From positions 64,001 to 128,000 of IMG/VR virus record IMGVR_UViG_3300047476_000982: a DNA stretch of 64,000 bases, one strand, 5' to 3'. Positions within the stretch are counted from its first letter, which is position 1. The number at the start of each line of letters is the position of its first letter. The position numbers were made by a program, and so were the translations under genes. This document shows, in pieces, positions 1-64,000 of this stretch. The stretch is from a virus. The notes beneath the pieces are model-generated. The model searched no databases. It was given only the letters and a program-made list of their open reading frames with translations, and had not been told where the DNA came from.

Positions 1-1517
1 TGATTATTAGCATTATAACTAATACTGTTATCTTGAGTTCTAGTAAAACTATTTAATGCTGCATAAGTTAAATTTTCTGCTGTCTTTCTATATCTAAGAC
101 TTGTTTCTCTTAAATACATTGCGATAGCAAAAGACATAACTAAGTCATCATTATAACTCTGCATTGCTTGTGCTTTACCATTTTTCCAAATAAAGACTCT
201 TAACTCTTCTAAAAGTCTTATTGACTTTATGTTTGCTAATTTAGTCTCTACAAAGTCTCTCATCTTTTCTATAACCAAAGGCCTAGTTTTTTCTGTTGTA
301 CTAAAGCCAGGAACTAAACCAGTTTGAGTATTAAATCTATCTACATACTTAGTAAAGTCCATGTTTTGATCTTGCTTATAACTATAATGTACATTGTTAT
401 AACCCCTCTCTAATACTGTTTGAATTACATCCCAACCTATATTAGCATTCTCAATTACAACTAGTGCATTATTATATTCAGATGCAACACTTAATATTAT
501 ATTAGCATAATCTCTAGTATCTATTTGTGACTTATACTCTGCTACTTGAGTTACAGATTCTATATCTATAACATGAAAAGAAGAGTAGTCTTTACCATCA
601 CCACGTGCAACGTCAGCAACCAAGGCATAGTATTTCATTGGATCGGGATATTCCCATAACCATAATGCTTTATCTAAACCACGCCTTTCTATTGGTTCTG
701 AGATCATATTCTGCTCATACCAATTCAATATATCTGGTTCTATAACTGTATTACCTGACGTGGCGAAATCACAATCACACTCTTGAGCAGCATTACGCTT
801 ACCTAATATTGTATCTTGCTCGTCTCTCCAATCTTGATTACGTTCAGGGTGAACTGTCCAAGGAAGAGAGATTGGTAAAAACCTGTTCTTTTCTTCTTGG
901 GCAGACGTATATGTTTTATGAAACCAATTACCTACACCATTAGGAGTAGATAAAGCTATACAACCACCACCTGTTGCCAATGTTTGTTGAGCAGCAGTAA
1001 ATATTTCTTCAATACGATCAATGAACGCAGCCTCATCTATAACTAGTAGAGATACAGCTTCAGAACGGCCAGCATCACCAGCGGCAGATACTGCTTTTAC
1101 TTGAGAACCATTTACTAATTTTAGACTAAGTCTATTATCTTCAGCTGTTCCTATTTTAAGCCAACTTGGTAAGTTTTGGTAAGCAAATCTTACTTTAGTT
1201 ACCATATTCTTGGCAGTATCTTGCTTAGTAGCAATAACAAGAACGTTTTTATCTTTATTAAAGAGCATTAACCATAATGAGTAAGCAGATACTAAGGTAG
1301 ATATACCTAACTGTCTTGACTTATTTATGATTGAATAGTCATGTTTCTGAAACAGTTTAAGAACCTTTTCTTGAAACGGATAAAGATTAAAAAATTGTCT
1401 ACCTCTTTGCGGGTGCTGGATCATATAGTACTTCTTCATGAAGTATACAGGATCTGTCGCGCATTTGACAAACTCTTCTTTAATCTTTTCTTTTATCGAT
1501 ATCTGGTTATCAGACAT
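1..1517 (-). CDS. terL: Terminase large subunit, T4 gp17-like (3' end beyond window edge; absent from ORF track)
   Basis: Manual translation from ATG at 1517: MSDNQISIKEKIKEEFVKCATDPVYF...KSRQLGIST (Walker A), LLVIDEAAFI (Walker B), ALSTPNG motif, and nuclease-domain YALVADVARGDGKDYSSFHVID; the segments translated near both ends are in the same frame, which stays open at position 1. Confidence 0.93.
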   Translation of the reverse strand, partial: MSDNQISIKEKIKEEFVKCATDPVYFMKKYYMIQHPQRGRQFFNLYPFQEKVLKLFQKHDYSIINKSRQLGISTLVSAYSLWLMLFNKDKNVLVIATKQDTAKNMVTKVRFAYQNLPSWLKIGTAEDNRLSLKLVNGSQVKAVSAAGDAGRSEAVSLLVIDEAAFIDRIEEIFTAAQQTLATGGGCIALSTPNGVGNWFHKTYTSAQEEKNRFLPISLPWTVHPERNQDWRDEQDTILGKRNAAQECDCDFATSGNTVIEPDILNWYEQNMISEPIERRGLDKALWLWEYPDPMKYYALVADVARGDGKDYSSFHVIDIESVTQVAEYKSQIDTRDYANIILSVASEYNNALVVIENANIGWDVIQTVLERGYNNVHYSYKQDQNMDFTKYVDRFNTQTGLVPGFSTTEKTRPLVIEKMRDFVETKLANIKSIRLLEELRVFIWKNGKAQAMQSYNDDLVMSFAIAMYLRETSLRYRKTAENLTYAALNSFTRTQDNSISYNANN

Positions 1518-2206
1518 TATTTTACAATTAATAAACCTATGATCGCAGCACCTAGTGCTACTTTTTGGAATCTACCAAATTTAAGTTTGCGATCAGCTTT
1601 TTTTACTTCTGTTTTCAAACCGTCAACTTGTATTTTATAGTTGTCAATTTGACTTGATTTATCTTTATCTATTTGAATATAATTAGCTTCTTTATCTCTT
1701 AATTTAACTATAACTTCTTCACGATTCTTAAGAGATTGGTCTAAAGTAACTATAACACTATCTTGTGCTACTACTAACTTTTCATTTGTTTCTCCTTCTT
1801 GAAGATCAACAACAATTGCTTTACTTACTTCTAGAGGAAGTTGGGTAGTATCTTTAGAAACTAAAATATATTCATTAGAATACTTAGCTATAAAAAAACT
1901 ATCTACTTGAGTAGGAGTATATTTTAATGCGTCTTTTGCATCTTTAAGATCTCCTTTTAAATCTAAGACTTTTTCATTTAATTTACCTACTTTAACTACC
2001 AAGTATCCATTATCTTGTTCTAATACACTGATAGCTCCTTCTAAATGAGTATTTTCTATTTGTACAGAATCTATATTATGTTGTAATGAATCAATCTTTT
2101 GTTCAAATGGCTTAGTATCAAATTTAGGTGCTTTATAAATGAATACATACCATACTGCTATTAAAGCTAAAAGGCATATTACTATAATACTAATTGTCTT
2201 CTTCAT
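1517..2206 (-). CDS. Membrane-anchored coiled-coil protein (N- and C-terminal hydrophobic segments)
   Basis: N-terminal MKKTISIIVICLLALIAVWYVFIY, long heptad-rich middle, hydrophobic C-terminus VALGAAIIGLLIVK. Confidence 0.6.
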   Translation of the reverse strand: MKKTISIIVICLLALIAVWYVFIYKAPKFDTKPFEQKIDSLQHNIDSVQIENTHLEGAISVLEQDNGYLVVKVGKLNEKVLDLKGDLKDAKDALKYTPTQVDSFFIAKYSNEYILVSKDTTQLPLEVSKAIVVDLQEGETNEKLVVAQDSVIVTLDQSLKNREEVIVKLRDKEANYIQIDKDKSSQIDNYKIQVDGLKTEVKKADRKLKFGRFQKVALGAAIIGLLIVK

Positions 2207-2540
2207 CTGGATCTAATTTAGGGTTTTCTACTTTATCTATTTGAGCTTTAAGAAGCTTAATTCTATCAGGAATATTTCCAACAGCATTCTTATATCCAGC
2301 TACATCTTTAAGTTTAAGATTACCATCAGGTCCTCTTTCTGTATATTTTGCAAGGATAGTTTTTACTTGTTGTTGAAGATTGGCTAGCTCTTTTTTCTTT
2401 TTGTCTATTGATCTAAAATCCTTTTCAGATTGTTTAAGATCATCTTTTGAAGGTTCTGCCTCCATATCTTCCTCTTCTCTAATTCTAGAAATTATGGTAA
2501 GATTGTTTTCGACTAAATACTTTTCTAAGTTAAATGACAT
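2190..2540 (-). CDS. Hypothetical protein with FNxxKYLxEN N-terminal motif
   Basis: Starts MSFNLEKYLVENN; similar N-termini in the ORFs starting at 36482 and 37894. Confidence 0.6.
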   Translation of the reverse strand: MSFNLEKYLVENNLTIISRIREEEDMEAEPSKDDLKQSEKDFRSIDKKKKELANLQQQVKTILAKYTERGPDGNLKLKDVAGYKNAVGNIPDRIKLLKAQIDKVENPKLDPDEEDN

Positions 2541-2567
2541 GGTCGTACATTTACTTATAAATATTTA

Positions 2568-2813
2568 TCAATCAACAAAATCTTCTTTAGTAGTAGCTTT
2601 CCTTAAAGGTCTAGATAATTCTAACCATCTGTCATAATCGTATTTAACTCCAAACAAATAGTATTCGTCCTGCTTATTATGTCCTTTTCCATAAAGGATG
2701 GCTGGTCCTGTAGCACAGTGAGGTTTTGTAACACCTTTTTCGTCTTCGTAAATGTGAATTGTTGTCCCTTCTATAGTCTTTATTGTTCTATAGATCGTAT
2801 CTTTTTTTGCCAT
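2568..2813 (-). CDS. Hypothetical protein (HxxxGPA...YYLFG motif)
   Basis: KPHCATGPAILY...DEYYLFGVKY resembles a short repeat unit common in large phages. Confidence 0.5.
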   Translation of the reverse strand: MAKKDTIYRTIKTIEGTTIHIYEDEKGVTKPHCATGPAILYGKGHNKQDEYYLFGVKYDYDRWLELSRPLRKATTKEDFVD

Positions 2814-2856
2814 GTTATTAATTTATGGCTAATATACAAAAAATAATTAAGAGATA

Positions 2857-4386
2857 TTAACTAAAGTCTATAGTATCATTTACTGAAATATCATCATCTG
2901 TCAGGGTATCTCCAAATAAAAATTTAGTGAGAGAATAAATTCCATTATCCATAAAATCTTTTACTTTATCAATATAAGATTTAATAGTATCTGTTATTCC
3001 TTCTTTAAGTTTAGTTGGATCTGATATTAAAGATACCACACTCCAAAATCTATATCTTCCAGTTTTTTCTCCTTTTAATTTTTCAGAAGAAGATTTAAAT
3101 CTAACAGTCAATTTCATTTGATCTGCTATTTTTGAAGCATACGCATCATTTTGAGTAGAGTGCAATTTAGGATTAGATAAATCACTACTTACAGATAGTA
3201 CATAATCAGCAGACGCAGGACTACCTGCCCCAAATTTTTCATATCCAGACATTGCTTCTTTTGCAAATGCAATTTTAAATTCAGGACTTTTAGTAAATAA
3301 AGACTCTAACTTTTCAGCCATTTCTTTATGCGCTTTATCACCAGCCGCTAATATCTTGTCTTTTCCTGATTTTAAACCCGCTTCTACTCCTCCAGATTTT
3401 GTATATCCTACCTCAACAAATTTATCAAATGTGTTTAGGACTTCTTTTGCTTCTTTTGTATTTAGTATTCCAGGAACTTTTTTAGCCGCGGCATAAAATG
3501 TTGCTAAAGACTCATTTTTACCTCCTGACATTAATTGAGAATTTCCTACTTTTACTGATATTTTTTTATTTCCTAATATTACATCAGTTTTTGGAGTTGT
3601 ATTAACAGCTCCTTGATTTTTCCAAAAATCGGTTAATGTTGCTTTTTCACCGCTTCTTCCTGTTGCTCTAGCAGATTTACCTGTTTGAAGTTTTAATTCT
3701 ATTATTACATTCTTTGCTTTTTCTAGCATTTTTTTATTAGACTTAAGTTTATCTAATTCTTCTGGTAAAATTGCATCAGGTGGTACTTTTAATCCGTTAA
3801 CTAAATACCAAGCGTATACTAAAGCCGATTCAAAAAGGGTCGCCTCACCTGTATCTGCTTCTTTTAATATAGCTTCTAATATTCTAGATTCTGTTAATTC
3901 TTCTCCTCCGCCTTCTTCTGTACTAGTTTCCGCTGGAGGTGTTGGTCCTGCTTCTTCTGCAGGTCCTTCTGAATCTCTAGTGCCTTGCTCTGCTCCATCT
4001 GGGCCTTTGGTCTTTAAAGGATTACCAAACCTAAGAAGTCTTGATATAGCAACCATACATCTTTCTTTCTCACCAATAGACATTAAATAATACTTCTTTC
4101 CTTCAACAGTTGCTTCATAGGCTTTGCCCATAAACTGCAAGAAAAAGAATTGCCCATTATGTAGAACAATTTTAAATGTAGTCGGCTTAGGAGCAACTAC
4201 ATATATACCAGTAATATATTCTTCAAATGAAGGAGTCATAAGATACTCAAGAGTATTCTTAAGTCCTACATACTTCTTTAATATAAACTGCATAGGATCA
4301 TCCTCAAACGTTGATTGTTCAGGTTCCATCCTATCTAATTCTTGTAAGAGTATTGTTTTTAATATGTCTTGGTTACTCACTGGCAT
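2857..4386 (-). CDS. Two-domain protein; C-terminal putative PD-(D/E)xK (restriction-endonuclease-like) nuclease
   Basis: TPKTDVILGNKKISVK fits a D-x(n)-(D/E/S)xK catalytic pattern; acidic Gly/Pro linker (GPAEEAGPTPPAETSTEEGGG) separates it from a ~130-aa N-terminal module. Confidence 0.5.
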   Translation of the reverse strand: MPVSNQDILKTILLQELDRMEPEQSTFEDDPMQFILKKYVGLKNTLEYLMTPSFEEYITGIYVVAPKPTTFKIVLHNGQFFFLQFMGKAYEATVEGKKYYLMSIGEKERCMVAISRLLRFGNPLKTKGPDGAEQGTRDSEGPAEEAGPTPPAETSTEEGGGEELTESRILEAILKEADTGEATLFESALVYAWYLVNGLKVPPDAILPEELDKLKSNKKMLEKAKNVIIELKLQTGKSARATGRSGEKATLTDFWKNQGAVNTTPKTDVILGNKKISVKVGNSQLMSGGKNESLATFYAAAKKVPGILNTKEAKEVLNTFDKFVEVGYTKSGGVEAGLKSGKDKILAAGDKAHKEMAEKLESLFTKSPEFKIAFAKEAMSGYEKFGAGSPASADYVLSVSSDLSNPKLHSTQNDAYASKIADQMKLTVRFKSSSEKLKGEKTGRYRFWSVVSLISDPTKLKEGITDTIKSYIDKVKDFMDNGIYSLTKFLFGDTLTDDDISVNDTIDFS

Positions 4387-4389
4387 TAT

Positions 4390-5061
4390 TTATTTTGCTT
4401 TTTTAAGCTTTATAACACTTTCCATCATAGATTTAAGAGACGTTTCGTTAATCTTTTTTGGAATAGGTAATACATCAAGATCTTTAGCAAGCTCCTTAGC
4501 TTTATCTTGATCTTTTGCACTTAACTTATTATAAGAGGTAATAAGTTGAGATTTGGTGATGTTTTCTTTTTTATATAGCTGTAAATTTTTAGAAAAATCT
4601 TTAAGACTAATAGACTTGACTTCCATCATAGATTGAAGTTTCATATCTAAATCTTCTGCATCGCCTGCAGGTTCTTCAATTGTACCGTTTGGTAATTCAT
4701 CCATATCATGTTCACTATTATGATATTCATGGTAGTTTTTTGAAGCTTGATTAATAAAGTTCTCTGCATTAGTAATGTGATCTTGGATCCAAGCTGGGAT
4801 GTCTTTTTCATCTTGGCCTAACATATTCATTAATTGACTTGCTGAGCTTATAATAGACTTAAGACTATTTTGTGCCATTGATACTTCATGGTCTTCACCT
4901 TCTTTTTTTACATCTTTTTTTGCACGAAGTGCAGCAAAGTCTGCACCAGTAATTTTGTCTTTAGGTTCAGCAGCTTGTGCTATTTTTTCTTGATTTCCAG
5001 GAAGATCTTTTTCGTTCAACTCTTTCATTAAAAGAGCTTTAAAGAATGAAATACTATTCAT
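4390..5061 (-). CDS. Hypothetical, probable head-associated protein
   Basis: ORF in packed operon; EDHEVSMA...PAWIQDHITNAENFI module; many LxE-type junctions. Confidence 0.5.
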   Translation of the reverse strand: MNSISFFKALLMKELNEKDLPGNQEKIAQAAEPKDKITGADFAALRAKKDVKKEGEDHEVSMAQNSLKSIISSASQLMNMLGQDEKDIPAWIQDHITNAENFINQASKNYHEYHNSEHDMDELPNGTIEEPAGDAEDLDMKLQSMMEVKSISLKDFSKNLQLYKKENITKSQLITSYNKLSAKDQDKAKELAKDLDVLPIPKKINETSLKSMMESVIKLKKAK

Positions 5062-5224
5062 TTGTATTATTTTGTCTTTGTTTACATTTATTACATTTAC
5101 AACCTTTATGTATATAAATATTATATCTTAATTTTAACCAACTATAAACACCAGCTAATCCTAATGCACCAGAAATCCATGCTAATGCATTTAATATCAT
5201 AGCAGTCCAACAGGCTGGGCACAT
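5054..5224 (-). CDS. Small Cys-containing membrane protein (56 aa; below ORF-track cutoff)
   Basis: Manual translation MCPACWTAMILNALAWISGALGLAGVYSWLKLRYNIYIHKGCKCNKCKQRQNNTNE*; fills the gap, start overlaps the upstream stop (TAATG). Confidence 0.6.
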   Translation of the reverse strand: MCPACWTAMILNALAWISGALGLAGVYSWLKLRYNIYIHKGCKCNKCKQRQNNTNE

Positions 5225-5511
5225 TACTTTTTCTTTTTAGATTTACTTGCTTTTTTCCATAACTTTTTATCTACTTTTCTTGCTCCACCTTTACCTGTTA
5301 CAAATGAATTAACTCTACCCATTGCCCATTGATGCTGTCCAACTCCAGGGCGATGTCCTGTTTTCCAAGCCGCTAAACCTTTAGCATAAACGCTTTTAAG
5401 TATAGTTTTAGATATACCAGTAGACTTGGCTTTATTTGCTAATGCTTTTTCTACTTCAGCATCGTACTCAAGCATGAGTATTTGCTTTAATATATCTAAT
5501 TTATTTATCAT
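5224..5511 (-). CDS. Basic protein, DUF5824-like
   Basis: ALANKAKSTGIS..ILKSVY.KGLAAW.TGHRPG..QHQWAMGRVNSF motif recognised from memory of this family. Confidence 0.55.
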   Translation of the reverse strand: MINKLDILKQILMLEYDAEVEKALANKAKSTGISKTILKSVYAKGLAAWKTGHRPGVGQHQWAMGRVNSFVTGKGGARKVDKKLWKKASKSKKKK

Positions 5512-5783
5512 TTCTTTTTCTTTTTATCTAGTTTGTTTTTAACTATTTCTCTAGTTCTATCCATTTTCCTTGCATAAGCAGGATCGTCTTTACGGTTAAA
5601 ATTTGCTTGTTGGTTTAATGAGCCAGTTATTTTACTCATGTTACCTTTTCTTGTTTTAATTAACCAATTAGCTAACTTTTCTGCTGGCAACTCTTTAAAC
5701 CTACCTTTTGCATCTGGTGCGTTTGAATGGTGAAACTTTAATCTTTCTTCAACTAATTGTTGTAATAGTTTTTGTAGCTTCAT
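5508..5783 (-). CDS. Small basic hypothetical protein
   Basis: Packed ORF, Lys/Arg-rich. Confidence 0.55.
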   Translation of the reverse strand: MKLQKLLQQLVEERLKFHHSNAPDAKGRFKELPAEKLANWLIKTRKGNMSKITGSLNQQANFNRKDDPAYARKMDRTREIVKNKLDKKKKK

Positions 5784-6313
5784 TATTTTTCTTTTTTACC
5801 AAACCTTTTTTCATACGCAGAAGTTGCAGCACTTTTCTTAGTTTTATATTTTTTAGTCTTAGCCTTATCTGAATAATCTGCATCCCATTTACCATACGCA
5901 GAAGGATCATCAGACTTTAATTTCTTTACTCTATCAATTTCTTTCTTCATTGCTGCTGCATCTTTAGTAAGATATGCAGGATTAACTTTACCTTTCTTTT
6001 TTGCTTCACTTACTCTAACACAATTAGGAACCATTCTGTTCCCTTTCTTTTTTAATCCTTTTTGTCTGTATCCTTTCCAACAAGCTTCTTCTAAAGGATT
6101 TAAATCTAATTCTCTTCTTATTAAATCAAACTCTTCATATTCCATCCCTAAAAGTTCCTCTTGTACATCTTCTTTAGATCTTAGTTTGTGATAAGGGAAT
6201 ACTACTTTAGATACTAATTCAGGATTTTGATCATATAAATCTAGAATAGGTTGTATTGTCATTACTCCCATTTCTGAGATAACTTCATTCAATATATCTT
6301 TAAGCTTGATCAT
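5783..6313 (-). CDS. Modular basic protein containing the CWKGY...VPNC module
   Basis: MIKLKDILNE start; ACWKGYRQKGLKKKGNRMVPNCV module recurrent in large T4-like phages. Confidence 0.6.
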   Translation of the reverse strand: MIKLKDILNEVISEMGVMTIQPILDLYDQNPELVSKVVFPYHKLRSKEDVQEELLGMEYEEFDLIRRELDLNPLEEACWKGYRQKGLKKKGNRMVPNCVRVSEAKKKGKVNPAYLTKDAAAMKKEIDRVKKLKSDDPSAYGKWDADYSDKAKTKKYKTKKSAATSAYEKRFGKKEK

Positions 6314-6627
6314 TTATTTCTAATTATTAGTTCACCTAATACTTCTAGTCTACCAACCTCTCTTTGAAATTCTGTTTGAGTCATATTCAAAGATATGCTT
6401 TTATACGTTTTATCATATTCTTTTTTAGCTTCTTCTATATTAAACTCACCTTGTTTAGCTTTCTTATAATAAGGAAGCTTAACTATAAAGTGGTTATAAG
6501 TAAGCATAGATAGGCCGCCTTTTTCCTTTGCGTTGTTTGCAATCTTCTCAGCACCCTTCATTCTTGTTTCTGCAAAATCTATGAAAGACTCTTTAATTTC
6601 CTTTAAAATATCTAGAAGCTTTGTCAT
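6310..6627 (-). CDS. Hypothetical protein (MTKLLDILKE start)
   Basis: Packed ORF; N-terminal motif shared with neighbours. Confidence 0.55.
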   Translation of the reverse strand: MTKLLDILKEIKESFIDFAETRMKGAEKIANNAKEKGGLSMLTYNHFIVKLPYYKKAKQGEFNIEEAKKEYDKTYKSISLNMTQTEFQREVGRLEVLGELIIRNK

Positions 6628-6642
6628 ATGAATATAAATATC

Positions 6643-7263
6643 TTAATTTCCACTTTGATTTATATCATAGTAATAGGAGTCTGAGTCTTCGGATACCCAC
6701 CTATCAGAAACAGATTCTACATTTAATAGTTCCGTATCTACTTTAATCATTTTTGGATCAATAGGAAAGTCTTTTGTTATCCAGTTAGAATCCTTCCAGT
6801 ATATCCTATTATTAGGCATACAAAGTAAATAACCATCATCTGCTACTAAAATATGGCCGCATTTGTAGTCTGATGGTTCATTTGAATAAGTATTATTCTG
6901 CCAATCTATGGTCATTAAGTATGTAGCCCAGACCGTAGTTTTATCTCTAAGAATAACTTTGCATCTTTTGTCTTTTAGGAAGTCATATTTTATAACTGCG
7001 GCATCTGAACCAAAACAATCCCATAATTGTTTAAAATAGTAAGGTATATCTTTAGTGGGAGGTTTTAAATATATTTCAGACATAGGAACTCTAGATCTAA
7101 GCATCCCGTAGTCTGTCATTACATGGAAAGTTAGTATCTTAGCATCTACAGATTGAACTCCAAAGGCGTAACAATTATGAAATATATTATCGTCTTTTTT
7201 GTCTTTTGTAAAATAAGATTGTCTAACTAAACACTTAAAAGATTCTATATTATAATTTAGCAT
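6643..7263 (-). CDS. Conserved phage hypothetical protein
   Basis: Aromatic-rich ORF, WDCF...YLMTIDW...YKCGH...PNNRIYW motifs typical of a T4-like phage conserved protein. Confidence 0.55.
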   Translation of the reverse strand: MLNYNIESFKCLVRQSYFTKDKKDDNIFHNCYAFGVQSVDAKILTFHVMTDYGMLRSRVPMSEIYLKPPTKDIPYYFKQLWDCFGSDAAVIKYDFLKDKRCKVILRDKTTVWATYLMTIDWQNNTYSNEPSDYKCGHILVADDGYLLCMPNNRIYWKDSNWITKDFPIDPKMIKVDTELLNVESVSDRWVSEDSDSYYYDINQSGN

Positions 7264-7270
7264 AATTCAT

Positions 7271-7735
7271 TTACCACTTCCTACATGACCAATATCTTGC
7301 TTTCCATCTTGGTCCAGGATTAGTATCACAATGATGTCTTGCTCTAAAACTTTTTCTTCTTTTAGGATTACCTTTTTTTATTTTTACTCCTTTCTGGCCA
7401 AAGTTTACTTTAACAACGTTTCCTTTAGCATTCTTAACATACACCTTAAACTTTTTAACATCACCAGCCATTGGTTTTCCTAATTGCACTTTTCTACCTT
7501 TATATTCTGCTTCATGAAGTATATTAATATGATCTTTTATATATTGCGCTAAACATTGAGGACAAAATTCTCCTTCATTTAGTTCTTCAAGTCCTGCTTT
7601 AATTAATTTATCATAGTATTTAGGATCTTCTTTAATATGATCTAAAGCTATTTTTAAAGCTATTTTAGGATCATCAGTATGCTCCATTTCAACTTCAATA
7701 CCTTTTTTTATTTGAGATAATAAAGCTTTATCCAT
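7271..7735 (-). CDS. DUF5661-like domain fused to a basic Cys/His module
   Basis: GIEVEMEHTDDPKIALKIALDHIKEDPKYYDKL followed by KKFKVYV...VNFG...RRKSFRARHHC...ARYWSCRKW. Confidence 0.6.
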   Translation of the reverse strand: MDKALLSQIKKGIEVEMEHTDDPKIALKIALDHIKEDPKYYDKLIKAGLEELNEGEFCPQCLAQYIKDHINILHEAEYKGRKVQLGKPMAGDVKKFKVYVKNAKGNVVKVNFGQKGVKIKKGNPKRRKSFRARHHCDTNPGPRWKARYWSCRKW

Positions 7736-8106
7736 TACTGTAAGAATTTAAGTTTATACTTAGTATCTTCTATTAGTTTAACTACAGTATCAACTTCATT
7801 TTGAATATAAGAATCTTGAGGAATATCTTGCCTAATCATTTCTACAAACTTAGAAAGTCCTTCAAAATACATTTTAGGATTATTATCTTCACGAATAGCT
7901 TCAGGCATTTTATAACCTGTTATAATCCCATAACGACCTTGCAATCCTTCTGCAATTCCATCTATTAAAGGTACTATATCTTCATAGTATTCTTGTAAAG
8001 CTTTATGAGCCGCAAAAGAGCCTGGGCCTTGGATTTGTAAATGATAAATGTGAGCCTGATTTCTAGACTGCATTAATGTTCCAAGAAATAAACCTAAAGC
8101 CTCCAT
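7735..8106 (-). CDS. Ferritin/Dps-like protein (DUF5856-like)
   Basis: AHIYHLQ...FAAHKALQEYYE...DGIAEGLQGRYG four-helix metal-binding pattern. Confidence 0.7.
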   Translation of the reverse strand: MEALGLFLGTLMQSRNQAHIYHLQIQGPGSFAAHKALQEYYEDIVPLIDGIAEGLQGRYGIITGYKMPEAIREDNNPKMYFEGLSKFVEMIRQDIPQDSYIQNEVDTVVKLIEDTKYKLKFLQ

Positions 8107-8744
8107 TATTTTTCTTTTTTCTCTTCTTTCTTGTCTTCTACTTTCTCAACATTCTTTTTGCTCTTCTCAATCTTTTCCATCTTACTCATAAGATCATCTA
8201 TTTGTGTAGCAATCTTGGCAATATGTTCTTTGTGTTTAGAAGCATTTTTAGGATCTTCTTTAGCCATATCAACGTGCTCTTTACGCTTTTTTTCAAGATG
8301 ATCGATAGTCTTTTTTAATTTGTCTCCAACTTTTCCTTTCTTTTCTTCAAGTTGTAAAGCTTCATCCATACAAGACTTATAAGCTTCAGCAGCAATTGCT
8401 TGTGCTTCTTCAGCATTTACATGTACAGAATGCACATCTTCCATACCTATATTTAAAGGTTGAATTCCTTCAAGTGGATTTAATTCTAATACTAAATCTG
8501 ATTCATTCATATCTGCATTAGGTTTGCGTACTATATACATAGAGGCTACTCCCATATTTTCTTTCTTAACTTTTTTAGGAAGGCCTTTATGTTTAGTTGC
8601 AGCGAAGTCTTTTACATCGCCTTTTTTCATTGATTTAGCCATTTCTTTTGCTTTTCCTGATGCTTGTGAAGGTTTTATATCTCCTTTTTGAAGGGCATGA
8701 ACTATACCCATTAATTTTTGTTGTTGTTTAGATGCTGCTGGCAT
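8106..8744 (-). CDS. Hypothetical protein (MPAxSKxQQ N-terminal module)
   Basis: MPAASKQQQKLMGIVHALQKG...VKDFAATKHKGLPKKV module, then charged coiled coil. Confidence 0.55.
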   Translation of the reverse strand: MPAASKQQQKLMGIVHALQKGDIKPSQASGKAKEMAKSMKKGDVKDFAATKHKGLPKKVKKENMGVASMYIVRKPNADMNESDLVLELNPLEGIQPLNIGMEDVHSVHVNAEEAQAIAAEAYKSCMDEALQLEEKKGKVGDKLKKTIDHLEKKRKEHVDMAKEDPKNASKHKEHIAKIATQIDDLMSKMEKIEKSKKNVEKVEDKKEEKKEK

Positions 8745-8758
8745 ACTATATAGATTTA

Positions 8759-9337
8759 CTAATAAATATCTGTTTTCCTAAACTCCTCTATCTTTTCTTT
8801 AAGCTGTTTATATAACTGAGATTTGTCTCCACCATGCCAATTTTCTACATCTCCTTGTTCAGTTACAAATGTGTCTTTTTCCTCAAGCCATGAATCCAAG
8901 GCCTGTTCAAATTCTTCAAGACTAGCATTCTTATTCATATTAAGAATATTCTTCTCATATTCCTCATACTTTCCTTCAAGCTTTAGTTTAGCCTCCATAT
9001 CAACAACACAGTTCAAACACATTTTATGTACAGAGTACATCTTCTTATTTAATTCATTTGCCTTCATAGGCTTCTTACAACTAGGACACGTAAGAGGTAA
9101 AGATACTAAGTGTTTGAATTTATCTAGCTTGGTAATAGATTGTTTTATACCATTCTTAATGGTCCACTTCTTTCCATCCTCTTCCCAAGTATCACCCTCT
9201 TTGTGCTCCTCTATTTTATTTTCCCAACCTCCGAGTATTTGAGTTTTATCACCAGTTTTACCAGTGATAATGTTTCTCATTCTTTGAACGTCTTTTTGTT
9301 TGAATTCTTTTTTTAGAGTAGAATCTTTTGGTAACAT
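8759..9337 (-). CDS. Hypothetical protein with Zn-ribbon
   Basis: CPSC...CLNC motifs. Confidence 0.55.
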   Translation of the reverse strand: MLPKDSTLKKEFKQKDVQRMRNIITGKTGDKTQILGGWENKIEEHKEGDTWEEDGKKWTIKNGIKQSITKLDKFKHLVSLPLTCPSCKKPMKANELNKKMYSVHKMCLNCVVDMEAKLKLEGKYEEYEKNILNMNKNASLEEFEQALDSWLEEKDTFVTEQGDVENWHGGDKSQLYKQLKEKIEEFRKTDIY

Positions 9338-9339
9338 AA

Positions 9340-10233
9340 CTATTTTATTCTAAATTTACTTAATATATCTTTTGTTTTATTAATATCTTTATGCATTATT
9401 GCAATCCCGCCTAATGCTTTCCAAGGAGCAAGATTCGGCCAATAATCATCTATTAGCATAGAGTTCTTAGGATCAGCTGTCATCATAGAATGCTTATCTC
9501 CTGTTTGAGCAAATAGAATTTTTTTAGGTTGAGGATTTAAATTATTTTCTATCCACATTTTTTTTCCTTCTTTAGCAAACTCAAATTTACTAGGACTAGT
9601 TAAAATATACGGTTTATATTTTCCTATAATAGACCATAATTCTTTACCTCCAGGCATCCAATTCATTTTGGCCCAGAAGTCAATACCAGCTTCATTTACT
9701 GCAACTTCAAATGCTTTAGAACCTTTTTCTGTATAATATTCTCTAGGTTGAACTCCATAAAAGTGTTCAAATCTTTCATCAAAATCACATAGAACTCCAT
9801 CCATATCACAATAGATTTGAATACCTCCAGTTTGTTCTACTTCATATATTTGTTTTAAGCTAGGTAGAAGAGATTCGTAAATAAGATCATTACTCTTACC
9901 ATAATCTCTCATCATCATACCAGCTAGTGCATTTGCTTGATTCTCTATATTAGAACCGGTTTTGCCTGCATCTGCATATAATTTACCTAATTCATTTTGT
10001 TTATGATGAACTAATTCATGACATAAAGTTCTAAGTATGTCTGCTAGATTTCTATTACCTATATAAACATCTAAATGTTTTTGATTTGGATCATATTGTC
10101 CAAAACTTCTTTTTTCAGTAGCCCATTCACGATCATTTAAAAACCTAATTGTAGGAAGTTTATCTATATCAAGTTTATTTTTTACAAACTGTATAAAATC
10201 CTCTATTATTTCTTGTCTTTGTTCTGGTGTCAT
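9340..10233 (-). CDS. Fusion: HExxH metallopeptidase-like domain + HAD 5'(3')-deoxyribonucleotidase-like domain
   Basis: LCHELVHH in N-half; IYCDMDGVLCDF (HAD motif I) and LIDDY (motif IV) in C-half. Confidence 0.75.
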   Translation of the reverse strand: MTPEQRQEIIEDFIQFVKNKLDIDKLPTIRFLNDREWATEKRSFGQYDPNQKHLDVYIGNRNLADILRTLCHELVHHKQNELGKLYADAGKTGSNIENQANALAGMMMRDYGKSNDLIYESLLPSLKQIYEVEQTGGIQIYCDMDGVLCDFDERFEHFYGVQPREYYTEKGSKAFEVAVNEAGIDFWAKMNWMPGGKELWSIIGKYKPYILTSPSKFEFAKEGKKMWIENNLNPQPKKILFAQTGDKHSMMTADPKNSMLIDDYWPNLAPWKALGGIAIMHKDINKTKDILSKFRIK

Positions 10234-10820
10234 TTCATTATTTTCAATAATCTTCCAAATACATCTTTAGCTACTCCCTTATTATATGCTGAGTCTGGGA
10301 TAAACTTAACAAACTCTTCAAAGTTACCATCTTTAATTGTAGCTCTCATTTGAGTTGCAGATATTCTACCAAATTGTGCAGGTATAATTTGAGGTCTTAT
10401 TTTATTAGGGAATCTTTTTTGTATAGAATCAAAATATCCTAATTCTGTTTGTTCTTCTTCACCTGATGCAACATAAACTGGATCAATATCTGGGTTCTCT
10501 GCCATAAAAGAAAAGATATCTTTTATAGGTGTTGACTCTTTAGATATTGATACTTCTATTTTAGGATTAGGTTCTGCTTTTAAATATTCTTGCCAAATAT
10601 AAAGAGAATCTTCAGGAGTTATACCGTACTTAGTAACATTAGATATAACAACATATACCTTATTAATATAATTTAGTGATGCTAAATACTTTGCAGCTTC
10701 AAAATGTCCTTTATGAGGAGGCTTAAATTTACCAGGGTAAAAACAAGGGCCTACATCTGGAGATGCTTCTTTTAATATATCCTCTGCTATCTGTCTTCCT
10801 AGTTGTTCGAAGTTAATCAT
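10230..10820 (-). CDS. Cytidyltransferase-like (HIGH-family) nucleotidyltransferase
   Basis: FYPGKFKPPHKGH (HxGH) and ISATQMR (KMSKS-equivalent) motifs. Confidence 0.8.
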   Translation of the reverse strand: MINFEQLGRQIAEDILKEASPDVGPCFYPGKFKPPHKGHFEAAKYLASLNYINKVYVVISNVTKYGITPEDSLYIWQEYLKAEPNPKIEVSISKESTPIKDIFSFMAENPDIDPVYVASGEEEQTELGYFDSIQKRFPNKIRPQIIPAQFGRISATQMRATIKDGNFEEFVKFIPDSAYNKGVAKDVFGRLLKIMK

Positions 10821-11605
10821 GACTTAATAAATGATTTTGCTTTAGACACAACATTTTCAATACTATCATCTTTTAAAGACTCAACTTGCTTTTCTATATC
10901 TTCAAATTGTCCTGATAAGATGTCTATTTGTTTATCCACTAACTCTTTAGATTTTGCTTTCTCCTCAGGTGATTTTTCCTTGGCGGGATCTTTTCTAAAG
11001 GTAGAAGTAAATTGTCCAGAAGATAATAGCTCAGAAAAGAATTCTTTTAATTTACCAGAATTGTAGGCTTTCATAAAAGCGTCTACCATTTTCTTTTCAG
11101 CAGGACTTACATCAGTTTGAACTAGTAAAAAATTATCTCCAAACATACTTTTATATGTAGAGATATTTTTATATACGTTATTCCAACTTGACAATACTCC
11201 AACTGTTGGTACCTTTCTTTCTCTCTTAAAGTTTCTTAAGAAGCTAACTACTGGATTGGTGTAGACCATAATCATCATTACATCGTATCCAGCAGATTCT
11301 ATACCCTTCACTCTTTCTACATTTGTTCCTGTAGTATCGTAAAGAAAGTTTTTTCCTGATTTTATTGCATTAGGAAGATCAACTTTCTCGATATAACTAG
11401 AAGCTTTGCCCAGACTATTATACATAGGACTATCTTTGTCTTCTACATACTTGTCTGCATTTAGTTCTTCCCAGCCTGCTTTTTGAAGATCTGGTTGTAA
11501 TTGCCTAACTACACTGGACTTGCCTGCACCTGCTCCGCCAGCCATAACAATAGCCTTACTACCATTTTCAGGTTGTTCTTTTAATAAATCTAGTAGCTTA
11601 ATCAT
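10817..11605 (-). CDS. P-loop kinase (zeta-toxin/AAA_33-like)
   Basis: MAGGAGAGKS Walker A, LNAD, FLYDTTG, RNFKRERKVP lid. Confidence 0.75.
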   Translation of the reverse strand: MIKLLDLLKEQPENGSKAIVMAGGAGAGKSSVVRQLQPDLQKAGWEELNADKYVEDKDSPMYNSLGKASSYIEKVDLPNAIKSGKNFLYDTTGTNVERVKGIESAGYDVMMIMVYTNPVVSFLRNFKRERKVPTVGVLSSWNNVYKNISTYKSMFGDNFLLVQTDVSPAEKKMVDAFMKAYNSGKLKEFFSELLSSGQFTSTFRKDPAKEKSPEEKAKSKELVDKQIDILSGQFEDIEKQVESLKDDSIENVVSKAKSFIKS

Positions 11606-11619
11606 ACTACTAATAAATA

Positions 11620-12414
11620 TTAATCTGTAAGTTTAACGGTATTAGGCAGAGTAAGTAATTCAATCTCAGACTCAGGATGCATAATCTTATAAGTCTCATA
11701 GGTATGCAAGAACATACTAAAGTACTCGTCAACTGTCTTCTTTCCTTCAATTATTTCCCAACCTGCACCTTGCATTTTTTTGCCTGCCTTATCTGCCCCT
11801 CTTTTAGAAGATTTAAGCCATATGATACCGTTACGATCCACTTTTTGGAGGTATCTTTCTTCATAAGCTTTAGTGTAGGCTGACATTTGTAAGTAGTAGC
11901 TTTCATGAACTGAGTTTGATGTTTTGATATCTAATAACCACTTTTCTCCTTTAATATCTACCAATAGATCTAAAGTACCAGAATATTTGTAGGTGTCACT
12001 AAACATGAATTCTTCTGATAGTAAAAGAGTTGGTTTGTAGGTTGTCCAGAAGTCTGTAAAACTTAAAATCATTTTCCATACATGTGTATGATAATTAACT
12101 TTACCATCAGGTTCAATCCATCTAATTTCTTCACCCTTTAAGAATTTTTCTACGGCATTGTGGACTTGAGTTCCCTCATCGCCAGCGCGACGCATAACAA
12201 TATCAGCATTATGGCCCATGTCTTTAATCCAAGTTTCGAAAAAAGCACCTTTCGGAAAGTAACCAAGAATTGTGGTAACAGACGGATAAAAAACCCCAGG
12301 CGATCTTTGATAATATCTAGAATCATGTAATGTAATTTGTCTAAGTTCAGGATCTGTTTCAACGATTCTTTTTAAGAACTTGTCTCGATAGACATTCTTG
12401 TTTTGTTCGATCAT
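11620..12414 (-). CDS. PD-(D/E)xK exonuclease (Cas4/lambda-exonuclease-like)
   Basis: YPSVTTIL, GTQVH, YSGTLDLL, LLDIKTS, QMSAY motifs. Confidence 0.85.
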   Translation of the reverse strand: MIEQNKNVYRDKFLKRIVETDPELRQITLHDSRYYQRSPGVFYPSVTTILGYFPKGAFFETWIKDMGHNADIVMRRAGDEGTQVHNAVEKFLKGEEIRWIEPDGKVNYHTHVWKMILSFTDFWTTYKPTLLLSEEFMFSDTYKYSGTLDLLVDIKGEKWLLDIKTSNSVHESYYLQMSAYTKAYEERYLQKVDRNGIIWLKSSKRGADKAGKKMQGAGWEIIEGKKTVDEYFSMFLHTYETYKIMHPESEIELLTLPNTVKLTD

Positions 12415-13340
12415 ATTAGTTGTATTTTTTTGAGAAGCAGGTCTCCGAAAGACAGTGGCTTCGCAGTATGTAATAACTTGGTCATATTATTAAAACCAAG
12501 GTCAGAAGGATCTTTACCTTCTAATTCTATTAAATAAACTTCTTTACCTAAATTAAGAAGATTTTGTGAATAATCTAGTGCTTCTTTAAGAGCATCTTTG
12601 TCTAATGCCAAATATACTGTTTTTACTTCAGATTCTACTAATTTCATCATGAGTGACTGAGGAATAGTTTTACCAAATAAAGGAATAGCATTACGTTTAA
12701 TTGCAATAGCATCAAAAATACCTTCACATAATATAACAGGAATAGACCAATTAATAAAATACTCTAGACCTATAAGTTCTGTTTTATTACAACTAGGAGC
12801 ATCATATTTACGAGAAGGATCAGGTTCAAATGATCTAGCAATAAAATAATTTACATTTCCATCTTTATCATATGAAGGCACTATAATTCTATTTCTGTAT
12901 CTTCCTGTTTTACAGTATCCAATATTATACTTTTGTATATCTTTAATAGAAATGTTTCTTTTCTTTAAATAGGCTAAAGCATGTCTACACTCAAGAGATT
13001 TATCTGGATTATATAATGAAATGAATTCTTCCGGTAGGGTTACTTTATTTGGTTTAGTAGTATCAATCTTTGTATTATCTCCTTGAAAATAGTTTTTCAT
13101 TTCGATAATTTTTTCAGTAGGAGCATCTACTTTTTTTAATAGCGACACTGGTGTTTTGCCTTTAGTAGCAGGGTGACAAGTCCAACAATTATATTGTCCA
13201 GACTTAATATTCACTATTAACTTAGGATTATGATGCTTACAAACTGGGCAATAGAATGCATAATCCATAGTGGTTTTAGATCCTTTTCCTTTACCAAGAA
13301 CTGTTTCTAATAATCCTAATACGAGTAACTCTTTGTCCAT
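12411..13340 (-). CDS. DNA primase (Zn finger + Toprim)
   Basis: CPVC-H...CWTC zinc finger, RIIVP, ILCEGIFDA, ALDKDA Toprim motifs. Confidence 0.88.
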   Translation of the reverse strand: MDKELLVLGLLETVLGKGKGSKTTMDYAFYCPVCKHHNPKLIVNIKSGQYNCWTCHPATKGKTPVSLLKKVDAPTEKIIEMKNYFQGDNTKIDTTKPNKVTLPEEFISLYNPDKSLECRHALAYLKKRNISIKDIQKYNIGYCKTGRYRNRIIVPSYDKDGNVNYFIARSFEPDPSRKYDAPSCNKTELIGLEYFINWSIPVILCEGIFDAIAIKRNAIPLFGKTIPQSLMMKLVESEVKTVYLALDKDALKEALDYSQNLLNLGKEVYLIELEGKDPSDLGFNNMTKLLHTAKPLSFGDLLLKKIQLI

Positions 13341-13344
13341 TTAT

Positions 13345-13352
13345 CAAATATA
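13345..13352 (-). promoter_or_regulatory. Bacteroidota-type -7 promoter box (TATATTTG) upstream of primase
   Basis: Exact TAnnTTTG match 5 nt before the ATG; similar matches at 38390-38397 and near 53834-53841. Confidence 0.55.
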
Positions 13353-13691
13353 AGACAAAAAAATGACATAAAAAAATATTTATTAAAAAAAATTTTTCTG
13401 TTTCAAATATTTGTTGTATATTGGTAAAACTAATGTCGTATACTCAGGCTCTATGCCATAGCTTGGTTAAATTCCATGAGTGAGTTTTAGAATGAGTAAG
13501 CAACACGACTACCAGGAGTAAAGACCAATATATGCTTCAGGTATACAAAAATAGTTGGTAGTGAAAGCCTAAAATAATATCGGCCATATCCGACGGTTTA
13601 GTCCGCTAAAGGATTTTAGATATAAGCTACAGATGAAAAACAAAGTCAATTACACTCTAAAAAAAGGCTAAATACCTTTAAACTAGCTATT

Positions 13692-13859
13692 ATGCAAGTA
13701 GAAGATTTTCAAATAGAAGGAGATAAAATAACAGAAGAGCAATTAAATGCACTATATATTTACTTATCGATGACATTTGATACTATGAAAGACGAAGAAA
13801 AAATGACGTGGTATCAAATAATGCAAAAAATAGATAAAGAATTTTATGAACAAGATTAA
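13692..13859 (+). CDS. Small acidic hypothetical protein (55 aa; below ORF-track cutoff)
   Basis: MQVEDFQIEGDKITEEQLNALYIYLSMTFD...FYEQD*; overlaps next start. Confidence 0.55.
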   Translation: MQVEDFQIEGDKITEEQLNALYIYLSMTFDTMKDEEKMTWYQIMQKIDKEFYEQD

Positions 13860-14166
13860 ATTATTATTACTAGAAGGTTGTAGTAAGTGTGAAAAACTAA
13901 AGCAAGAATTAGGTAGAAACTATATTCATTACGATTATGAAGTTTGTAAATCGGATACGGAACTTTGTGATTCTATTGAAGATTTAATAGGATGCTCTAA
14001 CTATCCTATAGTATTAAAAATGATAAATACTAACTTTATAGAAGAAATAATTTATATAGCAAATATATATGAAGATATAAATAAAAAAATTATATTTAAT
14101 GATAAAATTAAAGGTAAAGCATTTCACTCTATAGATCAATTGATAGAGTATACAATAAAGTTGTAA
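13846..14166 (+). CDS. Glutaredoxin/thioredoxin-like protein
   Basis: GCSKC CxxC near N-terminus and YPIV cis-Pro motif. Confidence 0.7.
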   Translation: MNKIKLLLLEGCSKCEKLKQELGRNYIHYDYEVCKSDTELCDSIEDLIGCSNYPIVLKMINTNFIEEIIYIANIYEDINKKIIFNDKIKGKAFHSIDQLIEYTIKL

Positions 14167-14175
14167 ATTTATAGT

Positions 14176-14352
14176 ATGAAATATAAACAATTAATATTAA
14201 GGAAAATATTCGAATTAAATAATTTGATAAATTCCCAAAGAGCTTTAGTATCTACTGCTAGATCACAAGATGAAATTAATTTTCATTTAGATAGAATAAA
14301 ATCTAAAATAGAAGAAATTGAAGTCTTAATAAATAGTGAAAGTGAATTCTAA
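14176..14352 (+). CDS. Small hypothetical protein (58 aa; below ORF-track cutoff)
   Basis: MKYKQLILRKIFELNNLINSQR...SESEF* fills the gap between annotated genes. Confidence 0.5.
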   Translation: MKYKQLILRKIFELNNLINSQRALVSTARSQDEINFHLDRIKSKIEEIEVLINSESEF

Positions 14353-14366
14353 ATAAAAAATAAGTT

Positions 14367-14996
14367 ATGAAAAAATTAAGTCCTGAGCAAATGGCGGAAA
14401 ATTTAGCCAAGTTTTATTCTTTAATTGACAAATATATTTCTGGAATGAGGAAAGATAAACTTCTAGAAATGTATAAAGATATTGAAGAAACTCTTGCTAC
14501 TTCTCCGGCATCAACTAAAGTAAGTCACCATAATGCTTTTGCTGGTGGTTATTTAGATCATGTTATTAGAGTTACTGAAGCAGCTTTAGTATTTGAAAAG
14601 GTTTGGGATAAATTTGGCCAGAATAAAAATTATACAACTGAAGAACTAGCCTTCTCAGCACTTAATCATGATCTTGGTAAACTAGGTACAAATGATGAAC
14701 CTGTTTACATTCCTAATCAGTCACAATGGCATAGAGAGAATCAAGGTCTTATGTTTAATTACAATCCTGCTATAACTCATATGAGAATTGCAGAAAGAAG
14801 TTTGTTCGTACTTCAGAAGTATGGTATCCAGGTCTCAGAGAATGAGTTTCTAGCTATCAGGTTACATGATGGTTTATATGAAGAAGCAAATAAACAATAT
14901 TATATTACTTATAATAAAGATACAGAATTAAGGTCTAATATCGCTTATATACTACATCAAGCAGATTTGATGTCTAGTAAAATTGAATCAAACTAA
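14367..14996 (+). CDS. HD-domain phosphohydrolase
   Basis: HHNAFAGGYLDH, ALNHDLGKLG, RLHDG, ILHQAD motifs. Confidence 0.85.
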   Translation: MKKLSPEQMAENLAKFYSLIDKYISGMRKDKLLEMYKDIEETLATSPASTKVSHHNAFAGGYLDHVIRVTEAALVFEKVWDKFGQNKNYTTEELAFSALNHDLGKLGTNDEPVYIPNQSQWHRENQGLMFNYNPAITHMRIAERSLFVLQKYGIQVSENEFLAIRLHDGLYEEANKQYYITYNKDTELRSNIAYILHQADLMSSKIESN

Positions 14997-15008
14997 AATT
15001 AATATATT

Positions 15009-15281
15009 ATGACAATAGGAATTATAGCCCTTATAGTTTGGGCTGTATCTATAATAGGATACATAATTTGGAACTTATTCCAAAAGAATAGAAGACTAGA
15101 ATCAATGGTAATTACCCAACAGTTGTTTATTGACAATATCAAAGACTGTATGAAAGAGATTAACATTGCTGCAAATCAAATTGATTCTAAATTATGGGTT
15201 CAGTCTGATCCTGAGTTTTTGAGCCTTATGGAAAATGTGAAACAAATGCAAACTAGGATTAACGAATTCATAGAAGAATAA
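15009..15281 (+). CDS. Small membrane protein
   Basis: N-terminal transmembrane helix then coiled coil. Confidence 0.55.
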   Translation: MTIGIIALIVWAVSIIGYIIWNLFQKNRRLESMVITQQLFIDNIKDCMKEINIAANQIDSKLWVQSDPEFLSLMENVKQMQTRINEFIEE

Positions 15282-15282
15282 T

Positions 15283-16035
15283 ATGACTGACATACTATTA
15301 AATGAGGAAGAGGTTCTTTTAACTAAAAAAGGAGAACCTAGAAAGAGAAAGCCTAAAACGAAAAATAACTACTTTACAATAGAAACCGAAGAGGCTATTC
15401 TAAGATATAGAGCTGCAAAAAATCAAGCTGAGAGGAATCGAATTTACAATCAAGATATTCACTACGGGTTTTATAAGCTAGTAGAGAACATTATTCATAC
15501 ATTTAAGTTCTACTATACAGAGGTTGACAACATAGAGGATCTTAAGTATGAAGTAATATCTTTCCTCCTTCAAAAACTAGACCTTTATGATCAATCTAAA
15601 GGTAAAGCCTATTCTTATTTTGGTACAATTGCAAAAAGATATTTGATTATATATAACCAAAAGAATTATAAAAAACTTGTAGCCAAGGCAGATATTGGAG
15701 AACAGAATGATGATGACGCATTATTAAATAGCATCCTTGTAAAAGAACCAGAACCAGAGCTAGATAAACTAGATGTGGTCGAGCTTTTTATTAAATACGT
15801 AGATGACAATTTATTAGAACTATTCGACAAAACAGATGAAATAAAGGTAGCAGATGCTATCCTAGAAATATTCAAAAAGAGGGAAAATATAGATATTTTT
15901 AATAAAAAAGCCGTTTTTATATATGTTAAAGAAATGGCTGACACGCAATCAAATACCATTACGAAAGTAATTAAAAAGCTAAAAAACATCTACAGAACTA
16001 TCCTCAATCAATATCTTGAAAACAATGACTATTAA
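15283..16035 (+). CDS. Late-transcription sigma factor, T4 gp55-like
   Basis: NYFT..., FYKLVENII, EDLKYEVISFLLQKLDLYDQSKGKAYSYFGTIAKRYLI resembles sigma region 2 of gp55-family proteins; lies just upstream of the structural operon. Confidence 0.65.
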   Translation: MTDILLNEEEVLLTKKGEPRKRKPKTKNNYFTIETEEAILRYRAAKNQAERNRIYNQDIHYGFYKLVENIIHTFKFYYTEVDNIEDLKYEVISFLLQKLDLYDQSKGKAYSYFGTIAKRYLIIYNQKNYKKLVAKADIGEQNDDDALLNSILVKEPEPELDKLDVVELFIKYVDDNLLELFDKTDEIKVADAILEIFKKRENIDIFNKKAVFIYVKEMADTQSNTITKVIKKLKNIYRTILNQYLENNDY

Positions 16036-16042
16036 TATTTAT
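16035..16042 (+). promoter_or_regulatory. Candidate late promoter ATATTTAT at head of baseplate operon
   Basis: Same octamer lies a short distance upstream of at least 13 genes in sense orientation (see findings). Confidence 0.55.
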
Positions 16043-16053
16043 TCTAAAAAGTC

Positions 16054-16416
16054 ATGGAACTTGATAAGGAAATATTCAAAGGTAAAACTATTGCCAATCT
16101 TGTAGAAGAGGTATACGATAAGCAAAAAAATCAAGATTCTACAATCAAACAGGAGATCATGAGGCTTGCCGATATGATTGAAACTCCTGGTGATGCTATT
16201 GTAGTTGTTCCACTACTTAAAGGATTTATAGACTCTAGTTTAAAGAATGATGAGGTTCTTCTTAAACTACTTAATCTTTTTCAAAAAGCTGCGGAAAATA
16301 AAAAAGCAGGTGATACAGAAGATTCTGGTATTCTTACAGAAAAAGATATTGAGCAACTATTTTCTGAGGTTTCTACTATTAAAATCAAGGATCCTAAACA
16401 ACTACCTAGTGCATAA
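16054..16416 (+). CDS. Conserved helical hypothetical protein
   Basis: Packed ORF; EIFKGKT...GDA..VVPLLK...KND pattern. Confidence 0.55.
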   Translation: MELDKEIFKGKTIANLVEEVYDKQKNQDSTIKQEIMRLADMIETPGDAIVVVPLLKGFIDSSLKNDEVLLKLLNLFQKAAENKKAGDTEDSGILTEKDIEQLFSEVSTIKIKDPKQLPSA

Positions 16417-17339
16417 TGGCTACTAATTTTTTTCAAAATAATCCTACAGCACCAGAATCTATTGGTGGACAATATTTCCAAATAGGAAGAGTTAAAGAAG
16501 TAGTGATGGGGCCTTATAAAGGAGGGACTAATGAAATAGATAAAGATTATAATAGTCCTGCAGACATAGGAAAAATAAGATATCAAATTTTATATTCAAA
16601 TTTTAATACATCTAGAGCAGAAGAAATTTCAGAACCTGCTTATCCTATTTTTAATTTTGTAAAACAGTATCCTTTAGTAAATGAAATTGTTTTTATTATA
16701 ACTGGCCCTACTGAAAGACTCAATGATAAAATAACAAACCAGCAGTTCTTTTATTTCCCGGCTTATAATCTTTGGAACCATCCTAATCATGGCGCGTTTC
16801 CTAACTTACAAGAATATCAGAATTTTTTATTAGAATTTTCTCAACAACCTGGATATTCTGGAAATCCTATAGAGCTACCAGATTTACCTTTTGGTTATAC
16901 TTTTTTAGAAAAACAAGATGTTTTAAATTTACAACCTTTTGAAGGAGATACTATTTTACAAGGAAGATTTGGCCAGACAATAAGACTAGGTAGTACAACG
17001 GTACCTGAATTAAAAGAATATAATAGTTGGTCACCTACAGGTAGTGTAGGAGATCCAATTACTATAATAGTAAATAAATTAGGTCCATCAAAGTCACTTT
17101 CTAAATTTGATCCAGGAATTGAAGATATTAATTCTGACGGAGCTTCTATATATTTAACTTCTACTCAACAGATATCTTTACAGGATATAAATAATTTCCC
17201 TAGAAATTCTTTTAAAGAAAAACAACAAGAAGTAATATCTAGGCCTATTATAAAAACATTCCCAAAACCTATTTCTACTGATGCTACATCTGCTGATGCT
17301 CAAGATAAAATAGCAACACAAAATTCCCCAACCGTATAA
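16416..17339 (+). CDS. Baseplate hub/spike protein, gp5 N-terminal OB-fold-like
   Basis: GRVKEVV...YPLVNEIVFI...QPFEGDTILQGRFGQTIRLGST; position upstream of gp25/gp6-like genes. Confidence 0.6.
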   Translation: MATNFFQNNPTAPESIGGQYFQIGRVKEVVMGPYKGGTNEIDKDYNSPADIGKIRYQILYSNFNTSRAEEISEPAYPIFNFVKQYPLVNEIVFIITGPTERLNDKITNQQFFYFPAYNLWNHPNHGAFPNLQEYQNFLLEFSQQPGYSGNPIELPDLPFGYTFLEKQDVLNLQPFEGDTILQGRFGQTIRLGSTTVPELKEYNSWSPTGSVGDPITIIVNKLGPSKSLSKFDPGIEDINSDGASIYLTSTQQISLQDINNFPRNSFKEKQQEVISRPIIKTFPKPISTDATSADAQDKIATQNSPTV

Positions 17340-17340
17340 A

Positions 17341-17778
17341 ATGGCAGCACCTATTCCATATAATCCTCAATTTCCTTTTGCAGGCGAACAAATAGTTTTA
17401 TCTGCTGATAGGGTTACTTTGCATTCTAAAAATGATGCAATTTTTCTTTTTGGTAAACAAGCTGTTGGTTTATCATCTATAAAAACTATAAATTTAGATG
17501 CAAACCAAGAAATATTATTATACTGTAAAAAAATTACTTTAGGACCAAATGCTAAACAACCTCTTGTATTAGGAAAATTTTTTAATGAAAGATTAAAACT
17601 TTTTGTACAAGAACTTCAATCCGTTTCTATCTTATTAGCACAAAGCTCTGAATCAGAAATAGGTACTAGTATGCAATCAATAGCTTCCGCAGGTAAAAAA
17701 TTAAACGAGGCTTGTGAAAAAATGTTAAATGTTATAAAAAACGATTCATTTTTATCTAAAAATACTTTTACAAAATGA
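17341..17778 (+). CDS. Probable baseplate spike beta-helix protein
   Basis: Repeating short beta-strands (IVLSADRVTLHSK...INLDAN...ITLG...PLVLG). Confidence 0.5.
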   Translation: MAAPIPYNPQFPFAGEQIVLSADRVTLHSKNDAIFLFGKQAVGLSSIKTINLDANQEILLYCKKITLGPNAKQPLVLGKFFNERLKLFVQELQSVSILLAQSSESEIGTSMQSIASAGKKLNEACEKMLNVIKNDSFLSKNTFTK

Positions 17779-19529
17779 GTCTTACTAGAAATTTAGTAAA
17801 TGATAAATTAAATATAAATACTACATCTGCAAAAGGTTTAGAAAAAGCTATTGCAGCAATCGCTACATTTGTAATTAATGCTCAAAGTAAAACAGATGGC
17901 ATAATTTATGGAAAATATGCACTAAATGAAGATCAAGGGAATTTAATTACAAGAGCATTTGATAAAGGAATTATTTATATATTAGAAAGAATTTCAACAG
18001 TAGATTTTTGTAATTTAATTAATTATTTAATAAACCAAATACCTGGAGGTAAACCTTTTAATCCAGCAGATCCAATACCTTCTGATCCTATAGCTAGAAA
18101 AAAATGGCAATTACAAAAATTAGCTTTTGATATACAAAAAATAATTGATGGATATTTTGCAAGTTATGGTGATGCAAATAATCCAGAAAGTAGATTAGGC
18201 TTATACAATCTTATTCAAAGTATAAGAAATAATTTTACTGGATTAATAGACACTTTAAATGATCCTGAGATAAGAGAAGCATTTCCTGAGGTTTCTATAG
18301 TCTCTAATTTTATTACAGATAAATTAAGCTATTTTGATAAATACGGAAGTGTTAATGCTATTCCTATTGAAGAAGTTCAAAAAATTATATCTGTAGTAGA
18401 AAAAACAAGAGCTATTTGTGCTACTGTCCAAGCTATTAATACTCCTGCTGCATTATTAGCAAATGCTGATTTTCTTTTAGGCGGACAAATACAAGAAGAA
18501 ATAGCTAGATTAAATAGAGAAATACCAGTAGAGAAAATCATACCTGTTTTAAAAAATTTATTAAAACAAGCTAAAAATGTTTCTTCAATTGCCCAAAAAA
18601 TTGTTTCATATATAAATAGTTCAAGAGTTTTTATACGTTTATTTTTAATACTTTTAAAGGTATTTTATATACTAAGAAAATTCCTTTTTGGTATCCCTAT
18701 TCCAAATGTGTATACAACTTCTGGTGTTACTACACTTTTATCTAATATAAATGAAGATGTTGTTGGAGCAAAAGGAATAGATAAACTTGTAAAAAGACTT
18801 CAACAAATAAATTTTGTTCTAAATTTAATTGCTATTTTTGCAACTTCTCTTGTTGCTGGTATGCAAATTATAATAGATAGATTAAATATAATACTTAATA
18901 ATTTAGAAGCTTGCTCAAATGTAGAAGAAGAAATTAAAAAAGAAATTGAAGATACAATAAATTCACTAGAAAATTCTATTACCCCACTAAGAAATTTTTT
19001 AGATCAATTTAATTCAAGATCAGAAAGAGCATTAAGAAATATAGGAGATTATAATATAGAAATAATTTCAGAATCTACTGTAGATGAAGGAATATCAATT
19101 AGAAGAAGATATGGAATTGCAAGAGATACTAATGGATATGTAGTGGTACAATCCAATCCTACTTTTGCATCTTTAGATTTAATAATAATAAATGAGGTAA
19201 AATTTTTATTATATTCTAAAGGTTTAATAAAATCTAATATACCGTCTTTATCACCTAGTGATTTAGCTATAGTATTAGAATCTACAAGATTTCTTGATGA
19301 AGATGAAGTATCATTAGGAGATTTAGATACCAATTTGGATGGTGTAGGATCTATTTTTGAAGAAAATAAAGAATTAGGAATTTCTTCATTTGTTGATAAT
19401 CTCCAAGGAGGTAAAGCTCTTAAAAAGAGGGTTAGAAGCGCACTAGCCAAACAAAATCAAAATCTTACAAGTGACTTAAATTCAGTTGATCCTAACTCAA
19501 AATATAAATCAAACATAATTAAACAGTAA
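17775..19529 (+). CDS. Large helical structural/hypothetical protein
   Basis: 584 aa in structural operon; hydrophobic IPIP segment mid-protein. Confidence 0.5.
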   Translation: MSLTRNLVNDKLNINTTSAKGLEKAIAAIATFVINAQSKTDGIIYGKYALNEDQGNLITRAFDKGIIYILERISTVDFCNLINYLINQIPGGKPFNPADPIPSDPIARKKWQLQKLAFDIQKIIDGYFASYGDANNPESRLGLYNLIQSIRNNFTGLIDTLNDPEIREAFPEVSIVSNFITDKLSYFDKYGSVNAIPIEEVQKIISVVEKTRAICATVQAINTPAALLANADFLLGGQIQEEIARLNREIPVEKIIPVLKNLLKQAKNVSSIAQKIVSYINSSRVFIRLFLILLKVFYILRKFLFGIPIPNVYTTSGVTTLLSNINEDVVGAKGIDKLVKRLQQINFVLNLIAIFATSLVAGMQIIIDRLNIILNNLEACSNVEEEIKKEIEDTINSLENSITPLRNFLDQFNSRSERALRNIGDYNIEIISESTVDEGISIRRRYGIARDTNGYVVVQSNPTFASLDLIIINEVKFLLYSKGLIKSNIPSLSPSDLAIVLESTRFLDEDEVSLGDLDTNLDGVGSIFEENKELGISSFVDNLQGGKALKKRVRSALAKQNQNLTSDLNSVDPNSKYKSNIIKQ

Positions 19530-19554
19530 TTTACAAGTAAAATATTTATAAGAT

Positions 19555-19995
19555 ATGGGACAAGTAGACCAATTAAGGAAATTAATTAGAGAAGAGCTTA
19601 GAGCGGTTCTTAAGGAGGAGCTTCCTAAACTATTAAGTGAGGTTAAGAAAACTCCTATGGCAGATCCTAAAAAAAGCTTACAGGAGCAGGTAAAATCAAA
19701 AATACCTGGAACTTTAAATACTCAAACTCCTAAACCTATTAAATTTGCAGGAAATAATCCTATGGCAGCATTTTTAAATGATACCGCCCAAACTATGTTA
19801 AATGAGGATTTTAATATGACCTCTGATAGTGTGCATCCAGGACTTGCTTTTCAACCTAAAGAAGTTAAAGTTGGTAGTATAGAAGGAATGCTAGGAACGG
19901 CTAGACCAAGCTCAAATTTAGATGCAGTACAAATAAATGAAGTTCCTGACTTTAGTGCTTTAATGGGAAAACTTAAAGAGCAAGGACAAATATAA
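19555..19995 (+). CDS. Hypothetical protein (LRKLIREE N-terminal motif)
   Basis: Preceded by ATATTTAT at 19542-19549. Confidence 0.55.
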   Translation: MGQVDQLRKLIREELRAVLKEELPKLLSEVKKTPMADPKKSLQEQVKSKIPGTLNTQTPKPIKFAGNNPMAAFLNDTAQTMLNEDFNMTSDSVHPGLAFQPKEVKVGSIEGMLGTARPSSNLDAVQINEVPDFSALMGKLKEQGQI

Positions 19996-20408
19996 TGGCA
20001 TACGGATTAAAACAAATATCACCATTAGATTTAAAACCTTCAACAGCAATTGGAGTAAAAATACCTTTTGACGCTGAAAATGTATTCTCATCTGTATATA
20101 CTACGAAAGATCAATTAAAATATAATATAATAAATTATCTCTTAACAGATCCTGGTGAAAGAGTTTTTAATCCAACTTTTGGAGCCGGACTTAGAGCTAG
20201 ATTATTTGAACAAATAGATGAACAAAGTTTTGAAGAAATAGAACAATCTATAAGAACACAAATGGAAAATCAGTTTCCTCAAATACAAATAGTTAATTTA
20301 AATGTAGTTCCTAGCCCTGATTATAATTCTATAAATATAAAATTTAGTTACAGATTATTAACTTCAAATGAAAATGATTCAGTTATATTAACTGTTCAAA
20401 ATATGTAA
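19995..20408 (+). CDS. gp25: Baseplate wedge protein gp25-like (GPW/gp25)
   Basis: NIINYLLTDPGERVFNPTFGAGLRARLFE hallmark. Confidence 0.88.
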   Translation: MAYGLKQISPLDLKPSTAIGVKIPFDAENVFSSVYTTKDQLKYNIINYLLTDPGERVFNPTFGAGLRARLFEQIDEQSFEEIEQSIRTQMENQFPQIQIVNLNVVPSPDYNSINIKFSYRLLTSNENDSVILTVQNM

Positions 20409-20410
20409 AA

Positions 20411-22270
20411 ATGGCAACAAATATTGACATAAGATATTTAAATAAAGATTTTTCTACTTTCAAGTCAGATCTTATAGAATATGCAAGAGCATACTATCCT
20501 ACTGTATATAATGATTTTACACAGGCTAGTCCAGGTAGTATGTTCATAGATATGTCTTCTTATGTTGGAGATGTTCTTTCATTTTATTTAGATAATCAAA
20601 TCCAAGAAACTTTTTTACAATATTCAAAGCAAAAAAATAATTTATATACTTTAGCTTATATGTTAGGTTATAGACCTAAAATAACATCTGCTGCTATAGT
20701 AAATCTTGATGTGTATCAACAAATACCAGCAGTTAATATAGGTGGTGGAGATGTTGGACCAGATTTTACTTATGCATTTACTTTAGAACAAGGAATGCAA
20801 GTTAGATCAAATGTAGATAATTCAGTAACATTTTATGTTCCTCAAAAAATTAATTTTGCCGCCTCTTCTTCATTAGATCCTACTACAGTTGAAGTATATA
20901 CTTTAAATGGTTCAAATGTGCCCACTTCTTATCTACTAAGAAAAACTGTACAAGCTATATCAGGATTAGTAAAAACTCAAAATTTTAGTTTTTCTGCACC
21001 GCAAAGATTTTCAACAATTACTATAAATGATAATTCAATAATTACAATATTAGATGCAAAAGATTCTGATGGTAATACTTGGTATGAGGTTCCTTATTTA
21101 GCGCAAGATTATATATTAAAACCTGTAGAAAATACTGCGGCTAATTATCCTTCACTATATCAATTTCAAAATCAAGTTCCTTATATGATACAGAAAATAT
21201 CTGTACCTAGAAGGTTTACATCTAGATTTAGATCTGATGGATCATTAGAAATAGAATTTGGTCCTGGTATTAATTCTGTTGCTGATACATCTGTGCTTCC
21301 AAATCCTAATAATGTAAGTGTAGGATTAACAGGTGGTGGTCTTAGCACTTTATCTAGTTCATTTGATCCAACAAATTTTGTAACAACACAAACTTATGGA
21401 TTAGCTCCAAAAAATACTACGATAACTTTTCAATATTTAGTAGGAGGGGGAGCAAAATCAAATGTTCTTTCTAATCAATTAACTCAAATAACTTCTTATA
21501 CACTATCAGGAAATTCTTCATTTGAAAATACTTTGATTGTAAATAATGCAGACCCTGCTTCAGGTGGAGGAGACGGAGATTCTGTTGATGAACTTAGAAT
21601 GAATATAGCCGCAGAGTTTCCTACTCAATATAGAGCAGTAACTCAAGAAGATTATTTAGCTAGAACACTTAGCATGCCTGCTCAATATGGCAAAGTTTCT
21701 AAAGCATATATAACTAAAGATGATGCTACATTTAATAATTACATGCAAGGAGACGTTAGTCAAAAAGATCAAGTTTTAGTTAGTCTATATGTACTAGGTC
21801 TTAATTCTACTAATAATTTAGCAAATCCTTCGCCAGCTTTACTTCAAAATTTACAGACATATCTTTCTGATTATAGAATGATGACAGATGCTGTTAATAT
21901 AAAACCCGCTTATATAATTAATATAGGATGTGACTTTGAAATTGTAATTAGACCTAATTATACAAGTCAAGATGTAATTGCTAGATGCATATTAGCACTA
22001 CAAAACTTTTTCAATATAAATAACTGGCAAATAAATGAACCTATTATATTAGGAGATGTTTATGCTTTATTAGATGTTGTTGAAGGCGTTCAAACTGTAA
22101 ATGATATAAGAATAGTAAATAAAACAGGAGAGGCTGATGGATATTCAAAATATTCTTATGATATCTCAGCTGGTACTTTGAACGGGGTGATATATCCGTC
22201 TTTAGATCCTTCTATATTTGAAGTAAAATATCCTAATACAGATATTCAAGGTCGTGTAGTAACAATGTAA
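20411..22270 (+). CDS. gp6: Baseplate wedge protein gp6-like / baseplate J family
   Basis: DFSTFKSDL...DFTQASPG.MFIDM.SYVGD..SFY.D, FGPG, GGGDGDSVDELR...Q.RAVTQEDY motifs. Confidence 0.85.
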   Translation: MATNIDIRYLNKDFSTFKSDLIEYARAYYPTVYNDFTQASPGSMFIDMSSYVGDVLSFYLDNQIQETFLQYSKQKNNLYTLAYMLGYRPKITSAAIVNLDVYQQIPAVNIGGGDVGPDFTYAFTLEQGMQVRSNVDNSVTFYVPQKINFAASSSLDPTTVEVYTLNGSNVPTSYLLRKTVQAISGLVKTQNFSFSAPQRFSTITINDNSIITILDAKDSDGNTWYEVPYLAQDYILKPVENTAANYPSLYQFQNQVPYMIQKISVPRRFTSRFRSDGSLEIEFGPGINSVADTSVLPNPNNVSVGLTGGGLSTLSSSFDPTNFVTTQTYGLAPKNTTITFQYLVGGGAKSNVLSNQLTQITSYTLSGNSSFENTLIVNNADPASGGGDGDSVDELRMNIAAEFPTQYRAVTQEDYLARTLSMPAQYGKVSKAYITKDDATFNNYMQGDVSQKDQVLVSLYVLGLNSTNNLANPSPALLQNLQTYLSDYRMMTDAVNIKPAYIINIGCDFEIVIRPNYTSQDVIARCILALQNFFNINNWQINEPIILGDVYALLDVVEGVQTVNDIRIVNKTGEADGYSKYSYDISAGTLNGVIYPSLDPSIFEVKYPNTDIQGRVVTM

Positions 22271-22282
22271 AAAAAATAAAAA

Positions 22283-23389
22283 ATGGCCGTATATAAAATA
22301 TTTGCATCTTCTGATACTACTTTATATTCAAGTAGTCCTGCTGCTAATGCTGGTCTTGATGAAATATTAGAAATATCAGTTAAAAATTCAGATAATCCAT
22401 CTAATTATTTTGTAGATCCAGTACCATCAGAACCTTTACTTCAAGATAATTTAAGAAGAGCAATTATATCTTTTTCAGATGTAGATATTGCTACATTAAA
22501 ATCTTTTACTACTGGATCTTGGAAAACTAATTTAAGGTTATTCTTAGCTACCGCTGAAAATTTAAATACAACTTACAGTTTAGAAGTAAGGCAAGTTTCT
22601 CAGTCTTGGCAAATGGGCACAGGCAAATTTGGAGATGAACCAGAAAATAGAAATGGTGCTTGTTGGTATAGTCCTAATCAATTTATAACCGCTTCTAATC
22701 AATGGGGAAATGGATCTTATTATTTAACTCCTGGTGGCGGTTCATGGACAAATGGTGCAGTTACTCAATCATTTGGATATTCTGATAGTAAAGATATAAA
22801 CGTAGACGTTAGTTCTATAGTTAACACTTGGTTTAGTGGTTCATATCCTAATTATGGATTTTTAATAAAACATCCAAATGTTATTGAACAAAACTCTGGT
22901 AGTTATATAGGGTTAAGTTTTTTCTCAGTTGATACCCATACTATTTATCCTCCAACATTAGAAATAAAATGGGATGATAGTTCATATTCTACAGGAAGTC
23001 TTTCTGTAATTAATAATACAGACAGTGTAATAACACTATCTAATAATTTAGATACTTACAAATACGGAACCGGAAAATATAAATTTAATATAAATGTAAG
23101 AGATAAATATCCGGTAAGAACTTTTACTACTTCTTCTTTATATACAACAAATAAAGCACTTCCACAAACATCTTATTGGGCTTTACAAGATGTAAAGACA
23201 AATGATATATTAATAGATTACGATACTACGTACACAAAGATTAGTTGTGATGGAACAAATAGTTATTTTAACTTATATATGAATGGATTAGAACCAGAAA
23301 GATATTATAAAATATTAATTAAAACTGTATTATCTGATGGTGAATCTTATGAAATAGACAATAACTTAATATTTAAAGTTACTAGATAA
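22283..23389 (+). CDS. Structural protein (DNRLRE-like domain)
   Basis: SDTTLYS...NAGLDEILE...NYGFLIK...FFS.DT.TIYPP.LEIKWDD. Confidence 0.5.
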   Translation: MAVYKIFASSDTTLYSSSPAANAGLDEILEISVKNSDNPSNYFVDPVPSEPLLQDNLRRAIISFSDVDIATLKSFTTGSWKTNLRLFLATAENLNTTYSLEVRQVSQSWQMGTGKFGDEPENRNGACWYSPNQFITASNQWGNGSYYLTPGGGSWTNGAVTQSFGYSDSKDINVDVSSIVNTWFSGSYPNYGFLIKHPNVIEQNSGSYIGLSFFSVDTHTIYPPTLEIKWDDSSYSTGSLSVINNTDSVITLSNNLDTYKYGTGKYKFNINVRDKYPVRTFTTSSLYTTNKALPQTSYWALQDVKTNDILIDYDTTYTKISCDGTNSYFNLYMNGLEPERYYKILIKTVLSDGESYEIDNNLIFKVTR

Positions 23390-23727
23390 TGACAAATATT
23401 GAATTAACAAAAGAAATATATGGTTTAAATACATATACAAAAGCTATTGATACAGATTTTGAAGAACTTATACCTCAAGAAACTCCTGTAACTTCTAGCA
23501 TTGTAACTGTAGATGAATTTTTTACTTATTATAATGATTTGTTTTTTGATATTCCTGTATCTGGATCTATAAATTCTCATACATATTTAGTTGAAACAAG
23601 TCAACAATATATAGGAGGTTCTGTACTTGATGCTGAAAAGCAAGCGCTTATAGAAGAAATAAATTCTTTAAGACAGCAAATACTAGATATAAATCAATCA
23701 TTAAATGATATAAACAATATAGTATAA
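23389..23727 (+). CDS. Hypothetical structural-operon protein
   Basis: Packed ORF with C-terminal coiled coil. Confidence 0.5.
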   Translation: MTNIELTKEIYGLNTYTKAIDTDFEELIPQETPVTSSIVTVDEFFTYYNDLFFDIPVSGSINSHTYLVETSQQYIGGSVLDAEKQALIEEINSLRQQILDINQSLNDINNIV

Positions 23728-26700
23728 TGGAATTAGTTAATATTGAATATAGCGGAAGAGGAAATGACTTAGGACAGCTATCTTCACAAGATAGATCTTT
23801 AGTCACAACTAATTTTATAAATACTTCTTTTGGAAATCCTAGTGATTATTTAGAACTTTTTATTTATGATGAAAATAACTTATTATTATTTTCTGATTAT
23901 AATGCATTTGATTATTATCCTTACTTATTAAATAATCCTCAAAATAATACGTACTCAGCTCTTTCTTTAGATCCTGAAAAAGATTTAAAAAATAGAGGGT
24001 TTTTTAGAGGGGATTTAAATATAAAATATAATTTTTATACAAAATTATTTAATTCTTCATTTGGTACTTACTATTGGATAAAAGAAATTTCTCCATCAAG
24101 AAAAGAAATAAAATTAGCATCTCAAACATTAAGTAATGATATTATAAGAGGGGGATTTCTTTCATACCAATCTTATATTGCTACTAAAAATTATTATCCT
24201 GTATTTTATTTAAATTTTGGAGAAAATCAAATTGTAGCTGCAAACAATGTTGCATATACAGAAGATGATGATGGCTCTTACTTAATAATAAAATTATATG
24301 AACCTTTACCTATTGAGTTTGGATTAAAATCTCAATTATGGATAATAGATAAAGTAGCAGAGTCAGTTAGTTTTAATGTATCTATTACTGTTGAGGCAGA
24401 AAATATACAAGAATTAAATAGATTAAGAGGACCTAACTTTAATGTTCAAATAAATGATAAAAACGGTCAGACTACACCATATTATAATTATAATAACTTA
24501 TTAGCTAGCCCTGTAAGTTCTTCATATCAAAAATTATTAAGTTACTATCAAGATAGATCAGTAGCTATAAATGTAGATTACACTAACTTTTCAAACTTTA
24601 TACATTTCTCAAGTGCAGTAGAAAGAGTAAATAATTTTGTTTATAAAGTAGGATTAATAGAACAATATAAAAATCAACAATATAGCCAATCTTTAGTAGC
24701 TGGTGGATCTGGGAATGTTACTTACGCTGTGAATTCTATAGATGTTTCTCAACAAGCTATAGATAATATAATAGAGAAATTTGATACTTATGAATATTTT
24801 TTATATTTTAATTCTTCAAGTTGGGCATGGCCTAAATCAAACTCAACACAACCATATCAATTATATTCAGTAACATCTTCTCAAGTTAGTAATTTTTTAG
24901 GTTCTGAAAATGCAGTTCCTACAGCTACTACACAATCTTTATTATTTAGTGCATCTTATTATGATTCTACTAATAAAGATCTACTTCATAATTCTATTCC
25001 TCAGTACTTATTAGATGATCCAAATAATCAATCTTTCATTACCTTTATGGATATGATTGGTCAGCACTTTGATAATATTTGGATATACTATAAAGATGTT
25101 TCTAATAGGTATAATGCTACAAATAATCCTGATACAGGAATATCATTAGACGTTGTTGGAGACGCTTTAAGAGGATTCGGTATTCAATTATATACAAATT
25201 CAAACATATCAGATAACCTCTATTATACATTGTTTGGATTGAATACAGATGGATCTTTATTACCTCCGACTGGTTCAGAAAAAATAACTGCAATTGGAGG
25301 AAATTATGTTACTTCAAGTTTAGAAACACTTTCTGCGAAAGAAATTCAGCAGGAATTATATAAAAGACTCTATCATAATTTACCGTACTTACTAAAAAGT
25401 AAAGGTACTGAAAGGGGTGTTAAGGCACTTATAAGTACATTTGGTATTCCTGATAATATTTTAACTGTTAGAGAATTTGGAGGAACTCCAATAGATTCTG
25501 TAGACGGTATATTTGATTTAGATTCTTCTGCTTATAAAGTTACTATTGTAACAGGAAGTAGTGGAAATGTTACTGGTAGTTTAACACTATCGTCATCATT
25601 ATTACATCCTGAAGCAAGTTTACAGTATTATCAAAATATTAATAGAATTAATACTACTAATATAGAAGTTGGATTTTCCCCAGCAGATACTATTAATGAC
25701 AATATAGTTTCATCTGAAGGATATTTTGATATAAACCAACTAATATCTTCTCCTGGATACCAATACTCTTCATCTTATTTGCCTCTTGATGATTTTAAAA
25801 ACACATACTTTAGTAATTATACTGAACCTAATAGTATTTGGGAGTATATAAGACTTATTAAGTTTTATAATAACTCTTTATTTAAAATGATTAAAGATTA
25901 TGTTCCTGCTAGATCAAATTTATCTACAGGCATAATAGTTAAATCTCATATGTTAGAGAGAAATAAATATGCTAGACATGAACCTAGTTCTAGTTTTAAT
26001 GATAATTACTCTCAATCTATAGATACTGCATTTATAAGTGGCTCATCTGCAGGATCTGTTATAGGATCTACTGCATTTACAGGAAGTATAATAACTCCAT
26101 CAGGATCTATACAATTTATAAGCTCAGATGGAATAGAAAAATATAATGGCGAATTTAGTGGTTCTACTATAATAGTTACAGATGGTCAAGCTCTTCCTCA
26201 ATTTGAAATATCACAACTTCCGTCTAGTTCTTTATATGTAACTTACTCATTAGGAGCACTTTATCAAAATGTTACACAATCTGTAAGATCTCAAATTCTT
26301 TTTGATTTAGATTATAATTCAGATCAAATAAAAGCAGTTAATTATGGAATAGTTACTAAATCTATGAATGATGCGCAAATAGATAATTATACAACATATA
26401 CTAATCCAAATAATCCTTATGCGTATGTTCAAGACTATAATTATAATTTAAAAAGATCTGTTATTCCTAGATATAGCGGATCTTATATACAAAGTGCACT
26501 ATATAATGTTTACACAGCAGGAGATATTTCTTATGGTAAAACAGCAACTATAGATAAGATAAAATATCAATATGCTTATTTAGTTGACATATATTCTGCG
26601 TCTTTTCAATTACCTCAAAGAGCTAACGCTCAAATTAAATATTTTATAGACAATAATGAAAATGTATTAGATTTAACTAAATTAAACACTAATATATTTA

Positions 26701-27824
26701 CTACTCAAAATGTATTTAAATCAGGAGAAACTTTAGACGTATCTTTATTTGATTACGATAATACAAATCCTTATATTCAAAAATTAACTAATAATAATAC
26801 ATTTACTATATATGAGGGTGGTTATAGATATAGTCCCACTCTATTTAATGTAGGAGGCAGTGGAAGTATGAATTATGTTTTAGACGAGCCTCTTCAAGTT
26901 GTTAGCTCAGTAACTGTGCCATCTACGACTCCTTTAAATCCTGGTGATACAAATTACTGGACTATAAATAATTCGGATTTAGATTTATATAAGCCTAATC
27001 CTTTTGCACCTTTAATACTATCTGTTACAGCAAGTTCTGTAGTAGGAGGTACTTCAACTGCAGCAGTAAATGTATCATTACAAATAAGAAATACATCGGC
27101 AAGAAATACTATTTATTATTCAGTTCCAGAATTTCAAATTCCATCTGGACTTTCTGTATATCAATTTAGTATAAATTTACCAAGTGGAGTATATTCTGAT
27201 TGGGTTGATGCAGATATAGTCGTTGTTAATAACTTATCAGAAGCTCAATTTAACCCAAATGGAGGAGGAACGGTTGACTCTGTAGAGTTTATAACAAGTG
27301 TAACAGATCAAGACACATGCTGGATTGCAATAGATCCAAGAAATATAAAAATGTCTCTTACGCAATCGGCATATTATGACGCTGGTTTTCTTTTCTCTGG
27401 TAGTTATCCAGGTATAGATACTCCTGTTTTTGATTTTACTTTAAATCAAATGGATTTATTAAGATTTTATAACACTGGAAGTGGATGGTCTATAAATTCT
27501 GAATATAGGGTGCTGTCCGTTCAACCATATATAGATTCGACTGGATCTTACTATAGTATAACTATTGATAGGGATCTTAATTTATCAGATACATCAGGAT
27601 CTTCTTATCCTGCAAAAATTTGTAAGTATATTATTTTAAAAAGATTACCAGATGAAACTAATGTTATATTAAATTATAATTTAGGAACTCCTATAACTCA
27701 AGACGGAGTGCTTTTCCCTCAATATATAGATCCTGTTGTAAGAGATAATTCTGGTAACGTGATTAAGTCATTAAGACAGCAAAATCTATTAGATCCAAAT
27801 ACAAATACATTAATTTTCCAATAA
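23727..27824 (+). CDS. Large baseplate wedge protein (gp7-like) with Ser/Thr-rich extensions
   Basis: FMDMIGQHFD...LPYLLKSKGTERGVKALISTFG (KGT motif of gp7/gpI-like wedge proteins); 1365 aa. Confidence 0.6.
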   Translation: MELVNIEYSGRGNDLGQLSSQDRSLVTTNFINTSFGNPSDYLELFIYDENNLLLFSDYNAFDYYPYLLNNPQNNTYSALSLDPEKDLKNRGFFRGDLNIKYNFYTKLFNSSFGTYYWIKEISPSRKEIKLASQTLSNDIIRGGFLSYQSYIATKNYYPVFYLNFGENQIVAANNVAYTEDDDGSYLIIKLYEPLPIEFGLKSQLWIIDKVAESVSFNVSITVEAENIQELNRLRGPNFNVQINDKNGQTTPYYNYNNLLASPVSSSYQKLLSYYQDRSVAINVDYTNFSNFIHFSSAVERVNNFVYKVGLIEQYKNQQYSQSLVAGGSGNVTYAVNSIDVSQQAIDNIIEKFDTYEYFLYFNSSSWAWPKSNSTQPYQLYSVTSSQVSNFLGSENAVPTATTQSLLFSASYYDSTNKDLLHNSIPQYLLDDPNNQSFITFMDMIGQHFDNIWIYYKDVSNRYNATNNPDTGISLDVVGDALRGFGIQLYTNSNISDNLYYTLFGLNTDGSLLPPTGSEKITAIGGNYVTSSLETLSAKEIQQELYKRLYHNLPYLLKSKGTERGVKALISTFGIPDNILTVREFGGTPIDSVDGIFDLDSSAYKVTIVTGSSGNVTGSLTLSSSLLHPEASLQYYQNINRINTTNIEVGFSPADTINDNIVSSEGYFDINQLISSPGYQYSSSYLPLDDFKNTYFSNYTEPNSIWEYIRLIKFYNNSLFKMIKDYVPARSNLSTGIIVKSHMLERNKYARHEPSSSFNDNYSQSIDTAFISGSSAGSVIGSTAFTGSIITPSGSIQFISSDGIEKYNGEFSGSTIIVTDGQALPQFEISQLPSSSLYVTYSLGALYQNVTQSVRSQILFDLDYNSDQIKAVNYGIVTKSMNDAQIDNYTTYTNPNNPYAYVQDYNYNLKRSVIPRYSGSYIQSALYNVYTAGDISYGKTATIDKIKYQYAYLVDIYSASFQLPQRANAQIKYFIDNNENVLDLTKLNTNIFTTQNVFKSGETLDVSLFDYDNTNPYIQKLTNNNTFTIYEGGYRYSPTLFNVGGSGSMNYVLDEPLQVVSSVTVPSTTPLNPGDTNYWTINNSDLDLYKPNPFAPLILSVTASSVVGGTSTAAVNVSLQIRNTSARNTIYYSVPEFQIPSGLSVYQFSINLPSGVYSDWVDADIVVVNNLSEAQFNPNGGGTVDSVEFITSVTDQDTCWIAIDPRNIKMSLTQSAYYDAGFLFSGSYPGIDTPVFDFTLNQMDLLRFYNTGSGWSINSEYRVLSVQPYIDSTGSYYSITIDRDLNLSDTSGSSYPAKICKYIILKRLPDETNVILNYNLGTPITQDGVLFPQYIDPVVRDNSGNVIKSLRQQNLLDPNTNTLIFQ

Positions 27825-27851
27825 CACATATTTATTTAAAAGCCCATTTAT

Positions 27852-28511
27852 ATGTCATATTTAAGTAGCACATCGGTAGTAGTAGATGCAATTCTTACGG
27901 CAAAGGGTCGAGAACTCTTAGCAAGAAACGATGGATCTTTCAGAATTACTCAATTTAGTTTAGCCGACGACGAGGTAGACTATACACTTTATAATCCAAA
28001 CCATCCTTCAGGATCTGCATTTTACGGAGAAGCAATTGAAGCTATGCCAATAATTCAAGCGTATCCTAATGATACAGAAATCATGAAGTATAAATTAATT
28101 ACTCTTCCTAGAGGAACTGCCAAGATCCCTGTATTAGATTTGGGATATTCTGCAATAACTATAAAACAAGGTGCTTCTTTAGCAATTACACCTCAAACAT
28201 TAAATTATTTAGGCGCAACATCTACATTTGAACAATCAGGATATGTAGCTACTATAGGAGATGTAAGAACTATGAGCTCTTTCAATGGTGTTGGAATTAA
28301 CACTCCTGAAGCAACTTCTTTAAATGCTACTACAACTATTGGAACAAATGTAAGTAAAACAGTTATAGGAACAACAATTAACTTGACTGCTACTACTGTT
28401 AATACTTTGTTTGGTTCTAACTCTTCTTTATATACTACATTAGTAGTTGTAGGTCGTGATTCTGGAGCTAGAATTTCTATACCTGTAACAATTATAAAAG
28501 TAAACTCATAA
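27852..28511 (+). CDS. Tail/baseplate-associated structural protein
   Basis: VVVDAILTAKGRELLA...ITQFSLADDEVDY resembles tail-collar/fibre N-termini. Confidence 0.5.
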   Translation: MSYLSSTSVVVDAILTAKGRELLARNDGSFRITQFSLADDEVDYTLYNPNHPSGSAFYGEAIEAMPIIQAYPNDTEIMKYKLITLPRGTAKIPVLDLGYSAITIKQGASLAITPQTLNYLGATSTFEQSGYVATIGDVRTMSSFNGVGINTPEATSLNATTTIGTNVSKTVIGTTINLTATTVNTLFGSNSSLYTTLVVVGRDSGARISIPVTIIKVNS

Positions 28512-28522
28512 TATATTAACAC

Positions 28523-29557
28523 ATGTCATTTACTAGATTAGACTCAACCGATTTTGTAGTATCATCAGATTCAGTTGTAGCACCAGCTTGGAGCAATAAT
28601 GTAACAGAATTAACTGCTTTTTATACCGCAAATCCTGCTACTACAGGTAGTTATTACATAGATATATATGATGGGAATACAAGTTCTCCATCTGCATCAA
28701 TTCAATTTTCAGTAGCATACGGTCATTATGCAGGATCAGGTTCTGCTCCATTAAATTCTTTAGTTACAGGCATCAGTCCTTCTAGAATTACTTTTGGTCA
28801 GTATAGAAATTTAATATATGGAGATGCAGAATCTCCTGTAAATTTTGGTAGTGGAAATACAAATTCTCCTGATTTAGTTGCTATTCAAATAGATAGAAAC
28901 AAATATAAAGAAAGTTTATTCCCTGGTACTTTTAATCTTGCATTATCTTCTGGTGGGTTTAAAATTTTTCTTACTGATGATTCTAATGATGTTAGCACAG
29001 TAACTTATTTAGATGGAGGAAGAGTATTTAATGTAGTATCTGGATCTAATGGTACTGCTCAAAATAGTCCTTTATTATCAGGAGCTTCAGCAAAAGGATA
29101 TACTGTTTCTGGAAGTTACGGATTATTTTTACCTGATATTGGATTGATCTTACTTAATCCAAGAGCCTTATCTTTAGCTAATAATGCTGGCGGATTAAAT
29201 ATTAATTTTAGTACAACTAATACAACTGCTGGTTCTACAACTAATCATAATTTAATTTATACAATTATAAATTCTGGGGCTTCATTTAAATTAAATTCTC
29301 AAGAAACCATATCATCAGATTATATTTTTGTTAGAATTAAAAATGGTGATTATAATTACACTACTAATCCATCATTTATTACAGGTTCTACGGGAGCTTT
29401 GATATATTCTAATTTTATTAATAGTCCTCAAACTTATCCAACTAGCGTAGGTTTGTACAATGATAATAATGAATTACTAGCTGTAGCTAAAATGTCAAAA
29501 CCTCTTACAAAAGACTTTACTAAAGAAGCATTAATAAGAGTTAAATTAGATTGGTAG
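28523..29557 (+). CDS. Tail/baseplate structural protein (intact paralog of split gene 29581+35429)
   Basis: C-terminal YNYTTNPSF...TSVGLYNDNNELLAVAKMSKP motif typical of tail-collar-like domains. Confidence 0.6.
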   Translation: MSFTRLDSTDFVVSSDSVVAPAWSNNVTELTAFYTANPATTGSYYIDIYDGNTSSPSASIQFSVAYGHYAGSGSAPLNSLVTGISPSRITFGQYRNLIYGDAESPVNFGSGNTNSPDLVAIQIDRNKYKESLFPGTFNLALSSGGFKIFLTDDSNDVSTVTYLDGGRVFNVVSGSNGTAQNSPLLSGASAKGYTVSGSYGLFLPDIGLILLNPRALSLANNAGGLNINFSTTNTTAGSTTNHNLIYTIINSGASFKLNSQETISSDYIFVRIKNGDYNYTTNPSFITGSTGALIYSNFINSPQTYPTSVGLYNDNNELLAVAKMSKPLTKDFTKEALIRVKLDW

Positions 29558-29580
29558 TAAAATACCTTAACAGTTTATAA

Positions 29581-32145
29581 ATGGGATTATCAAAAAACAC
29601 TCTTGATAGATCAGATATTTCTACTTATCCTATTAAGTTAAAATATTCTGCTTCTTACTCAAGTTCTACTGCCATTAATTATGGAATTACAGCAAATAGA
29701 GGAATTAATACTTCTTTTGATGTAGATGGTAGAGATTTTTTAGTTTATAAACTAGCTAAGCAATTATACTATAATTCTTATATAACTGGAGCTTTAAACA
29801 ACTCTAGTAGTATATGGGATGATAATTTACAATCAACAGCTGCATCAGGAACTTTTGATGACGATTTTAGATTTTTTCCAACTGGATCTGGTGATGAGAT
29901 AACAGTGCTTTGTATACCTTCTATAGTTTTTGGACAAAATATATCTAAGACTACTTTTAGAATATCATCTGCTAATTATAATCTTATAGATGATGGTAAT
30001 GGTAATGTAATAGATACTGATAATGGAAATGTACATGTAGGTAATGTATTATATAGACAGGGAATTTCAGTTATTACTAATCCTGATTATAGATATGCTT
30101 TAATTGAAGCAATTCCAACTACAACAACTACAACTACAACTAGTACAACTAGTACAACAACTACTGTGGCTCCAACTACTACTAGTACAACAACTAGTAC
30201 AACTACTGCTGCCGCAGCATCTATATTATGGGAAAATACTGAATTAGTAAGTCCTTTTATAGATAGTGACTTATTTATAAATGATGATGGCGCAAATATA
30301 GTTGCTGAATATGTTGATAATACTGGAACATTTAATGCATCTGCTGGAAGCTCTATTTATTCACAACAGAATTCAATGGGCGGAACTATAGGTAACTATA
30401 GATTATATGTAAGAAATTTAACTGATTCTATAACATTATATGATAATACATCAACTGCTGGATCATTACCCTCTACTGTAAATAGCTACACTTTTACAGC
30501 AGTATCAGGTAAGTCATACTATGTAAGTGCTTCGGTTTCAGAAATTCCTACAACTACTACAACTACAACTAGTACAACAACCGCGGCTCCAACTACAACT
30601 ACAACTAGTACAACAACTAGTACGACAACAGCAGCTCCAACAACAACTAGTACAACTACTGTTGCCCCAACTACTACTAGCACAACAACTAGTACTACAA
30701 CTGTAGAACCAACTACTAGTACAACAACTAGTACAACTACGGCTGCGCCAACTACTAGTACAACTACGGCTGCGCCAACTACAACTACTACTAGTACAAC
30801 AACTAGTACTACAACTGTAGAACCAACTACTAGTACGACGACAACTAGTACTACAGAAGCACCTACAACTACTAGTACGACAACTAGTACAACTACGGCT
30901 GCGCCAACTACTAGTACGACAACTAGTACAACGACCGTAGCTCTAACTACAACTACAACTAGTACAACTACAAGTACAACTACAGAAATTCCAACTACTA
31001 GTACAACAACTAGTACGACAACTGCAGGACCAACTTGTTGTTATCAATATGAAATAACTAATTATTATACAACATCTAAAACAATATTCTATACAGATTG
31101 TAATGGAACTCCATCTTCTATTTCTGCTCCTGGTAACGGACTTCAAACTTATATAAGTTGCGCGATTGAAGGAAGCATTAGTTTCTCTGAAACTCCTTGT
31201 GATGGTGGAAGTTCTGATTGTATAGCAGTAGTTCAAGCTAACGAACCTTGCGGAGGGTGCGTAAGTACCACAACTACAACCAGCACAACAACTGCAGCTC
31301 CTACAAGTACAACTACTAGTACAACTACAATAGCACCAACAACAACTAGTACAACTACAAGTACAACTACTGTAGAACCATGTGCGGTATGCGGAGATAT
31401 AATTAACGGATCTTATTCTGGTTTAGACTTTACTACTCAAACAAAATGTTTAGACTTAACATCAGCAATTAATGGAGGACAAATTACACTATCATACGAT
31501 GCTATAGATAGACCTAATAGATTTAATATTTATGAAGTTGTTGGTGGAACATTAGTTGCTACTAGTGGTTGGGTTGGATCACCATCATCTACTCCTGGTC
31601 CTTGGAATCCTCCTGGACCTGGAACTGGTACGTTCTCATTTATTTATGATAATACTAAGACTTATGAACTTAGAGTAGATATTGCAGCAGATACTATTAG
31701 TGATACTTGGTCTATTTCAATAACTTGTGGACCTGTACCTACAACTACAACGACAACAACAACTAGTACAACAACTAGTACAACTACTATTGCCCCAACT
31801 ACTACTAGCACAACAACTAGTACGACAACTGTAGAACCAACAACAACAAGCACAACTACGTCAACTACAACTATAGCATGTTATGAATATGTAGCAACAG
31901 CAGATCAAACAGATATAGATAATTCAGATAATGGAACTGTTTATTTTGAATACACTGATTGTGACGGAATAACTCAAACATTATCTAGAGGTACAACCAT
32001 TCCTAGCGATCCTATTTGTGCAAGAAATACTGGAACTGTTTACATATTAGTAGGAGGAAATCAATCTGCAGCTGCTGGTAGTTTATGGAGTGGAGGAATA
32101 ATACAATGCAATCCTGGTGGAGGTGGAGGTGGAGAAACTCCATAA
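29581..32145 (+). CDS. Structural-protein N-terminal half fused to mucin-like Thr-rich stalk with Cys-containing globular domains (tail fibre-like)
   Basis: First ~175 aa parallel 28523-29557; then four poly-Thr/STT/APT blocks separated by globular segments, two with YTDCxG motifs. Confidence 0.7.
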   Translation: MGLSKNTLDRSDISTYPIKLKYSASYSSSTAINYGITANRGINTSFDVDGRDFLVYKLAKQLYYNSYITGALNNSSSIWDDNLQSTAASGTFDDDFRFFPTGSGDEITVLCIPSIVFGQNISKTTFRISSANYNLIDDGNGNVIDTDNGNVHVGNVLYRQGISVITNPDYRYALIEAIPTTTTTTTTSTTSTTTTVAPTTTSTTTSTTTAAAASILWENTELVSPFIDSDLFINDDGANIVAEYVDNTGTFNASAGSSIYSQQNSMGGTIGNYRLYVRNLTDSITLYDNTSTAGSLPSTVNSYTFTAVSGKSYYVSASVSEIPTTTTTTTSTTTAAPTTTTTSTTTSTTTAAPTTTSTTTVAPTTTSTTTSTTTVEPTTSTTTSTTTAAPTTSTTTAAPTTTTTSTTTSTTTVEPTTSTTTTSTTEAPTTTSTTTSTTTAAPTTSTTTSTTTVALTTTTTSTTTSTTTEIPTTSTTTSTTTAGPTCCYQYEITNYYTTSKTIFYTDCNGTPSSISAPGNGLQTYISCAIEGSISFSETPCDGGSSDCIAVVQANEPCGGCVSTTTTTSTTTAAPTSTTTSTTTIAPTTTSTTTSTTTVEPCAVCGDIINGSYSGLDFTTQTKCLDLTSAINGGQITLSYDAIDRPNRFNIYEVVGGTLVATSGWVGSPSSTPGPWNPPGPGTGTFSFIYDNTKTYELRVDIAADTISDTWSISITCGPVPTTTTTTTTSTTTSTTTIAPTTTSTTTSTTTVEPTTTSTTTSTTTIACYEYVATADQTDIDNSDNGTVYFEYTDCDGITQTLSRGTTIPSDPICARNTGTVYILVGGNQSAAAGSLWSGGIIQCNPGGGGGGETP
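30117..31875 (+). repeat. In-frame low-complexity tandem repeats (ACTAGTACAAC/ACAACT units) encoding Thr tracts
   Basis: Blocks at about 30117-30210, 30547-31025, 31264-31375 and 31737-31875. Confidence 0.9.
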
Positions 32146-32180
32146 TTTTTAATTAATACTTAATAGATAATAAAATTGTT

Positions 32181-33137
32181 ATGAAAAATTTACGTTACAT
32201 TTGTGCTCAACCAAGATTAGTTTATTATGCTTGGCAAGTAGAAGTCATGATTAATAATTTCATTAAAAATGGAATTAACCCAAATAATATAGATATTTTA
32301 GTTGCTTGGAATCCTAATGATGGAACATCATCTAAAGAATCTATTGAAATGTGGGAAAAACTATCATCACATTATAATTTTGTCAGATTCTTTTTTTATG
32401 AAGATACTAGAGAAAAACCTATAAAATATATATCTTCTATAAGACCCAATATATTAAAACAACATTTTAAATTACATCCAGAATTACATGATGAAGTAAT
32501 ATTTTATCATGATTGTGATATACTATTTACTAAACAAGTAAATTGGAATAAATTTTTAAATGATAATATTTGGTACCTTAGTGATACTAATAGTTATATA
32601 AACTATGATTATATTATTTCAAAAGGAGCAGATGTTTATAATAAAATGTGTGAAATAATAGGAGTAGATCCTATTATTCCTAAATTAATGAATTCAAATT
32701 CTGGTGGTGCTCAATATATTTTAAAAAATATAGACTATGAATTTTGGGAAAAAGTAGAAAAAGATTCTGAGCAGTTATATTTTGAAATTACACAACTAAA
32801 TCAAATAAAAAAACAAGAAGATCCTAATTATCATGAACTTCAAATATGGTGTTCTGATATGTGGTCTCTTCTTTGGAATGGGTGGCTTAGAGGTAATGAA
32901 ACTAAAGTAGTAAAAGAAATGGATTTTAGTTGGGCTACAGATTTAGAAGAAAGATTTAATGAAACAAATATATTTCATAATGCAGGAATTACTTGCTCTT
33001 GCGGAGGTAAATTTTATAAAGCAAACTATAGAGATTCACTTCCATATAATTTAGATCTTAGAATAAAAGAAGGATCCGCAAGTTATAAGTACTATCAAGA
33101 AATTCAAGAAACTGCTAAAAAATCACCATTAATATGA
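32181..33137 (+). CDS. Putative glycosyltransferase (GT-A-like)
   Basis: IFYHDCDILF (DxD), GGAQY, WCSDMW motifs. Confidence 0.6.
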   Translation: MKNLRYICAQPRLVYYAWQVEVMINNFIKNGINPNNIDILVAWNPNDGTSSKESIEMWEKLSSHYNFVRFFFYEDTREKPIKYISSIRPNILKQHFKLHPELHDEVIFYHDCDILFTKQVNWNKFLNDNIWYLSDTNSYINYDYIISKGADVYNKMCEIIGVDPIIPKLMNSNSGGAQYILKNIDYEFWEKVEKDSEQLYFEITQLNQIKKQEDPNYHELQIWCSDMWSLLWNGWLRGNETKVVKEMDFSWATDLEERFNETNIFHNAGITCSCGGKFYKANYRDSLPYNLDLRIKEGSASYKYYQEIQETAKKSPLI

Positions 33138-33790
33138 CTATAAAAAATTATATAGAAGATTTAATATCTAAAGGAGTTTCAATAAATTGCATTTATGATA
33201 TAGGAGGGTGGATGGGTTATTGGACAGAAAATATGTCTAATGGTATTTTAAAAGAAAAAGAATTTATTATATTTGAAGCAAATCCATATTATGCAGATGC
33301 TTTATCTAAACTAGGAAAAAAAGTTTTTATAGATGTATTAAGTGATAAAAAAGGATTAGAAGTAGAATACTACGACGCACCTTTATCAGGAGAATCTTAT
33401 TATAAAGAAAATACAAATTATTACAAAGATCATATTCCTAAAAAAAGAATTACAAATACTTTAGACAGTATTATAGAAGAAAATAATTTAATATTACCAG
33501 ATTTTATTAAAATAGATACTCAAGGTTCTGAATTAGATATTTTAAAAGGGGGTATAAAAGCAATAAATAATGCTAAGGTAGTTTATACAGAATGCCCAAT
33601 AATAAAATATAATTTAGGAGCTCCTAATATTCAAGATTATTTAAACTTTTTTGATTATTTTGGTTTTTATCCAATGAATATTTTAGAAACACATTTTATG
33701 GATAATGTACTTGTTCAAATAGATATTGTGTTTATGAAAAAAGAATTAAAAAATAATTTATATGGAGAAAATAAAGCCATTTTACAATGA
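33134..33790 (+). CDS. FkbM-family SAM-dependent methyltransferase
   Basis: IYDIGGWMG, IFEANP, TLDS, FIKIDTQGSELDILKGG. Confidence 0.88.
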   Translation: MTIKNYIEDLISKGVSINCIYDIGGWMGYWTENMSNGILKEKEFIIFEANPYYADALSKLGKKVFIDVLSDKKGLEVEYYDAPLSGESYYKENTNYYKDHIPKKRITNTLDSIIEENNLILPDFIKIDTQGSELDILKGGIKAINNAKVVYTECPIIKYNLGAPNIQDYLNFFDYFGFYPMNILETHFMDNVLVQIDIVFMKKELKNNLYGENKAILQ

Positions 33791-34749
33791 TAAAAGAAAA
33801 TGATCAAAATATAATTTTTTATTGGGATGGACCTATTTCTGATTCTAGAAAAAAGATATTAGAAGATTGTTTGTATTCAACAAGAGTATTTAATCAAGAT
33901 AGGCCAATTTATTTAGTCTCTAATTGGATAAAAGAGTTAGATACGAGATATGATATTGAAATAGTAAATTGGAATGATACTTTTTTTGATGGTATTAATA
34001 TTCCAATATTAGATAAATATAAAGTAGCTAATTATAGAGAAATATCTGATCTAATGAGGATGGTGCTTTTATATCAATTTGGTGGAAGTTATATAGACAC
34101 AGATGATCTTTGTATAAATAAAATGACAGATTTAAAAAATTTAGTTTGCAGATCTTATGATCCTCATACATGTCATTATAATGGATTAAAACCAGAAGAT
34201 TGTATCCCAGGAAAATACAGAGAAATTAGAGGATATGATGAAATTTATATGTTTCCAAGAAATGATTGTTGGTTAAATTTTGAACCAAAAAGTAAATTTA
34301 TACAAGATATATTTTCAAATGAAAAATTTTTAAATTCTGAAAAAGTAATTTATATCGGAGACGGATTTTCTTGGCAGTCTTTAAGTTTAGAATCATGTTT
34401 AAAAAATATAGATAAAATAGGAGACGTATATAATTTAGGATTAACTCTACTTTATTTTTATGAAGATTTTGTATCGGCATCTTCATATTGGGATAGATGT
34501 AATTATGGTGGGGAAATGTGTGATATCTATAAAGAATTACCTAATTTAGATAACTATGAATGGGGATTTTATAAATGTAATAAAGAGACCGCTGAGAAAT
34601 TCTATAACAAGATAATACAAACCTATCCTTATATTTCTCATATGTGGTTACATAGTAAAGATATGAAAGAAGAATGGTTAAGAGATGAAATAGATGAAAT
34701 GTCAAGTTTATCTAATTGGATATATAAAATAGTTAAAGAAAAATTATGA
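33787..34749 (+). CDS. Glycosyltransferase, GT32/capsular-polysaccharide-synthesis-like
   Basis: IIFYWDG, ISDLMRMVLLYQFGGSYIDTD (DxD) signature. Confidence 0.8.
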   Translation: MIKENDQNIIFYWDGPISDSRKKILEDCLYSTRVFNQDRPIYLVSNWIKELDTRYDIEIVNWNDTFFDGINIPILDKYKVANYREISDLMRMVLLYQFGGSYIDTDDLCINKMTDLKNLVCRSYDPHTCHYNGLKPEDCIPGKYREIRGYDEIYMFPRNDCWLNFEPKSKFIQDIFSNEKFLNSEKVIYIGDGFSWQSLSLESCLKNIDKIGDVYNLGLTLLYFYEDFVSASSYWDRCNYGGEMCDIYKELPNLDNYEWGFYKCNKETAEKFYNKIIQTYPYISHMWLHSKDMKEEWLRDEIDEMSSLSNWIYKIVKEKL

Positions 34750-35426
34750 TATCTGTAGTAACACTAACGTATAAAAGAAAACATATTTTAGAAGAAGCAA
34801 TACAATCCTATCTTAATCAAGATTACGAAGGAGATTCAGAAATGCTTGTAATAAATGATTCACCAGACGTGCAGTATGTATTTGATCATCCTAAAGTAAG
34901 AATAATAAATTTTCCTACTAGATTTAGTTCTATAGGTAAAAAATTGCAATACGGTTTTCAACAAGCAAAAGGAGATTATTTATATAGATTAGATGATGAT
35001 GACTTATTATCTCCATGGGCTCTATCTATAGTAAATGAATATATAACAGAAAACCCAGGAAAAGATATTTACAGGTGCGCTCATCATTATTTTTTTACTA
35101 ATAATGAATTTACATCTATTAGTAGTAGTATAAATAACGGAAATTGTTATTCTAAAGATTTTATAAATAGAATAGAATTTCCTGAAGCTAGTGGAAATGA
35201 AGATAATACTATAACATTTTGGAGAGATGCCAATATCTATAACGGAGATAAAGGAAAATATTCTATGTTATATAGATGGGGAATGTATACTTATCATATT
35301 TCAGGTATGGGTAATTATGAAGATAATGATTATGTATTATCTAGAACAGATCAACTATGTGCAAAAGAAGAAGGGATTATAGAATTAAAACCCCATTTTA
35401 AGAATGACTATTACAAATATTTATAA
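34746..35426 (+). CDS. Glycosyltransferase family 2
   Basis: MISVVTLTYKR..ILEEAIQSYLNQDY, VINDS, GDYLYRLDDDD. Confidence 0.88.
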   Translation: MISVVTLTYKRKHILEEAIQSYLNQDYEGDSEMLVINDSPDVQYVFDHPKVRIINFPTRFSSIGKKLQYGFQQAKGDYLYRLDDDDLLSPWALSIVNEYITENPGKDIYRCAHHYFFTNNEFTSISSSINNGNCYSKDFINRIEFPEASGNEDNTITFWRDANIYNGDKGKYSMLYRWGMYTYHISGMGNYEDNDYVLSRTDQLCAKEEGIIELKPHFKNDYYKYL

Positions 35427-35428
35427 GT

Positions 35429-35728
35429 ATGCCATCTTATGCTCCATATACAATTCATTTAGTAGCTGAAACTACTGTATATCAAAACGAAGTTAGGTGT
35501 AGAGTAAAAGAAAATGATTTTAACTATACACAAAACCCTAGCGCAACAAAGGCAGGATCCACAGGTTCTTATATAGATGCCGTAACAGGTTCAGACTTCC
35601 ATCCATATACAACTACAGTAGGTTTATATAATGATAAAGATGAATTACTTGTAGTAGGAAAATTATCAAGGCCATATCCAATTCCGCCTAATACAGATAT
35701 GACTTTTATTATAAGGTGGGATAGTTAA
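35429..35728 (+). CDS. Detached C-terminal half of tail structural protein
   Basis: CRVKENDFNYTQNPS...TTVGLYNDKDELLVVGKLSRP aligns by eye with the C-terminus of 28523-29557. Confidence 0.75.
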   Translation: MPSYAPYTIHLVAETTVYQNEVRCRVKENDFNYTQNPSATKAGSTGSYIDAVTGSDFHPYTTTVGLYNDKDELLVVGKLSRPYPIPPNTDMTFIIRWDS

Positions 35729-35738
35729 AAAATAAAGT

Positions 35739-36194
35739 ATGAGAAAATGGTTATATTTCGATCCTCTAGGAGTTACTAGAGAGTTTAATTCAATAGAAGA
35801 CTTTCCCCCTAATACCGTAGGCTTTATATATAAGATTGTCAATCTAGTCAATGGCAAATTCTATATAGGTAGAAAGGTCCTTTTCAATAATACCAATAAA
35901 GCATTAACCAAGAAGGAGATCGCGGAATGGGACAAACCTGGGCGCGTCCCACGCAAAAGAAAGATAGTTAAAGAATCTGACTGGTTGTCATATCACGGAA
36001 GTAATAAGCTTCTTAATCAAGAAAGAAAAGAAGTTGGCGACGATATGTTTGCTAGAGAGATCTTACAATTATGCTACTCTAAAAAACAATTGACTTATTA
36101 TGAAGTGTGGTGGCAAATGCACTATAAAGTTCTTCATATAGATTCATATAACGATAACATCCAAGGAAGATTCTATAGAAAGGATGTAGAATAA
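35739..36194 (+). CDS. GIY-YIG family endonuclease (catalytic domain only)
   Basis: GFIYKIVNLVNGKFYIGRK, YHGS, YYE, YNDNI motifs. Confidence 0.8.
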   Translation: MRKWLYFDPLGVTREFNSIEDFPPNTVGFIYKIVNLVNGKFYIGRKVLFNNTNKALTKKEIAEWDKPGRVPRKRKIVKESDWLSYHGSNKLLNQERKEVGDDMFAREILQLCYSKKQLTYYEVWWQMHYKVLHIDSYNDNIQGRFYRKDVE

Positions 36195-36221
36195 AAAAAG
36201 CCCTGGCACTTGCCGAGGGCT
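36193..36221 (-). terminator. Intrinsic terminator between convergent operons
   Basis: AGCCCT-GGC-ACTT-GCC-G-AGGGCT hairpin; U7 tract follows on the minus strand. Confidence 0.75.
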
Positions 36222-36242
36222 ATATGTATGGGCCTGCAAAGG

Positions 36243-36482
36243 TTAATTCCAATCAATTATCTTATGTAAGGTATTTTTATCTATACCTGCCTTTAAAGCT
36301 TTAACAACAGCTTCTTCAAATTCAACCCTAGGGAAAGAACTTCCTCCTTCATCTGGGCCAATCTTATCTCCTGTAAGACCCGCTGCATCTAATTGATCAT
36401 TATCCATATAATCAAATTCTTCTGCATCAATTTCTTTTAGAAGAGGATTATTTGCTGTAAATTGTTTAAAGTTAAATGCCAT
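36243..36482 (-). CDS. Small acidic protein with FNFKQF..NN N-terminal motif
   Basis: MAFNFKQFTANNPLLKE start. Confidence 0.55.
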   Translation of the reverse strand: MAFNFKQFTANNPLLKEIDAEEFDYMDNDQLDAAGLTGDKIGPDEGGSSFPRVEFEEAVVKALKAGIDKNTLHKIIDWN

Positions 36483-36502
36483 GTTATGTTTTTTAATTTG
36501 TT

Positions 36503-37894
36503 TTAGCTATTAGCCCAAGCTTTCATTCTTGTATCTAAAGCAAGATTTTTTCCTCTGAACCTGATGAATTCTCCTCTACCCATAGCATCTATGATATCTG
36601 CTTTAGTATATTTTGTACCTGGCATTCCATCATCCGCGGTTACCATAAGAGTATCTCCCATTGGTTGTACATACAAAATACCATGTAGTTTACCTTGTTG
36701 GTCTCTAGCAGTCCATTTGAATTCTTCTCCTTCCATTTGAACACCAGATGAAGATACAGTTACTTCTTCTTTAAAAGATTTAAATCCTCTAATAGTATCT
36801 ACAACAAACTGTGCAATTTCTCTGCTGTCAAAACCATCGTCCATTAAACTTTTTATAGCAGATTTAATTTGGTTTCCACCTAAATCATCAAATCTATCAT
36901 AATCAGATGCATCATCATCGTCGTATTCCGATCCCTTATCTATTGAAGGAAATGGATCTACAGAATCATCAGTATACATAGATTCATTAGTATCCTGTTG
37001 AGATCCACCAACTTTATATTCAGCTTCTACTTTTTTAAGAACAGGGATCATATCTTGAGCATAGCTTTCAAAATCAGGATATGAAGGATCGCCTACAACT
37101 TGATGATCTTCTATCTGCTCACCATAATTTGATTGAAGTTCAACAGCTATTCCTTTTGCACCATCCCAATTAGGCGTTGCGTAAACAACAGCATCTTCAC
37201 TTGGTATATTATCATGTATCCAATAAAGAACTCCTAAGTGATCTTCATAATAACAAGTCCAACTACCAACTCTTTTACCATCTACAGAATCATTCATCCA
37301 ATCATTAGAATATATTTTCTCAGGCTTTTCAAGTTCTTGTACAGGGCTATCTTCTTTAACAGATTTGTTTTTTACTATATCAAAGAATAATACGTTCTTA
37401 GAATCAGTATCAAAATCATCATCTTTAGTAACACTTTGAGGATCTATTTGCCAACCAGGGAATTTTGTTTGAAGTAAATTTTTAATATCAGTAAAAGCAG
37501 CTTTACTTACTTTACTTTCAATAGAAATTGCAATTCCACCGTCCTCAACAATTTTATTACCTATCCTTGCTACAGTTGGTGCAATTCTTACATTCTCATA
37601 TTCCTCTTGATCAGGTCTAGCTTTTTTATATCCGTATTTCTTTTGAATAGCAAATAGCTTTGACATCAAACTATCTTTATCATCTTTACCTGCTTTTTCT
37701 TCTACAGGACTGTCTTGCACAAATTCATCACCAAAGCCATCCAACTTATGTTCTGGACCTTCATACGGAATTTCTGTATCTAACTTTGTTTCCTCTTCTT
37801 CTTTCAAACTGTGCAAATCTACGTAGGCACCAAGAATAGCATGAGAACCAAGGTGATTTTCTTTTAAATACTTTGCAATGTTAAAATCTTTCAT
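36503..37894 (-). CDS. Acidic modular protein with FNxxKYLxEN N-terminal motif
   Basis: MKDFNIAKYLKENHLG; preceded by ATATTTAT at 37914-37921. Confidence 0.6.
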   Translation of the reverse strand: MKDFNIAKYLKENHLGSHAILGAYVDLHSLKEEEETKLDTEIPYEGPEHKLDGFGDEFVQDSPVEEKAGKDDKDSLMSKLFAIQKKYGYKKARPDQEEYENVRIAPTVARIGNKIVEDGGIAISIESKVSKAAFTDIKNLLQTKFPGWQIDPQSVTKDDDFDTDSKNVLFFDIVKNKSVKEDSPVQELEKPEKIYSNDWMNDSVDGKRVGSWTCYYEDHLGVLYWIHDNIPSEDAVVYATPNWDGAKGIAVELQSNYGEQIEDHQVVGDPSYPDFESYAQDMIPVLKKVEAEYKVGGSQQDTNESMYTDDSVDPFPSIDKGSEYDDDDASDYDRFDDLGGNQIKSAIKSLMDDGFDSREIAQFVVDTIRGFKSFKEEVTVSSSGVQMEGEEFKWTARDQQGKLHGILYVQPMGDTLMVTADDGMPGTKYTKADIIDAMGRGEFIRFRGKNLALDTRMKAWANS

Positions 37895-38019
37895 TATAAT
37901 AATTTTACTACTAATAAATATTGAATTACTTATTAAATAAATAAAGCAGTTTCCGTTTCCGCATAGGGGCCCTAAAATATAGTATTTACAAATTTATCAC
38001 TTTGGACATTTCCACTCTA

Positions 38020-39328
38020 TCAGAGTATCCATTTGTCATTAAAGAATTTTCCATTCTCGTAGATCATATCGTTTCCACCACCAGTGAAATAAACACGGGT
38101 GACTTCATTTCCATCCAACAAAGAGTTTGGTATGGTAGTACCCAGGTAATATTTGATACTTTTGACGTTAACACCTCTGGTTACAGTACCATCCTTTTTC
38201 TCTATGGTAATGAAATACCCGCCCTGGATTTTGGTGAGTTCGTTAACCTCGAATTTCCTTACTTCCAAATCTTCTGTCTTTTTCATATTTTTATATTTAT
38301 TCTTTTTTGTAAATTTAAATTTTTCCCGGAGTTTACGATTGATAATCAAATTTTTTGACAACAAAAGATAGGGTCCATTTTAGGAACGACAAATCTATAT
38401 AGAAATAATCAAAACTCCCTTCATATATTTCATAAGAGACCGACAAGGTCGGTAGGATATAAAAGTAGTTATAGTTGGTGACTAGCTTTACTCTTTCTGT
38501 CTTTTTCATATTTACTTATTTTCAAGTTCTTCAATCTTGTTTGTCTTCAACCAACAGGATACAATCCATAGGATAGTAACGATTTGCCAAGCATAGTCTT
38601 CTCCTTCTTTGGAATTATACATTCCTATTGAAGCTGCCACGATTATAGATAAGGCCATACCGACTTTTTCCCATACCTTTAAATGCTGAATTAGTTTATC
38701 CATTTTCTTTTAGCTTTTTTATTTCTTGTTTAAGTAAATCTATTTCTTTCTTTTGTATCTCTACCAAGCTCTTGAGTAGTTCTATGGTTTCATCGGATAG
38801 TTTCTTTCTTTGAACCGACAATTCCAAATACTGGTTGATCTTGTGGCGGAGTTCTATTTCTGTTACCATCTTTAAATTTTGTTTATTTCTAACAATGATT
38901 TAAAAAGTAAAAAGGTTACTGCACCCACGGCTGTAGTTAATGCCAAAATTATTGCTATCCCATCTATTCCGGTTCTTTCATAGATTTTTCTTATAAACCA
39001 ATTATAGAAATGTTGCATAGCTATTATGAATATGCATAACGATACTGTTGCTATTATTTGTGCCATATTAATAGGAATTTTCTGAATAATATTTTTTGAT
39101 CTTGTCATGAAACTCTGGCTTGTAAAGTCCCGTGCCTGGTTGTAATACCATTTCATAGTAAGTATGGTATGTGGCTTGGTACATTGACATTCCTTTTTCT
39201 TCTATTAGGAAATTAAAGTGCTTCCAATATTCTTCTATAATACCTAAGCGTTTCATCAATACTAATTCAAATACGACTTTATCAAACTCTTTATCTGTTA
39301 GATATTCTTTTAATTTAAGTAAGTCCAT
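38020..39328 (-). other. Cluster of small hypothetical ORFs (38020-38364, 38512-38703, 38872-39156, 39068-39328), two membrane-like
   Basis: ORF track; hydrophobic segments in 38512-38703 and 38872-39156. Confidence 0.45.
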
Positions 39329-39516
39329 TTTATTTACGTATTTATATTCTTATAGAATTTCAAAATTTTCCCGGTGTGCACGGTGGGTCAACGCGGGGCC
39401 CCCGGCTAGGGCCCTCCTATCTACCATAATTAGGTCATTGCTGTGGTGCTAGTTGACTGCTAATGGTCAAGAGCAAGCCGCAAGCATGTCGCTCGCGAGC
39501 TCGTCTCTCTAACCAA

Positions 39517-40311
39517 CTAGTTTGAGTATGCGGTAGCCAAAGACCATAGGCCTTGGTTGATATTGAAGTCCTCTATAGGATTCTTGATAGCCCTAGCTTG
39601 ACGGTTGTTCAATTGGAACCCACCCTTAATAAGATTCTCCTGTACGGTATTATATGTATGCCATAGTGTAGGCTGCTCATCAATCTTACGCTTAGCGTTA
39701 AGAATATCTAATACCTCATACTGTTCAGGCTGACGGTCATCACCAAGTCTTAAGGCCAATGCTTCTACAGCAAACTGGTATCTTTGTTTATCAGTCATCT
39801 CTACCATATTCCATTTGCTTATGGTATTAACTACGCCTTGGAGTCCAGATACCTTCTCGTCAATAAGGTTCTTAACCTCTTGGAAGTTCATCTTGGTATG
39901 GCGCTCTCTAAAGGATCCCATGTCCTTGTCTTTAATGACTAGACCGTTCTCACATACAAGACGGAACAAGCCCATCTCGAATTGAATTGGTCTAGTGCCA
40001 TCATGAGAGTTGATAAGCACAACCTCAGGCCTTGCTTCGATGTTACCCTGTGGGTCTTTAATGTAGAGGTCAGGGTGTTGGAAGCGGGTGATGTGTATGC
40101 CCCAATTCTTACGGAGCTCCACGTTAGAACTAGATTGCTTAACTCCTGTCAATGCGTAACCCATATCTTGCATGTGTTCGATAACCTCAAACGTAGGAGT
40201 GAACTGGTACTTCGGACTTTTGATAGTCGGTGCAGGTGAAGTAGCGAAGATAGCTGGAGCGATTTGTCTTGCAGAGTCGAGAGAGATAGATGTAATAGTG
40301 TTCAAATTCAT
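39517..40311 (-). CDS. DUF932/DUF945-family protein
   Basis: YQFTPT, H..RFQH, INSHDGT...F.MGLFRLVCENGLV, HT, TLWHTYN.VQENL..GG. Confidence 0.85.
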   Translation of the reverse strand: MNLNTITSISLDSARQIAPAIFATSPAPTIKSPKYQFTPTFEVIEHMQDMGYALTGVKQSSSNVELRKNWGIHITRFQHPDLYIKDPQGNIEARPEVVLINSHDGTRPIQFEMGLFRLVCENGLVIKDKDMGSFRERHTKMNFQEVKNLIDEKVSGLQGVVNTISKWNMVEMTDKQRYQFAVEALALRLGDDRQPEQYEVLDILNAKRKIDEQPTLWHTYNTVQENLIKGGFQLNNRQARAIKNPIEDFNINQGLWSLATAYSN

Positions 40312-40375
40312 AACCTTTATTTATATTGTAATTTAATTAATTAATCTGATGTGGTAAAATAATTCTTTGGAGTGA

Positions 40376-40657
40376 TTAGTAATGGGTAGCCATAATGTCC
40401 TGGATCTTTTTTATCCTGGCAGCTTCCTCAAGTCCACCATATCTAAGGCCGATCTGAAAGAAATCCAAGGCAGTTCCAGTGATGATGAACCTACTCATGT
40501 TTCCGTCCTCATCCTGTTCTACGTCCATCTGGATCCTGTCATTCACCCATAGGTCTGAACTGTAGAGGTTCTCATTGATGGTGTCAACGGCCTTCTTAAT
40601 GAATTCGTAGTTACGTACTGAGGAGAGGATAAGCTGTGTTCTGTCTGTCATTGTCAT
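40376..40657 (-). CDS. Hypothetical early protein
   Basis: Directly downstream of conserved promoter locus A. Confidence 0.55.
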   Translation of the reverse strand: MTMTDRTQLILSSVRNYEFIKKAVDTINENLYSSDLWVNDRIQMDVEQDEDGNMSRFIITGTALDFFQIGLRYGGLEEAARIKKIQDIMATHY

Positions 40658-40659
40658 TA

Positions 40660-40825
40660 TTGATTTGATACATAGTAAAAGTAAGACAATCCAGTGACAT
40701 AAAAAAATTTATTTTGACTATTTTGAAAAGTTTTTATTGGAAACCAATCAGTTATAAGTCGTTGGTAATCAATCTCTTATATACGTAAATATCCTTTCTA
40801 ACTTATTGGGAATCAATCACTTAGG
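40660..40825 (-). promoter_or_regulatory. Conserved promoter locus A with three upstream 21-bp motifs
   Basis: Core (plus strand) TGATACATAGTAAAAGTAAGACA; motifs start at 40736, 40761, 40805. Confidence 0.75.
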
Positions 40826-40963
40826 CGGCGCGGGCGTGATATGCCACAGGGATAGGAATTCTTATTCCCTTATTCTTTTATACACAAATTGACACAATCT
40901 AACACTTTCTAACAATATTAATTTTTTATATCCGTTAGATCTTCTTAGTAATGCACTATGAAA

Positions 40964-41227
40964 TTAGAATGTGAACCCGCTATCTATGTATCTTACGGTA
41001 TTCTTAACAGCCGGTTGAGGTATTTCTTCTACAGTATTATTCTGTTCTATAGGTTTTATTTCTTCTATATCTATATCTGCCATTCTTGTGGTTGTCTCTA
41101 TGGTTGTAGATGTAGATATTTCTTTTTGTTCTTTCTTTATATCCTTATCCTCTGGTATTATATCATTATCTATCACTGGATTATTATCTATGTCTATATC
41201 TTGGGCCAGTCGTTTCTTATTTTCCAT
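40964..41227 (-). CDS. Acidic low-complexity hypothetical protein
   Basis: ORF track; D/I/E-rich. Confidence 0.4.
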   Translation of the reverse strand: MENKKRLAQDIDIDNNPVIDNDIIPEDKDIKKEQKEISTSTTIETTTRMADIDIEEIKPIEQNNTVEEIPQPAVKNTVRYIDSGFTF

Positions 41228-41228
41228 C

Positions 41229-42263
41229 TTATTTAATCTTTATGAGGATTGGGTATTTAGGATCATCTATTTCTTTAGCATTAGGAAGTCTGCCTTGAAT
41301 ATACTTCATGTACAGTTTTGCTCTTGAGTTAGAGTCTAAGTCTCTTTCTTTTCCACTTATAGGATTAGGAAGTTTTCTTTTAGCAGGGTTAAATGTTATA
41401 TACTTGATGTATGAATTAATGGCTAGATCTTCTTTTATTATGGCAGCAAGGGTATTCATTACTCTATACTGTTCTCCCTTATTTGTTATTACATTTTGGT
41501 TTGATCCTGCTCCAACGTCGTCTTTGTCAAACACTCCAAAGTTTATATACAATACTATACCAAGATCATCATCCGTCTCTTCTTCTAATTCAACCATATA
41601 ATCAAGACCACTATCAGTTTCAAAAGAATACACTCTACGATCTTCTCCGTCTTCTACTGTTTTAAATGGATATGGCTTCATCTTTTCACTATCCAATCCA
41701 ATCTCATTTACTTTTTTTTTATCTTTAAAGTCTTGATTGACGTAATACTTGAAGGAATGTTTTGATGCTTCCTCATTCTTCTTAAAGGTTGGGAATAAGG
41801 TTTGTACGTAGTGGTCGTATACATTTCCTCTTTTAGGATCTGTTGGTGACCATGCCATTGCGTATATCTTATCCATACCTCCAACCTTGTTGACAGTATT
41901 CTTTACAGCTTGAACCACGGTAGCCAGAACTTTCAATACATCTCCAGCTCCTGTCTTTTGATCGTACTTAGTCTCATCATCCGGATCTTCATCACCAGGA
42001 TCAGGAATAAAATCGCCCTTAGTTCCTTGAGCAGTAGTGTCTGCACCGAATGCCACGTATAAAGTAATTCCAGGGTCCTTTGGTTTCTTGGATGATAATA
42101 CCGTTACTTCCATAGGATCTCCCTTAACATTAGTATAGGCGTACTTATAGTAGTCTCCGTACCCTAAATTCTTAGATGCTATCTTATCAAACTTATAAGC
42201 ATCTTCTGGCTTAGGCATGTTTAACTCTAGAGTAAGGTCTTCGAGTAGTTGTCTTAATTTCAT
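41229..42263 (-). CDS. Protein with two tandem homologous domains (MKLRQLLED start)
   Basis: Twice: Y.F....Y.F.T..G..Y.V...Y..FG...T..G....V..T....(I/V)K...R..(L/V)Y..Y; ATATTTAT at 42278-42285. Confidence 0.6.
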   Translation of the reverse strand: MKLRQLLEDLTLELNMPKPEDAYKFDKIASKNLGYGDYYKYAYTNVKGDPMEVTVLSSKKPKDPGITLYVAFGADTTAQGTKGDFIPDPGDEDPDDETKYDQKTGAGDVLKVLATVVQAVKNTVNKVGGMDKIYAMAWSPTDPKRGNVYDHYVQTLFPTFKKNEEASKHSFKYYVNQDFKDKKKVNEIGLDSEKMKPYPFKTVEDGEDRRVYSFETDSGLDYMVELEEETDDDLGIVLYINFGVFDKDDVGAGSNQNVITNKGEQYRVMNTLAAIIKEDLAINSYIKYITFNPAKRKLPNPISGKERDLDSNSRAKLYMKYIQGRLPNAKEIDDPKYPILIKIK

Positions 42264-42287
42264 CCTGATCTTTTTATATAAATATCT

Positions 42288-44058
42288 TTAGACTCTACTA
42301 TCTAAATCTCTTAACATCCATTTGATCTTGTCTATCTCTTCTAGGATCAGATCTAACTTAGATCCTATAGTTGAAGTGTTAGGCTTCTTAAGATCTGTAA
42401 CAGCATAAGCAACTCCATCACCATATTCAATTTGGTAATTTACTTCTTTACCATGGGTTGGGAAGTTTGCCATTTGGTATTCATGCATCCAAGCTCTATG
42501 TTCATTTGGATGAAGTGGAATACCTTTAGACCATAAGCCATTATAATAAACGGTGTACACTGTCCATTCACCATCCATATATCTTAAAAATCCTGGGAAT
42601 ACTTCATATAACCCGTCTTTCTGACTTTCATTCATCATGTCTATTAGAATTTGTTTTCTTTCTTCTTTGTTCATATTGTTATATTAAAAAATGAATGGAT
42701 CTTCTTCTTTATCATCTAGATATAGATAGATAAGATTATAAACAGAGTATACCATGCCTCCAAAGGCAATGGCTAGGAACGAATAAAGCATAACAATTCC
42801 AAAAGTACGTGGATATGTATATGCTATAGTTGCCACTAATCCAACTAATAAGAATAGTAAGATCGTATAGATTCCGGCTTTTATTTTCTTGTTCATATTA
42901 ATTTTCAAAATATTTAAAATCATTTAAGCAAGCAAACAGACATTCCAATTCATCAACATGAACATCAATTCTTTTAGTTTGATAACCATTATCAGTTTTG
43001 GTTTCAATAGATATATCAAATCCCTCACCATTAGACCATTCAGTTACTTTACAAAATGTATCAACTAATCCCTGCATCTGATATTCAATAGAACGTGACG
43101 TACCAAACTTTTTGGGTAGGTAGCCGTCAATTTCCTGAATGTCTTCGTTTGTTATCTTTAGCCACTTGGCTATTTTTTTCTTTATACTCATATTATATGT
43201 TTTTAACTAATTCAATTAACTTATTAAGACAAGCAAGTTCTGCTTCTTCGTAGGTTTCAAAATCATTTTCAGGTTCACCCCAACTAACAATTACTTCGTC
43301 TTTTAGATTATCAATTCTAAATGTGTATCCTATTGGGTAAAAAAAGGCATCAACTTTACCCATATATCCATATTTTTCTCTAAACCATCTAAATGCTTGT
43401 TGGTATAGTGGTAGTCCAATTCTTATATCTTTTAATTCTCCAAAAACATTATAGTCTGTTTTATGTAATTCCATTAATGGAGTATGAGCTAAACATTCTT
43501 CATCAAAACCTAACTCTTTAAGTTTTAATGCTTGTTCGTATGGTATAAATTCTTTGTTCATACTATCTGTTTTTCATTCTTTCCATTTGTTCCATATATT
43601 CCTCGAACCAAAAGTCCTTGTCCTCATCCCAATTACCTGTCAATTGAGGATAGAATTCCCAGAACATTCCACTCTTTAGTAGAGTATTATATGCTGTCTT
43701 TGCTTTGTCTAAATTCTCCATACTATAAATTTTACTTCATTAAAAATGCTGGGATCGTTGGATTGCCTTTCAAATACCACCATTCTGAACCATCATACTC
43801 GCCTCTTTCAAGCCAAGTACCATTCTCTAACCACACAATACCATCAAGATATTGCATACCATATCCATCATCGTAGTCAAAATCTAACTTACGCATGAAC
43901 TCTTCAAACTCCTCAGGAGTATAATTGTACATAAGATTGATCTTATTATTAGGCTCATCATCAAATTGTCCAAATGTACAGTTTGGAGTAATAGTTGCAC
44001 AGACTATACGGCTTTTTACCATTTTAACTACCCCTTCTAATTCTACTCTTGCATTCAT
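42288..44058 (-). other. Cluster of small hypothetical ORFs (42288-42674, 42684-42923 membrane, 42898-43191, 43193-43561, 43563-43721 manual 52 aa, 43732-44058)
   Basis: Tightly packed co-oriented ORFs. Confidence 0.5.
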
Positions 44059-44068
44059 AACTTTATAT

Positions 44069-44446
44069 TTAATATGATTCGTAAGACTTCTCTTCCACTA
44101 TACCTGAATTGGTTAGTAGGTTTATTTCCTTCTTAATCTTAGCTCTTTCATCATTTGTAATATACACAGATCTGGCCAATTCTATAAATCTGTCTCCAAA
44201 GTCCTTATATCTTTCACACTCTCGTATCTCATTCTCTATATCCCAAAGTCTTTTGTTGACTTCTGCAAGATCGACATACTTACTAAAAACTTTTTTGTCT
44301 CTAGTAAGTTCATTAAAGATAGGACGTAATTCATCCATCTCTTTCTGAACATTGTCTAGCTTGGCATCATCATTAATATTGGATCTCTTAATGATTAAGA
44401 TAGAGAACTTGTCTAAGATCTCTCCAGTAGATACTTCTATTTTCAT
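44069..44446 (-). CDS. DUF6165-like protein
   Basis: IEVSTGEILDKFSILIIK...L.EVN..LWDIE..IR...F.ELARSVYITNDERAKIKKEIN...S.IVEEKSY. Confidence 0.75.
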   Translation of the reverse strand: MKIEVSTGEILDKFSILIIKRSNINDDAKLDNVQKEMDELRPIFNELTRDKKVFSKYVDLAEVNKRLWDIENEIRECERYKDFGDRFIELARSVYITNDERAKIKKEINLLTNSGIVEEKSYESY

Positions 44447-44449
44447 ATT

Positions 44450-45798
44450 TTAATATTGATAATGTTCTAAAAATTTATTTGTCTGGGTATCACTAAAGAA
44501 TTTCATTCCGTCAATCCATTCAGTCTTGCCATCTTTATATTTGATTCTCACCTCTTGGATCAATGGCTTATTAAGCACTGCTCTGAACTTAGAGATTCTC
44601 ATACCTATTATTTCTACAGTATGGGTTTTACCTACTAATCCTTCAGGTGTTCCTGGGGTGTACTTGACTTTCATATTACAGTTGTTTAAGTTCACGAATA
44701 CAATACTCTAAACATTGCTCTTTCATCTTCTCTCTTGCTGGCCATCCGTATCTAGCATCCTCCTCGTATGATCCTTCCAATTCAAATGATTCTGGTGTAT
44801 CATATTTTGAGGCTCTGTGCACAATACCTTCTGGAAAATGTTTTAGCATACCTTCGAAGTTATCACTCTTGATACATTCTAATAGATCTATAATGTGTAT
44901 CACGTCTTCTATAATGTGTTTCATGTCTTAGTCTAGTATTATATATTTTATTATTTTACCTGATAATTCTATTTCATCATAGTTGTTAGGTATATCATAT
45001 ACCCACTCATATGAATTCCAATATACTACCCCCATATCACCATACTCGTCTTGAGCCAGTACTCGCTTACTAGTATAGGGTAATTGTTTTGGGTCTGTTA
45101 CTTCAATCCAATTCATGTCTTAATTTTATTGTTTGAACGAAAATGATTCTTGCTCCCACTTTCCACTGATAGGACATAAAGTCTCAAGTGTATAGTCTCC
45201 ATTGTAAGCACGATTCTCACGGTGAGTCAACCACACTCTTTCGTCTCCTGAGTTCATGACTAGCTCATCACCATCCCAAGCCTGTTCGATTGCTTCAAGT
45301 ACAATAAGATCTGAACGTCTGTAAATTCCTTCTCTAAACATATATTGATAATTTTGTTGGTTAATTAATTTTGGTTGGAAATTAGGCGGCATTCATTAAG
45401 AATGCTTTACACGCCCAATTCTTAGCACCTACCGCTTCGTACTGTTTTTGAGAATACAAATTCGTGTCGATCCAATAAGAGTTGATAGTACCGACAGTAA
45501 GACCTTCAAGTATGTCCTCATCGATCACGACAATCTTCTTGCCTTTTCTAGCGAATACAGTAAGCCAATGCTGTCCGCCTTCTGCCATGAATTGGATAGT
45601 TTGAAGTGAACCTTTTTTCCAGCTAGACAACAGTTGGGCAGGTCCAAAATTATTAGCCATGTCATCGTTATATTTTGCTTCCGCAATACTCATGAACCCG
45701 GCTTGACATTTGTAGACGATCCTGTAAGATCCTTTTTGTTTTCTGATAAAGTTGCAGGTTCCGAGTCCGAGGGTGTTGATAATCTTGTTCATATTCAT
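44450..45798 (-). other. Cluster of small hypothetical ORFs (44450-44695, 44676-44924, 44928-45116 DUF551-like, 45126-45392, 45382-45798)
   Basis: Packed ORFs; MNWIEV...LP...VLA...WNS.EW pattern in 44928-45116. Confidence 0.5.
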
Positions 45799-45799
45799 T

Positions 45800-45948
45800 A
45801 TTGATTTGTTACATAGTAAAATTAAGACATTCCAGTCAAATAAAAAAATCTTTTTAGTCTTTTTTTGAAAATTCTCGATTGGAAATCAATCAGTTATAAG
45901 TGGTTGAAAACCAATCAGTTATAAAGTATTGATAATCAATCAGTTATA
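45800..45948 (-). promoter_or_regulatory. Conserved promoter locus B with three 21-bp motifs at 25-bp period
   Basis: Core TGTTACATAGTAAAATTAAGACA; motifs start at 45878, 45903, 45928. Confidence 0.8.
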
Positions 45949-45977
45949 AAAAAGAGGCCCGGGTGGATACCCAGGCC
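45948..45977 (-). terminator. Intrinsic terminator downstream of HTH gene
   Basis: Minus-strand GGCCUGGGU-AUCC-ACCCGGGCC hairpin (G-U wobble only on the minus strand) followed by CUC and a U-tract. Confidence 0.75.
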
Positions 45978-46003
45978 GAAATAATCAATAATGAGTGAGG
46001 TTA

Positions 46004-46249
46004 TTAAGCCTCCAAGCTAGAAAGCTTGTACACATTAGACTGACGTCCACGTGTCATGTCGTAAGCTTCATTAACGATACGATCGTTGAAGTACTTACCT
46101 GTTAGTACGTCCGCAACATGGGTTGTAGAGAAACCAGTTGTCTCAGCAACTCTAGTTACATCTCCAAGACGGAGCTTACGGTTAATACGACTAACTTTCT
46201 GAATGTAGCTCAATTTAGTGTAAGAGCTCGGGCGATTTGAATTTTGCAT
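46004..46249 (-). CDS. Small helix-turn-helix DNA-binding protein
   Basis: GDVTRVAETTGFSTTHVADVLTG HTH pattern; monocistronic with its own terminator. Confidence 0.65.
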   Translation of the reverse strand: MQNSNRPSSYTKLSYIQKVSRINRKLRLGDVTRVAETTGFSTTHVADVLTGKYFNDRIVNEAYDMTRGRQSNVYKLSSLEA

Positions 46250-46338
46250 AACTGCTTTTTTTTGTTTTTTAATATAAATGTAAATTAAGACATTTTTTTG
46301 TTGTATAAAAATCTATCTTTAGAGTAGATAAGTTTTTT

Positions 46339-46839
46339 TTAGAATTCGTCTTCAAATAGATCATCTCCGAAGTCTTCAAATACCGGCTGATTCATCTCAG
46401 CATTCACTAAGTCTAAAGTTTGTAGTGCAAACTCTTTACTAACCCAAGGACTACCGTCTACATCTACGATGTCAGCAATGTAGTAAAGTCCGTCCATTTC
46501 TTTTAAGTCGCTCAATTTCATTTTGTAATTCATAACCTTTATTGTTTTAATTTTTTAATCTATTAATGCTTTTACTTTAGTTACCCAAGCAGTTATATCC
46601 TCGATAAATTGTTTTGCTCTATCTACAGTTTTAGTATAAGCAAAAAACTGACAATACTCAGAGTCGAAGGTAATACTTGAGCAATCTATATGCTTCCGAA
46701 TATATTCCTCAAGATCATAAGCACTTTCAAAATCTCTAAATTTATAGGCATTTGCTATCTTGCCTGTAACTGTGTACTCTTCTTTGTCTTCGTCTAACTT
46801 GTAAATAAGGAACCCAACTGGATACTTAATGTCTTGCAT
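46339..46839 (-). other. Two small hypothetical ORFs (46339-46533, 46555-46839) sharing the leader AAAACAATAAAGGTTATG
   Basis: Identical upstream leaders. Confidence 0.55.
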
Positions 46840-46862
46840 AACCTTTATTGTTTTAATTTTTG

Positions 46863-46936
46863 CGCATCCTCCTGGACTCGAACCAGGGACCTAATGATTA
46901 ACAGTCATTTGCTCTAACCAACTGAGCTAAGGATGC
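46863..46936 (-). tRNA. trnN: tRNA-Asn (GTT)
   Basis: GCATCCT acceptor, AGCTCAGTTGGTTAGAGC D arm, ATGAC-CTGTTAA-region anticodon loop with GTT, CCTGG-TTCGAGT-CCAGG T arm, G73; CCA not encoded. Confidence 0.93.
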
Positions 46937-46940
46937 GTGG

Positions 46941-47036
46941 CGTTCCATATTACTCACATCTGATAATCATATCGGATTACCAACTTAATCCTACAACAGC
47001 TTTTAACTGAGAGATTGCAGGGATATGTATGGAACA
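46941..47036 (-). ncRNA. Candidate three-way-junction structured RNA in tRNA cluster
   Basis: Closing 9-bp stem UGUUCCAUA/UAUGGAACG, inner CCUGCAA/UUGUAGG stem, and AUCCGAUA...UAUCAGAU hairpin. Confidence 0.45.
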
Positions 47037-47041
47037 TTTTG

Positions 47042-47152
47042 CAGTCAGGGCAGGATTCGAACCTGCGACTTTTTCGGATAACTCTTTTATAAGCAACGGT
47101 TGATGCTATCTTCCGCCACTGTCCTTGCGTCTACCAATTTCGCCACCTGACT
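47042..47152 (-). ncRNA. tRNA-like element 1 (111 nt, no canonical anticodon arm)
   Basis: AGTCAGG/CCTGACT acceptor, GCG-AAATTGGTAGA-CGC D arm, GCAGG-TTCGAAT-CCTGC T arm, ~60-nt insert; starts 2 nt after tRNA-Leu. Confidence 0.8.
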
Positions 47153-47154
47153 TG

Positions 47155-47236
47155 TACCCCATGAGAGACTCGAACTCTCAAACCTTACGGCAATAGATCC
47201 TAAATCTATCGTGTCTACCAATTCCACCAACGGGGC
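47155..47236 (-). tRNA. trnL: tRNA-Leu (TAG)
   Basis: GCCCCGT/ATGGGGT acceptor + A73, GGTGGAATTGGTAGACAC D arm, ATAGA-TTTAGGA-TCTAT anticodon arm, long variable arm, GAGAG-TTCGAGT-CTCTC T arm. Confidence 0.92.
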
Positions 47237-47359
47237 TGGTCGGGTCTCTCCCCGTATGTCACTTGCTGAGATCTTTACCGGCGGTCGCACTGTACATAAC
47301 CTAGATAAGTTGTACAGATTCTCCATTTAGGGCTCTCTTTAAGTTACATTCCCCCAAAG

Positions 47360-47461
47360 TAGTCAGGACAGGACTCGAACCTGTAAGAACTTACGTGGCA
47401 CGGTCACTTGCAGTTCTCTCTCTTGCCGTACGATAGCGTTTCCCATTTGCGCCACCTGACT
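47360..47461 (-). ncRNA. tRNA-like element 2 (102 nt)
   Basis: Same acceptor stem; GCG-CAAATGGGAAA-CGC D arm; ACAGG-TTCGAGT-CCTGT T arm; unrelated insert. Confidence 0.8.
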
Positions 47462-47467
47462 AGTTGT

Positions 47468-48204
47468 TTAATCCCAACAACCTGCTAAGACCTCTAAATG
47501 GTGGTCGATAGCAATTTGAGTGGATCTGAAAGAGTCATAGTCAAACTTTAACTCTGGCCACCTACTATCATCATCCCATCCTTTAGGGAACATAGGTTCG
47601 TAATTAGGATTTTGTTGCATGTATTCTTCTTGGCTCATGCGGACCATTTTTTCTAATTCATTCTTACACATATTATAAAATTTTAATTGTTACTAAAGAT
47701 AATCTTGGATGTCATATGAATGTTCTGTCTGATAGATCTTGACAATACTATCTCCATGAAATTCAACACTCTTTTTTAAAGCTTCACGATTCTTGACAGG
47801 ATAATCAAGTATCCCACCATTAGGATGTCTCAATTCGACTCTTACGCAATCGTAAGACTCAATGTATCCGGTAAATTCTGCATCGAACTGTTCTTGTTCT
47901 GTCTCAAAGCTAAACTTAAAATCTGCGATATTCATATTCATTATTGATTTGTTGTTATTAAAGATTATGCTTCTACATGCACACCAAAAATGTAAGATGT
48001 AACTTCGCATTCAAGGTTTAGCATTAAGTCGCCAGGTCCGATATGACGTCTAACAAATGATTTGTCTATGTACATACCATCTAGCGTGACAGTATCGTCG
48101 TTCTTAAAAGATTCAAAATAATCCGCAGTCCTGTTCAAGCATCTGCTTCTGAGGGCGGCTGTCAATTGCGGAAGGTTCATTCTGTAGTTACTAAGCATAT
48201 TCAT
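47468..48204 (-). other. Small hypothetical ORFs (47468-47671, 47693-~47941, 47965-48204)
   Basis: The 47693 ORF probably starts at MNMNIADF, which shares the CAAATCAATAATGAATATG leader with the genes starting at 45798 and 48204. Confidence 0.5.
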
Positions 48205-48356
48205 TATTGATTTGATACATAGTAAAATTAAGACAAATTTTTGATATAAAAAAATTTTTTTTGATCTTTTTCAAAAATTGTCGATTGAAAATCAATAAGT
48301 TATAACTTGTTGATAATCAATTAGTTATGTAAGTGATTGAAAATCAATAACTTATG
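48205..48356 (-). promoter_or_regulatory. Conserved promoter locus C with three 21-bp motifs
   Basis: Core TGATACATAGTAAAATTAAGACA; motifs start at 48284, 48309, 48336. Confidence 0.8.
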
Positions 48357-48359
48357 CCA

Positions 48360-49510
48360 TTATTGGTTCAAAAGGATGATCATTTGGACGCAGAAGACGC
48401 TCAGGATCGCTGCCAGGATCACCACAATCATCACAGACGAGGCATCTCTTTGTCCGTAGACATCTTTATAGACTTTTCTAACCATCCAATTAGACGCATG
48501 TTGAATGCCTGCAAATAGGAATACAAGGGCGATTGTTGCAATAAGTGTTGCCATATTATTTTGTTTTACATTCTTTTTCTAAATAATTCCATAAAGATTT
48601 TACATCGTAGCAAATAGGTTTCTCATCTTTATCCCATGCTTTAGGATTCTTCTTACTCATCTTCTTACCAAAATCATTTTCATAACAAAACCAACTGAAC
48701 CAGTCATAACCTTCTAAACCGTAAATCTCAGTAAACAAAGTTGTTATAACACATTCATAAGGATCTGCAAAATTAATTAAGTCTACATTAAGACTATTTA
48801 ATGTATGCATGTCATCATTTTGTTTCTTTAGTGTGTTGATGATCACTGTAAATGTTGATAGTTCCATAACTTAAAATTTACCCCATTGACTATTTTTCTT
48901 AAGTTCTTCTGCTATTTTAAAACCTAAAAATATGTCCTTAAAAAATTTTACTATTTTATTCTTCATTCTTTTTCTTTGTCCATTTAGAATTAGCTACTAG
49001 ATCATCCCAATCTTTATATCCTTGTGACTTAGCATACTCATCATTCTTTTTTCTTTGATATGCTTTAATTACTTCAGGTTCTCTCATCTGATCACTATCA
49101 GTAAAGCCAAGTGCTTTAGCACATTCCTCTTCACACCATTCATGTGAACCTATCTTTATTTCAATTGGTAGATCTGTTTCTATTGATTCAATAAAGTCTT
49201 CAAACTGAGATGCTACTTCATGAGGTAGAGTGTAGATTCCTTCATCTACTTGATAACCTGATTCATTCTCTTTATCAAATATTTCAATCCTACCCATTCT
49301 GTATTTCTCACCAAATAAACTAAATACACCATAACCTACAGTTGAATAATAATACCTACCCTCTCTTGCCACACCATTTACATCAATACAAGCTGGATTC
49401 ATTTCAATGTAATTAGCAAGATGATCAGCAAACTCTTCAGGTGTTGAATTAGGATAATTGTACTTAACATTGTCTATATACCATTTAAGTTTGTCCCTAT
49501 TTACTTTCAT
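48360..49510 (-). other. Small hypothetical ORFs (48360-48554 membrane, 48556-48867, 48956-49510)
   Basis: ORF track. Confidence 0.5.
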
Positions 49511-49512
49511 AC

Positions 49513-49983
49513 TTATTCACTTAATCTATGTGTTACTGTAATTATGTTTACTTGTGTTGCGATATTTGATTCTTCACAATCATAGTTCAAACAAATAGCT
49601 GATCTAATTACACTATTAATGTCAACTACTCTTTCATCAAACATCTTCTCTGTAATTCTAGGAACTTCGTCTTCAATACAACAAGCGCCACCACAATCTT
49701 TATATCTAACCACTTTAGAAATAGTATAGATGTATCTAGTCTTTGCCCTTGCTATTGCCTTATATACTGTATCAATATGTTCAGGTAGGTAATAGTCATA
49801 GCTATCCAAATAGCAAATGTATTTCAAACCTTCACCTAGTATAGATTGAATAGTCTGATCAATAGACTCAGGATTGGTCTCATAGACTTTAAACTCTTTA
49901 TTTGTTTGTTGTTCTAATGAAGCCAAACATTTATTTAAGAGTCTATCTTCTCCTTCATGTTTAATTAGTAGTACTGCTATCAT
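49513..49983 (-). CDS. Truncated/compact GT2-like glycosyltransferase
   Basis: CLASLEQQT, KYICYLDSYDYYLPEHI motifs. Confidence 0.55.
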   Translation of the reverse strand: MIAVLLIKHEGEDRLLNKCLASLEQQTNKEFKVYETNPESIDQTIQSILGEGLKYICYLDSYDYYLPEHIDTVYKAIARAKTRYIYTISKVVRYKDCGGACCIEDEVPRITEKMFDERVVDINSVIRSAICLNYDCEESNIATQVNIITVTHRLSE

Positions 49984-49985
49984 AA

Positions 49986-50898
49986 TTATTTAATTTTAAC
50001 TTCACCATTAATTAATAGGTCTGCTATTTTCTTTTGACCAAGTTCTACTTTCTCCTCTAGATTCTCTGCTCTAGCATTTAAATAACCTACAACAAAACCA
50101 TTAATCCAAAAGTACTTATCATTCTCATCACAACCCTGACATCCTTCCCATTGCTTTTCGGCTAGTTGTTCTATTTCTTTTAATGTCATGATTTATTTTT
50201 TAATACCAAACGCATCAAATGCTGATACGGTAGGTAATGGTTTATCCAAATGTACTATACGATATGAATATAATTTATCGATGATTTCTATTAAACGCTT
50301 CTTAGCATTTTCATCAATAATACTACACTCATCAGTATATTCTAATTCTATGTCGGTTGTTTTAATTTTCAGTGTCATAACTTATTTAGTTGATTTAATC
50401 AATTCAATAAATTTATCTAATTCTTGTCTATTAAATACAAATAATTCTAAAGTGTATCTAGTATCATCGAAAAATTTTGATCCTTCTTCTACCTTAACAT
50501 CTTTCCATCTATTTGCAATCATCTCATCTGTAAATCTCTTTACTACTTCGTGTGTAAATCGTGCTTGTATATTATCAAAAACTCGACTTAACTCATACTC
50601 CATTTCTTTAGTCATTACATAATGTGATGTGACTTTGCTACCTACTATCATCTTTGATATTTCTGGTGTCATAACTTATTTATATTCTTTCAATTTTCCT
50701 AATAACAGTTCTATTAACAGGATACATAGCTACTGTTTCTCTATGTTTAATTCCATCCTCATCTTCTCCTATTATCTTCCAAAAATCATAAACACCACTG
50801 CTAGTACCCCAATTAATTCCATCAGCTTCCACCGTTATAAGGTTTGTTATTATACCTAACGGACCACCAACTATTAAATCTAAATGGTATAAGTTCAT
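49986..50898 (-). other. Small hypothetical ORFs (49986-50189, 50193-50378, 50382-50672, 50680-50898)
   Basis: Packed co-oriented ORFs. Confidence 0.5.
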
Positions 50899-50913
50899 TT
50901 GTTATTTCTTTTG

Positions 50914-51051
50914 TAGTCAGGACAGGATTCGAACCTGTATAATTGCCTTTAAAGGGTAAGGGTGGTCAACTAGGAACGGGAACTTTCACCCATCTCGTAT
51001 ACTCTAATCCCTTGGAGGTAACCCTGCGTCTACCAATTTCGCCACCTGACT
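50914..51051 (-). ncRNA. tRNA-like element 3 (138 nt)
   Basis: Same acceptor stem; D arm identical to element 1; ACAGG-TTCGAAT-CCTGT T arm; insert with AGGGT/ACCCT, AAGGG/CCCTT and ATGGG/CCCGT helices. Confidence 0.8.
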
Positions 51052-51059
51052 GACCTTTA

Positions 51060-51857
51060 TTACTTAATAGCTTTTACAAATGGAAGTGCTTGTCCAGACC
51101 ACGTAGATGGTAATACACCATTCCATTTTTGAATTGCTTCTTGTTGCAATAACTCTTGAGTAATACCTCTTGATTTGATAATATTCTCTTGAGCTTGTAG
51201 CTCAGCAAGTTCATTACGTTTCTTTTGTTCAGCAATCTGTTGATCGAGTACAGTAATGTTTGTATTCACCTCATTACGATTATCAATCTTAGCCTTCACT
51301 TTTTCAGAAAAGTCTAGGTTACAGCTAAAGGTTATTAGTTCAAGACCTTTATCTTCAAATGACTTCTTAACAAGCTTCTGTACTACATCTTCAAATCTAA
51401 GTGAACCACCATTAGCCATCAAAGTATCTGTTACATACTTCCTTGATTCTTCTTTAATCAAATCATAAACGTGAGGTTCAAGTACATTGTCTTCTAATGC
51501 ACGCATAAAATCATCTCCTGATCCAAGTCTACTATTCTGGAATACTAGATCAACTACTTTACTCTTCATTACCTTGTAACTGTATAAAGGTTTTGCAGTG
51601 AACTCAGTATTGTCTGCTGCTTTAAGATGTAATAACTTGTCTTCAAAATCTGCTCTTTGTTCAAATGCTGGCACTTGGAATAGTTCTGTTCCAGGACTCA
51701 TTACATTTACCCTACCTTGTTGAGGTGTGTAATCATCCTTACCGTTCTTACCATAATTCTCCATCAATACACCGAAGTAGTTCGGTGCTACACGTTCACA
51801 TGAATCAAATACAAAAATAATTAATAATGCTGCTAAACTGACGATAACTCTTTTCAT
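51060..51857 (-). CDS. SPFH/Band 7 (prohibitin-like) lipoprotein; probable start at 51857
   Basis: MKRVIVSLAALLIIFVFDS-C lipoprotein signal; VAPNYFGV, coiled coil, EAIQKWNGVLP C-terminal SPFH signature. Confidence 0.85.
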   Translation of the reverse strand: MKRVIVSLAALLIIFVFDSCERVAPNYFGVLMENYGKNGKDDYTPQQGRVNVMSPGTELFQVPAFEQRADFEDKLLHLKAADNTEFTAKPLYSYKVMKSKVVDLVFQNSRLGSGDDFMRALEDNVLEPHVYDLIKEESRKYVTDTLMANGGSLRFEDVVQKLVKKSFEDKGLELITFSCNLDFSEKVKAKIDNRNEVNTNITVLDQQIAEQKKRNELAELQAQENIIKSRGITQELLQQEAIQKWNGVLPSTWSGQALPFVKAIK

Positions 51858-51859
51858 TT

Positions 51860-52012
51860 TTATTTGTTTTTTAAATACTGATTGAATCCTAAAATAATTA
51901 TAAATCCTAAACCAAATGCAAGCCATGGGTTAATATGATTAAATGACCATGCTATTGCAAATACAGATAGAAGAACTATCAATATCAAAATTAAATATTT
52001 ATTGTTTATCAT
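51860..52012 (-). CDS. Small membrane protein (50 aa; below ORF-track cutoff)
   Basis: MINNKYLILILIVLLSVFAIAWSFNHINPWLAFGLGFIIILGFNQYLKNK*; immediately upstream of the SPFH gene. Confidence 0.65.
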   Translation of the reverse strand: MINNKYLILILIVLLSVFAIAWSFNHINPWLAFGLGFIIILGFNQYLKNK

Positions 52013-52027
52013 AAAAATCTATTTTTG

Positions 52028-52127
52028 TAGTCAGGACAGGATTCGAACCTATACTCCGGCAAGTGCTTGGTACTATTCCCTCTCGGGCTACTCCCATTTC
52101 CGTCTGCTGCCATTACAATACCTGACT
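52028..52127 (-). ncRNA. tRNA-like element 4 (100 nt)
   Basis: Same acceptor stem; variant D arm TTGT-AATGGCA-GCAG; ATAGG-TTCGAAT-CCTGT T arm; insert contains CCC-GAGA-GGG GNRA hairpin. Confidence 0.75.
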
Positions 52128-52135
52128 ATTTTTAT

Positions 52136-52360
52136 TTACTTATTTCTTTTTATTGAACTTAATGCTTTGTACCCGCTATTTTTTATTGATTCCCCTATCT
52201 TTTCATATCCTCTCCAAACTTCTGATGCCCAAGTATATCTTGGGTTGATTGCTTTTCCGAAGTTTAATTCCCCGTCATAATCAACTCCAGCCCAATCAAC
52301 TTCTGGTGGCTGGTTACGGAAAACCTCTTGTCCAATTTCATTTTGTCCTTGATATTTCAT
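52136..52360 (-). CDS. Small hypothetical protein; probable start MKYQGQNE at 52360
   Basis: The longer start at 52435 overlaps tRNA-like element 5. Confidence 0.55.
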   Translation of the reverse strand: MKYQGQNEIGQEVFRNQPPEVDWAGVDYDGELNFGKAINPRYTWASEVWRGYEKIGESIKNSGYKALSSIKRNK

Positions 52361-52374
52361 AACTTTTAATTTAG

Positions 52375-52507
52375 TAGTCAGGACAGGATTCGAACCTGTA
52401 TTAGCTGTATGCAACCCGTAGCAGGATGTGACCAATTACGTCATTGGCTTGACAGAGCATACATTTAATCCCACACTAATAGCGTTTACCAGTTCCGCCA
52501 CCTGACT
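52375..52507 (-). ncRNA. tRNA-like element 5 (133 nt)
   Basis: Same acceptor stem; GCG-GAACTGGTAAA-CGC D arm; ACAGG-TTCGAAT-CCTGT T arm; insert ATTAG/CTAAT, TGTATGC/GCATACA, CCAAT/ATTGG helices. Confidence 0.8.
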
Positions 52508-52602
52508 ATTTGCTGTCTCTCCAAGCTGTCATACCACTTTGTATTCTGTTCTGGGGTATACCCGTTCCTAACGGTAAAGCGGTATCAAAAACCAGTATGA
52601 GT

Positions 52603-54224
52603 TTAATCTGCTAACAATTTCCTCCACCTTTGCTGCTCTTTATAAGGATCCACTACATAAGCATTAATCTCTTTCATAGCCTCATCTATACTAGTGAATG
52701 GAATTGTTTTACATCCAACAGTAACAATACATCCTATAGATAGAAATTCAATTTTAATTGGATATTCTCTAAGATAATAATTTCGGCTCATTGGTTCCTG
52801 AATTTTTACTCCTAGTTCTTCTTGCATTACTCTTGGTTCTGGAACATCTTGTAGTCTGTGATCGTACATAACTGTTTATTTTTGTTTTTATTAATTTCTA
52901 TTTATTTTATTTCAAATAAGTGCCACACAAATGGTCCATCTAGATAAGTTTCTATGTACTCTTTATTTGTATCATCAAAAGGGTGTCCTGTGCCTATAAC
53001 CTCAAACATTCTAGTTTCAGTTTCCATTTCTGGATCCACCTTTGCCCAAATACAAACATTGAATGAGTCTTGTACTTTAACTGCTAAGATCTCTGCGCCT
53101 TTTGGCATTTCTAATACGTTTTCTACTTTATACTTCCAAATCTCTTTCATAATTTATTTATCTGATATCTTAAGTCCACAATACAAATCAAGCCACGCCA
53201 TTTCACGCGCAGCTATTTTCGAATAGTGACGCTTCTTCTTCTTAATATGTTTAGTTCCCCATTCTCTCCACTCCTTATTCTGTTCTTCAGTCATGGTATA
53301 CTGTTGGAACCATTCATCAGTCCTACCTTCTACATCTTCAAACTTAAGATCGTGGCCTGCTATCTCAAACATCTTATCAATAAGTTCTTTAAGAAGCGCC
53401 CTCTCTTTGTTTGCTTTTATTTCTTGTCTTGTCATTGCTGTTTTCTTTTCGGGCCCATATATTTTTTATAGTTCCACTTAGGTCCACCTTGAAGTCTTGG
53501 TGTATAGCTATACCCTTTCTTTTTCGGGTACAAACAACTACTTCTTTTTCCTGTTACACAACCTGTAAATAGAATAGATCCTACAATTAATAATAGTACG
53601 GATGCTAGTTTAAAATTTTTCATATATGCTGTTTTAAAAGTTATTCCCTTTCTATTAAGGATTCAACTAATACCCAAATTAGAAAAAGAATACCTAAAAC
53701 TAAATTATCCATTCCAAACAGAACAGACAGTCCTAGTCCTACTACTAATTTAATTGATTTTAATCCTTGTTTAATAAATTTATTAGACCAATATTGATAA
53801 TAATTCCTCATTTCGTACGATTTTTATATATACCAAATATATGACATTTCACGGACCAGAGAAATTCTAACTTTTTAGTGAGTTAATCTCTTCTCTTAAC
53901 TCCACTAGACTCTTCTTATCTAATTCCATTTGGAGTAGCTGACCTATTACATAGCTAGTAACTATCTTTGATCTTTCTAGTAGGACATGATCCGGCTCTT
54001 TACAACCCGGGTCTGCAAATTTGTTTTCGATTATAAATTTAACTACTTTGATAATCTCTGTTGCTTCTTTTTTCATTCTCTATTTCTTTTCTTAGTTTTT
54101 GAATTTCTAATCTGTCTTTTTGATATTCATCGTTTTCGGACGGTCGGTGGCCATTGATCACGGCTCTAGTTACTTTTAGTTCTAGCGCTATTACTTTAGA
54201 TATTCTAGGGTCTTGCCAATTCAT
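52603..54224 (-). other. Cluster of small hypothetical ORFs (52603-52869, 52902-53150, 53154-53435, 53432-53623 lipoprotein-like, 53867-54076, 54039-54224)
   Basis: Packed ORFs; 53432-53623 has an LFTG-C lipobox. Confidence 0.5.
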
Positions 54225-54406
54225 AGTCTGTTTATTATTTTATACCATAGCTTTCTTAGTATGAGTCTTGTTATTTCCCATATTAGTAATATGGTTAGGA
54301 CTTCTTGTAGTGTAGTTTCTGGCATATTTGTATTTATGGTATTTTTTAGGCCCTCTCGGAAAGTGCCCTACCCGCGGCCGCGCTTACTCATATCCTTCTA
54401 AACCTC

Positions 54407-54967
54407 TTAGTCCGGAGTATTCACAGATTGTAATTTTTTTTTAGATTCTAATTGACTAACAGTTTCTTCTTCTATACTCTCAACCTTATCTTGGTATCTT
54501 GCAAGTGTAAACAAATAGTCACTAAGTCTATTAATGTATTTAAGTATTGGTGCAGGAAAGTCTTTGAGGTGAACCAACCTTCTTTCTGCTCTTCTACAAA
54601 TAGATCTAGGAAGATGAACCATACCAATAGGAAGAATAAAGTTCTTTAATGGTTCTAATTCTTTTTCCATATCATCAATCCATCTTTCAAGATTTCTTAC
54701 ATCTTTATCTGTTATCTGTTCTAATTTAGATGTATCGAATTTAATAGGATCTGTTCCTATTAATGCACCAATATGAAACAGTTTAATTTGTATCTCTCTT
54801 AACTGTTCATCTCTATCTGTATTATATCTAAGTAGACCAATAGCAGAACTAAGTTCGTCTATATTTCCTGTTGCTTCCATTCTCCAATGGTCTTTAGATA
54901 TTCTTGTACCACCTAAAAGAGAAGTTGTTCCACTATCTCCTGTTTTTGTATATATTTTGTTTGACAT
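54407..54967 (-). CDS. pduO: ATP:cob(I)alamin adenosyltransferase, PduO type
   Basis: KIYTKTGDSGTTSL.GG.RISKD..R.EA.GNIDELSSAIG, R.ICRRAERR.V, YINRLSDYLFTLAR. Confidence 0.92.
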   Translation of the reverse strand: MSNKIYTKTGDSGTTSLLGGTRISKDHWRMEATGNIDELSSAIGLLRYNTDRDEQLREIQIKLFHIGALIGTDPIKFDTSKLEQITDKDVRNLERWIDDMEKELEPLKNFILPIGMVHLPRSICRRAERRLVHLKDFPAPILKYINRLSDYLFTLARYQDKVESIEEETVSQLESKKKLQSVNTPD

Positions 54968-55340
54968 ATCTATTTAATTTAATTCTTAATGGATAATACC
55001 ATTCGTACTTTATAAAATTCAATAACTTAAAATGTTCATTAACATCTTTTTCCCATCTAAAAATATAATCCATTAGTTCCCTCATTTCAGTCTCAGAAGG
55101 TTTCTTTGCCTTAAATTCTTCTGTATCAGTCCAATAGAATAATCTTATATCATCCCATATTCTACCCATACCTTTATCTTGTAATTCACCGTATGAAATT
55201 ATATAAGTAGGAAAGTCGTGGATCATAAACATCTGCCTTCTCTTTTCTTTTCTAGTAGGAAACTTTATTCCTGGTCTATATTCATCGTACCAATAAGTGT
55301 ACCATCTGGAAGTGCCGAAGCGACTGTATGCCATAGTCAT
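54933..55340 (-). CDS. Hypothetical protein (MAYSRF start, aromatic-rich)
   Basis: ORF track. Confidence 0.5.
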   Translation of the reverse strand: MTMAYSRFGTSRWYTYWYDEYRPGIKFPTRKEKRRQMFMIHDFPTYIISYGELQDKGMGRIWDDIRLFYWTDTEEFKAKKPSETEMRELMDYIFRWEKDVNEHFKLLNFIKYEWYYPLRIKLNRYVKQNIYKNRR

Positions 55341-55344
55341 AGTA

Positions 55345-55563
55345 TTAAATTACTAATAAGATATTTGAAGGTTGAGTAACAGACAAACCTATGTTTCCAT
55401 TAGAATATATTCTCATTCTTTCTACACCATGAACACCAATCATTCTATCAGTATTATTAGTTGAATTAATAACTAATTTTTGTGGTTCTGGTTCTATCTT
55501 AGGCAACGCAGTTGCTACTGCTGCCATTGTAAATAGCTTTAGAAAGTTCCTCCTATTATTCAT
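55345..55563 (-). CDS. Small protein with twin-arginine (Tat) signal
   Basis: MNNRRNFLK + hydrophobic stretch. Confidence 0.6.
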   Translation of the reverse strand: MNNRRNFLKLFTMAAVATALPKIEPEPQKLVINSTNNTDRMIGVHGVERMRIYSNGNIGLSVTQPSNILLVI

Positions 55564-55835
55564 TATATGTTTGCTTTTCTAAGTGTTGCTTTATATTGAT
55601 CTAGAGAGAGTACTCCATTTGTAGGTTGAATAAATTCTACTTTGTCAGCATCTGTCTTCTTTACAACGAGAGGATGATATTGTTCTCCTTCATGAGTAAT
55701 AGTAAGAACACTAGGTACAAGCACTTCTTCTTTTGGTTCTTCTTTCTTTGGAGTATACGATGCTACTTTAGCTGCTACAACTCCACTAACAAATGTTGCT
55801 AGCCCTTTAAAAAATGATCTGCGATTGTTTTCCAT
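55563..55835 (-). CDS. Small protein with twin-arginine (Tat) signal
   Basis: MENNRRSFFK + hydrophobic stretch. Confidence 0.6.
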   Translation of the reverse strand: MENNRRSFFKGLATFVSGVVAAKVASYTPKKEEPKEEVLVPSVLTITHEGEQYHPLVVKKTDADKVEFIQPTNGVLSLDQYKATLRKANI

Positions 55836-55840
55836 ATTTT

Positions 55841-56554
55841 TTATTTTGTATTTTCATTAATGAACTTAAGTAGGTTTCCTGAGTATTCATGCCAACCTAC
55901 ATGTTTTAAATTAACTTCTGGATGAATTAATACCTGCCCTCCTGATTTTTTCCATAAAGAACAAAAACCCCAATCTTCACTTTCATAGATTCCCCTATTA
56001 TTTATTCCTACTTTAAATAAGTCATAAAAGTAATCGTTAGTACCATATCCATCTATATCATTATTGTATTTTAATTCAGGATGTTCACCCATCAAAGATT
56101 TAATAACCCATTTCTTAATCATTAAAAATCCTGTAGGTAAATAATCTAATTCTATAAAATTATCTTCTGTTATCTTTATTTCTCCTCCAACTGGAAAATC
56201 AACTCTCTCAGCATTAGGATTATTTTTTAATCTATCCCAAGTAATATATTTTTTTGGGTATATTCCAGCAATAACCGGTTTATTTGATTCTAATAATTTA
56301 AATACATCTTCTGGTTCAAATATGATATCTGAGTCAATAAATAATAAATGAGTTGAGTCAGGATCATCCATAAAATGTGCGACAGCGGCATTACGTGCTC
56401 TAGATACTAAACTTTCAAAAAATATAGGATAAAATGTACAGTTAATTCCTTTATCTCTTACAGTATTAACTAATCTAAGAATACTCATCATGTATTCTGT
56501 ATTACATGTATGATTGTAACAAATTAAAGGTATAAATAGTTTCACTGTTTTCAT
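55841..56554 (-). CDS. GT-A-fold glycosyltransferase-like protein
   Basis: ESLVSRARNAAV, THLLFIDSDI (DxD), YLPTGFLMIKK, SEDWGFC, VNLKHVG. Confidence 0.75.
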   Translation of the reverse strand: MKTVKLFIPLICYNHTCNTEYMMSILRLVNTVRDKGINCTFYPIFFESLVSRARNAAVAHFMDDPDSTHLLFIDSDIIFEPEDVFKLLESNKPVIAGIYPKKYITWDRLKNNPNAERVDFPVGGEIKITEDNFIELDYLPTGFLMIKKWVIKSLMGEHPELKYNNDIDGYGTNDYFYDLFKVGINNRGIYESEDWGFCSLWKKSGGQVLIHPEVNLKHVGWHEYSGNLLKFINENTK

Positions 56555-57213
56555 ATTAATACCATCATTTTTTCATGTCCTATAACTATTTTAGGATCTA
56601 CCCAGATCTTGAACCCTTTATCTTTAATCATATCACAGAATGCTACATCTTCCATAGTAAACTCTTTTATTGTTTTACCACTTAGTTCATACTCTTTCCA
56701 AGTTGGTTGGAACCAAGGATATTCTAAAGATTCAAATACCCCTTTCTTTATTAGCATCCACCCAAAACCTGTATAAGCAACAGGAAATAAATCTTTCTTT
56801 TGTTTAATTGTATCTTGGTTTAAAAATTCATATGTTCCGTTCTTAACAAAATAATCGTGATCCCAATTTTCTACAGTAGCATAGTGAAAGTTATTTTGCA
56901 TTTTGTAAATACCACTCGCAATATCTTTATTATGATCCAGTAATTTAAAAAATTGATCAGGGTTAAATACCATATCGGAGTCTATCCACATAATATAGTC
57001 ATAGTCTACTTTACCTTGAAAAGGTTTTTGTTCTATGCCTTGAATACTGTCTCCACCTAAACACATATTTCTTACATAGTAAAGTAATGGAGAATAATGC
57101 TGGGATATTATAGGTTGTATTCCGTTTGATAAACAAGCATACATTAGTTCAGTCCATGATTGCAAAAATCTACCACTAAACTCTCTACCAGGAAGGCAAA
57201 ATATTATTTTCAT
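56551..57213 (-). CDS. GT-A-fold glycosyltransferase-like protein
   Basis: YYVRNMCL, DYIMWIDSD, YTGFGWMLIKKGVFE, EDVAFC, GHEK. Confidence 0.75.
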   Translation of the reverse strand: MKIIFCLPGREFSGRFLQSWTELMYACLSNGIQPIISQHYSPLLYYVRNMCLGGDSIQGIEQKPFQGKVDYDYIMWIDSDMVFNPDQFFKLLDHNKDIASGIYKMQNNFHYATVENWDHDYFVKNGTYEFLNQDTIKQKKDLFPVAYTGFGWMLIKKGVFESLEYPWFQPTWKEYELSGKTIKEFTMEDVAFCDMIKDKGFKIWVDPKIVIGHEKMMVLI

Positions 57214-57640
57214 TTTACTATTGAATACATTTTTATCTTTGATGTCCTATTCACTTCTTCTATTAACTTATTGATAGTTACTTTCCATTCTTGATATTCC
57301 TTCTTCTTCCTTTTATCTGGCATATCTTCGAACATCTCTTCTATACGATCTACTAGATCAACTACATTAGGCATTAAAAACGATTTGCAATGTTTAAAAT
57401 TAGTTGTTCTTCTTCTTGAGTTAACATATTCCACTTACCATGAAGTTTATCAAGAGCATCTTCATAGAATGATTCACTAACTGAAATAGGTCCTTCTGAA
57501 ATAGCTGTATTTCTTACGCTTCTTGGAAGATATCCGCTATCAATTAAAGAGTCAATTAGATCTTCTACTTCACTATTAGAACATTTAGACACAAATTCAT
57601 CAATATCGATGTCTACATCCTCTACATAAAAACTAGGCAT
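57210..57640 (-). other. Two small hypothetical ORFs (57210-57434, 57374-57640)
   Basis: ORF track. Confidence 0.45.
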
Positions 57641-57815
57641 AACTATTATTTTTATTTGTTATTAATTCTTTACATATTTTAAGTACTTCATTCCAATAAG
57701 ACTGCTCCTTTATGTCCTGAACGTCTTCTAATAAACTATTAACAACTTGAATGCAATCTTCTCCATATCTTTCTACTAAAAAATTCGCTCTATCTTTTAC
57801 TTGCATATACAAAAT

Positions 57816-58571
57816 TTATCTTACTGATCCTACACTTAATTTACCGTCTTCAATTATAAGATATTGTCCTGATGTTTCCATAGTATCTATGAAATAATAT
57901 CTACCTCCTGTAAATTTATCTGAACTTTCTAAGTCGAGTCTCTTCATTTGGGTATGCCCTACAATTTGAATGTAGTCTTTGTTTAATCCTTTCTCATGCT
58001 TTTTATTTGCAACCATCAAAGCACTCGGTCTAATCCAAATCGGTGTCTGTGTTGTGTTATTACCTGTGGATTCAAAACCATTAAAGTCAAATGCTCTAGG
58101 TTTATATCTAAACAATTCATTTAGATCAACTACAACATTTTCTTTTCTCCAATTTTCACCTTCATAAAAATCTTCATCCCCAAAGACTTGATCCATAAAC
58201 ACAGGACTCACACCAGCATGAGTAAATAGATATTCACCAAAACCATAAGCCATTTGTAAATGATGTCTATTCTCATCTATGACTTGCGTAATTGATGGAG
58301 CAATGCCTTTTTGAAAACCTGATGTACCTGTGTATCCTACTTCTGGAAAGTAATGATGATCGTGGTTACCTATTAACAATACTACTTCTACTTGAGGATT
58401 GTCTTCTTTATACTTTACAATCTCTTTAAAGTTATTAATCTGTTCCGCTCCACTAAACTCGAATGAGTCAAAGTAGTCGCCAATGAATATAACTCTATCA
58501 GGCTTTTCTTGGTGAATAGCTAATTTCCAATTAGATCTTCCATGAGTGTCTCCTAGTACTATCGTTTTCAT
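57816..58571 (-). CDS. Calcineurin-like metallophosphoesterase; probable start MKTIVLGD near 58571
   Basis: GDTHG, FIGDYFD, LIGNHD, FTHAG, VGHT motifs. Confidence 0.88.
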   Translation of the reverse strand: MKTIVLGDTHGRSNWKLAIHQEKPDRVIFIGDYFDSFEFSGAEQINNFKEIVKYKEDNPQVEVVLLIGNHDHHYFPEVGYTGTSGFQKGIAPSITQVIDENRHHLQMAYGFGEYLFTHAGVSPVFMDQVFGDEDFYEGENWRKENVVVDLNELFRYKPRAFDFNGFESTGNNTTQTPIWIRPSALMVANKKHEKGLNKDYIQIVGHTQMKRLDLESSDKFTGGRYYFIDTMETSGQYLIIEDGKLSVGSVR

Positions 58572-58915
58572 TTCCACAATATTTGTACCAAAATTATACA
58601 TAATGCAAGAAATAAACAAATTGAAGTCTTTAGTGTTATACCTTCTTTGAATAATATCCAACTTAATATACTAAAGATAATAACTCCAATCCCAAAACCT
58701 AATAGTCTTGAAGGCCACTGCTGTCCATGAAATGCTAAGATAAAATTTTGAACACTCTTCATGAATGCCCAACTAATAGGAAGGCCAAGGAACATAAGAG
58801 CCCAACCGAATTTGTCGGTCCAACCCCATTTAACGCCAGCTTGTAATTGTATGAATGATAAGACTTGTCCTATGATACCATAAAGAACTCCGTAAACTAA
58901 ATTTAACAAAACCAT
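58568..58915 (-). CDS. Four-helix membrane protein (DMT/SMR-like)
   Basis: Four hydrophobic segments in 115 aa. Confidence 0.55.
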   Translation of the reverse strand: MVLLNLVYGVLYGIIGQVLSFIQLQAGVKWGWTDKFGWALMFLGLPISWAFMKSVQNFILAFHGQQWPSRLLGFGIGVIIFSILSWILFKEGITLKTSICLFLALCIILVQILWK

Positions 58916-58927
58916 TTTATTTATTTT

Positions 58928-60564
58928 TTATTCCTCTTCTGTACTCAAATACAATCCAGAGGATTTGTTACCGCCATCTTCTGCAATGGCTTCTTTATTA
59001 ATTAATTCATTGATCTCTTTCTTAATCTCTTTTATAGCATCGATATATTCCTTAAGTTTCTTTTGATCATCAGGAGAAAGTTTTGCCACTCTCTCTTTCA
59101 TGCTCATAGTACCTTCAACAGGAACGGTTTCCTCTTGTGCCATTGATTCATCTTCCATCAATGATAGTATTGCTTTGCTATACTTAACTGGATCTACGTA
59201 ATTCATTTTGTTCTTTCTAATAAATATTAGACATGCGAGCAATTTCCTTTGCTACATTCTTATCTTTAATGACATGAACTTCAAAGTCGCTTTTAGATCC
59301 TGCTGCTACGATACCTGTATATCTCTCGGCAGTTGAATGCTTTACACAAGAAGTAGAATATCCTAATGCTACACGTTTTGGGTGGATCTCAGTTCCACAC
59401 ACTTTACAATATTTTTTCATAACTCTTGAATTTGTTTTAATAGTTCTGTAACTTGTTCAGGCGTTAAATACCCTCTAACATCTCCATTTGCTACTGGATT
59501 ATCATAATGGATTTGTCCGTCTTGATTTAATACAGCAAGCTCATATAGACCTTCTCTGCCTCCATAACTATAGTTGTGTCTAACTATACTGGCTCCATAT
59601 CCATTATCAAATTCTACTCTACATTGAACTCCATTATAGAATTGATCTTTCATTTCTATAAATTCTAGATCTTTAAATGTTTTCATTATTCAGCATTTTC
59701 TTTTTTAGCGTATTGCCTATTGTATCTATCGGTTGTATACTTACTATCACTTTCAGATCCACCATTCTGCCAATTAAATACATCATCGATAAACTCATTA
59801 AATCTTTTAATTGTTACTGTAATTTCTTTGAGTGAATGATTATCATTAGAAATCTCTAATGTACATTTGTACTTGTTTAATTCTTTCACTTTGAATGCAC
59901 TTACATACACATAATCGTAATTGCTTCTACCTATTTGCAATTTCATTTGATGTTTGATATCTTCTAAAGTAACTTCACCAGTGTCGTAATTTCTATTGAT
60001 ATATTTCTTAGTGTTTAGTTCACAAGAGAAGCCAACTTTTTTGTATTGATTCTTTAATTCATTAGCAATATCATATTTTGTATTACTAATCGTAGTACGT
60101 AACTCTGCGCATTCTCTTTCCATTTTATTTGCTTCACGATATATCTCTAAGAATGCTGGACTCCATTCATGCTTGAACTTATTTTCTATCTCTTGAAACT
60201 TAGCAGCTACAGCTCCGAATATCTGTACATCGGCTAGAACAAATCCGTCTTTTGCCGTAGCTCTAGAACTATACCAACTAAATTCAGCATACTTAGATCT
60301 ATTTTCACTTCTATAGTCATGCATTAGAGAAATCGTACACGAATTCCAACGTGCATGCTCTTCAAATTTCATGATCTCAATCCTGTCACTAGTAGCAACT
60401 ATTTTTTGAATTAAATTAGATACATTTTCTTGGAACCAAGATAAGACGGCGGCATTTTGTGTTTCATAAGCTGGCTTGACTACGTCATTTTCGTAGGCTT
60501 CTGTTTCTGATTCTTTTGTCTTGAGTTGTGCTTCTAACGCTGAGAGGATAATTTGCTTATTCAT
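58928..60564 (-). other. Hypothetical ORFs (58928-59242, 59217-59420 Zn-finger CxxC, 59417-59686, 59686-60564)
   Basis: Operon downstream of promoter locus D; CKVCG...CVKH in 59217-59420. Confidence 0.55.
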
Positions 60565-60569
60565 AACCT

Positions 60570-60720
60570 TTATTTGTTTGATACATAGTAAAATTAAGAC
60601 ATTCCGTCGAAATAAAAAAATTTATTTTAGTCTTTTTCAAAAATTGTCGATTGAAAATCAATAAGTTATAAGTAATTGATTATCAATAAGTTATAAATGG
60701 TTGGAAATCAATCAGTTATG
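60570..60720 (-). promoter_or_regulatory. Conserved promoter locus D with three 21-bp motifs at 25-bp period
   Basis: Core TGATACATAGTAAAATTAAGACA; motifs start at 60650, 60675, 60700. Confidence 0.8.
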
Positions 60721-61029
60721 AGAGGTGTACTTCAGGATTAGTTGGTCTATGATCTGTTTATCTGATTGATCAAATGACTTTTTATTTTGAACCTTTTTTA
60801 CGTAGTCAATATGCTTCTCAATTACTTCTAACTTAATTGCGTAATTTGAATGCTTGACTTTATTTTCGTTTGCGAATTTATATTCGTGAGTGAGTATCTC
60901 TTTTAGTGTCTGTACTTTTCTAATATAATTATTTTCGACTTCTTTTTTATCGAAATGTTCTTTAGCTTCCATTGCCTTAACTAACTTATCTCCCATTTTG
61001 CCTAAAGAATATTTCCTGTAATCCATCAC
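60712..61029 (-). CDS. Hypothetical helical protein
   Basis: ORF track. Confidence 0.5.
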   Translation of the reverse strand: MMDYRKYSLGKMGDKLVKAMEAKEHFDKKEVENNYIRKVQTLKEILTHEYKFANENKVKHSNYAIKLEVIEKHIDYVKKVQNKKSFDQSDKQIIDQLILKYTSHN

Positions 61030-61316
61030 TCATTATTTTTAACCATGTACTTGAATATTGTTTTCTGTAGTTCTCTTAACGCCTCAGTATTTTCTCTTAT
61101 GAGTTCAGCCAATCTATCTCTTTCTTCTGCAATCATGGCCATCATCTCATCTTGAAGCTTATCTACTTTTTCTTCTAAAGCATCATTCTTTTTAACAAGT
61201 CTTTGATATTGCATCCATGCAAAATATCCAAGTAAAAAAGCAAGCATACCCAAAACTCCGTATTGTAAAAAATACTCTCTTATGTGTTCTGATTCTGCTA
61301 CCTGAAGTAAGGTCAT
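61026..61316 (-). CDS. Holin-like membrane protein (one TM + coiled coil)
   Basis: LQYGVLGMLAFLLGYFAW then coiled coil; ATATTTAT at 61341-61348. Confidence 0.45.
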   Translation of the reverse strand: MTLLQVAESEHIREYFLQYGVLGMLAFLLGYFAWMQYQRLVKKNDALEEKVDKLQDEMMAMIAEERDRLAELIRENTEALRELQKTIFKYMVKNNE

Positions 61317-61364
61317 ACTTTATAGTTATTTTATATAACAATAAATATTAATAATAAAATTAAA

Positions 61365-61745
61365 CTACTTAGTACCAAACAGTTCTTTTAAACACTTTTT
61401 TGTGTCCCTTTTAGCAATTTTTGTTGCCTCAATTTCCATGGGATTTTTATGATCTGGTAGATACATTGCAAGTATCTGATAATGTTTCATGTTTTGTTTG
61501 TAGTGTATATACTCATGAATGATACTATTTGCTAACTCATTTAAATTATCATTAGCAACCTTATCTACAAATATAACGGCATCAATCTCATCATAATAGG
61601 CTATACATCCTTCTGTATAGTAATCTGGTTTCTTAAACTCTATTTCTGGGATTGGTCTATTGAACTTAGATTTGCCATAAGTTTTTATACACCAATCAAG
61701 GATTTGATTTACGTGTTTTCTTGTAGGCTTTATTGTTAAATCCAT
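61365..61745 (-). CDS. HExxH metallopeptidase-like protein
   Basis: SIIHEYIHYKQ...NPMEIEA. Confidence 0.65.
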   Translation of the reverse strand: MDLTIKPTRKHVNQILDWCIKTYGKSKFNRPIPEIEFKKPDYYTEGCIAYYDEIDAVIFVDKVANDNLNELANSIIHEYIHYKQNMKHYQILAMYLPDHKNPMEIEATKIAKRDTKKCLKELFGTK

Positions 61746-61747
61746 AA

Positions 61748-62341
61748 CTATAAGTTTTCTTGTATAAATACTTTTTCTATTCTTTTAGGTGTTATTGAAT
61801 AATCTGCTTTAAAATATCTTGGCATCTTTTCTATGATCTTTTGGTTACTGTATGGACTATTGTTTGGAGTAGCCCACTTTCTTGTAGCTAACAATCTATT
61901 GTAGAAGTAGATATACGCATTAGCTTTCTTTATATAACTATCAATATCTACATCTAAACCAAACTTTTTAATAATTCTTACAGACCTTTTTTCGTTATCT
62001 AATTCTAATTCTCTAGATACTGCCAAATGCTTCTTGATATTAGGAACATCTTCACCTTCTAACCAAGCATCTACAAGAGGCATACTTACCATACACTTCT
62101 TCCATATATCTATTTGCTCTACCCATTGTGTAAGATGAGAAAATTCATGTGCAAGGATCTCTATCCAATCCTTCCTATTCATTGAACAAACAAGAGCTGG
62201 AGCATCTTCATCAAAGTATCCTGAGCACTTTATATTTCCTGATAGTCTGACGTATCTAGTTTTCCTCAAATCACATTTGACTCCGTACTTTTTACATTCA
62301 GACTTTACGTATTTGACGAACTCTCTTTCCTTCTTGTTCAT
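61748..62341 (-). CDS. HExxH metallopeptidase-like protein
   Basis: ILAHEFSHLTQW...ELELDNEKRS. Confidence 0.65.
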   Translation of the reverse strand: MNKKEREFVKYVKSECKKYGVKCDLRKTRYVRLSGNIKCSGYFDEDAPALVCSMNRKDWIEILAHEFSHLTQWVEQIDIWKKCMVSMPLVDAWLEGEDVPNIKKHLAVSRELELDNEKRSVRIIKKFGLDVDIDSYIKKANAYIYFYNRLLATRKWATPNNSPYSNQKIIEKMPRYFKADYSITPKRIEKVFIQENL

Positions 62342-62359
62342 ATAGATAGGTTTTAGGTC

Positions 62360-62683
62360 CTATGATAAATATGAACCCTTTAAGTCCTCTATATGTTTAC
62401 AGCTTCTTTTATTTCCAGAAAATTTAAAAGAGTGACAATTACACTCCCAAGTTTTTCCTTTGAGTGTCACTAGGTACTTCTTACCTTTTGTGCCTTGCAC
62501 GTCCCACTCGATATCTCTTTCAAATGCAGGATTCTTTCCACCTCTATGAGGCTTCTTGAACCATAGGATCTGATCTCTTGTAGTACCTTGAGGCAAATCT
62601 CTTCTCCCGTCATCATCTATTAGATAAGGACCTTTCTCGTCTATCCAAAAGAACGGAACTATAAAAGAGTGCACAATTATCAT
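62360..62683 (-). CDS. SWIM zinc-finger protein
   Basis: YLV...WECNCHSF...SCKHI. Confidence 0.75.
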   Translation of the reverse strand: MIIVHSFIVPFFWIDEKGPYLIDDDGRRDLPQGTTRDQILWFKKPHRGGKNPAFERDIEWDVQGTKGKKYLVTLKGKTWECNCHSFKFSGNKRSCKHIEDLKGSYLS

Positions 62684-64000
62684 AGGAATTTAAATTTAAT
62701 CAATTTTAGGATATCTTTGAAACTAAACTCTTCAGTCTGAGGAATTAGTTTGGTAAAGTCATAGTGTTCATTTAAAGAATGCTTCCTAGCTTTCTCTTTA
62801 GTAAGATCATGCGCACTTCCAAAATTAAATTCTTTTAACCATTCATTATACTCTAAAGAATTCTTAGGTAGAATTGTTTTCTGTACTCTTAATTTATTCA
62901 TAGTATTATTTTTTATACCCAAATGTTCTTGACATATCATGTCCGCGTAGATGATAATTAACTTCAACTACTGACTCTAAAAATATTTCTGTAATTTGGC
63001 CAGTCAATCTATCTTCAATCATAGCATGTCCTGTACCATAACGATGATCAAGGTCTATTGTATTAAAATATTCTTCGGCCTCTTCATAAGTATCAAATAC
63101 TTCTGTTGTGGTATCTTCATCAGTATACCCGTCTATAAGTTCTGAATTATGATCTCCGAACTCATCAATAATTGTAATATAAGGACTTACTGTTACGAAG
63201 AACTTATTAGGAAGTTGTCCGTCTCCAATAATCTCTGATGCAAATGCTTTAATTTCTTTCTGGGTCATAACCTTAATTTAAGTGGATTGTTTGAATATCT
63301 TTTGGGAAATGCGGATAAGTAACGATTGGAATTGTTAACGTCATAACTATTTATTTAATGAATAAAATTGGAATTGAAGGATCTTTTGGAGCTCCATACT
63401 TTTTGTCAAACTCTTCACGTGGAATGTATTCGATCTCATTATCGTCTATCCACAATACTTCTACGAAATAATCATTTACGCTTAATACTTTCATACAACT
63501 TTATTTTTAGTCAATGTTTACTGGAATACTTACTTTAGTAATATCTCTGCCTTCGATCTTTACAGATCTCTTATTTCCTTCTAGAATATTCTTTATAGGA
63601 ATAACTCTAATGAATTCGGCATTGATCTCTTTAACTTGTCCAGTTATATCATACCAACCTTGAGAACCGCTTCCAGCTCCGTAGTCGTAGTAGATGTTAA
63701 ATGTATAAGTTTTTCCTTTTTTGATTTTTGATAAATTGATTTTCATAATCTGTTATTTTATAAGTTTTGAGAATAAAATGCAGTGTGAGCCATGTCTTCA
63801 TAGCTAGGCATATCGCTGTCGCTTTCTAATGCTGCACCTCCGTGCCATTTAGTCATGTATTCATTCCAAGCCATACGACCTTCGTCGTATGCTTGTTCAT
63901 CTTTTTTCATGTTTATTGGACTAGCAAATATGAAATTATCTTTGTCAATAACAAAATTAACTTGACAGTCTGGAAACATTTCGCTGAAAGCTTTATGATT
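62680..64000 (-). other. Hypothetical ORFs (62680-62967, 62906-63268, 63507-63746, 63758 to beyond the window edge)
   Basis: ORF track; the last frame stays open upstream of 63979 to the window end. Confidence 0.5.

What the first reader, a model, noticed from the sequence alone, without database searches (positions are those of the whole stretch)
29581..35728. Tail structural gene split in two by a ~5.3-kb mucin + glycosylation insert
Seen: the intact 344-aa gene (28523-29557) has an N-half (..LTDDSN..GLFLPDIGLILLNP) and a C-half (NYTTNPS..VGLYNDNNELLAVAKMSKP). Its paralog is broken. The N-half (LIDDGNG..GNVLYRQGISVITNP, 29581 to ~30110) runs into the Thr-rich region. The C-half (NYTQNPS..VGLYNDKDELLVVGKLSRP) is a separate 99-aa ORF at 35429, with its own ATATTTAT 5 nt upstream. 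Four glycan-modifying genes sit between. Inference: a fibre-plus-decoration cassette was inserted into a structural gene and both halves remain expressed, assembling as a split protein.
Basis: partly seen in the sequence, partly recalled or inferred. Interest (0 to 1): 0.82.

Follow-up and report, generated by a model that had tools for sequence, protein, structure and literature searches.

The report
Split phage tail gene bracketing cargo
A phage baseplate-module gene is encoded in two separate pieces that are both conserved and are predicted to fit back together, and the gap between them is a swap site that here holds a mucin-like fibre and sugar-adding enzymes.

Summary
Gene B, next to its 344-aa paralog A, is split. 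Its N-domain (residues 1-176 of the 854-aa ORF) runs into Thr-rich stalks. Its C-domain is a 99-aa ORF 5.3 kb downstream. Four genes lie between; three are recognisable transferases.

- **Uninterrupted orthologs exist:** Flavobacterium phage immuto gp165, and 269-305-aa ORFs in metagenomic relatives.
- **The 99-aa ORF is functional:** median dN/dS 0.09, and a conserved ATATTTAT box sits before its start codon.
- **The halves probably reassemble:** the complex model supports binding (ipSAE 0.81, best control 0.10). The first ~26 residues of the C-piece dock as a strand on the N-domain.
- **It is not a misassembly:** an independent metagenome contig is collinear across both junctions.

This is not a one-off cassette insertion. 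In more than 100 related loci, B is intact, split with adjacent halves, or split around 0-14 kb of variable cargo, and the state changed at least 5 times. The C-piece always sits at the right edge, usually before a GIY-YIG nuclease gene.

Thr-rich stalks occur only in split forms, always together with the uncharacterised 318-aa lead cargo gene. The fold has no solved relative. This is a new variant of the "genes-in-pieces" arrangement, here affecting a structural protein.

The parts
28523..29557 (+). Paralog A, intact 344-aa baseplate-module protein with the shared C-domain (residues ~250-343)
   Evidence: 48% identical to immuto gp164. Conserved next to B in all fetched relatives.
29581..30108 (+). 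Gene B N-domain (residues 1-176 of the 854-aa ORF)
   Evidence: Matches the N-domain HMM at E=2e-76. Colinear with residues 1-170 of intact 269-aa orthologs and with immuto gp165 residues 62-234.
30109..32145 (+). Fibre extension fused to the N-domain. Thr-rich stalks at residues 179-210, 323-484, 561-600 and 718-765, alternating with globular and Cys-rich modules.
   Evidence: Composition scan. Thr-rich tracts occur only on split N-ORFs.
32181..33137 (+). Lead cargo gene, 318 aa, phrog_4417, function unknown; inferred initiating O-glycosyltransferase
   Evidence: PHROG E=4e-59. No Pfam, NCBIfam or PDB hit. First cargo gene in nearly all split+cargo loci. Co-occurs 16/16 against 0/49 with Thr-rich stalks.
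33134..33790 (+). FkbM-type methyltransferase
   Evidence: PF05050, E=1.9e-11.
33787..34749 (+). Glycosyltransferase with DXD sugar-binding region
   Evidence: PF04488, E=3.3e-9.
34746..35426 (+). Family 2 glycosyltransferase
   Evidence: PF00535, E=2.2e-15.
35417..35424 (+). ATATTTAT box, a conserved gene-start signal (promoter-like) that travels with the C-piece
   Evidence: Found at -9 to -15 before the C-ORF ATG in most split+cargo loci examined (~20 of 24 distinct upstream contexts), with unrelated upstream genes; absent in split-adjacent loci. Positional bias in the window: 12 of 23 copies against 6% for controls.
35429..35728 (+). Gene B C-piece, 99 aa: docking strand (residues ~5-26) plus the conserved C-domain
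   Evidence: E=2e-26 to immuto gp165 residues 241-356. Median dN/dS 0.093. Predicted to bind the N-domain.
35739..36194 (+). GIY-YIG (SegE-like) nuclease gene; fixed right-hand neighbour and end of the + strand operon
   Evidence: PF19835, E=8e-26. Directly follows the C-domain in 82 of 98 loci.

Best explanation
Gene B is the last, host-range-variable gene of the baseplate module in a freshwater myophage distantly related to Flavobacterium phage immuto. The family plan is a conserved N-domain (~175 aa), a variable middle, and a conserved ~95-aa C-domain whose first long beta-strand folds back onto the N-domain, so that N and C form one structural unit. In this lineage the gene has undergone fission just before that strand. 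The N-domain ORF continues into a 680-aa fibre of Thr-rich stalks and Cys-rich modules. The strand plus C-domain is a separate 99-aa protein, made from its own ATATTTAT-preceded start. The two chains reassemble non-covalently by strand complementation. This leaves the N-piece with a free C-terminus that can carry an extended stalk that does not loop back. The space between the two ORFs has become a landing pad for cargo. Here the cargo is a four-gene transferase cassette that most likely O-glycosylates and methylates the Thr-rich stalks. Shown here: the split, the orthology, the selection, the modular variation and the co-occurrences. Predicted: the binding. Inferred: virion location, glycosylation of the stalk, and promoter function of the box.
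For: Colinear match of both pieces to single ORFs: immuto gp165 and 26 distinct intact ORFs in IMG/VR relatives. The split falls in a short linker after the conserved QGIxVITN motif and before a long strand, residues 177-196 of the AF2 model of an intact ortholog. dN/dS medians: C-piece 0.093, A 0.172, N-domain 0.239. Complex prediction supports binding: ipSAE 0.81/0.82/0.80, best of 3 controls 0.10. That mark was reached by 58 of 80 solved complexes and 2 of 110 mismatched pairs; the counts are only rough because my own alignments were used. The runs agree in at least 93% of contacts, and the partner's pLDDT is at least 61. C residues 1-26 contact N residues 12-29, 110-133 and 169-176. No solved relative exists that could explain the pass by memory. 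In the Atlas, 601-832-aa proteins with a lectin insert superpose on both domains of the 269-aa model at TM 0.71-0.72, so N and C form one unit whatever lies between them. The ATATTTAT box is conserved before the C-ORF across different upstream genes and is start-associated in the window. Thr-rich stalks occur in 0 of 96 single-chain representatives, 0 of 26 intact ORFs and 16 of 49 split N-ORFs. Thr-rich stalks and the 318-aa gene co-occur 16/16 against 0/49, and all 5 independent contrasts go the same way. Baseplate context: a gp6/J-like wedge gene upstream, and tail fibre and spike genes downstream of B in immuto.
Against: Binding is a model's confidence only, and halves of a split gene tend to pass such tests because intact relatives carry the same contacts. 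The fold of A and B matches nothing solved (best Z 5.0 and 3.5), so 'baseplate/fibre adaptor' rests on gene order. The C-domain was modelled with only moderate confidence (pLDDT 60-78 in B, below 45 in A). Four relatives carry the 318-aa gene with a bare 176-aa N ORF and no Thr-rich tract, so the stalk may not be its only substrate. The independent-pair test cannot reach significance (p about 0.06). Single-chain forms tolerate middles of up to ~1,600 aa, so length alone does not force a split.
Confidence: 0.65

Rival explanations
1. The 99-aa protein is a functional, independent module (a general baseplate docking or assembly unit) that does not specifically pair with the N-piece of B. It may serve other tail proteins, or occupy its own site next to paralog A.
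For: The C-domain is a widespread terminal module: 2,976 cluster representatives, on proteins of 100-1,863 aa. It is shared with A and with five proteins of Microcystis phage Mel-JY01. In large-cargo loci the C-ORF directly follows a long fibre-like ORF, ~14 kb from the N-ORF. A's own C-domain is poorly modelled as a monomer, which hints at oligomeric or hetero contacts.
Against: In the top 150 hits, 96 carry the B-type N-domain in the same chain. In the window, the only ORF with an N-domain but no C-domain is the 854-aa ORF. The predicted interface uses exactly the strand that follows the split point. The interface residues are conserved in both split and intact forms.
Confidence: 0.2
2. One reading: one 5.3-kb fibre-plus-glycosylation cassette was inserted in a single event into a previously intact structural gene.
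For: The interval 30109-35428 is about 5.3 kb and differs in composition from its flanks (GC 0.37, then 0.26). L005 carries the same four-gene cassette with a similar fibre.
Against: Relatives show every intermediate. These include N176 + 92 nt + C99 (L091, itself a cargo-deletion derivative), N176 + transferases without a fibre (L003, L004, L006, L013), and long N-fusions with the C ORF adjacent and no transferases (L019, L040, L068). No flanking direct repeats were found. Left and right flanks have different divergence (75-84% against 88-92%), which indicates recombination breakpoints inside the region rather than one insertion.
Confidence: 0.1
3. The 99-aa ORF is a decaying remnant left by a tail-fibre module replacement, or the split is an assembly artefact.
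For: C-terminal remnants are common after fibre-module swaps, and the window comes from an uncultured source.
Against: Median omega is 0.093 over 64 pairs. The ORF is intact, with a conserved ATG-CC start, in more than 60 loci. Its identity to the window is 71-92%, higher than for the N-domain. An independent contig is collinear across both junctions at 75-88% identity.
Confidence: 0.03

Closest known systems
Genes-in-pieces of T4-like phages: Aeh1 nrdA split by mobE, T4 topoisomerase genes 39/60 with mobA, phage 25 DNA polymerase 43A/43B (review PMC2988022)
   Same: A gene that is contiguous in related phages is split into two separately translated ORFs. Both are retained and must reassemble non-covalently. 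A free-standing GIY-YIG/HNH-type nuclease gene is associated with the locus.
   Different: Those cases are enzymes split by the nuclease gene itself or by a short untranslated spacer. Here a virion-module structural protein is split. The nuclease gene lies downstream of both halves rather than between them. The gap holds 0-14 kb of variable cargo, and one half has been extended into a long fibre. The split state is widespread and recurrent rather than a single-phage oddity.
Flavobacterium phage vB_FspM_immuto gp165 (QQO92083.1, 357 aa, annotated hypothetical)
   Same: Uninterrupted ortholog in the same position directly after the A ortholog gp164. It aligns colinearly with both window pieces.
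   Different: It is a single chain with no Thr-rich tract. Tail fibre and spike genes 166-169 lie between it and the GIY-YIG gene, whereas the window has none there.
Phage-encoded virion glycosylation in mycobacteriophages, where glycosyltransferase genes sit beside the structural genes they modify. Recalled from the literature; cited in passing by papers found, e.g. PMC11256854.
   Same: Transferase genes are embedded in the structural module next to a protein with a Ser/Thr-rich extension that is the presumed acceptor.
   Different: The host phylum and proteins are different. Here the acceptor is a mucin-like tail appendage and the cassette sits inside a split gene. Glycosylation is inferred, not shown.
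Modular tail-fibre architecture with a constant N-terminal anchor and exchangeable distal parts (Mu/P1 S gene inversion, T-even gp37/gp38). Established knowledge, not tested here.
   Same: A conserved N-terminal attachment part carries hypervariable distal parts that are exchanged between phages.
   Different: No invertase or alternative C-termini are present. Here a conserved C-terminal domain is also kept, but in trans.
Nuclease genes at boundaries of genetic exchange / HEG islands (Barth et al. 2023, PMC10448857)
   Same: A GIY-YIG gene sits at the edge of a mosaic region, and the flank next to it is the most conserved (88-92% against 75-84%).
   Different: The nuclease gene here is a near-universal fixed neighbour (82 of 98 loci) rather than sporadic. 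No cleavage or mobility evidence exists.

Membership tests
Genes-in-pieces (functional split gene in phage) | A contiguous single-ORF ortholog exists in related phages | tested here: met
   Immuto gp165, and 26 distinct intact ORFs of 269-591 aa.
Genes-in-pieces (functional split gene in phage) | Both pieces are retained as intact ORFs under purifying selection | tested here: met
   Omega 0.093 for the C-piece and 0.239 for the N-domain.
Genes-in-pieces (functional split gene in phage) | The intervening DNA is a homing endonuclease gene or a short spacer | tested here: not met
   The intervening DNA is a fibre extension plus four transferase-type genes. The GIY-YIG gene lies downstream of the C-piece.
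Genes-in-pieces (functional split gene in phage) | The pieces reassemble into a functional protein | tested here: inconclusive
   Prediction only: ipSAE 0.81 against a best control of 0.10. There is no biochemical test.
Fractured genes with split inteins (PMC2677866) | Intein N- and C-fragments at the break, and a nucleophile at the +1 extein position | tested here: not met
   Bare N ORFs stop 6-8 residues after the conserved domain. The C ORF aligns to intact proteins from residue 3, which leaves no room for intein fragments.
Tail fibre assembly chaperones (Tfa/gp38 type) or C-terminal intramolecular chaperone (Peptidase_S74) | Sequence membership in the known chaperone families | tested here: inconclusive
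   No Pfam, PHROG or NCBIfam hit for the 99-aa ORF. Absence of a hit does not exclude a chaperone-like role.
Phage virion glycosylation system | Glycosyltransferase genes adjacent to a structural gene that has a Ser/Thr-rich acceptor region | tested here: met
   PF04488 and PF00535 genes plus an FkbM methyltransferase lie next to a protein with ~280 residues of 70-85% Thr+Ser. The co-occurrence is 16/16 against 0/49.
Phage virion glycosylation system | A glycan is demonstrably attached to the virion protein | not testable with these tools
   This needs glycoprotein staining or mass spectrometry.
T4-type baseplate peripheral proteins (gp8/gp9/gp10 class) | Structural similarity to solved baseplate proteins | tested here: inconclusive
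   Best matches are Z 5.0 for B and Z 3.5 for A (the latter to a phiKZ baseplate outer chain, tied with unrelated rows). BFVD gives weak 'baseplate wedge subunit' rows at E about 7e-4 with low TM.

The most novel reading that the evidence does not exclude
The two halves of gene B act as a conserved structural and genetic bracket that defines a programmable host-range locus. The N-domain and the strand-plus-C-domain snap together whatever lies between them. The C-piece carries its own late-type promoter, so cargo size does not affect its expression. The fixed GIY-YIG nuclease at the right edge drives exchange of the bracketed cassette between co-infecting phages. Within this system the abundant 318-aa family (about 2,900 relatives, no known domain) would be a new peptide O-glycosyltransferase dedicated to phage mucin-like stalks.
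Probability: 0.2. Interest if true: 0.8.

Novelty: new variant of a known kind. Interest (0 to 1): 0.62.

Why it matters
Functional split genes in phages are known for a handful of enzymes. They are treated as curiosities caused by homing-endonuclease insertion.

- **A different kind of split:** here a structural, host-range-determining tail protein is split in a whole clade of abundant freshwater phages. The break lies exactly before a docking strand, and both pieces are more constrained than their neighbours.
- **A design principle:** the family keeps the two ends that form the attachment unit and puts anything in between or on the freed chain end. That would explain how these phages swap lectin domains, fibres and glycosylation cassettes at one site.
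- **Testable leads:** the work links a large uncharacterised protein family (phrog_4417) to Thr-rich stalks. It also identifies a conserved ATATTTAT start signal.
- **Practical use:** a naturally split, self-reassembling adaptor pair could serve as a scaffold for attaching new receptor-binding modules to phage tails.

Tried and rejected
- **Direct comparison of A with the N-half:** BLASTP was not significant. Only profile-profile comparison links them.
- **Near-identical phage records:** megablast of 27000-37000 against phage records found none.
- **Fold identification:** Foldseek PDB and VIA-wide searches with models of B and A gave nothing above Z 5.0 and 3.5. PDB sequence-profile searches with the C-domain and with intact B gave 0 hits. 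BFVD and the Atlas returned only unnamed relatives or relatives with lectin inserts.
- **Family libraries:** Pfam, PHROGs and NCBIfam gave nothing for A, the N-domain or the C-piece.
- **The 318-aa gene:** a language-model lead to HPAT (PF23452) got no HMMER support in 20 homologs. There was no PDB hit, and all 2,922 relatives are unnamed.
- **Data not available:** There is therefore no read or RNA evidence.
no PHROG hit.
- **Transposon-type insertion:** no flanking direct repeats.
- **Terminators:** the count is not above shuffles, 4 against 2.7.
- **Split intein, ribosomal bypass or read-through producing one chain:** rejected. There is no room for intein fragments, the ORFs are in different frames, and they are 5.3 kb apart.
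- **Remnant-pseudogene and misassembly readings:** rejected.


Full report
**What is there.** The + strand operon 13846-36194 is a myophage baseplate module. It contains a gp6/J-like wedge gene at 20411-22270 (TIGR02243 E=1e-24; phrog_6 E=3e-22). It ends with five elements:
- gene A (28523-29557, 344 aa);
- an 854-aa ORF (29581-32145);
- four ORFs (32181-35426);
- a 99-aa ORF (35429-35728);
- a SegE-like GIY-YIG gene (35739-36194, PF19835 E=8e-26).

The 99-aa ORF matches A's C-terminus (E=2e-15). In the window, only A and this ORF carry that C-domain, and only the 854-aa ORF carries the B-type N-domain.

**Orthology.** The closest cultured relative is Flavobacterium phage immuto, whose gp164 is 48% identical to A. 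Its next gene, gp165 (357 aa), is one ORF that aligns colinearly with both window pieces. Residues 62-126 and 201-234 match residues 54-167 of the 854-aa ORF (E=0.004 and 4e-4). Residues 241-356 match the whole 99-aa ORF (E=2e-26). IMG/VR relatives include 269-aa ORFs that amount to N 1-170 plus two residues plus C 3-99 (62% and 79% identity). The break lies in a short linker after the conserved QGIxVITN motif. It comes just before a long beta-strand, residues 177-196 in the AF2 model of an intact ortholog (pLDDT 75.5). A and B are paralogs over the C-domain and the distal part of the N-domain (hhalign 99.3%, E=8e-21). The first ~100 residues are not detectably related.

**Is the small ORF alive?** Across 12 split-form loci, median pairwise dN/dS is 0.093 for the C-piece, 0.172 for A, 0.239 for the N-domain and 0.159 for the lead cargo gene. 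The C-piece is 71-92% identical to the window's copy in loci where the N-domain is only 50-76% identical.

The start context ATATTTAT(A)...ATG-CC is conserved at a fixed distance in most split-with-cargo loci examined (about 20 of 24 distinct upstream contexts). This holds although the upstream gene differs: GT2, radical-SAM/SPASM, unknown genes, or ~1,000-aa fibre-like ORFs. The box is absent where the C ORF directly abuts the N ORF stop. In the window the octamer is not over-represented. However, 12 of its 23 copies lie in sense orientation within 30 nt upstream of a gene start, against 6% pooled for all 56 composition-matched octamers, and it ranks first among them. So it is a real gene-start signal.

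**Do the halves reassemble?** I ran the complex prediction with matched alignments of the N-domain (1-176) and the C-piece. It supports binding but does not show it.
- The score was 0.81, and the best of 3 controls was 0.10.
- That mark was reached by 58 of 80 solved complexes and 2 of 110 mismatched pairs. These counts are only rough here because my own alignments were used.
- The runs agree in at least 93% of contacts, and the partner's pLDDT is at least 61.
- The interface is C residues 1-26 (plus 66-67) against N residues 12-29, 110-133 and 169-176. This is the strand that follows the split point, docking onto the N-domain sheet.

Halves of a split gene tend to pass such tests because intact relatives carry the same contacts. 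No solved relative exists that could explain the pass by memory. Independently, Atlas models of 601-832-aa family members with Laminin-G inserts superpose on both domains of the 269-aa model (TM 0.71-0.72 over ~240 residues). N and C therefore form one unit whatever lies between them.

**Not an artefact.** L005, from a different metagenome, is collinear with 28500-30210 (75% identity). It also matches 31740-36300 in a single 4.57-kb alignment at 88% identity, which covers the end of the fibre, all four cargo genes, the C-piece and the GIY-YIG gene.

**The wider pattern.** In about 100 related loci, gene B always follows A and occurs in one of three states:
- **Intact:** 26 distinct ORFs of 269-591 aa.
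- **Split, halves adjacent:** for example 211+101, 380+100 and 1021+101 aa.
- **Split, with cargo:** 1 to about 14 kb and up to ~10 genes lie between the halves.

The C-domain is followed directly by the GIY-YIG gene in 82 of 98 loci. On a tree of A, the basal immuto-like group is all intact and the split/intact state changes at least 7 times. On a tree of B itself it changes at least 5 times. Near-identical A genes flank different B states (L035 and L040). Left and right flanks also differ in divergence. Both facts indicate recombinational exchange. L091 (N176 + 92 nt + C99) keeps the 3' end of the radical-SAM cargo gene seen in L003 and L006, so it is a cargo-deletion derivative. No insertion scars flank the window's interval. 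The fibre extension, the transferase cassette and the split are therefore separable modules at a long-lived swap site. They are not one inserted cassette.

**How common is the family?** A profile of the C-domain finds 2,976 cluster representatives at E<=1e-3, almost always with the domain at the extreme C-terminus of proteins of 100-1,863 aa. Of the top 150:
- 96 have the B-type N-domain in the same chain (median 354 aa);
- 17 are stand-alone;
- 8 carry the domain at the N-terminus of unknown 310-445-aa proteins.

Long members contain ConA-like lectin domains, which fits an adhesin or fibre role.

**The mucin and glycosylation link.** The extension has four stalks of 70-85% Thr+Ser (about 280 residues). 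They alternate with globular and Cys-rich modules. Thr-rich tracts occur in 0 of 96 single-chain representatives, 0 of 26 intact ORFs and 16 of 49 split N-ORFs.

Among N-domain ORFs longer than 250 aa, all 16 with Thr-rich tracts have the 318-aa gene in the locus, and none of the 49 without such tracts do. Four bare 176-aa N ORFs also have the gene. Five phylogenetically independent contrasts all agree, at p about 0.06, which is the best that five pairs can reach. The 318-aa protein has no recognisable family. A weak HPAT lead was not confirmed. The other three cargo genes are an FkbM methyltransferase, a DXD glycosyltransferase and a GT2. Stalk O-glycosylation is the most economical reading, but it remains an inference.

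**Mechanism proposed.** Fission before the docking strand frees the C-terminus of the N-domain. That end can then carry an extended, probably glycosylated stalk that does not have to return to the attachment unit. The strand plus C-domain is supplied in trans from its own start signal. The new intergenic space accepts cargo.

**What remains unknown.** The fold has no solved relative. The position in the virion is therefore inferred from gene order alone. No expression data could be obtained.

**Comparison with known systems.** The closest known phenomenon is the genes-in-pieces arrangement of T4-like phages (PMC2988022). This locus differs in four ways: the protein is structural, the nuclease gene lies outside the break, the gap carries variable cargo, and the state is widespread and recurrent. 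It is not a split-intein 'fractured gene' (PMC2677866). The fixed GIY-YIG neighbour at the edge of a mosaic region recalls nuclease genes at exchange boundaries (PMC10448857), but no mobility evidence exists here.

**Earlier notes.** Other readers in this scan had already noted the mucin-like protein, its adjacent cassette and the ATATTTAT motif on this same stretch.

Noticed in passing
window 35739-36194, and the corresponding position in L003-L126: A SegE-like GIY-YIG gene directly follows the C-domain in 82 of 98 related loci, whether B is intact or split. That is unusually fixed for a supposed homing endonuclease. Its best PHROG (phrog_447), and the immuto annotation, call it 'NAD synthetase', which looks like a misnomer.
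   Followed up: partly
window, 23 sites, e.g. 16035, 19542, 27828, 35417 (+) and 6634, 11613, 37914 (-): ATATTTAT is the most start-associated of all 56 A3T5 octamers: 12 of 23 copies lie within 30 nt upstream of a start, in sense. It is a candidate phage-specific promoter or initiation signal. The neighbouring ORF 15283-16035, proposed elsewhere as gp55-like, has no PHROG hit.
   Followed up: partly
L091:9378-10300: A bare split form (176-aa N ORF, 92-nt spacer, 99-aa C ORF). The spacer retains the 3' end of the radical-SAM cargo gene of L003 and L006, so this is a cargo-deletion derivative.
   Followed up: partly
L003:12567-13598; L030:3452-4858: Cargo in relatives includes a radical SAM + SPASM protein (PF04055 E=2e-12, PF13186 E=6e-9) and a Gly_rich_2 domain protein (PF21722 E=3e-28). 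The swap site therefore carries more than glycosyltransferases.
   Followed up: no
window 31033-31260 and 31876-32115 (residues 485-560 and 766-845 of the 854-aa ORF): Two Cys-rich modules share a YTDC(N/D)G core but are only weakly similar (E=0.009 over 27 aa). The terminal one recurs in about 10 related loci. No family was found.
   Followed up: partly
proteins P0039, P0073, P0079, P0094, P0104, P0107, P0108, P0139: Eight cluster representatives carry the C-domain at the N-terminus of 310-445-aa proteins with no Pfam domain. These may be fusions of the C-piece to something downstream, or gene-call merges.
   Followed up: no
window 28523-29557 (model mda3b54d1ec33): In paralog A the N-part (residues 30-260) is modelled at pLDDT about 90, but the C-domain falls below 45. 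In B the same domain reaches 60-78. This may be a sign that A's C-domain folds only in an oligomer or on a partner.
   Followed up: no
window 32129-32143: A weak terminator-like hairpin (6-bp stem followed by a T-rich tail) lies at the very end of the 854-aa ORF, before the transferase cassette. The terminator count in the region is not above shuffles.
   Followed up: no
window 23727-27824 and 27852-28511: The 1365-aa and 219-aa genes upstream of A are conserved in every relative but match no Pfam, PHROG or NCBIfam family.
   Followed up: no

Follow-up and report, generated by a model that had tools for sequence, protein, structure and literature searches.

A phage-borne family of tRNA-Leu-like RNAs with a constant chassis and variable structured inserts

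Five elements on the minus strand of a 64-kb stretch of phage IMGVR_UViG_3300047476_000982 (hereafter the window), examined at coordinates given beforehand, were found to share a tRNA acceptor stem and T arm, joined in four of them by a D arm of tRNA-Leu type; unrelated sequence, 50–87 nt long, stands in each where a tRNA has its anticodon and variable arms. They belong to a phage-borne, Leu-type tRNA-derived family in which a constant chassis carries unrelated structured middles, as the initial annotation had proposed. From the sequence comparisons reported below, it appears somewhat more probable than otherwise that the chassis is a natural tRNA scaffold maturing and stabilising exchangeable effector RNA domains. 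The elements and the two true tRNAs beside them were located as follows.

47042..47152, minus strand: element E1, chassis RNA of 111 nt with an insert of 60 nt, discriminator G73 and C at position 48
47360..47461, minus strand: element E2, chassis RNA of 102 nt with an insert of 51 nt
50914..51051, minus strand: element E3, chassis RNA of 138 nt with an insert of 87 nt
50963..51008, minus strand: sequence-invariant 46-nt core of the E3 insert, an irregular hairpin capping the arm
52028..52127, minus strand: element E4, chassis RNA of 100 nt whose D arm is degenerate
52375..52507, minus strand: element E5, chassis RNA of 133 nt with an insert of 82 nt
47154..47236, minus strand: true tRNA-Leu(UAG) by ARAGORN and Rfam, directly upstream of E1 and co-oriented with it
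46862..46936, minus strand: true tRNA-Asn(GUU) by ARAGORN and Rfam, terminal in the RNA gene cluster

Recurrence of the chassis was compared with shuffled sequence. The 21-nt T-loop/acceptor 3' half was present in five copies in the window and in none of 100 shuffles, which bore out the claim of a five-element family, and the 26-nt 5' half was present in three copies at ≤3 mismatches, with 0 expected. When 193 elements were picked by D arm and T arm alone, without use of the acceptor, all seven acceptor pairs formed in 172 of them compared with 2–3 in a shifted control; the family includes compensated acceptor variants. Decay of tRNA pseudogenes, or chance similarity, would account for the absent anticodon and for the failure of standard tRNA finders to report the elements, and is given hardly any credence here: no matches were expected by chance, compensated pairs are found in a chassis conserved over hundreds of contigs, the tRNA-type flanks are intact and inserts are conserved. 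The initial annotation had named absence of transcription together with absence of covariation as the mark of such decay, and its covariation part is countered by homologs that do covary.

The tRNA features present are a 7-bp acceptor stem, a D arm with GG and a T arm with a UUCRANU-type loop; the D stem of E4 is weak. The discriminator was correctly described as A in four elements and G in one (E1), and CCA is indeed unencoded, C74 being encoded nonetheless 3' of all five elements. Two finer claims stood in part. The Leu-type D arm was recovered in four elements, that of E4 being weak and non-Leu, so that E4 fits the chassis family only by its 3' half and acceptor; compensation in the T stem is seen at 49:65, where E1 has G:C against A:U, and E4 has an uncompensated U.G wobble in this stem.

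Searches for known RNAs were performed on the whole window. Both ARAGORN and Rfam at the gathering threshold called only tRNA-Asn (46862–46936) and tRNA-Leu(UAG) (47154–47236), as had been anticipated. With relaxed filters over 46800–52800, E4 (37.2 bits) and E2 (30.7 bits) exceeded the RF00005 tRNA threshold through the chassis alone, 40–43 nt being left unaligned at the site of the anticodon arm (40 nt in E4); no match to a known Rfam family arose beyond this match of chassis to tRNA. A PreQ1 match in the same search (E = 9.1) was dismissed as noise, and tmRNA was rejected on the grounds that none was found by ARAGORN or Rfam in the window and that position 3:70 is U:A, not the Ala-type G3:U70. 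An anticodon stem with a 7-nt loop (U33 and anticodon) at the canonical place was not found by ARAGORN in default mode or by cmscan, and the claim that no usable anticodon arm exists agrees with both the default calls and the unaligned cmscan gap.

ARAGORN's intron option did fit E1, E2, E3 and E5, as tRNA-Ala, Val, Ser and Pro with introns of 21–50 nt, and E4 at a lowered threshold only. On this model the elements would decode, and their inserts would be introns or else unusual arms, either removed or tolerated. This is highly improbable. The proposed sites are non-canonical and differ by element (32/33, 34/35, 39/40), and the isotypes conflict with the common Leu-type body. In E3 the 'intron' is the most conserved part, and the proposed anticodon stem cannot form together with the helices that covariation supports; in E5 compensated pairs join the 'intron' to the 'variable arm'. 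Rfam searches of the window and the region gave no hit to group I or any other intron family, for which inserts of 50–87 nt are too short in any case, and we know of no splicing route in bacteria for tRNA introns of 20–50 nt. Splicing to normal tRNAs, raised earlier as a possible outcome, was thus not found, since the intron models yield no credible tRNAs.

The 5' half of the chassis matches annotated phage tRNA-Leu genes, and the likeness of the elements to class II tRNA-Leu (RF00005) extends over the D arm, the T arm, the 7-bp acceptor stem, the flank signature and the nucleotides U8, A14A15, G18G19, U48 and A73; they differ from it in having no anticodon stem-loop and an acceptor sequence that departs from the one in the phage's own tRNA-Leu. 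Among family elements, 95% have U8, 89% A73 and 86% U48, and the T loop is intact. Derivation of the chassis RNAs from class II tRNA-Leu is supported by this agreement. In E. coli, according to the account in PMC9976931, which cites Larkin 2002 (PMC115294), Leu identity consists of A73, A15:U48, G18G19 and A20a, and tRNA-Leu without anticodon and variable arms is still charged. The elements mostly keep the E. coli LeuRS set of A73, A15:U48 and G18G19: E2, E3 and E5 hold it at the sequence level (A73, A15:U48, G18G19, A20a, U8:A14 and the D/T-loop tertiary pairs), and it is incomplete in E1 (G73, C48) and E4 (odd D arm) by E. coli rules, from which those of the host may differ.

Flanking positions were tabulated for chassis elements and for 202 true tRNAs at the same loci. 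The elements have U-1 in 84%, A-2 in 73%, C74 in 97.5% and A76 in 75% of cases, the tRNAs in 66%, 58%, 100% and 75%, respectively; in the window, tRNA-Asn(GUU) has C74 followed by an A run as the chassis elements do, and E1 starts 2 nt past the discriminator of tRNA-Leu(UAG). As the signature is common to both groups, the elements are probably matured like tRNAs. The nearest ORFs of ≥100 aa lie in the orientation of the element in 306 of 336 cases. A sigma-70 promoter scan found fewer sites than in shuffles and was, for this reason and with a probable Bacteroidota phage, uninformative.

Inserts were compared across relatives in IMG/VR. That of E3 has six homologs and occurs in three different, compensated acceptor stems around the invariant core, which is near-identical (alignment A11, columns 44–89) in five distinct sequences whose acceptor, D and T stems differ; compensation is seen at 13 of the 36 pairs. 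The E2 element is 96–97% identical in L440 and 93% in L438, although the structural genes common to L440 and the window are just 65–73% identical. Homologs of E5 are found in L143 (~97% in the insert) and, in another genomic context, in L113, with two compensated pairs. The inserts of E2, E3 and E5 thus reappear in otherwise unrelated phages, and further insert classes of the family also covary; high insert identity could in part stem from recent transfer instead of selection. The E2 insert could fold as an H-type pseudoknot of two interleaved 6-bp helices (element positions 31–75), and in the E5 insert a 7-bp helix accompanies an inner hairpin, and a pseudoknot is possible; folding z-scores of the whole element were unremarkable for E2–E4. 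No homologs were found for the inserts of E1 and E4, so nothing there indicates selection; matches to them in a 16-mer scan were to a protease gene and unrelated DNA and were rejected as homologs. No Rfam family was found for any insert, and antisense or repeat targets of the five inserts within the 64-kb window did not exceed shuffled controls.

Relatives of the window differ from it by insert replacement. In L225, flanks are 93–95% identical, yet the inserts at the E3 and E4 sites differ; the breakpoints fall inside the chassis, homology at the E4 site ending at the T arm. A third insert occupies the E3 site in L226, L227 and L289, and L226 differs at the E1 and E2 sites despite a 96% identical adjacent spacer. 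Exchange at the same site was thus seen for E1–E4, and reuse in unrelated contexts for the inserts of E2, E3 and E5; across the family, 232 unique elements fall into 202 insert classes. Replacement at orthologous sites suggests that recombination takes place inside the two chassis halves, which are conserved. In L225 and L226, whole blocks of ORFs between elements also differ from those of the window, and synteny breaks exactly at chassis halves.

These breaks fit an action in cis or at the DNA level with insert content incidental, in which the dispersed 25-nt repeats would be recombination points shuffling neighbouring gene cassettes, or the elements would be tRNA-like punctuation whose cleavage by RNase P/Z splits polycistronic phage mRNAs. 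The position of about one-third of the elements, tightly packed between ORFs with peaks 6–8 nt past a stop codon and 14–15 nt ahead of an ATG, agrees with such a role. E3 lies 8 nt past the stop codon of ORF 51060–51926 and 15 nt ahead of the ATG of ORF 50680–50898, E4 lies 8 nt past a stop codon and 15 nt ahead of the ATG at 52012, and E5 lies 14 nt ahead of the ATG at 52360. As the main role it is nevertheless distinctly unlikely, because insert classes are conserved and covarying with an invariant core, because many other elements sit in pure tRNA clusters and not between ORFs, and because nucleotides of the D arm and elbow are retained although RNase P requires only the acceptor/T-arm stack of its substrates. 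Roles in cis or at the DNA level could be by-products of the main one.

Uncultured viral contigs with the chassis number at least 120; it was also found in 22 MAG contigs, of which half are Bacteroidota, and in no isolate genome or cultured phage; among cultured phages E5 had no match and E3 matched only the D arm or T arm of tRNA-Leu. In 15 related loci, Rfam hits at the gathering threshold were confined to tRNA and tmRNA, apart from one group I intron located elsewhere. No conserved partner protein near the elements emerged from clustering of 2283 ORFs in 144 sequences, the largest ORF cluster occurring in just 13 loci, and the clusters that could be named are ordinary phage genes (terminase, methylases, ERF, VRR-NUC). 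Insert length varies across the family from ~0 to 140 nt.

Members that are nearly insert-free, such as a 54-nt element in L055, raise the possibility that the chassis itself is the effector: a non-decoding tRNA mimic engaging readers of the acceptor end or elbow, such as LeuRS, EF-Tu, the CCA-adding enzyme or host defence toxins that act on tRNA acceptor ends by modification or cleavage, with an insert that mainly blocks decoding or tunes shape. Multiple copies per genome, the Leu identity set being largely retained and the dominance of one acceptor sequence (109 of 128 non-tRNA elements) are in keeping with this; a generic stability handle does not obviously need one dominant acceptor. Mimicry is still judged rather unlikely, since the E3 class holds its 46-nt core constant while acceptor, D and T stems all vary, the inserts of E2 and E5 are kept across diverged phages, the Leu set is partly missing in E1 and E4, and 202 different inserts would be needless.

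Under the scaffold interpretation, the loci would be genes for non-decoding phage RNAs on a tRNA-Leu chassis of acceptor stem, D arm, T arm and elbow, cotranscribed from the minus strand with neighbouring tRNAs and small genes. RNase P would cut the 5' end, the 3' end would follow the same pathway as phage tRNAs and CCA would then be completed, giving an L-shaped fold with an exchangeable structured domain in place of the anticodon arm. The chassis would be a handle for maturation and stability and might also bind LeuRS or EF-Tu, as it keeps what E. coli LeuRS needs and drops only parts that are not needed; the insert would be a trans-acting effector that binds protein, RNA or a small ligand. 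A bolder version, which we regard as unlikely as it stands, is that the inserts are a fast-exchanged phage library of RNA aptamers or decoys in host conflict, on a tRNA-Leu chassis that is matured, CCA-tagged and perhaps leucylated; they might, for example, soak up immune signalling nucleotides as sponges or lure RNA-binding defence proteins as decoys. If true, this would be a new RNA-based anti-defence class and the natural counterpart of engineered tRNA scaffolds.

One constant frame with hundreds of conserved inserts that are replaced between near-identical phages is the kind of pattern that diversifying pressure typically leaves in genes. Should the inserts prove to be effectors, the family would be a large and untapped collection of natural RNA domains and would demonstrate in nature that the tRNA scaffold strategy works inside cells; leucine charging of the chassis, if it occurs, would put an aminoacyl-tRNA synthetase to a new use. 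The inserts of E2, E3 and E5 are concrete conserved RNAs that are open to testing. In the engineered tRNA scaffold of Ponchon and Dardel, a foreign structured RNA replaces the anticodon arm and thereby obtains tRNA-like processing and protection (PMC3753655); that scaffold is man-made, whereas the phage arrangement is natural, multi-copy and evolving, and by analogy the same logic may apply to it. The tRNA-like domain of tmRNA and the bacterial Y-RNA-like YrlA are likewise non-decoding and keep acceptor/T-arm or elbow features of tRNA. tmRNA differs in its length (~350 nt), Ala identity and tag reading frame, and YrlA has its RNA ends at the other side of the tRNA-like module (PMC4201824); the Rfam models of both gave no match to the elements.

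The statement that no described family is recognisable needs softening: the architecture is the same in T5 RNA1, and T4 species 1 RNA is a looser analogue. Phage tRNA-like stable RNAs of this kind (T4 species 1, T5 RNA1/RNA2) have been known for decades with no function assigned, and the present family shows that their design is a widespread modular system in which one tRNA-Leu frame carries hundreds of conserved structured inserts. T5 RNA1 and RNA2 (NC_005859, misc_RNA T5s03 and T5s06) lie inside a phage tRNA cluster and are annotated as 'tRNA-like stable RNA with unknown functions'. Read from the sequence, RNA1 combines a stem of acceptor type with a T arm and a Leu-type D arm whose loop is the same as in the chassis, and ~80 nt foreign to tRNA occupy the site of the anticodon and variable arms; in RNA2 the terminal stem is of 8 bp, the T arm closely resembles that of the chassis and a further, nested hairpin is T-arm-like. 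Both differ from the elements in acceptor sequence and insert, without a sequence match beyond tRNA motifs, and are single genes of a cultured coliphage for which, to our knowledge, no large family with cassette exchange is in evidence. T4 species 1 RNA (rnaC, 139 nt) and species 2 RNA (rnaD) are stable small RNAs adjoining the phage tRNAs in the T4 tRNA cluster. By their sequences they are analogues and not members of the family, as rnaC lacks a Leu-type D arm, rnaD lacks a T arm and neither aligns with the chassis; rnaC resembles the elements in its canonical T arm and in paired ends around a long non-tRNA middle.

The initial annotation had described five tRNA-like elements (E1–E5); their positions were found to be exact, all on the minus strand, and two true tRNA genes lie beside them:

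46862–46936 (−), tRNA-Asn(GUU)
47042–47152 (−), E1
47154–47236 (−), tRNA-Leu(UAG)
47360–47461 (−), E2
50914–51051 (−), E3
52028–52127 (−), E4
52375–52507 (−), E5

All five elements open with the identical 7-nt acceptor strand; at the 3' end the T arm is followed by the complementary acceptor strand and then the discriminator. The 21-nt 3' half is present in five copies in the window versus none in 100 shuffles; the 26-nt 5' half (acceptor strand, U8 and Leu-type D arm) was found in the window in E1, E3 and E5 with at most three mismatches and in E2 as a close variant, while the D arm of E4 is weak and of a different type. These halves form the chassis, and the 50–87 nt between D arm and T arm (the insert) could not be aligned among E1–E5. 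ARAGORN and Rfam at the gathering threshold called only the true tRNA-Asn and tRNA-Leu(UAG) in the cluster and none of E1–E5; under relaxed Rfam filters, the chassis alone lifted E4 and E2 just over the tRNA threshold, leaving a hole of 40–43 nt at the anticodon arm. Its genes (T4-type terminase, baseplate J) mark the window as tailed-phage DNA, and it has one gene in common with Bacteroides phages.

Our leading interpretation, held with moderate confidence and drawn from sequence comparison, is that the chassis would be a natural tRNA scaffold and the insert an exchangeable effector RNA domain that it delivers. The observation made in the initial annotation was confirmed, and its interpretation was borne out in part only. 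When the 3' half was used as query against viral contigs, at least 120 loci were obtained, and among the matches listed nearly all elements begin with the same 5' half (total lengths 54–191 nt). Because a 3'-half scan fixes the acceptor sequence, the search was repeated among the fetched loci with D arm and T arm only: the acceptor was paired at 7/7 positions in 172 of 193 elements (shifted control, 2–3). Compensated variants of the acceptor stem also exist in the family, and the stem is therefore a real helix; a single acceptor sequence dominates (109/128). A few elements that share this acceptor stem resemble normal decoding tRNAs, among them Lys(UUU) in L056 (13031–13101, −) and Ile(UAU) in L092 (4958–5030, +); real tRNAs are therefore part of the chassis lineage. 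A prokaryote search with one genome per species gave 22 matches, all on MAG contigs and 11 of them Bacteroidota, with no match in the isolate genomes of that set; in the cultured phages searched no chassis was found, and matches of the 5' half were annotated tRNA-Leu genes.

Among known RNAs, T5 RNA1, an annotated tRNA-like stable RNA of unknown function, resembles the chassis elements in architecture, Leu-type D arm included, and T5 RNA2 is similar in architecture; T4 rnaC has the T arm and paired ends but not the Leu-type D arm, and T4 rnaD has neither arm. In a 2023 survey of viral structured RNAs (PMC10690425), tRNA-like candidates are mentioned but the chassis family is not described, and the motifs treated in a 2026 preprint on tRNA mimics of bacteria are different ones.

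Exchange of inserts was seen between close relatives. In locus L225 the neighbouring lipoprotein is 98% identical in amino acids and the surrounding DNA 93–95% identical, yet the element at the E3 site matches E3 in both flanks and the chassis halves only, with an unrelated 61-nt insert in place of the 87-nt insert of the window; a third insert is found there in L226, L227 and L289. For E4, the stretch homologous to L225 stops inside the T arm. The E1 and E2 sites hold other inserts in L226, although the 123 nt that separate E2 from tRNA-Leu (47237–47359, −; folding unremarkable, z = 0.13) are 96% identical. In more distant relatives an element still follows the lipoprotein gene, with a different insert in each, and 232 unique elements fell into 202 insert classes. 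The D loop is a second site of insertion in the family, since some elements carry a structured insertion there as well (L230 3613–3800; also L030, L069, L071 and L087). In L229 (3804–4458) and L230 (1387–2041) one element occurs twice in tandem, about 530 nt apart and with near-identical inserts, which looks like a recent duplication.

Judged by their conservation, the inserts are putative functional units. That of E3 recurs in six IMG/VR contigs that have nothing else in common with the window, and the chassis around its homologs vary, with three different acceptor stems, D arms of two types and two versions of the T stem; in this class compensation is seen at 13 of 36 pairs, two basal insert helices included, and a 46-nt core is almost invariant. 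E2 is 93% identical in L438 and 96–97% identical in L440, whose structural genes in common with the window are 65–73% identical; two 6-bp helices of its insert interleave, which we read as a putative pseudoknot. E5 recurs in L143, and in L113 in another genomic context, with compensated pairs. The initial annotation had allowed for homologs lacking covariation or for a known Rfam family; compensated pairs were found in E3, E5 and three further insert classes, and no insert matched Rfam. Homolog searches with the E1 and E4 inserts found none, antisense targets within the 64-kb window did not exceed chance, and no conserved partner protein was found near the elements.

Intron-bearing tRNAs, whose inserts would splice out to give normal tRNAs, were also considered. 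Under the ARAGORN intron option, E1–E5 were forced into models of tRNA-Ala, -Val, -Ser and -Pro whose introns, 21–50 nt long, lie at non-canonical and varying positions. In E3 the alleged intron coincides with the invariant core, and the anticodon stem of the model is incompatible with the covarying helices; the modelled splicing thus appears to be contradicted, and this reading was rejected.

The chassis keeps U8 (95% of elements), A14A15, G18G19 and an intact T loop, with U just before the T stem in 86% and A73 in 89%; E1 (G73, C48) and E4 do not fit this leucine set. E. coli LeuRS depends on A73, the A15:U48 pair, G18G19, A20a and D/T-loop contacts and ignores the anticodon and long variable arm (PMC9976931); tRNA-Leu without both arms is still charged according to Larkin 2002 (PMC115294), as cited there. 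Retention of the required features, with the dispensable arms replaced, makes leucylation of chassis RNAs a testable possibility, not a result. A reading in which the chassis would itself be the active part, as a tRNA mimic, was ranked second and is unlikely beside the scaffold reading.

Flanks were compared with those of 202 true tRNAs from the same loci whose acceptor stems differ from that of the chassis. Bacterial RNase P prefers U−1, and the flanks suggest that chassis elements are probably matured like tRNAs.

Flanking nucleotides of chassis elements and true tRNAs
U−1: chassis elements 84%, true tRNAs 66%
A−2: chassis elements 73%, true tRNAs 58%
C74: chassis elements 97.5%, true tRNAs 100%
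A76: chassis elements 75%, true tRNAs 75%

In loci L001–L143, C74 is encoded by all 202 true tRNA genes and mostly followed by A-A, not CCA, as a uniform 3' trailer. E1 starts 2 nt after tRNA-Leu; in the window E3 and E4 lie 8 nt after a stop codon and 15 nt before an ATG, and E5 14 nt before an ATG. The nearest long ORFs run in the direction of the element in 306 of 336 cases, and about one-third of elements are tightly packed between ORFs. Roles as cis-acting punctuation and in recombination were ranked third and are improbable.

E1 and tRNA-Asn are separated by 105 nt (46937–47041, −) whose folding is much stronger than that of shuffled sequences (z = −3.7). In L150 and L072 this spacer is conserved at about 80%, with four compensated pairs, and it is probably a further small RNA of the cluster, not tRNA-like. 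AT-rich intergenic DNA at 48230–48360 holds two copies of a motif of about 20 nt (GATTGAAAATCAATAA, then G or C, then TTAT) and is a possible promoter or operator. In locus L010 (7609–8193, −) a phage tmRNA gene directly adjoins a group I intron match (97.8 bits). Downstream of the RNA gene cluster, a strong terminator-like hairpin at 45956–45977 (−), with nine pairs, seven of them G-C, and then a T run, may be the end of the minus-strand unit holding E1–E5.
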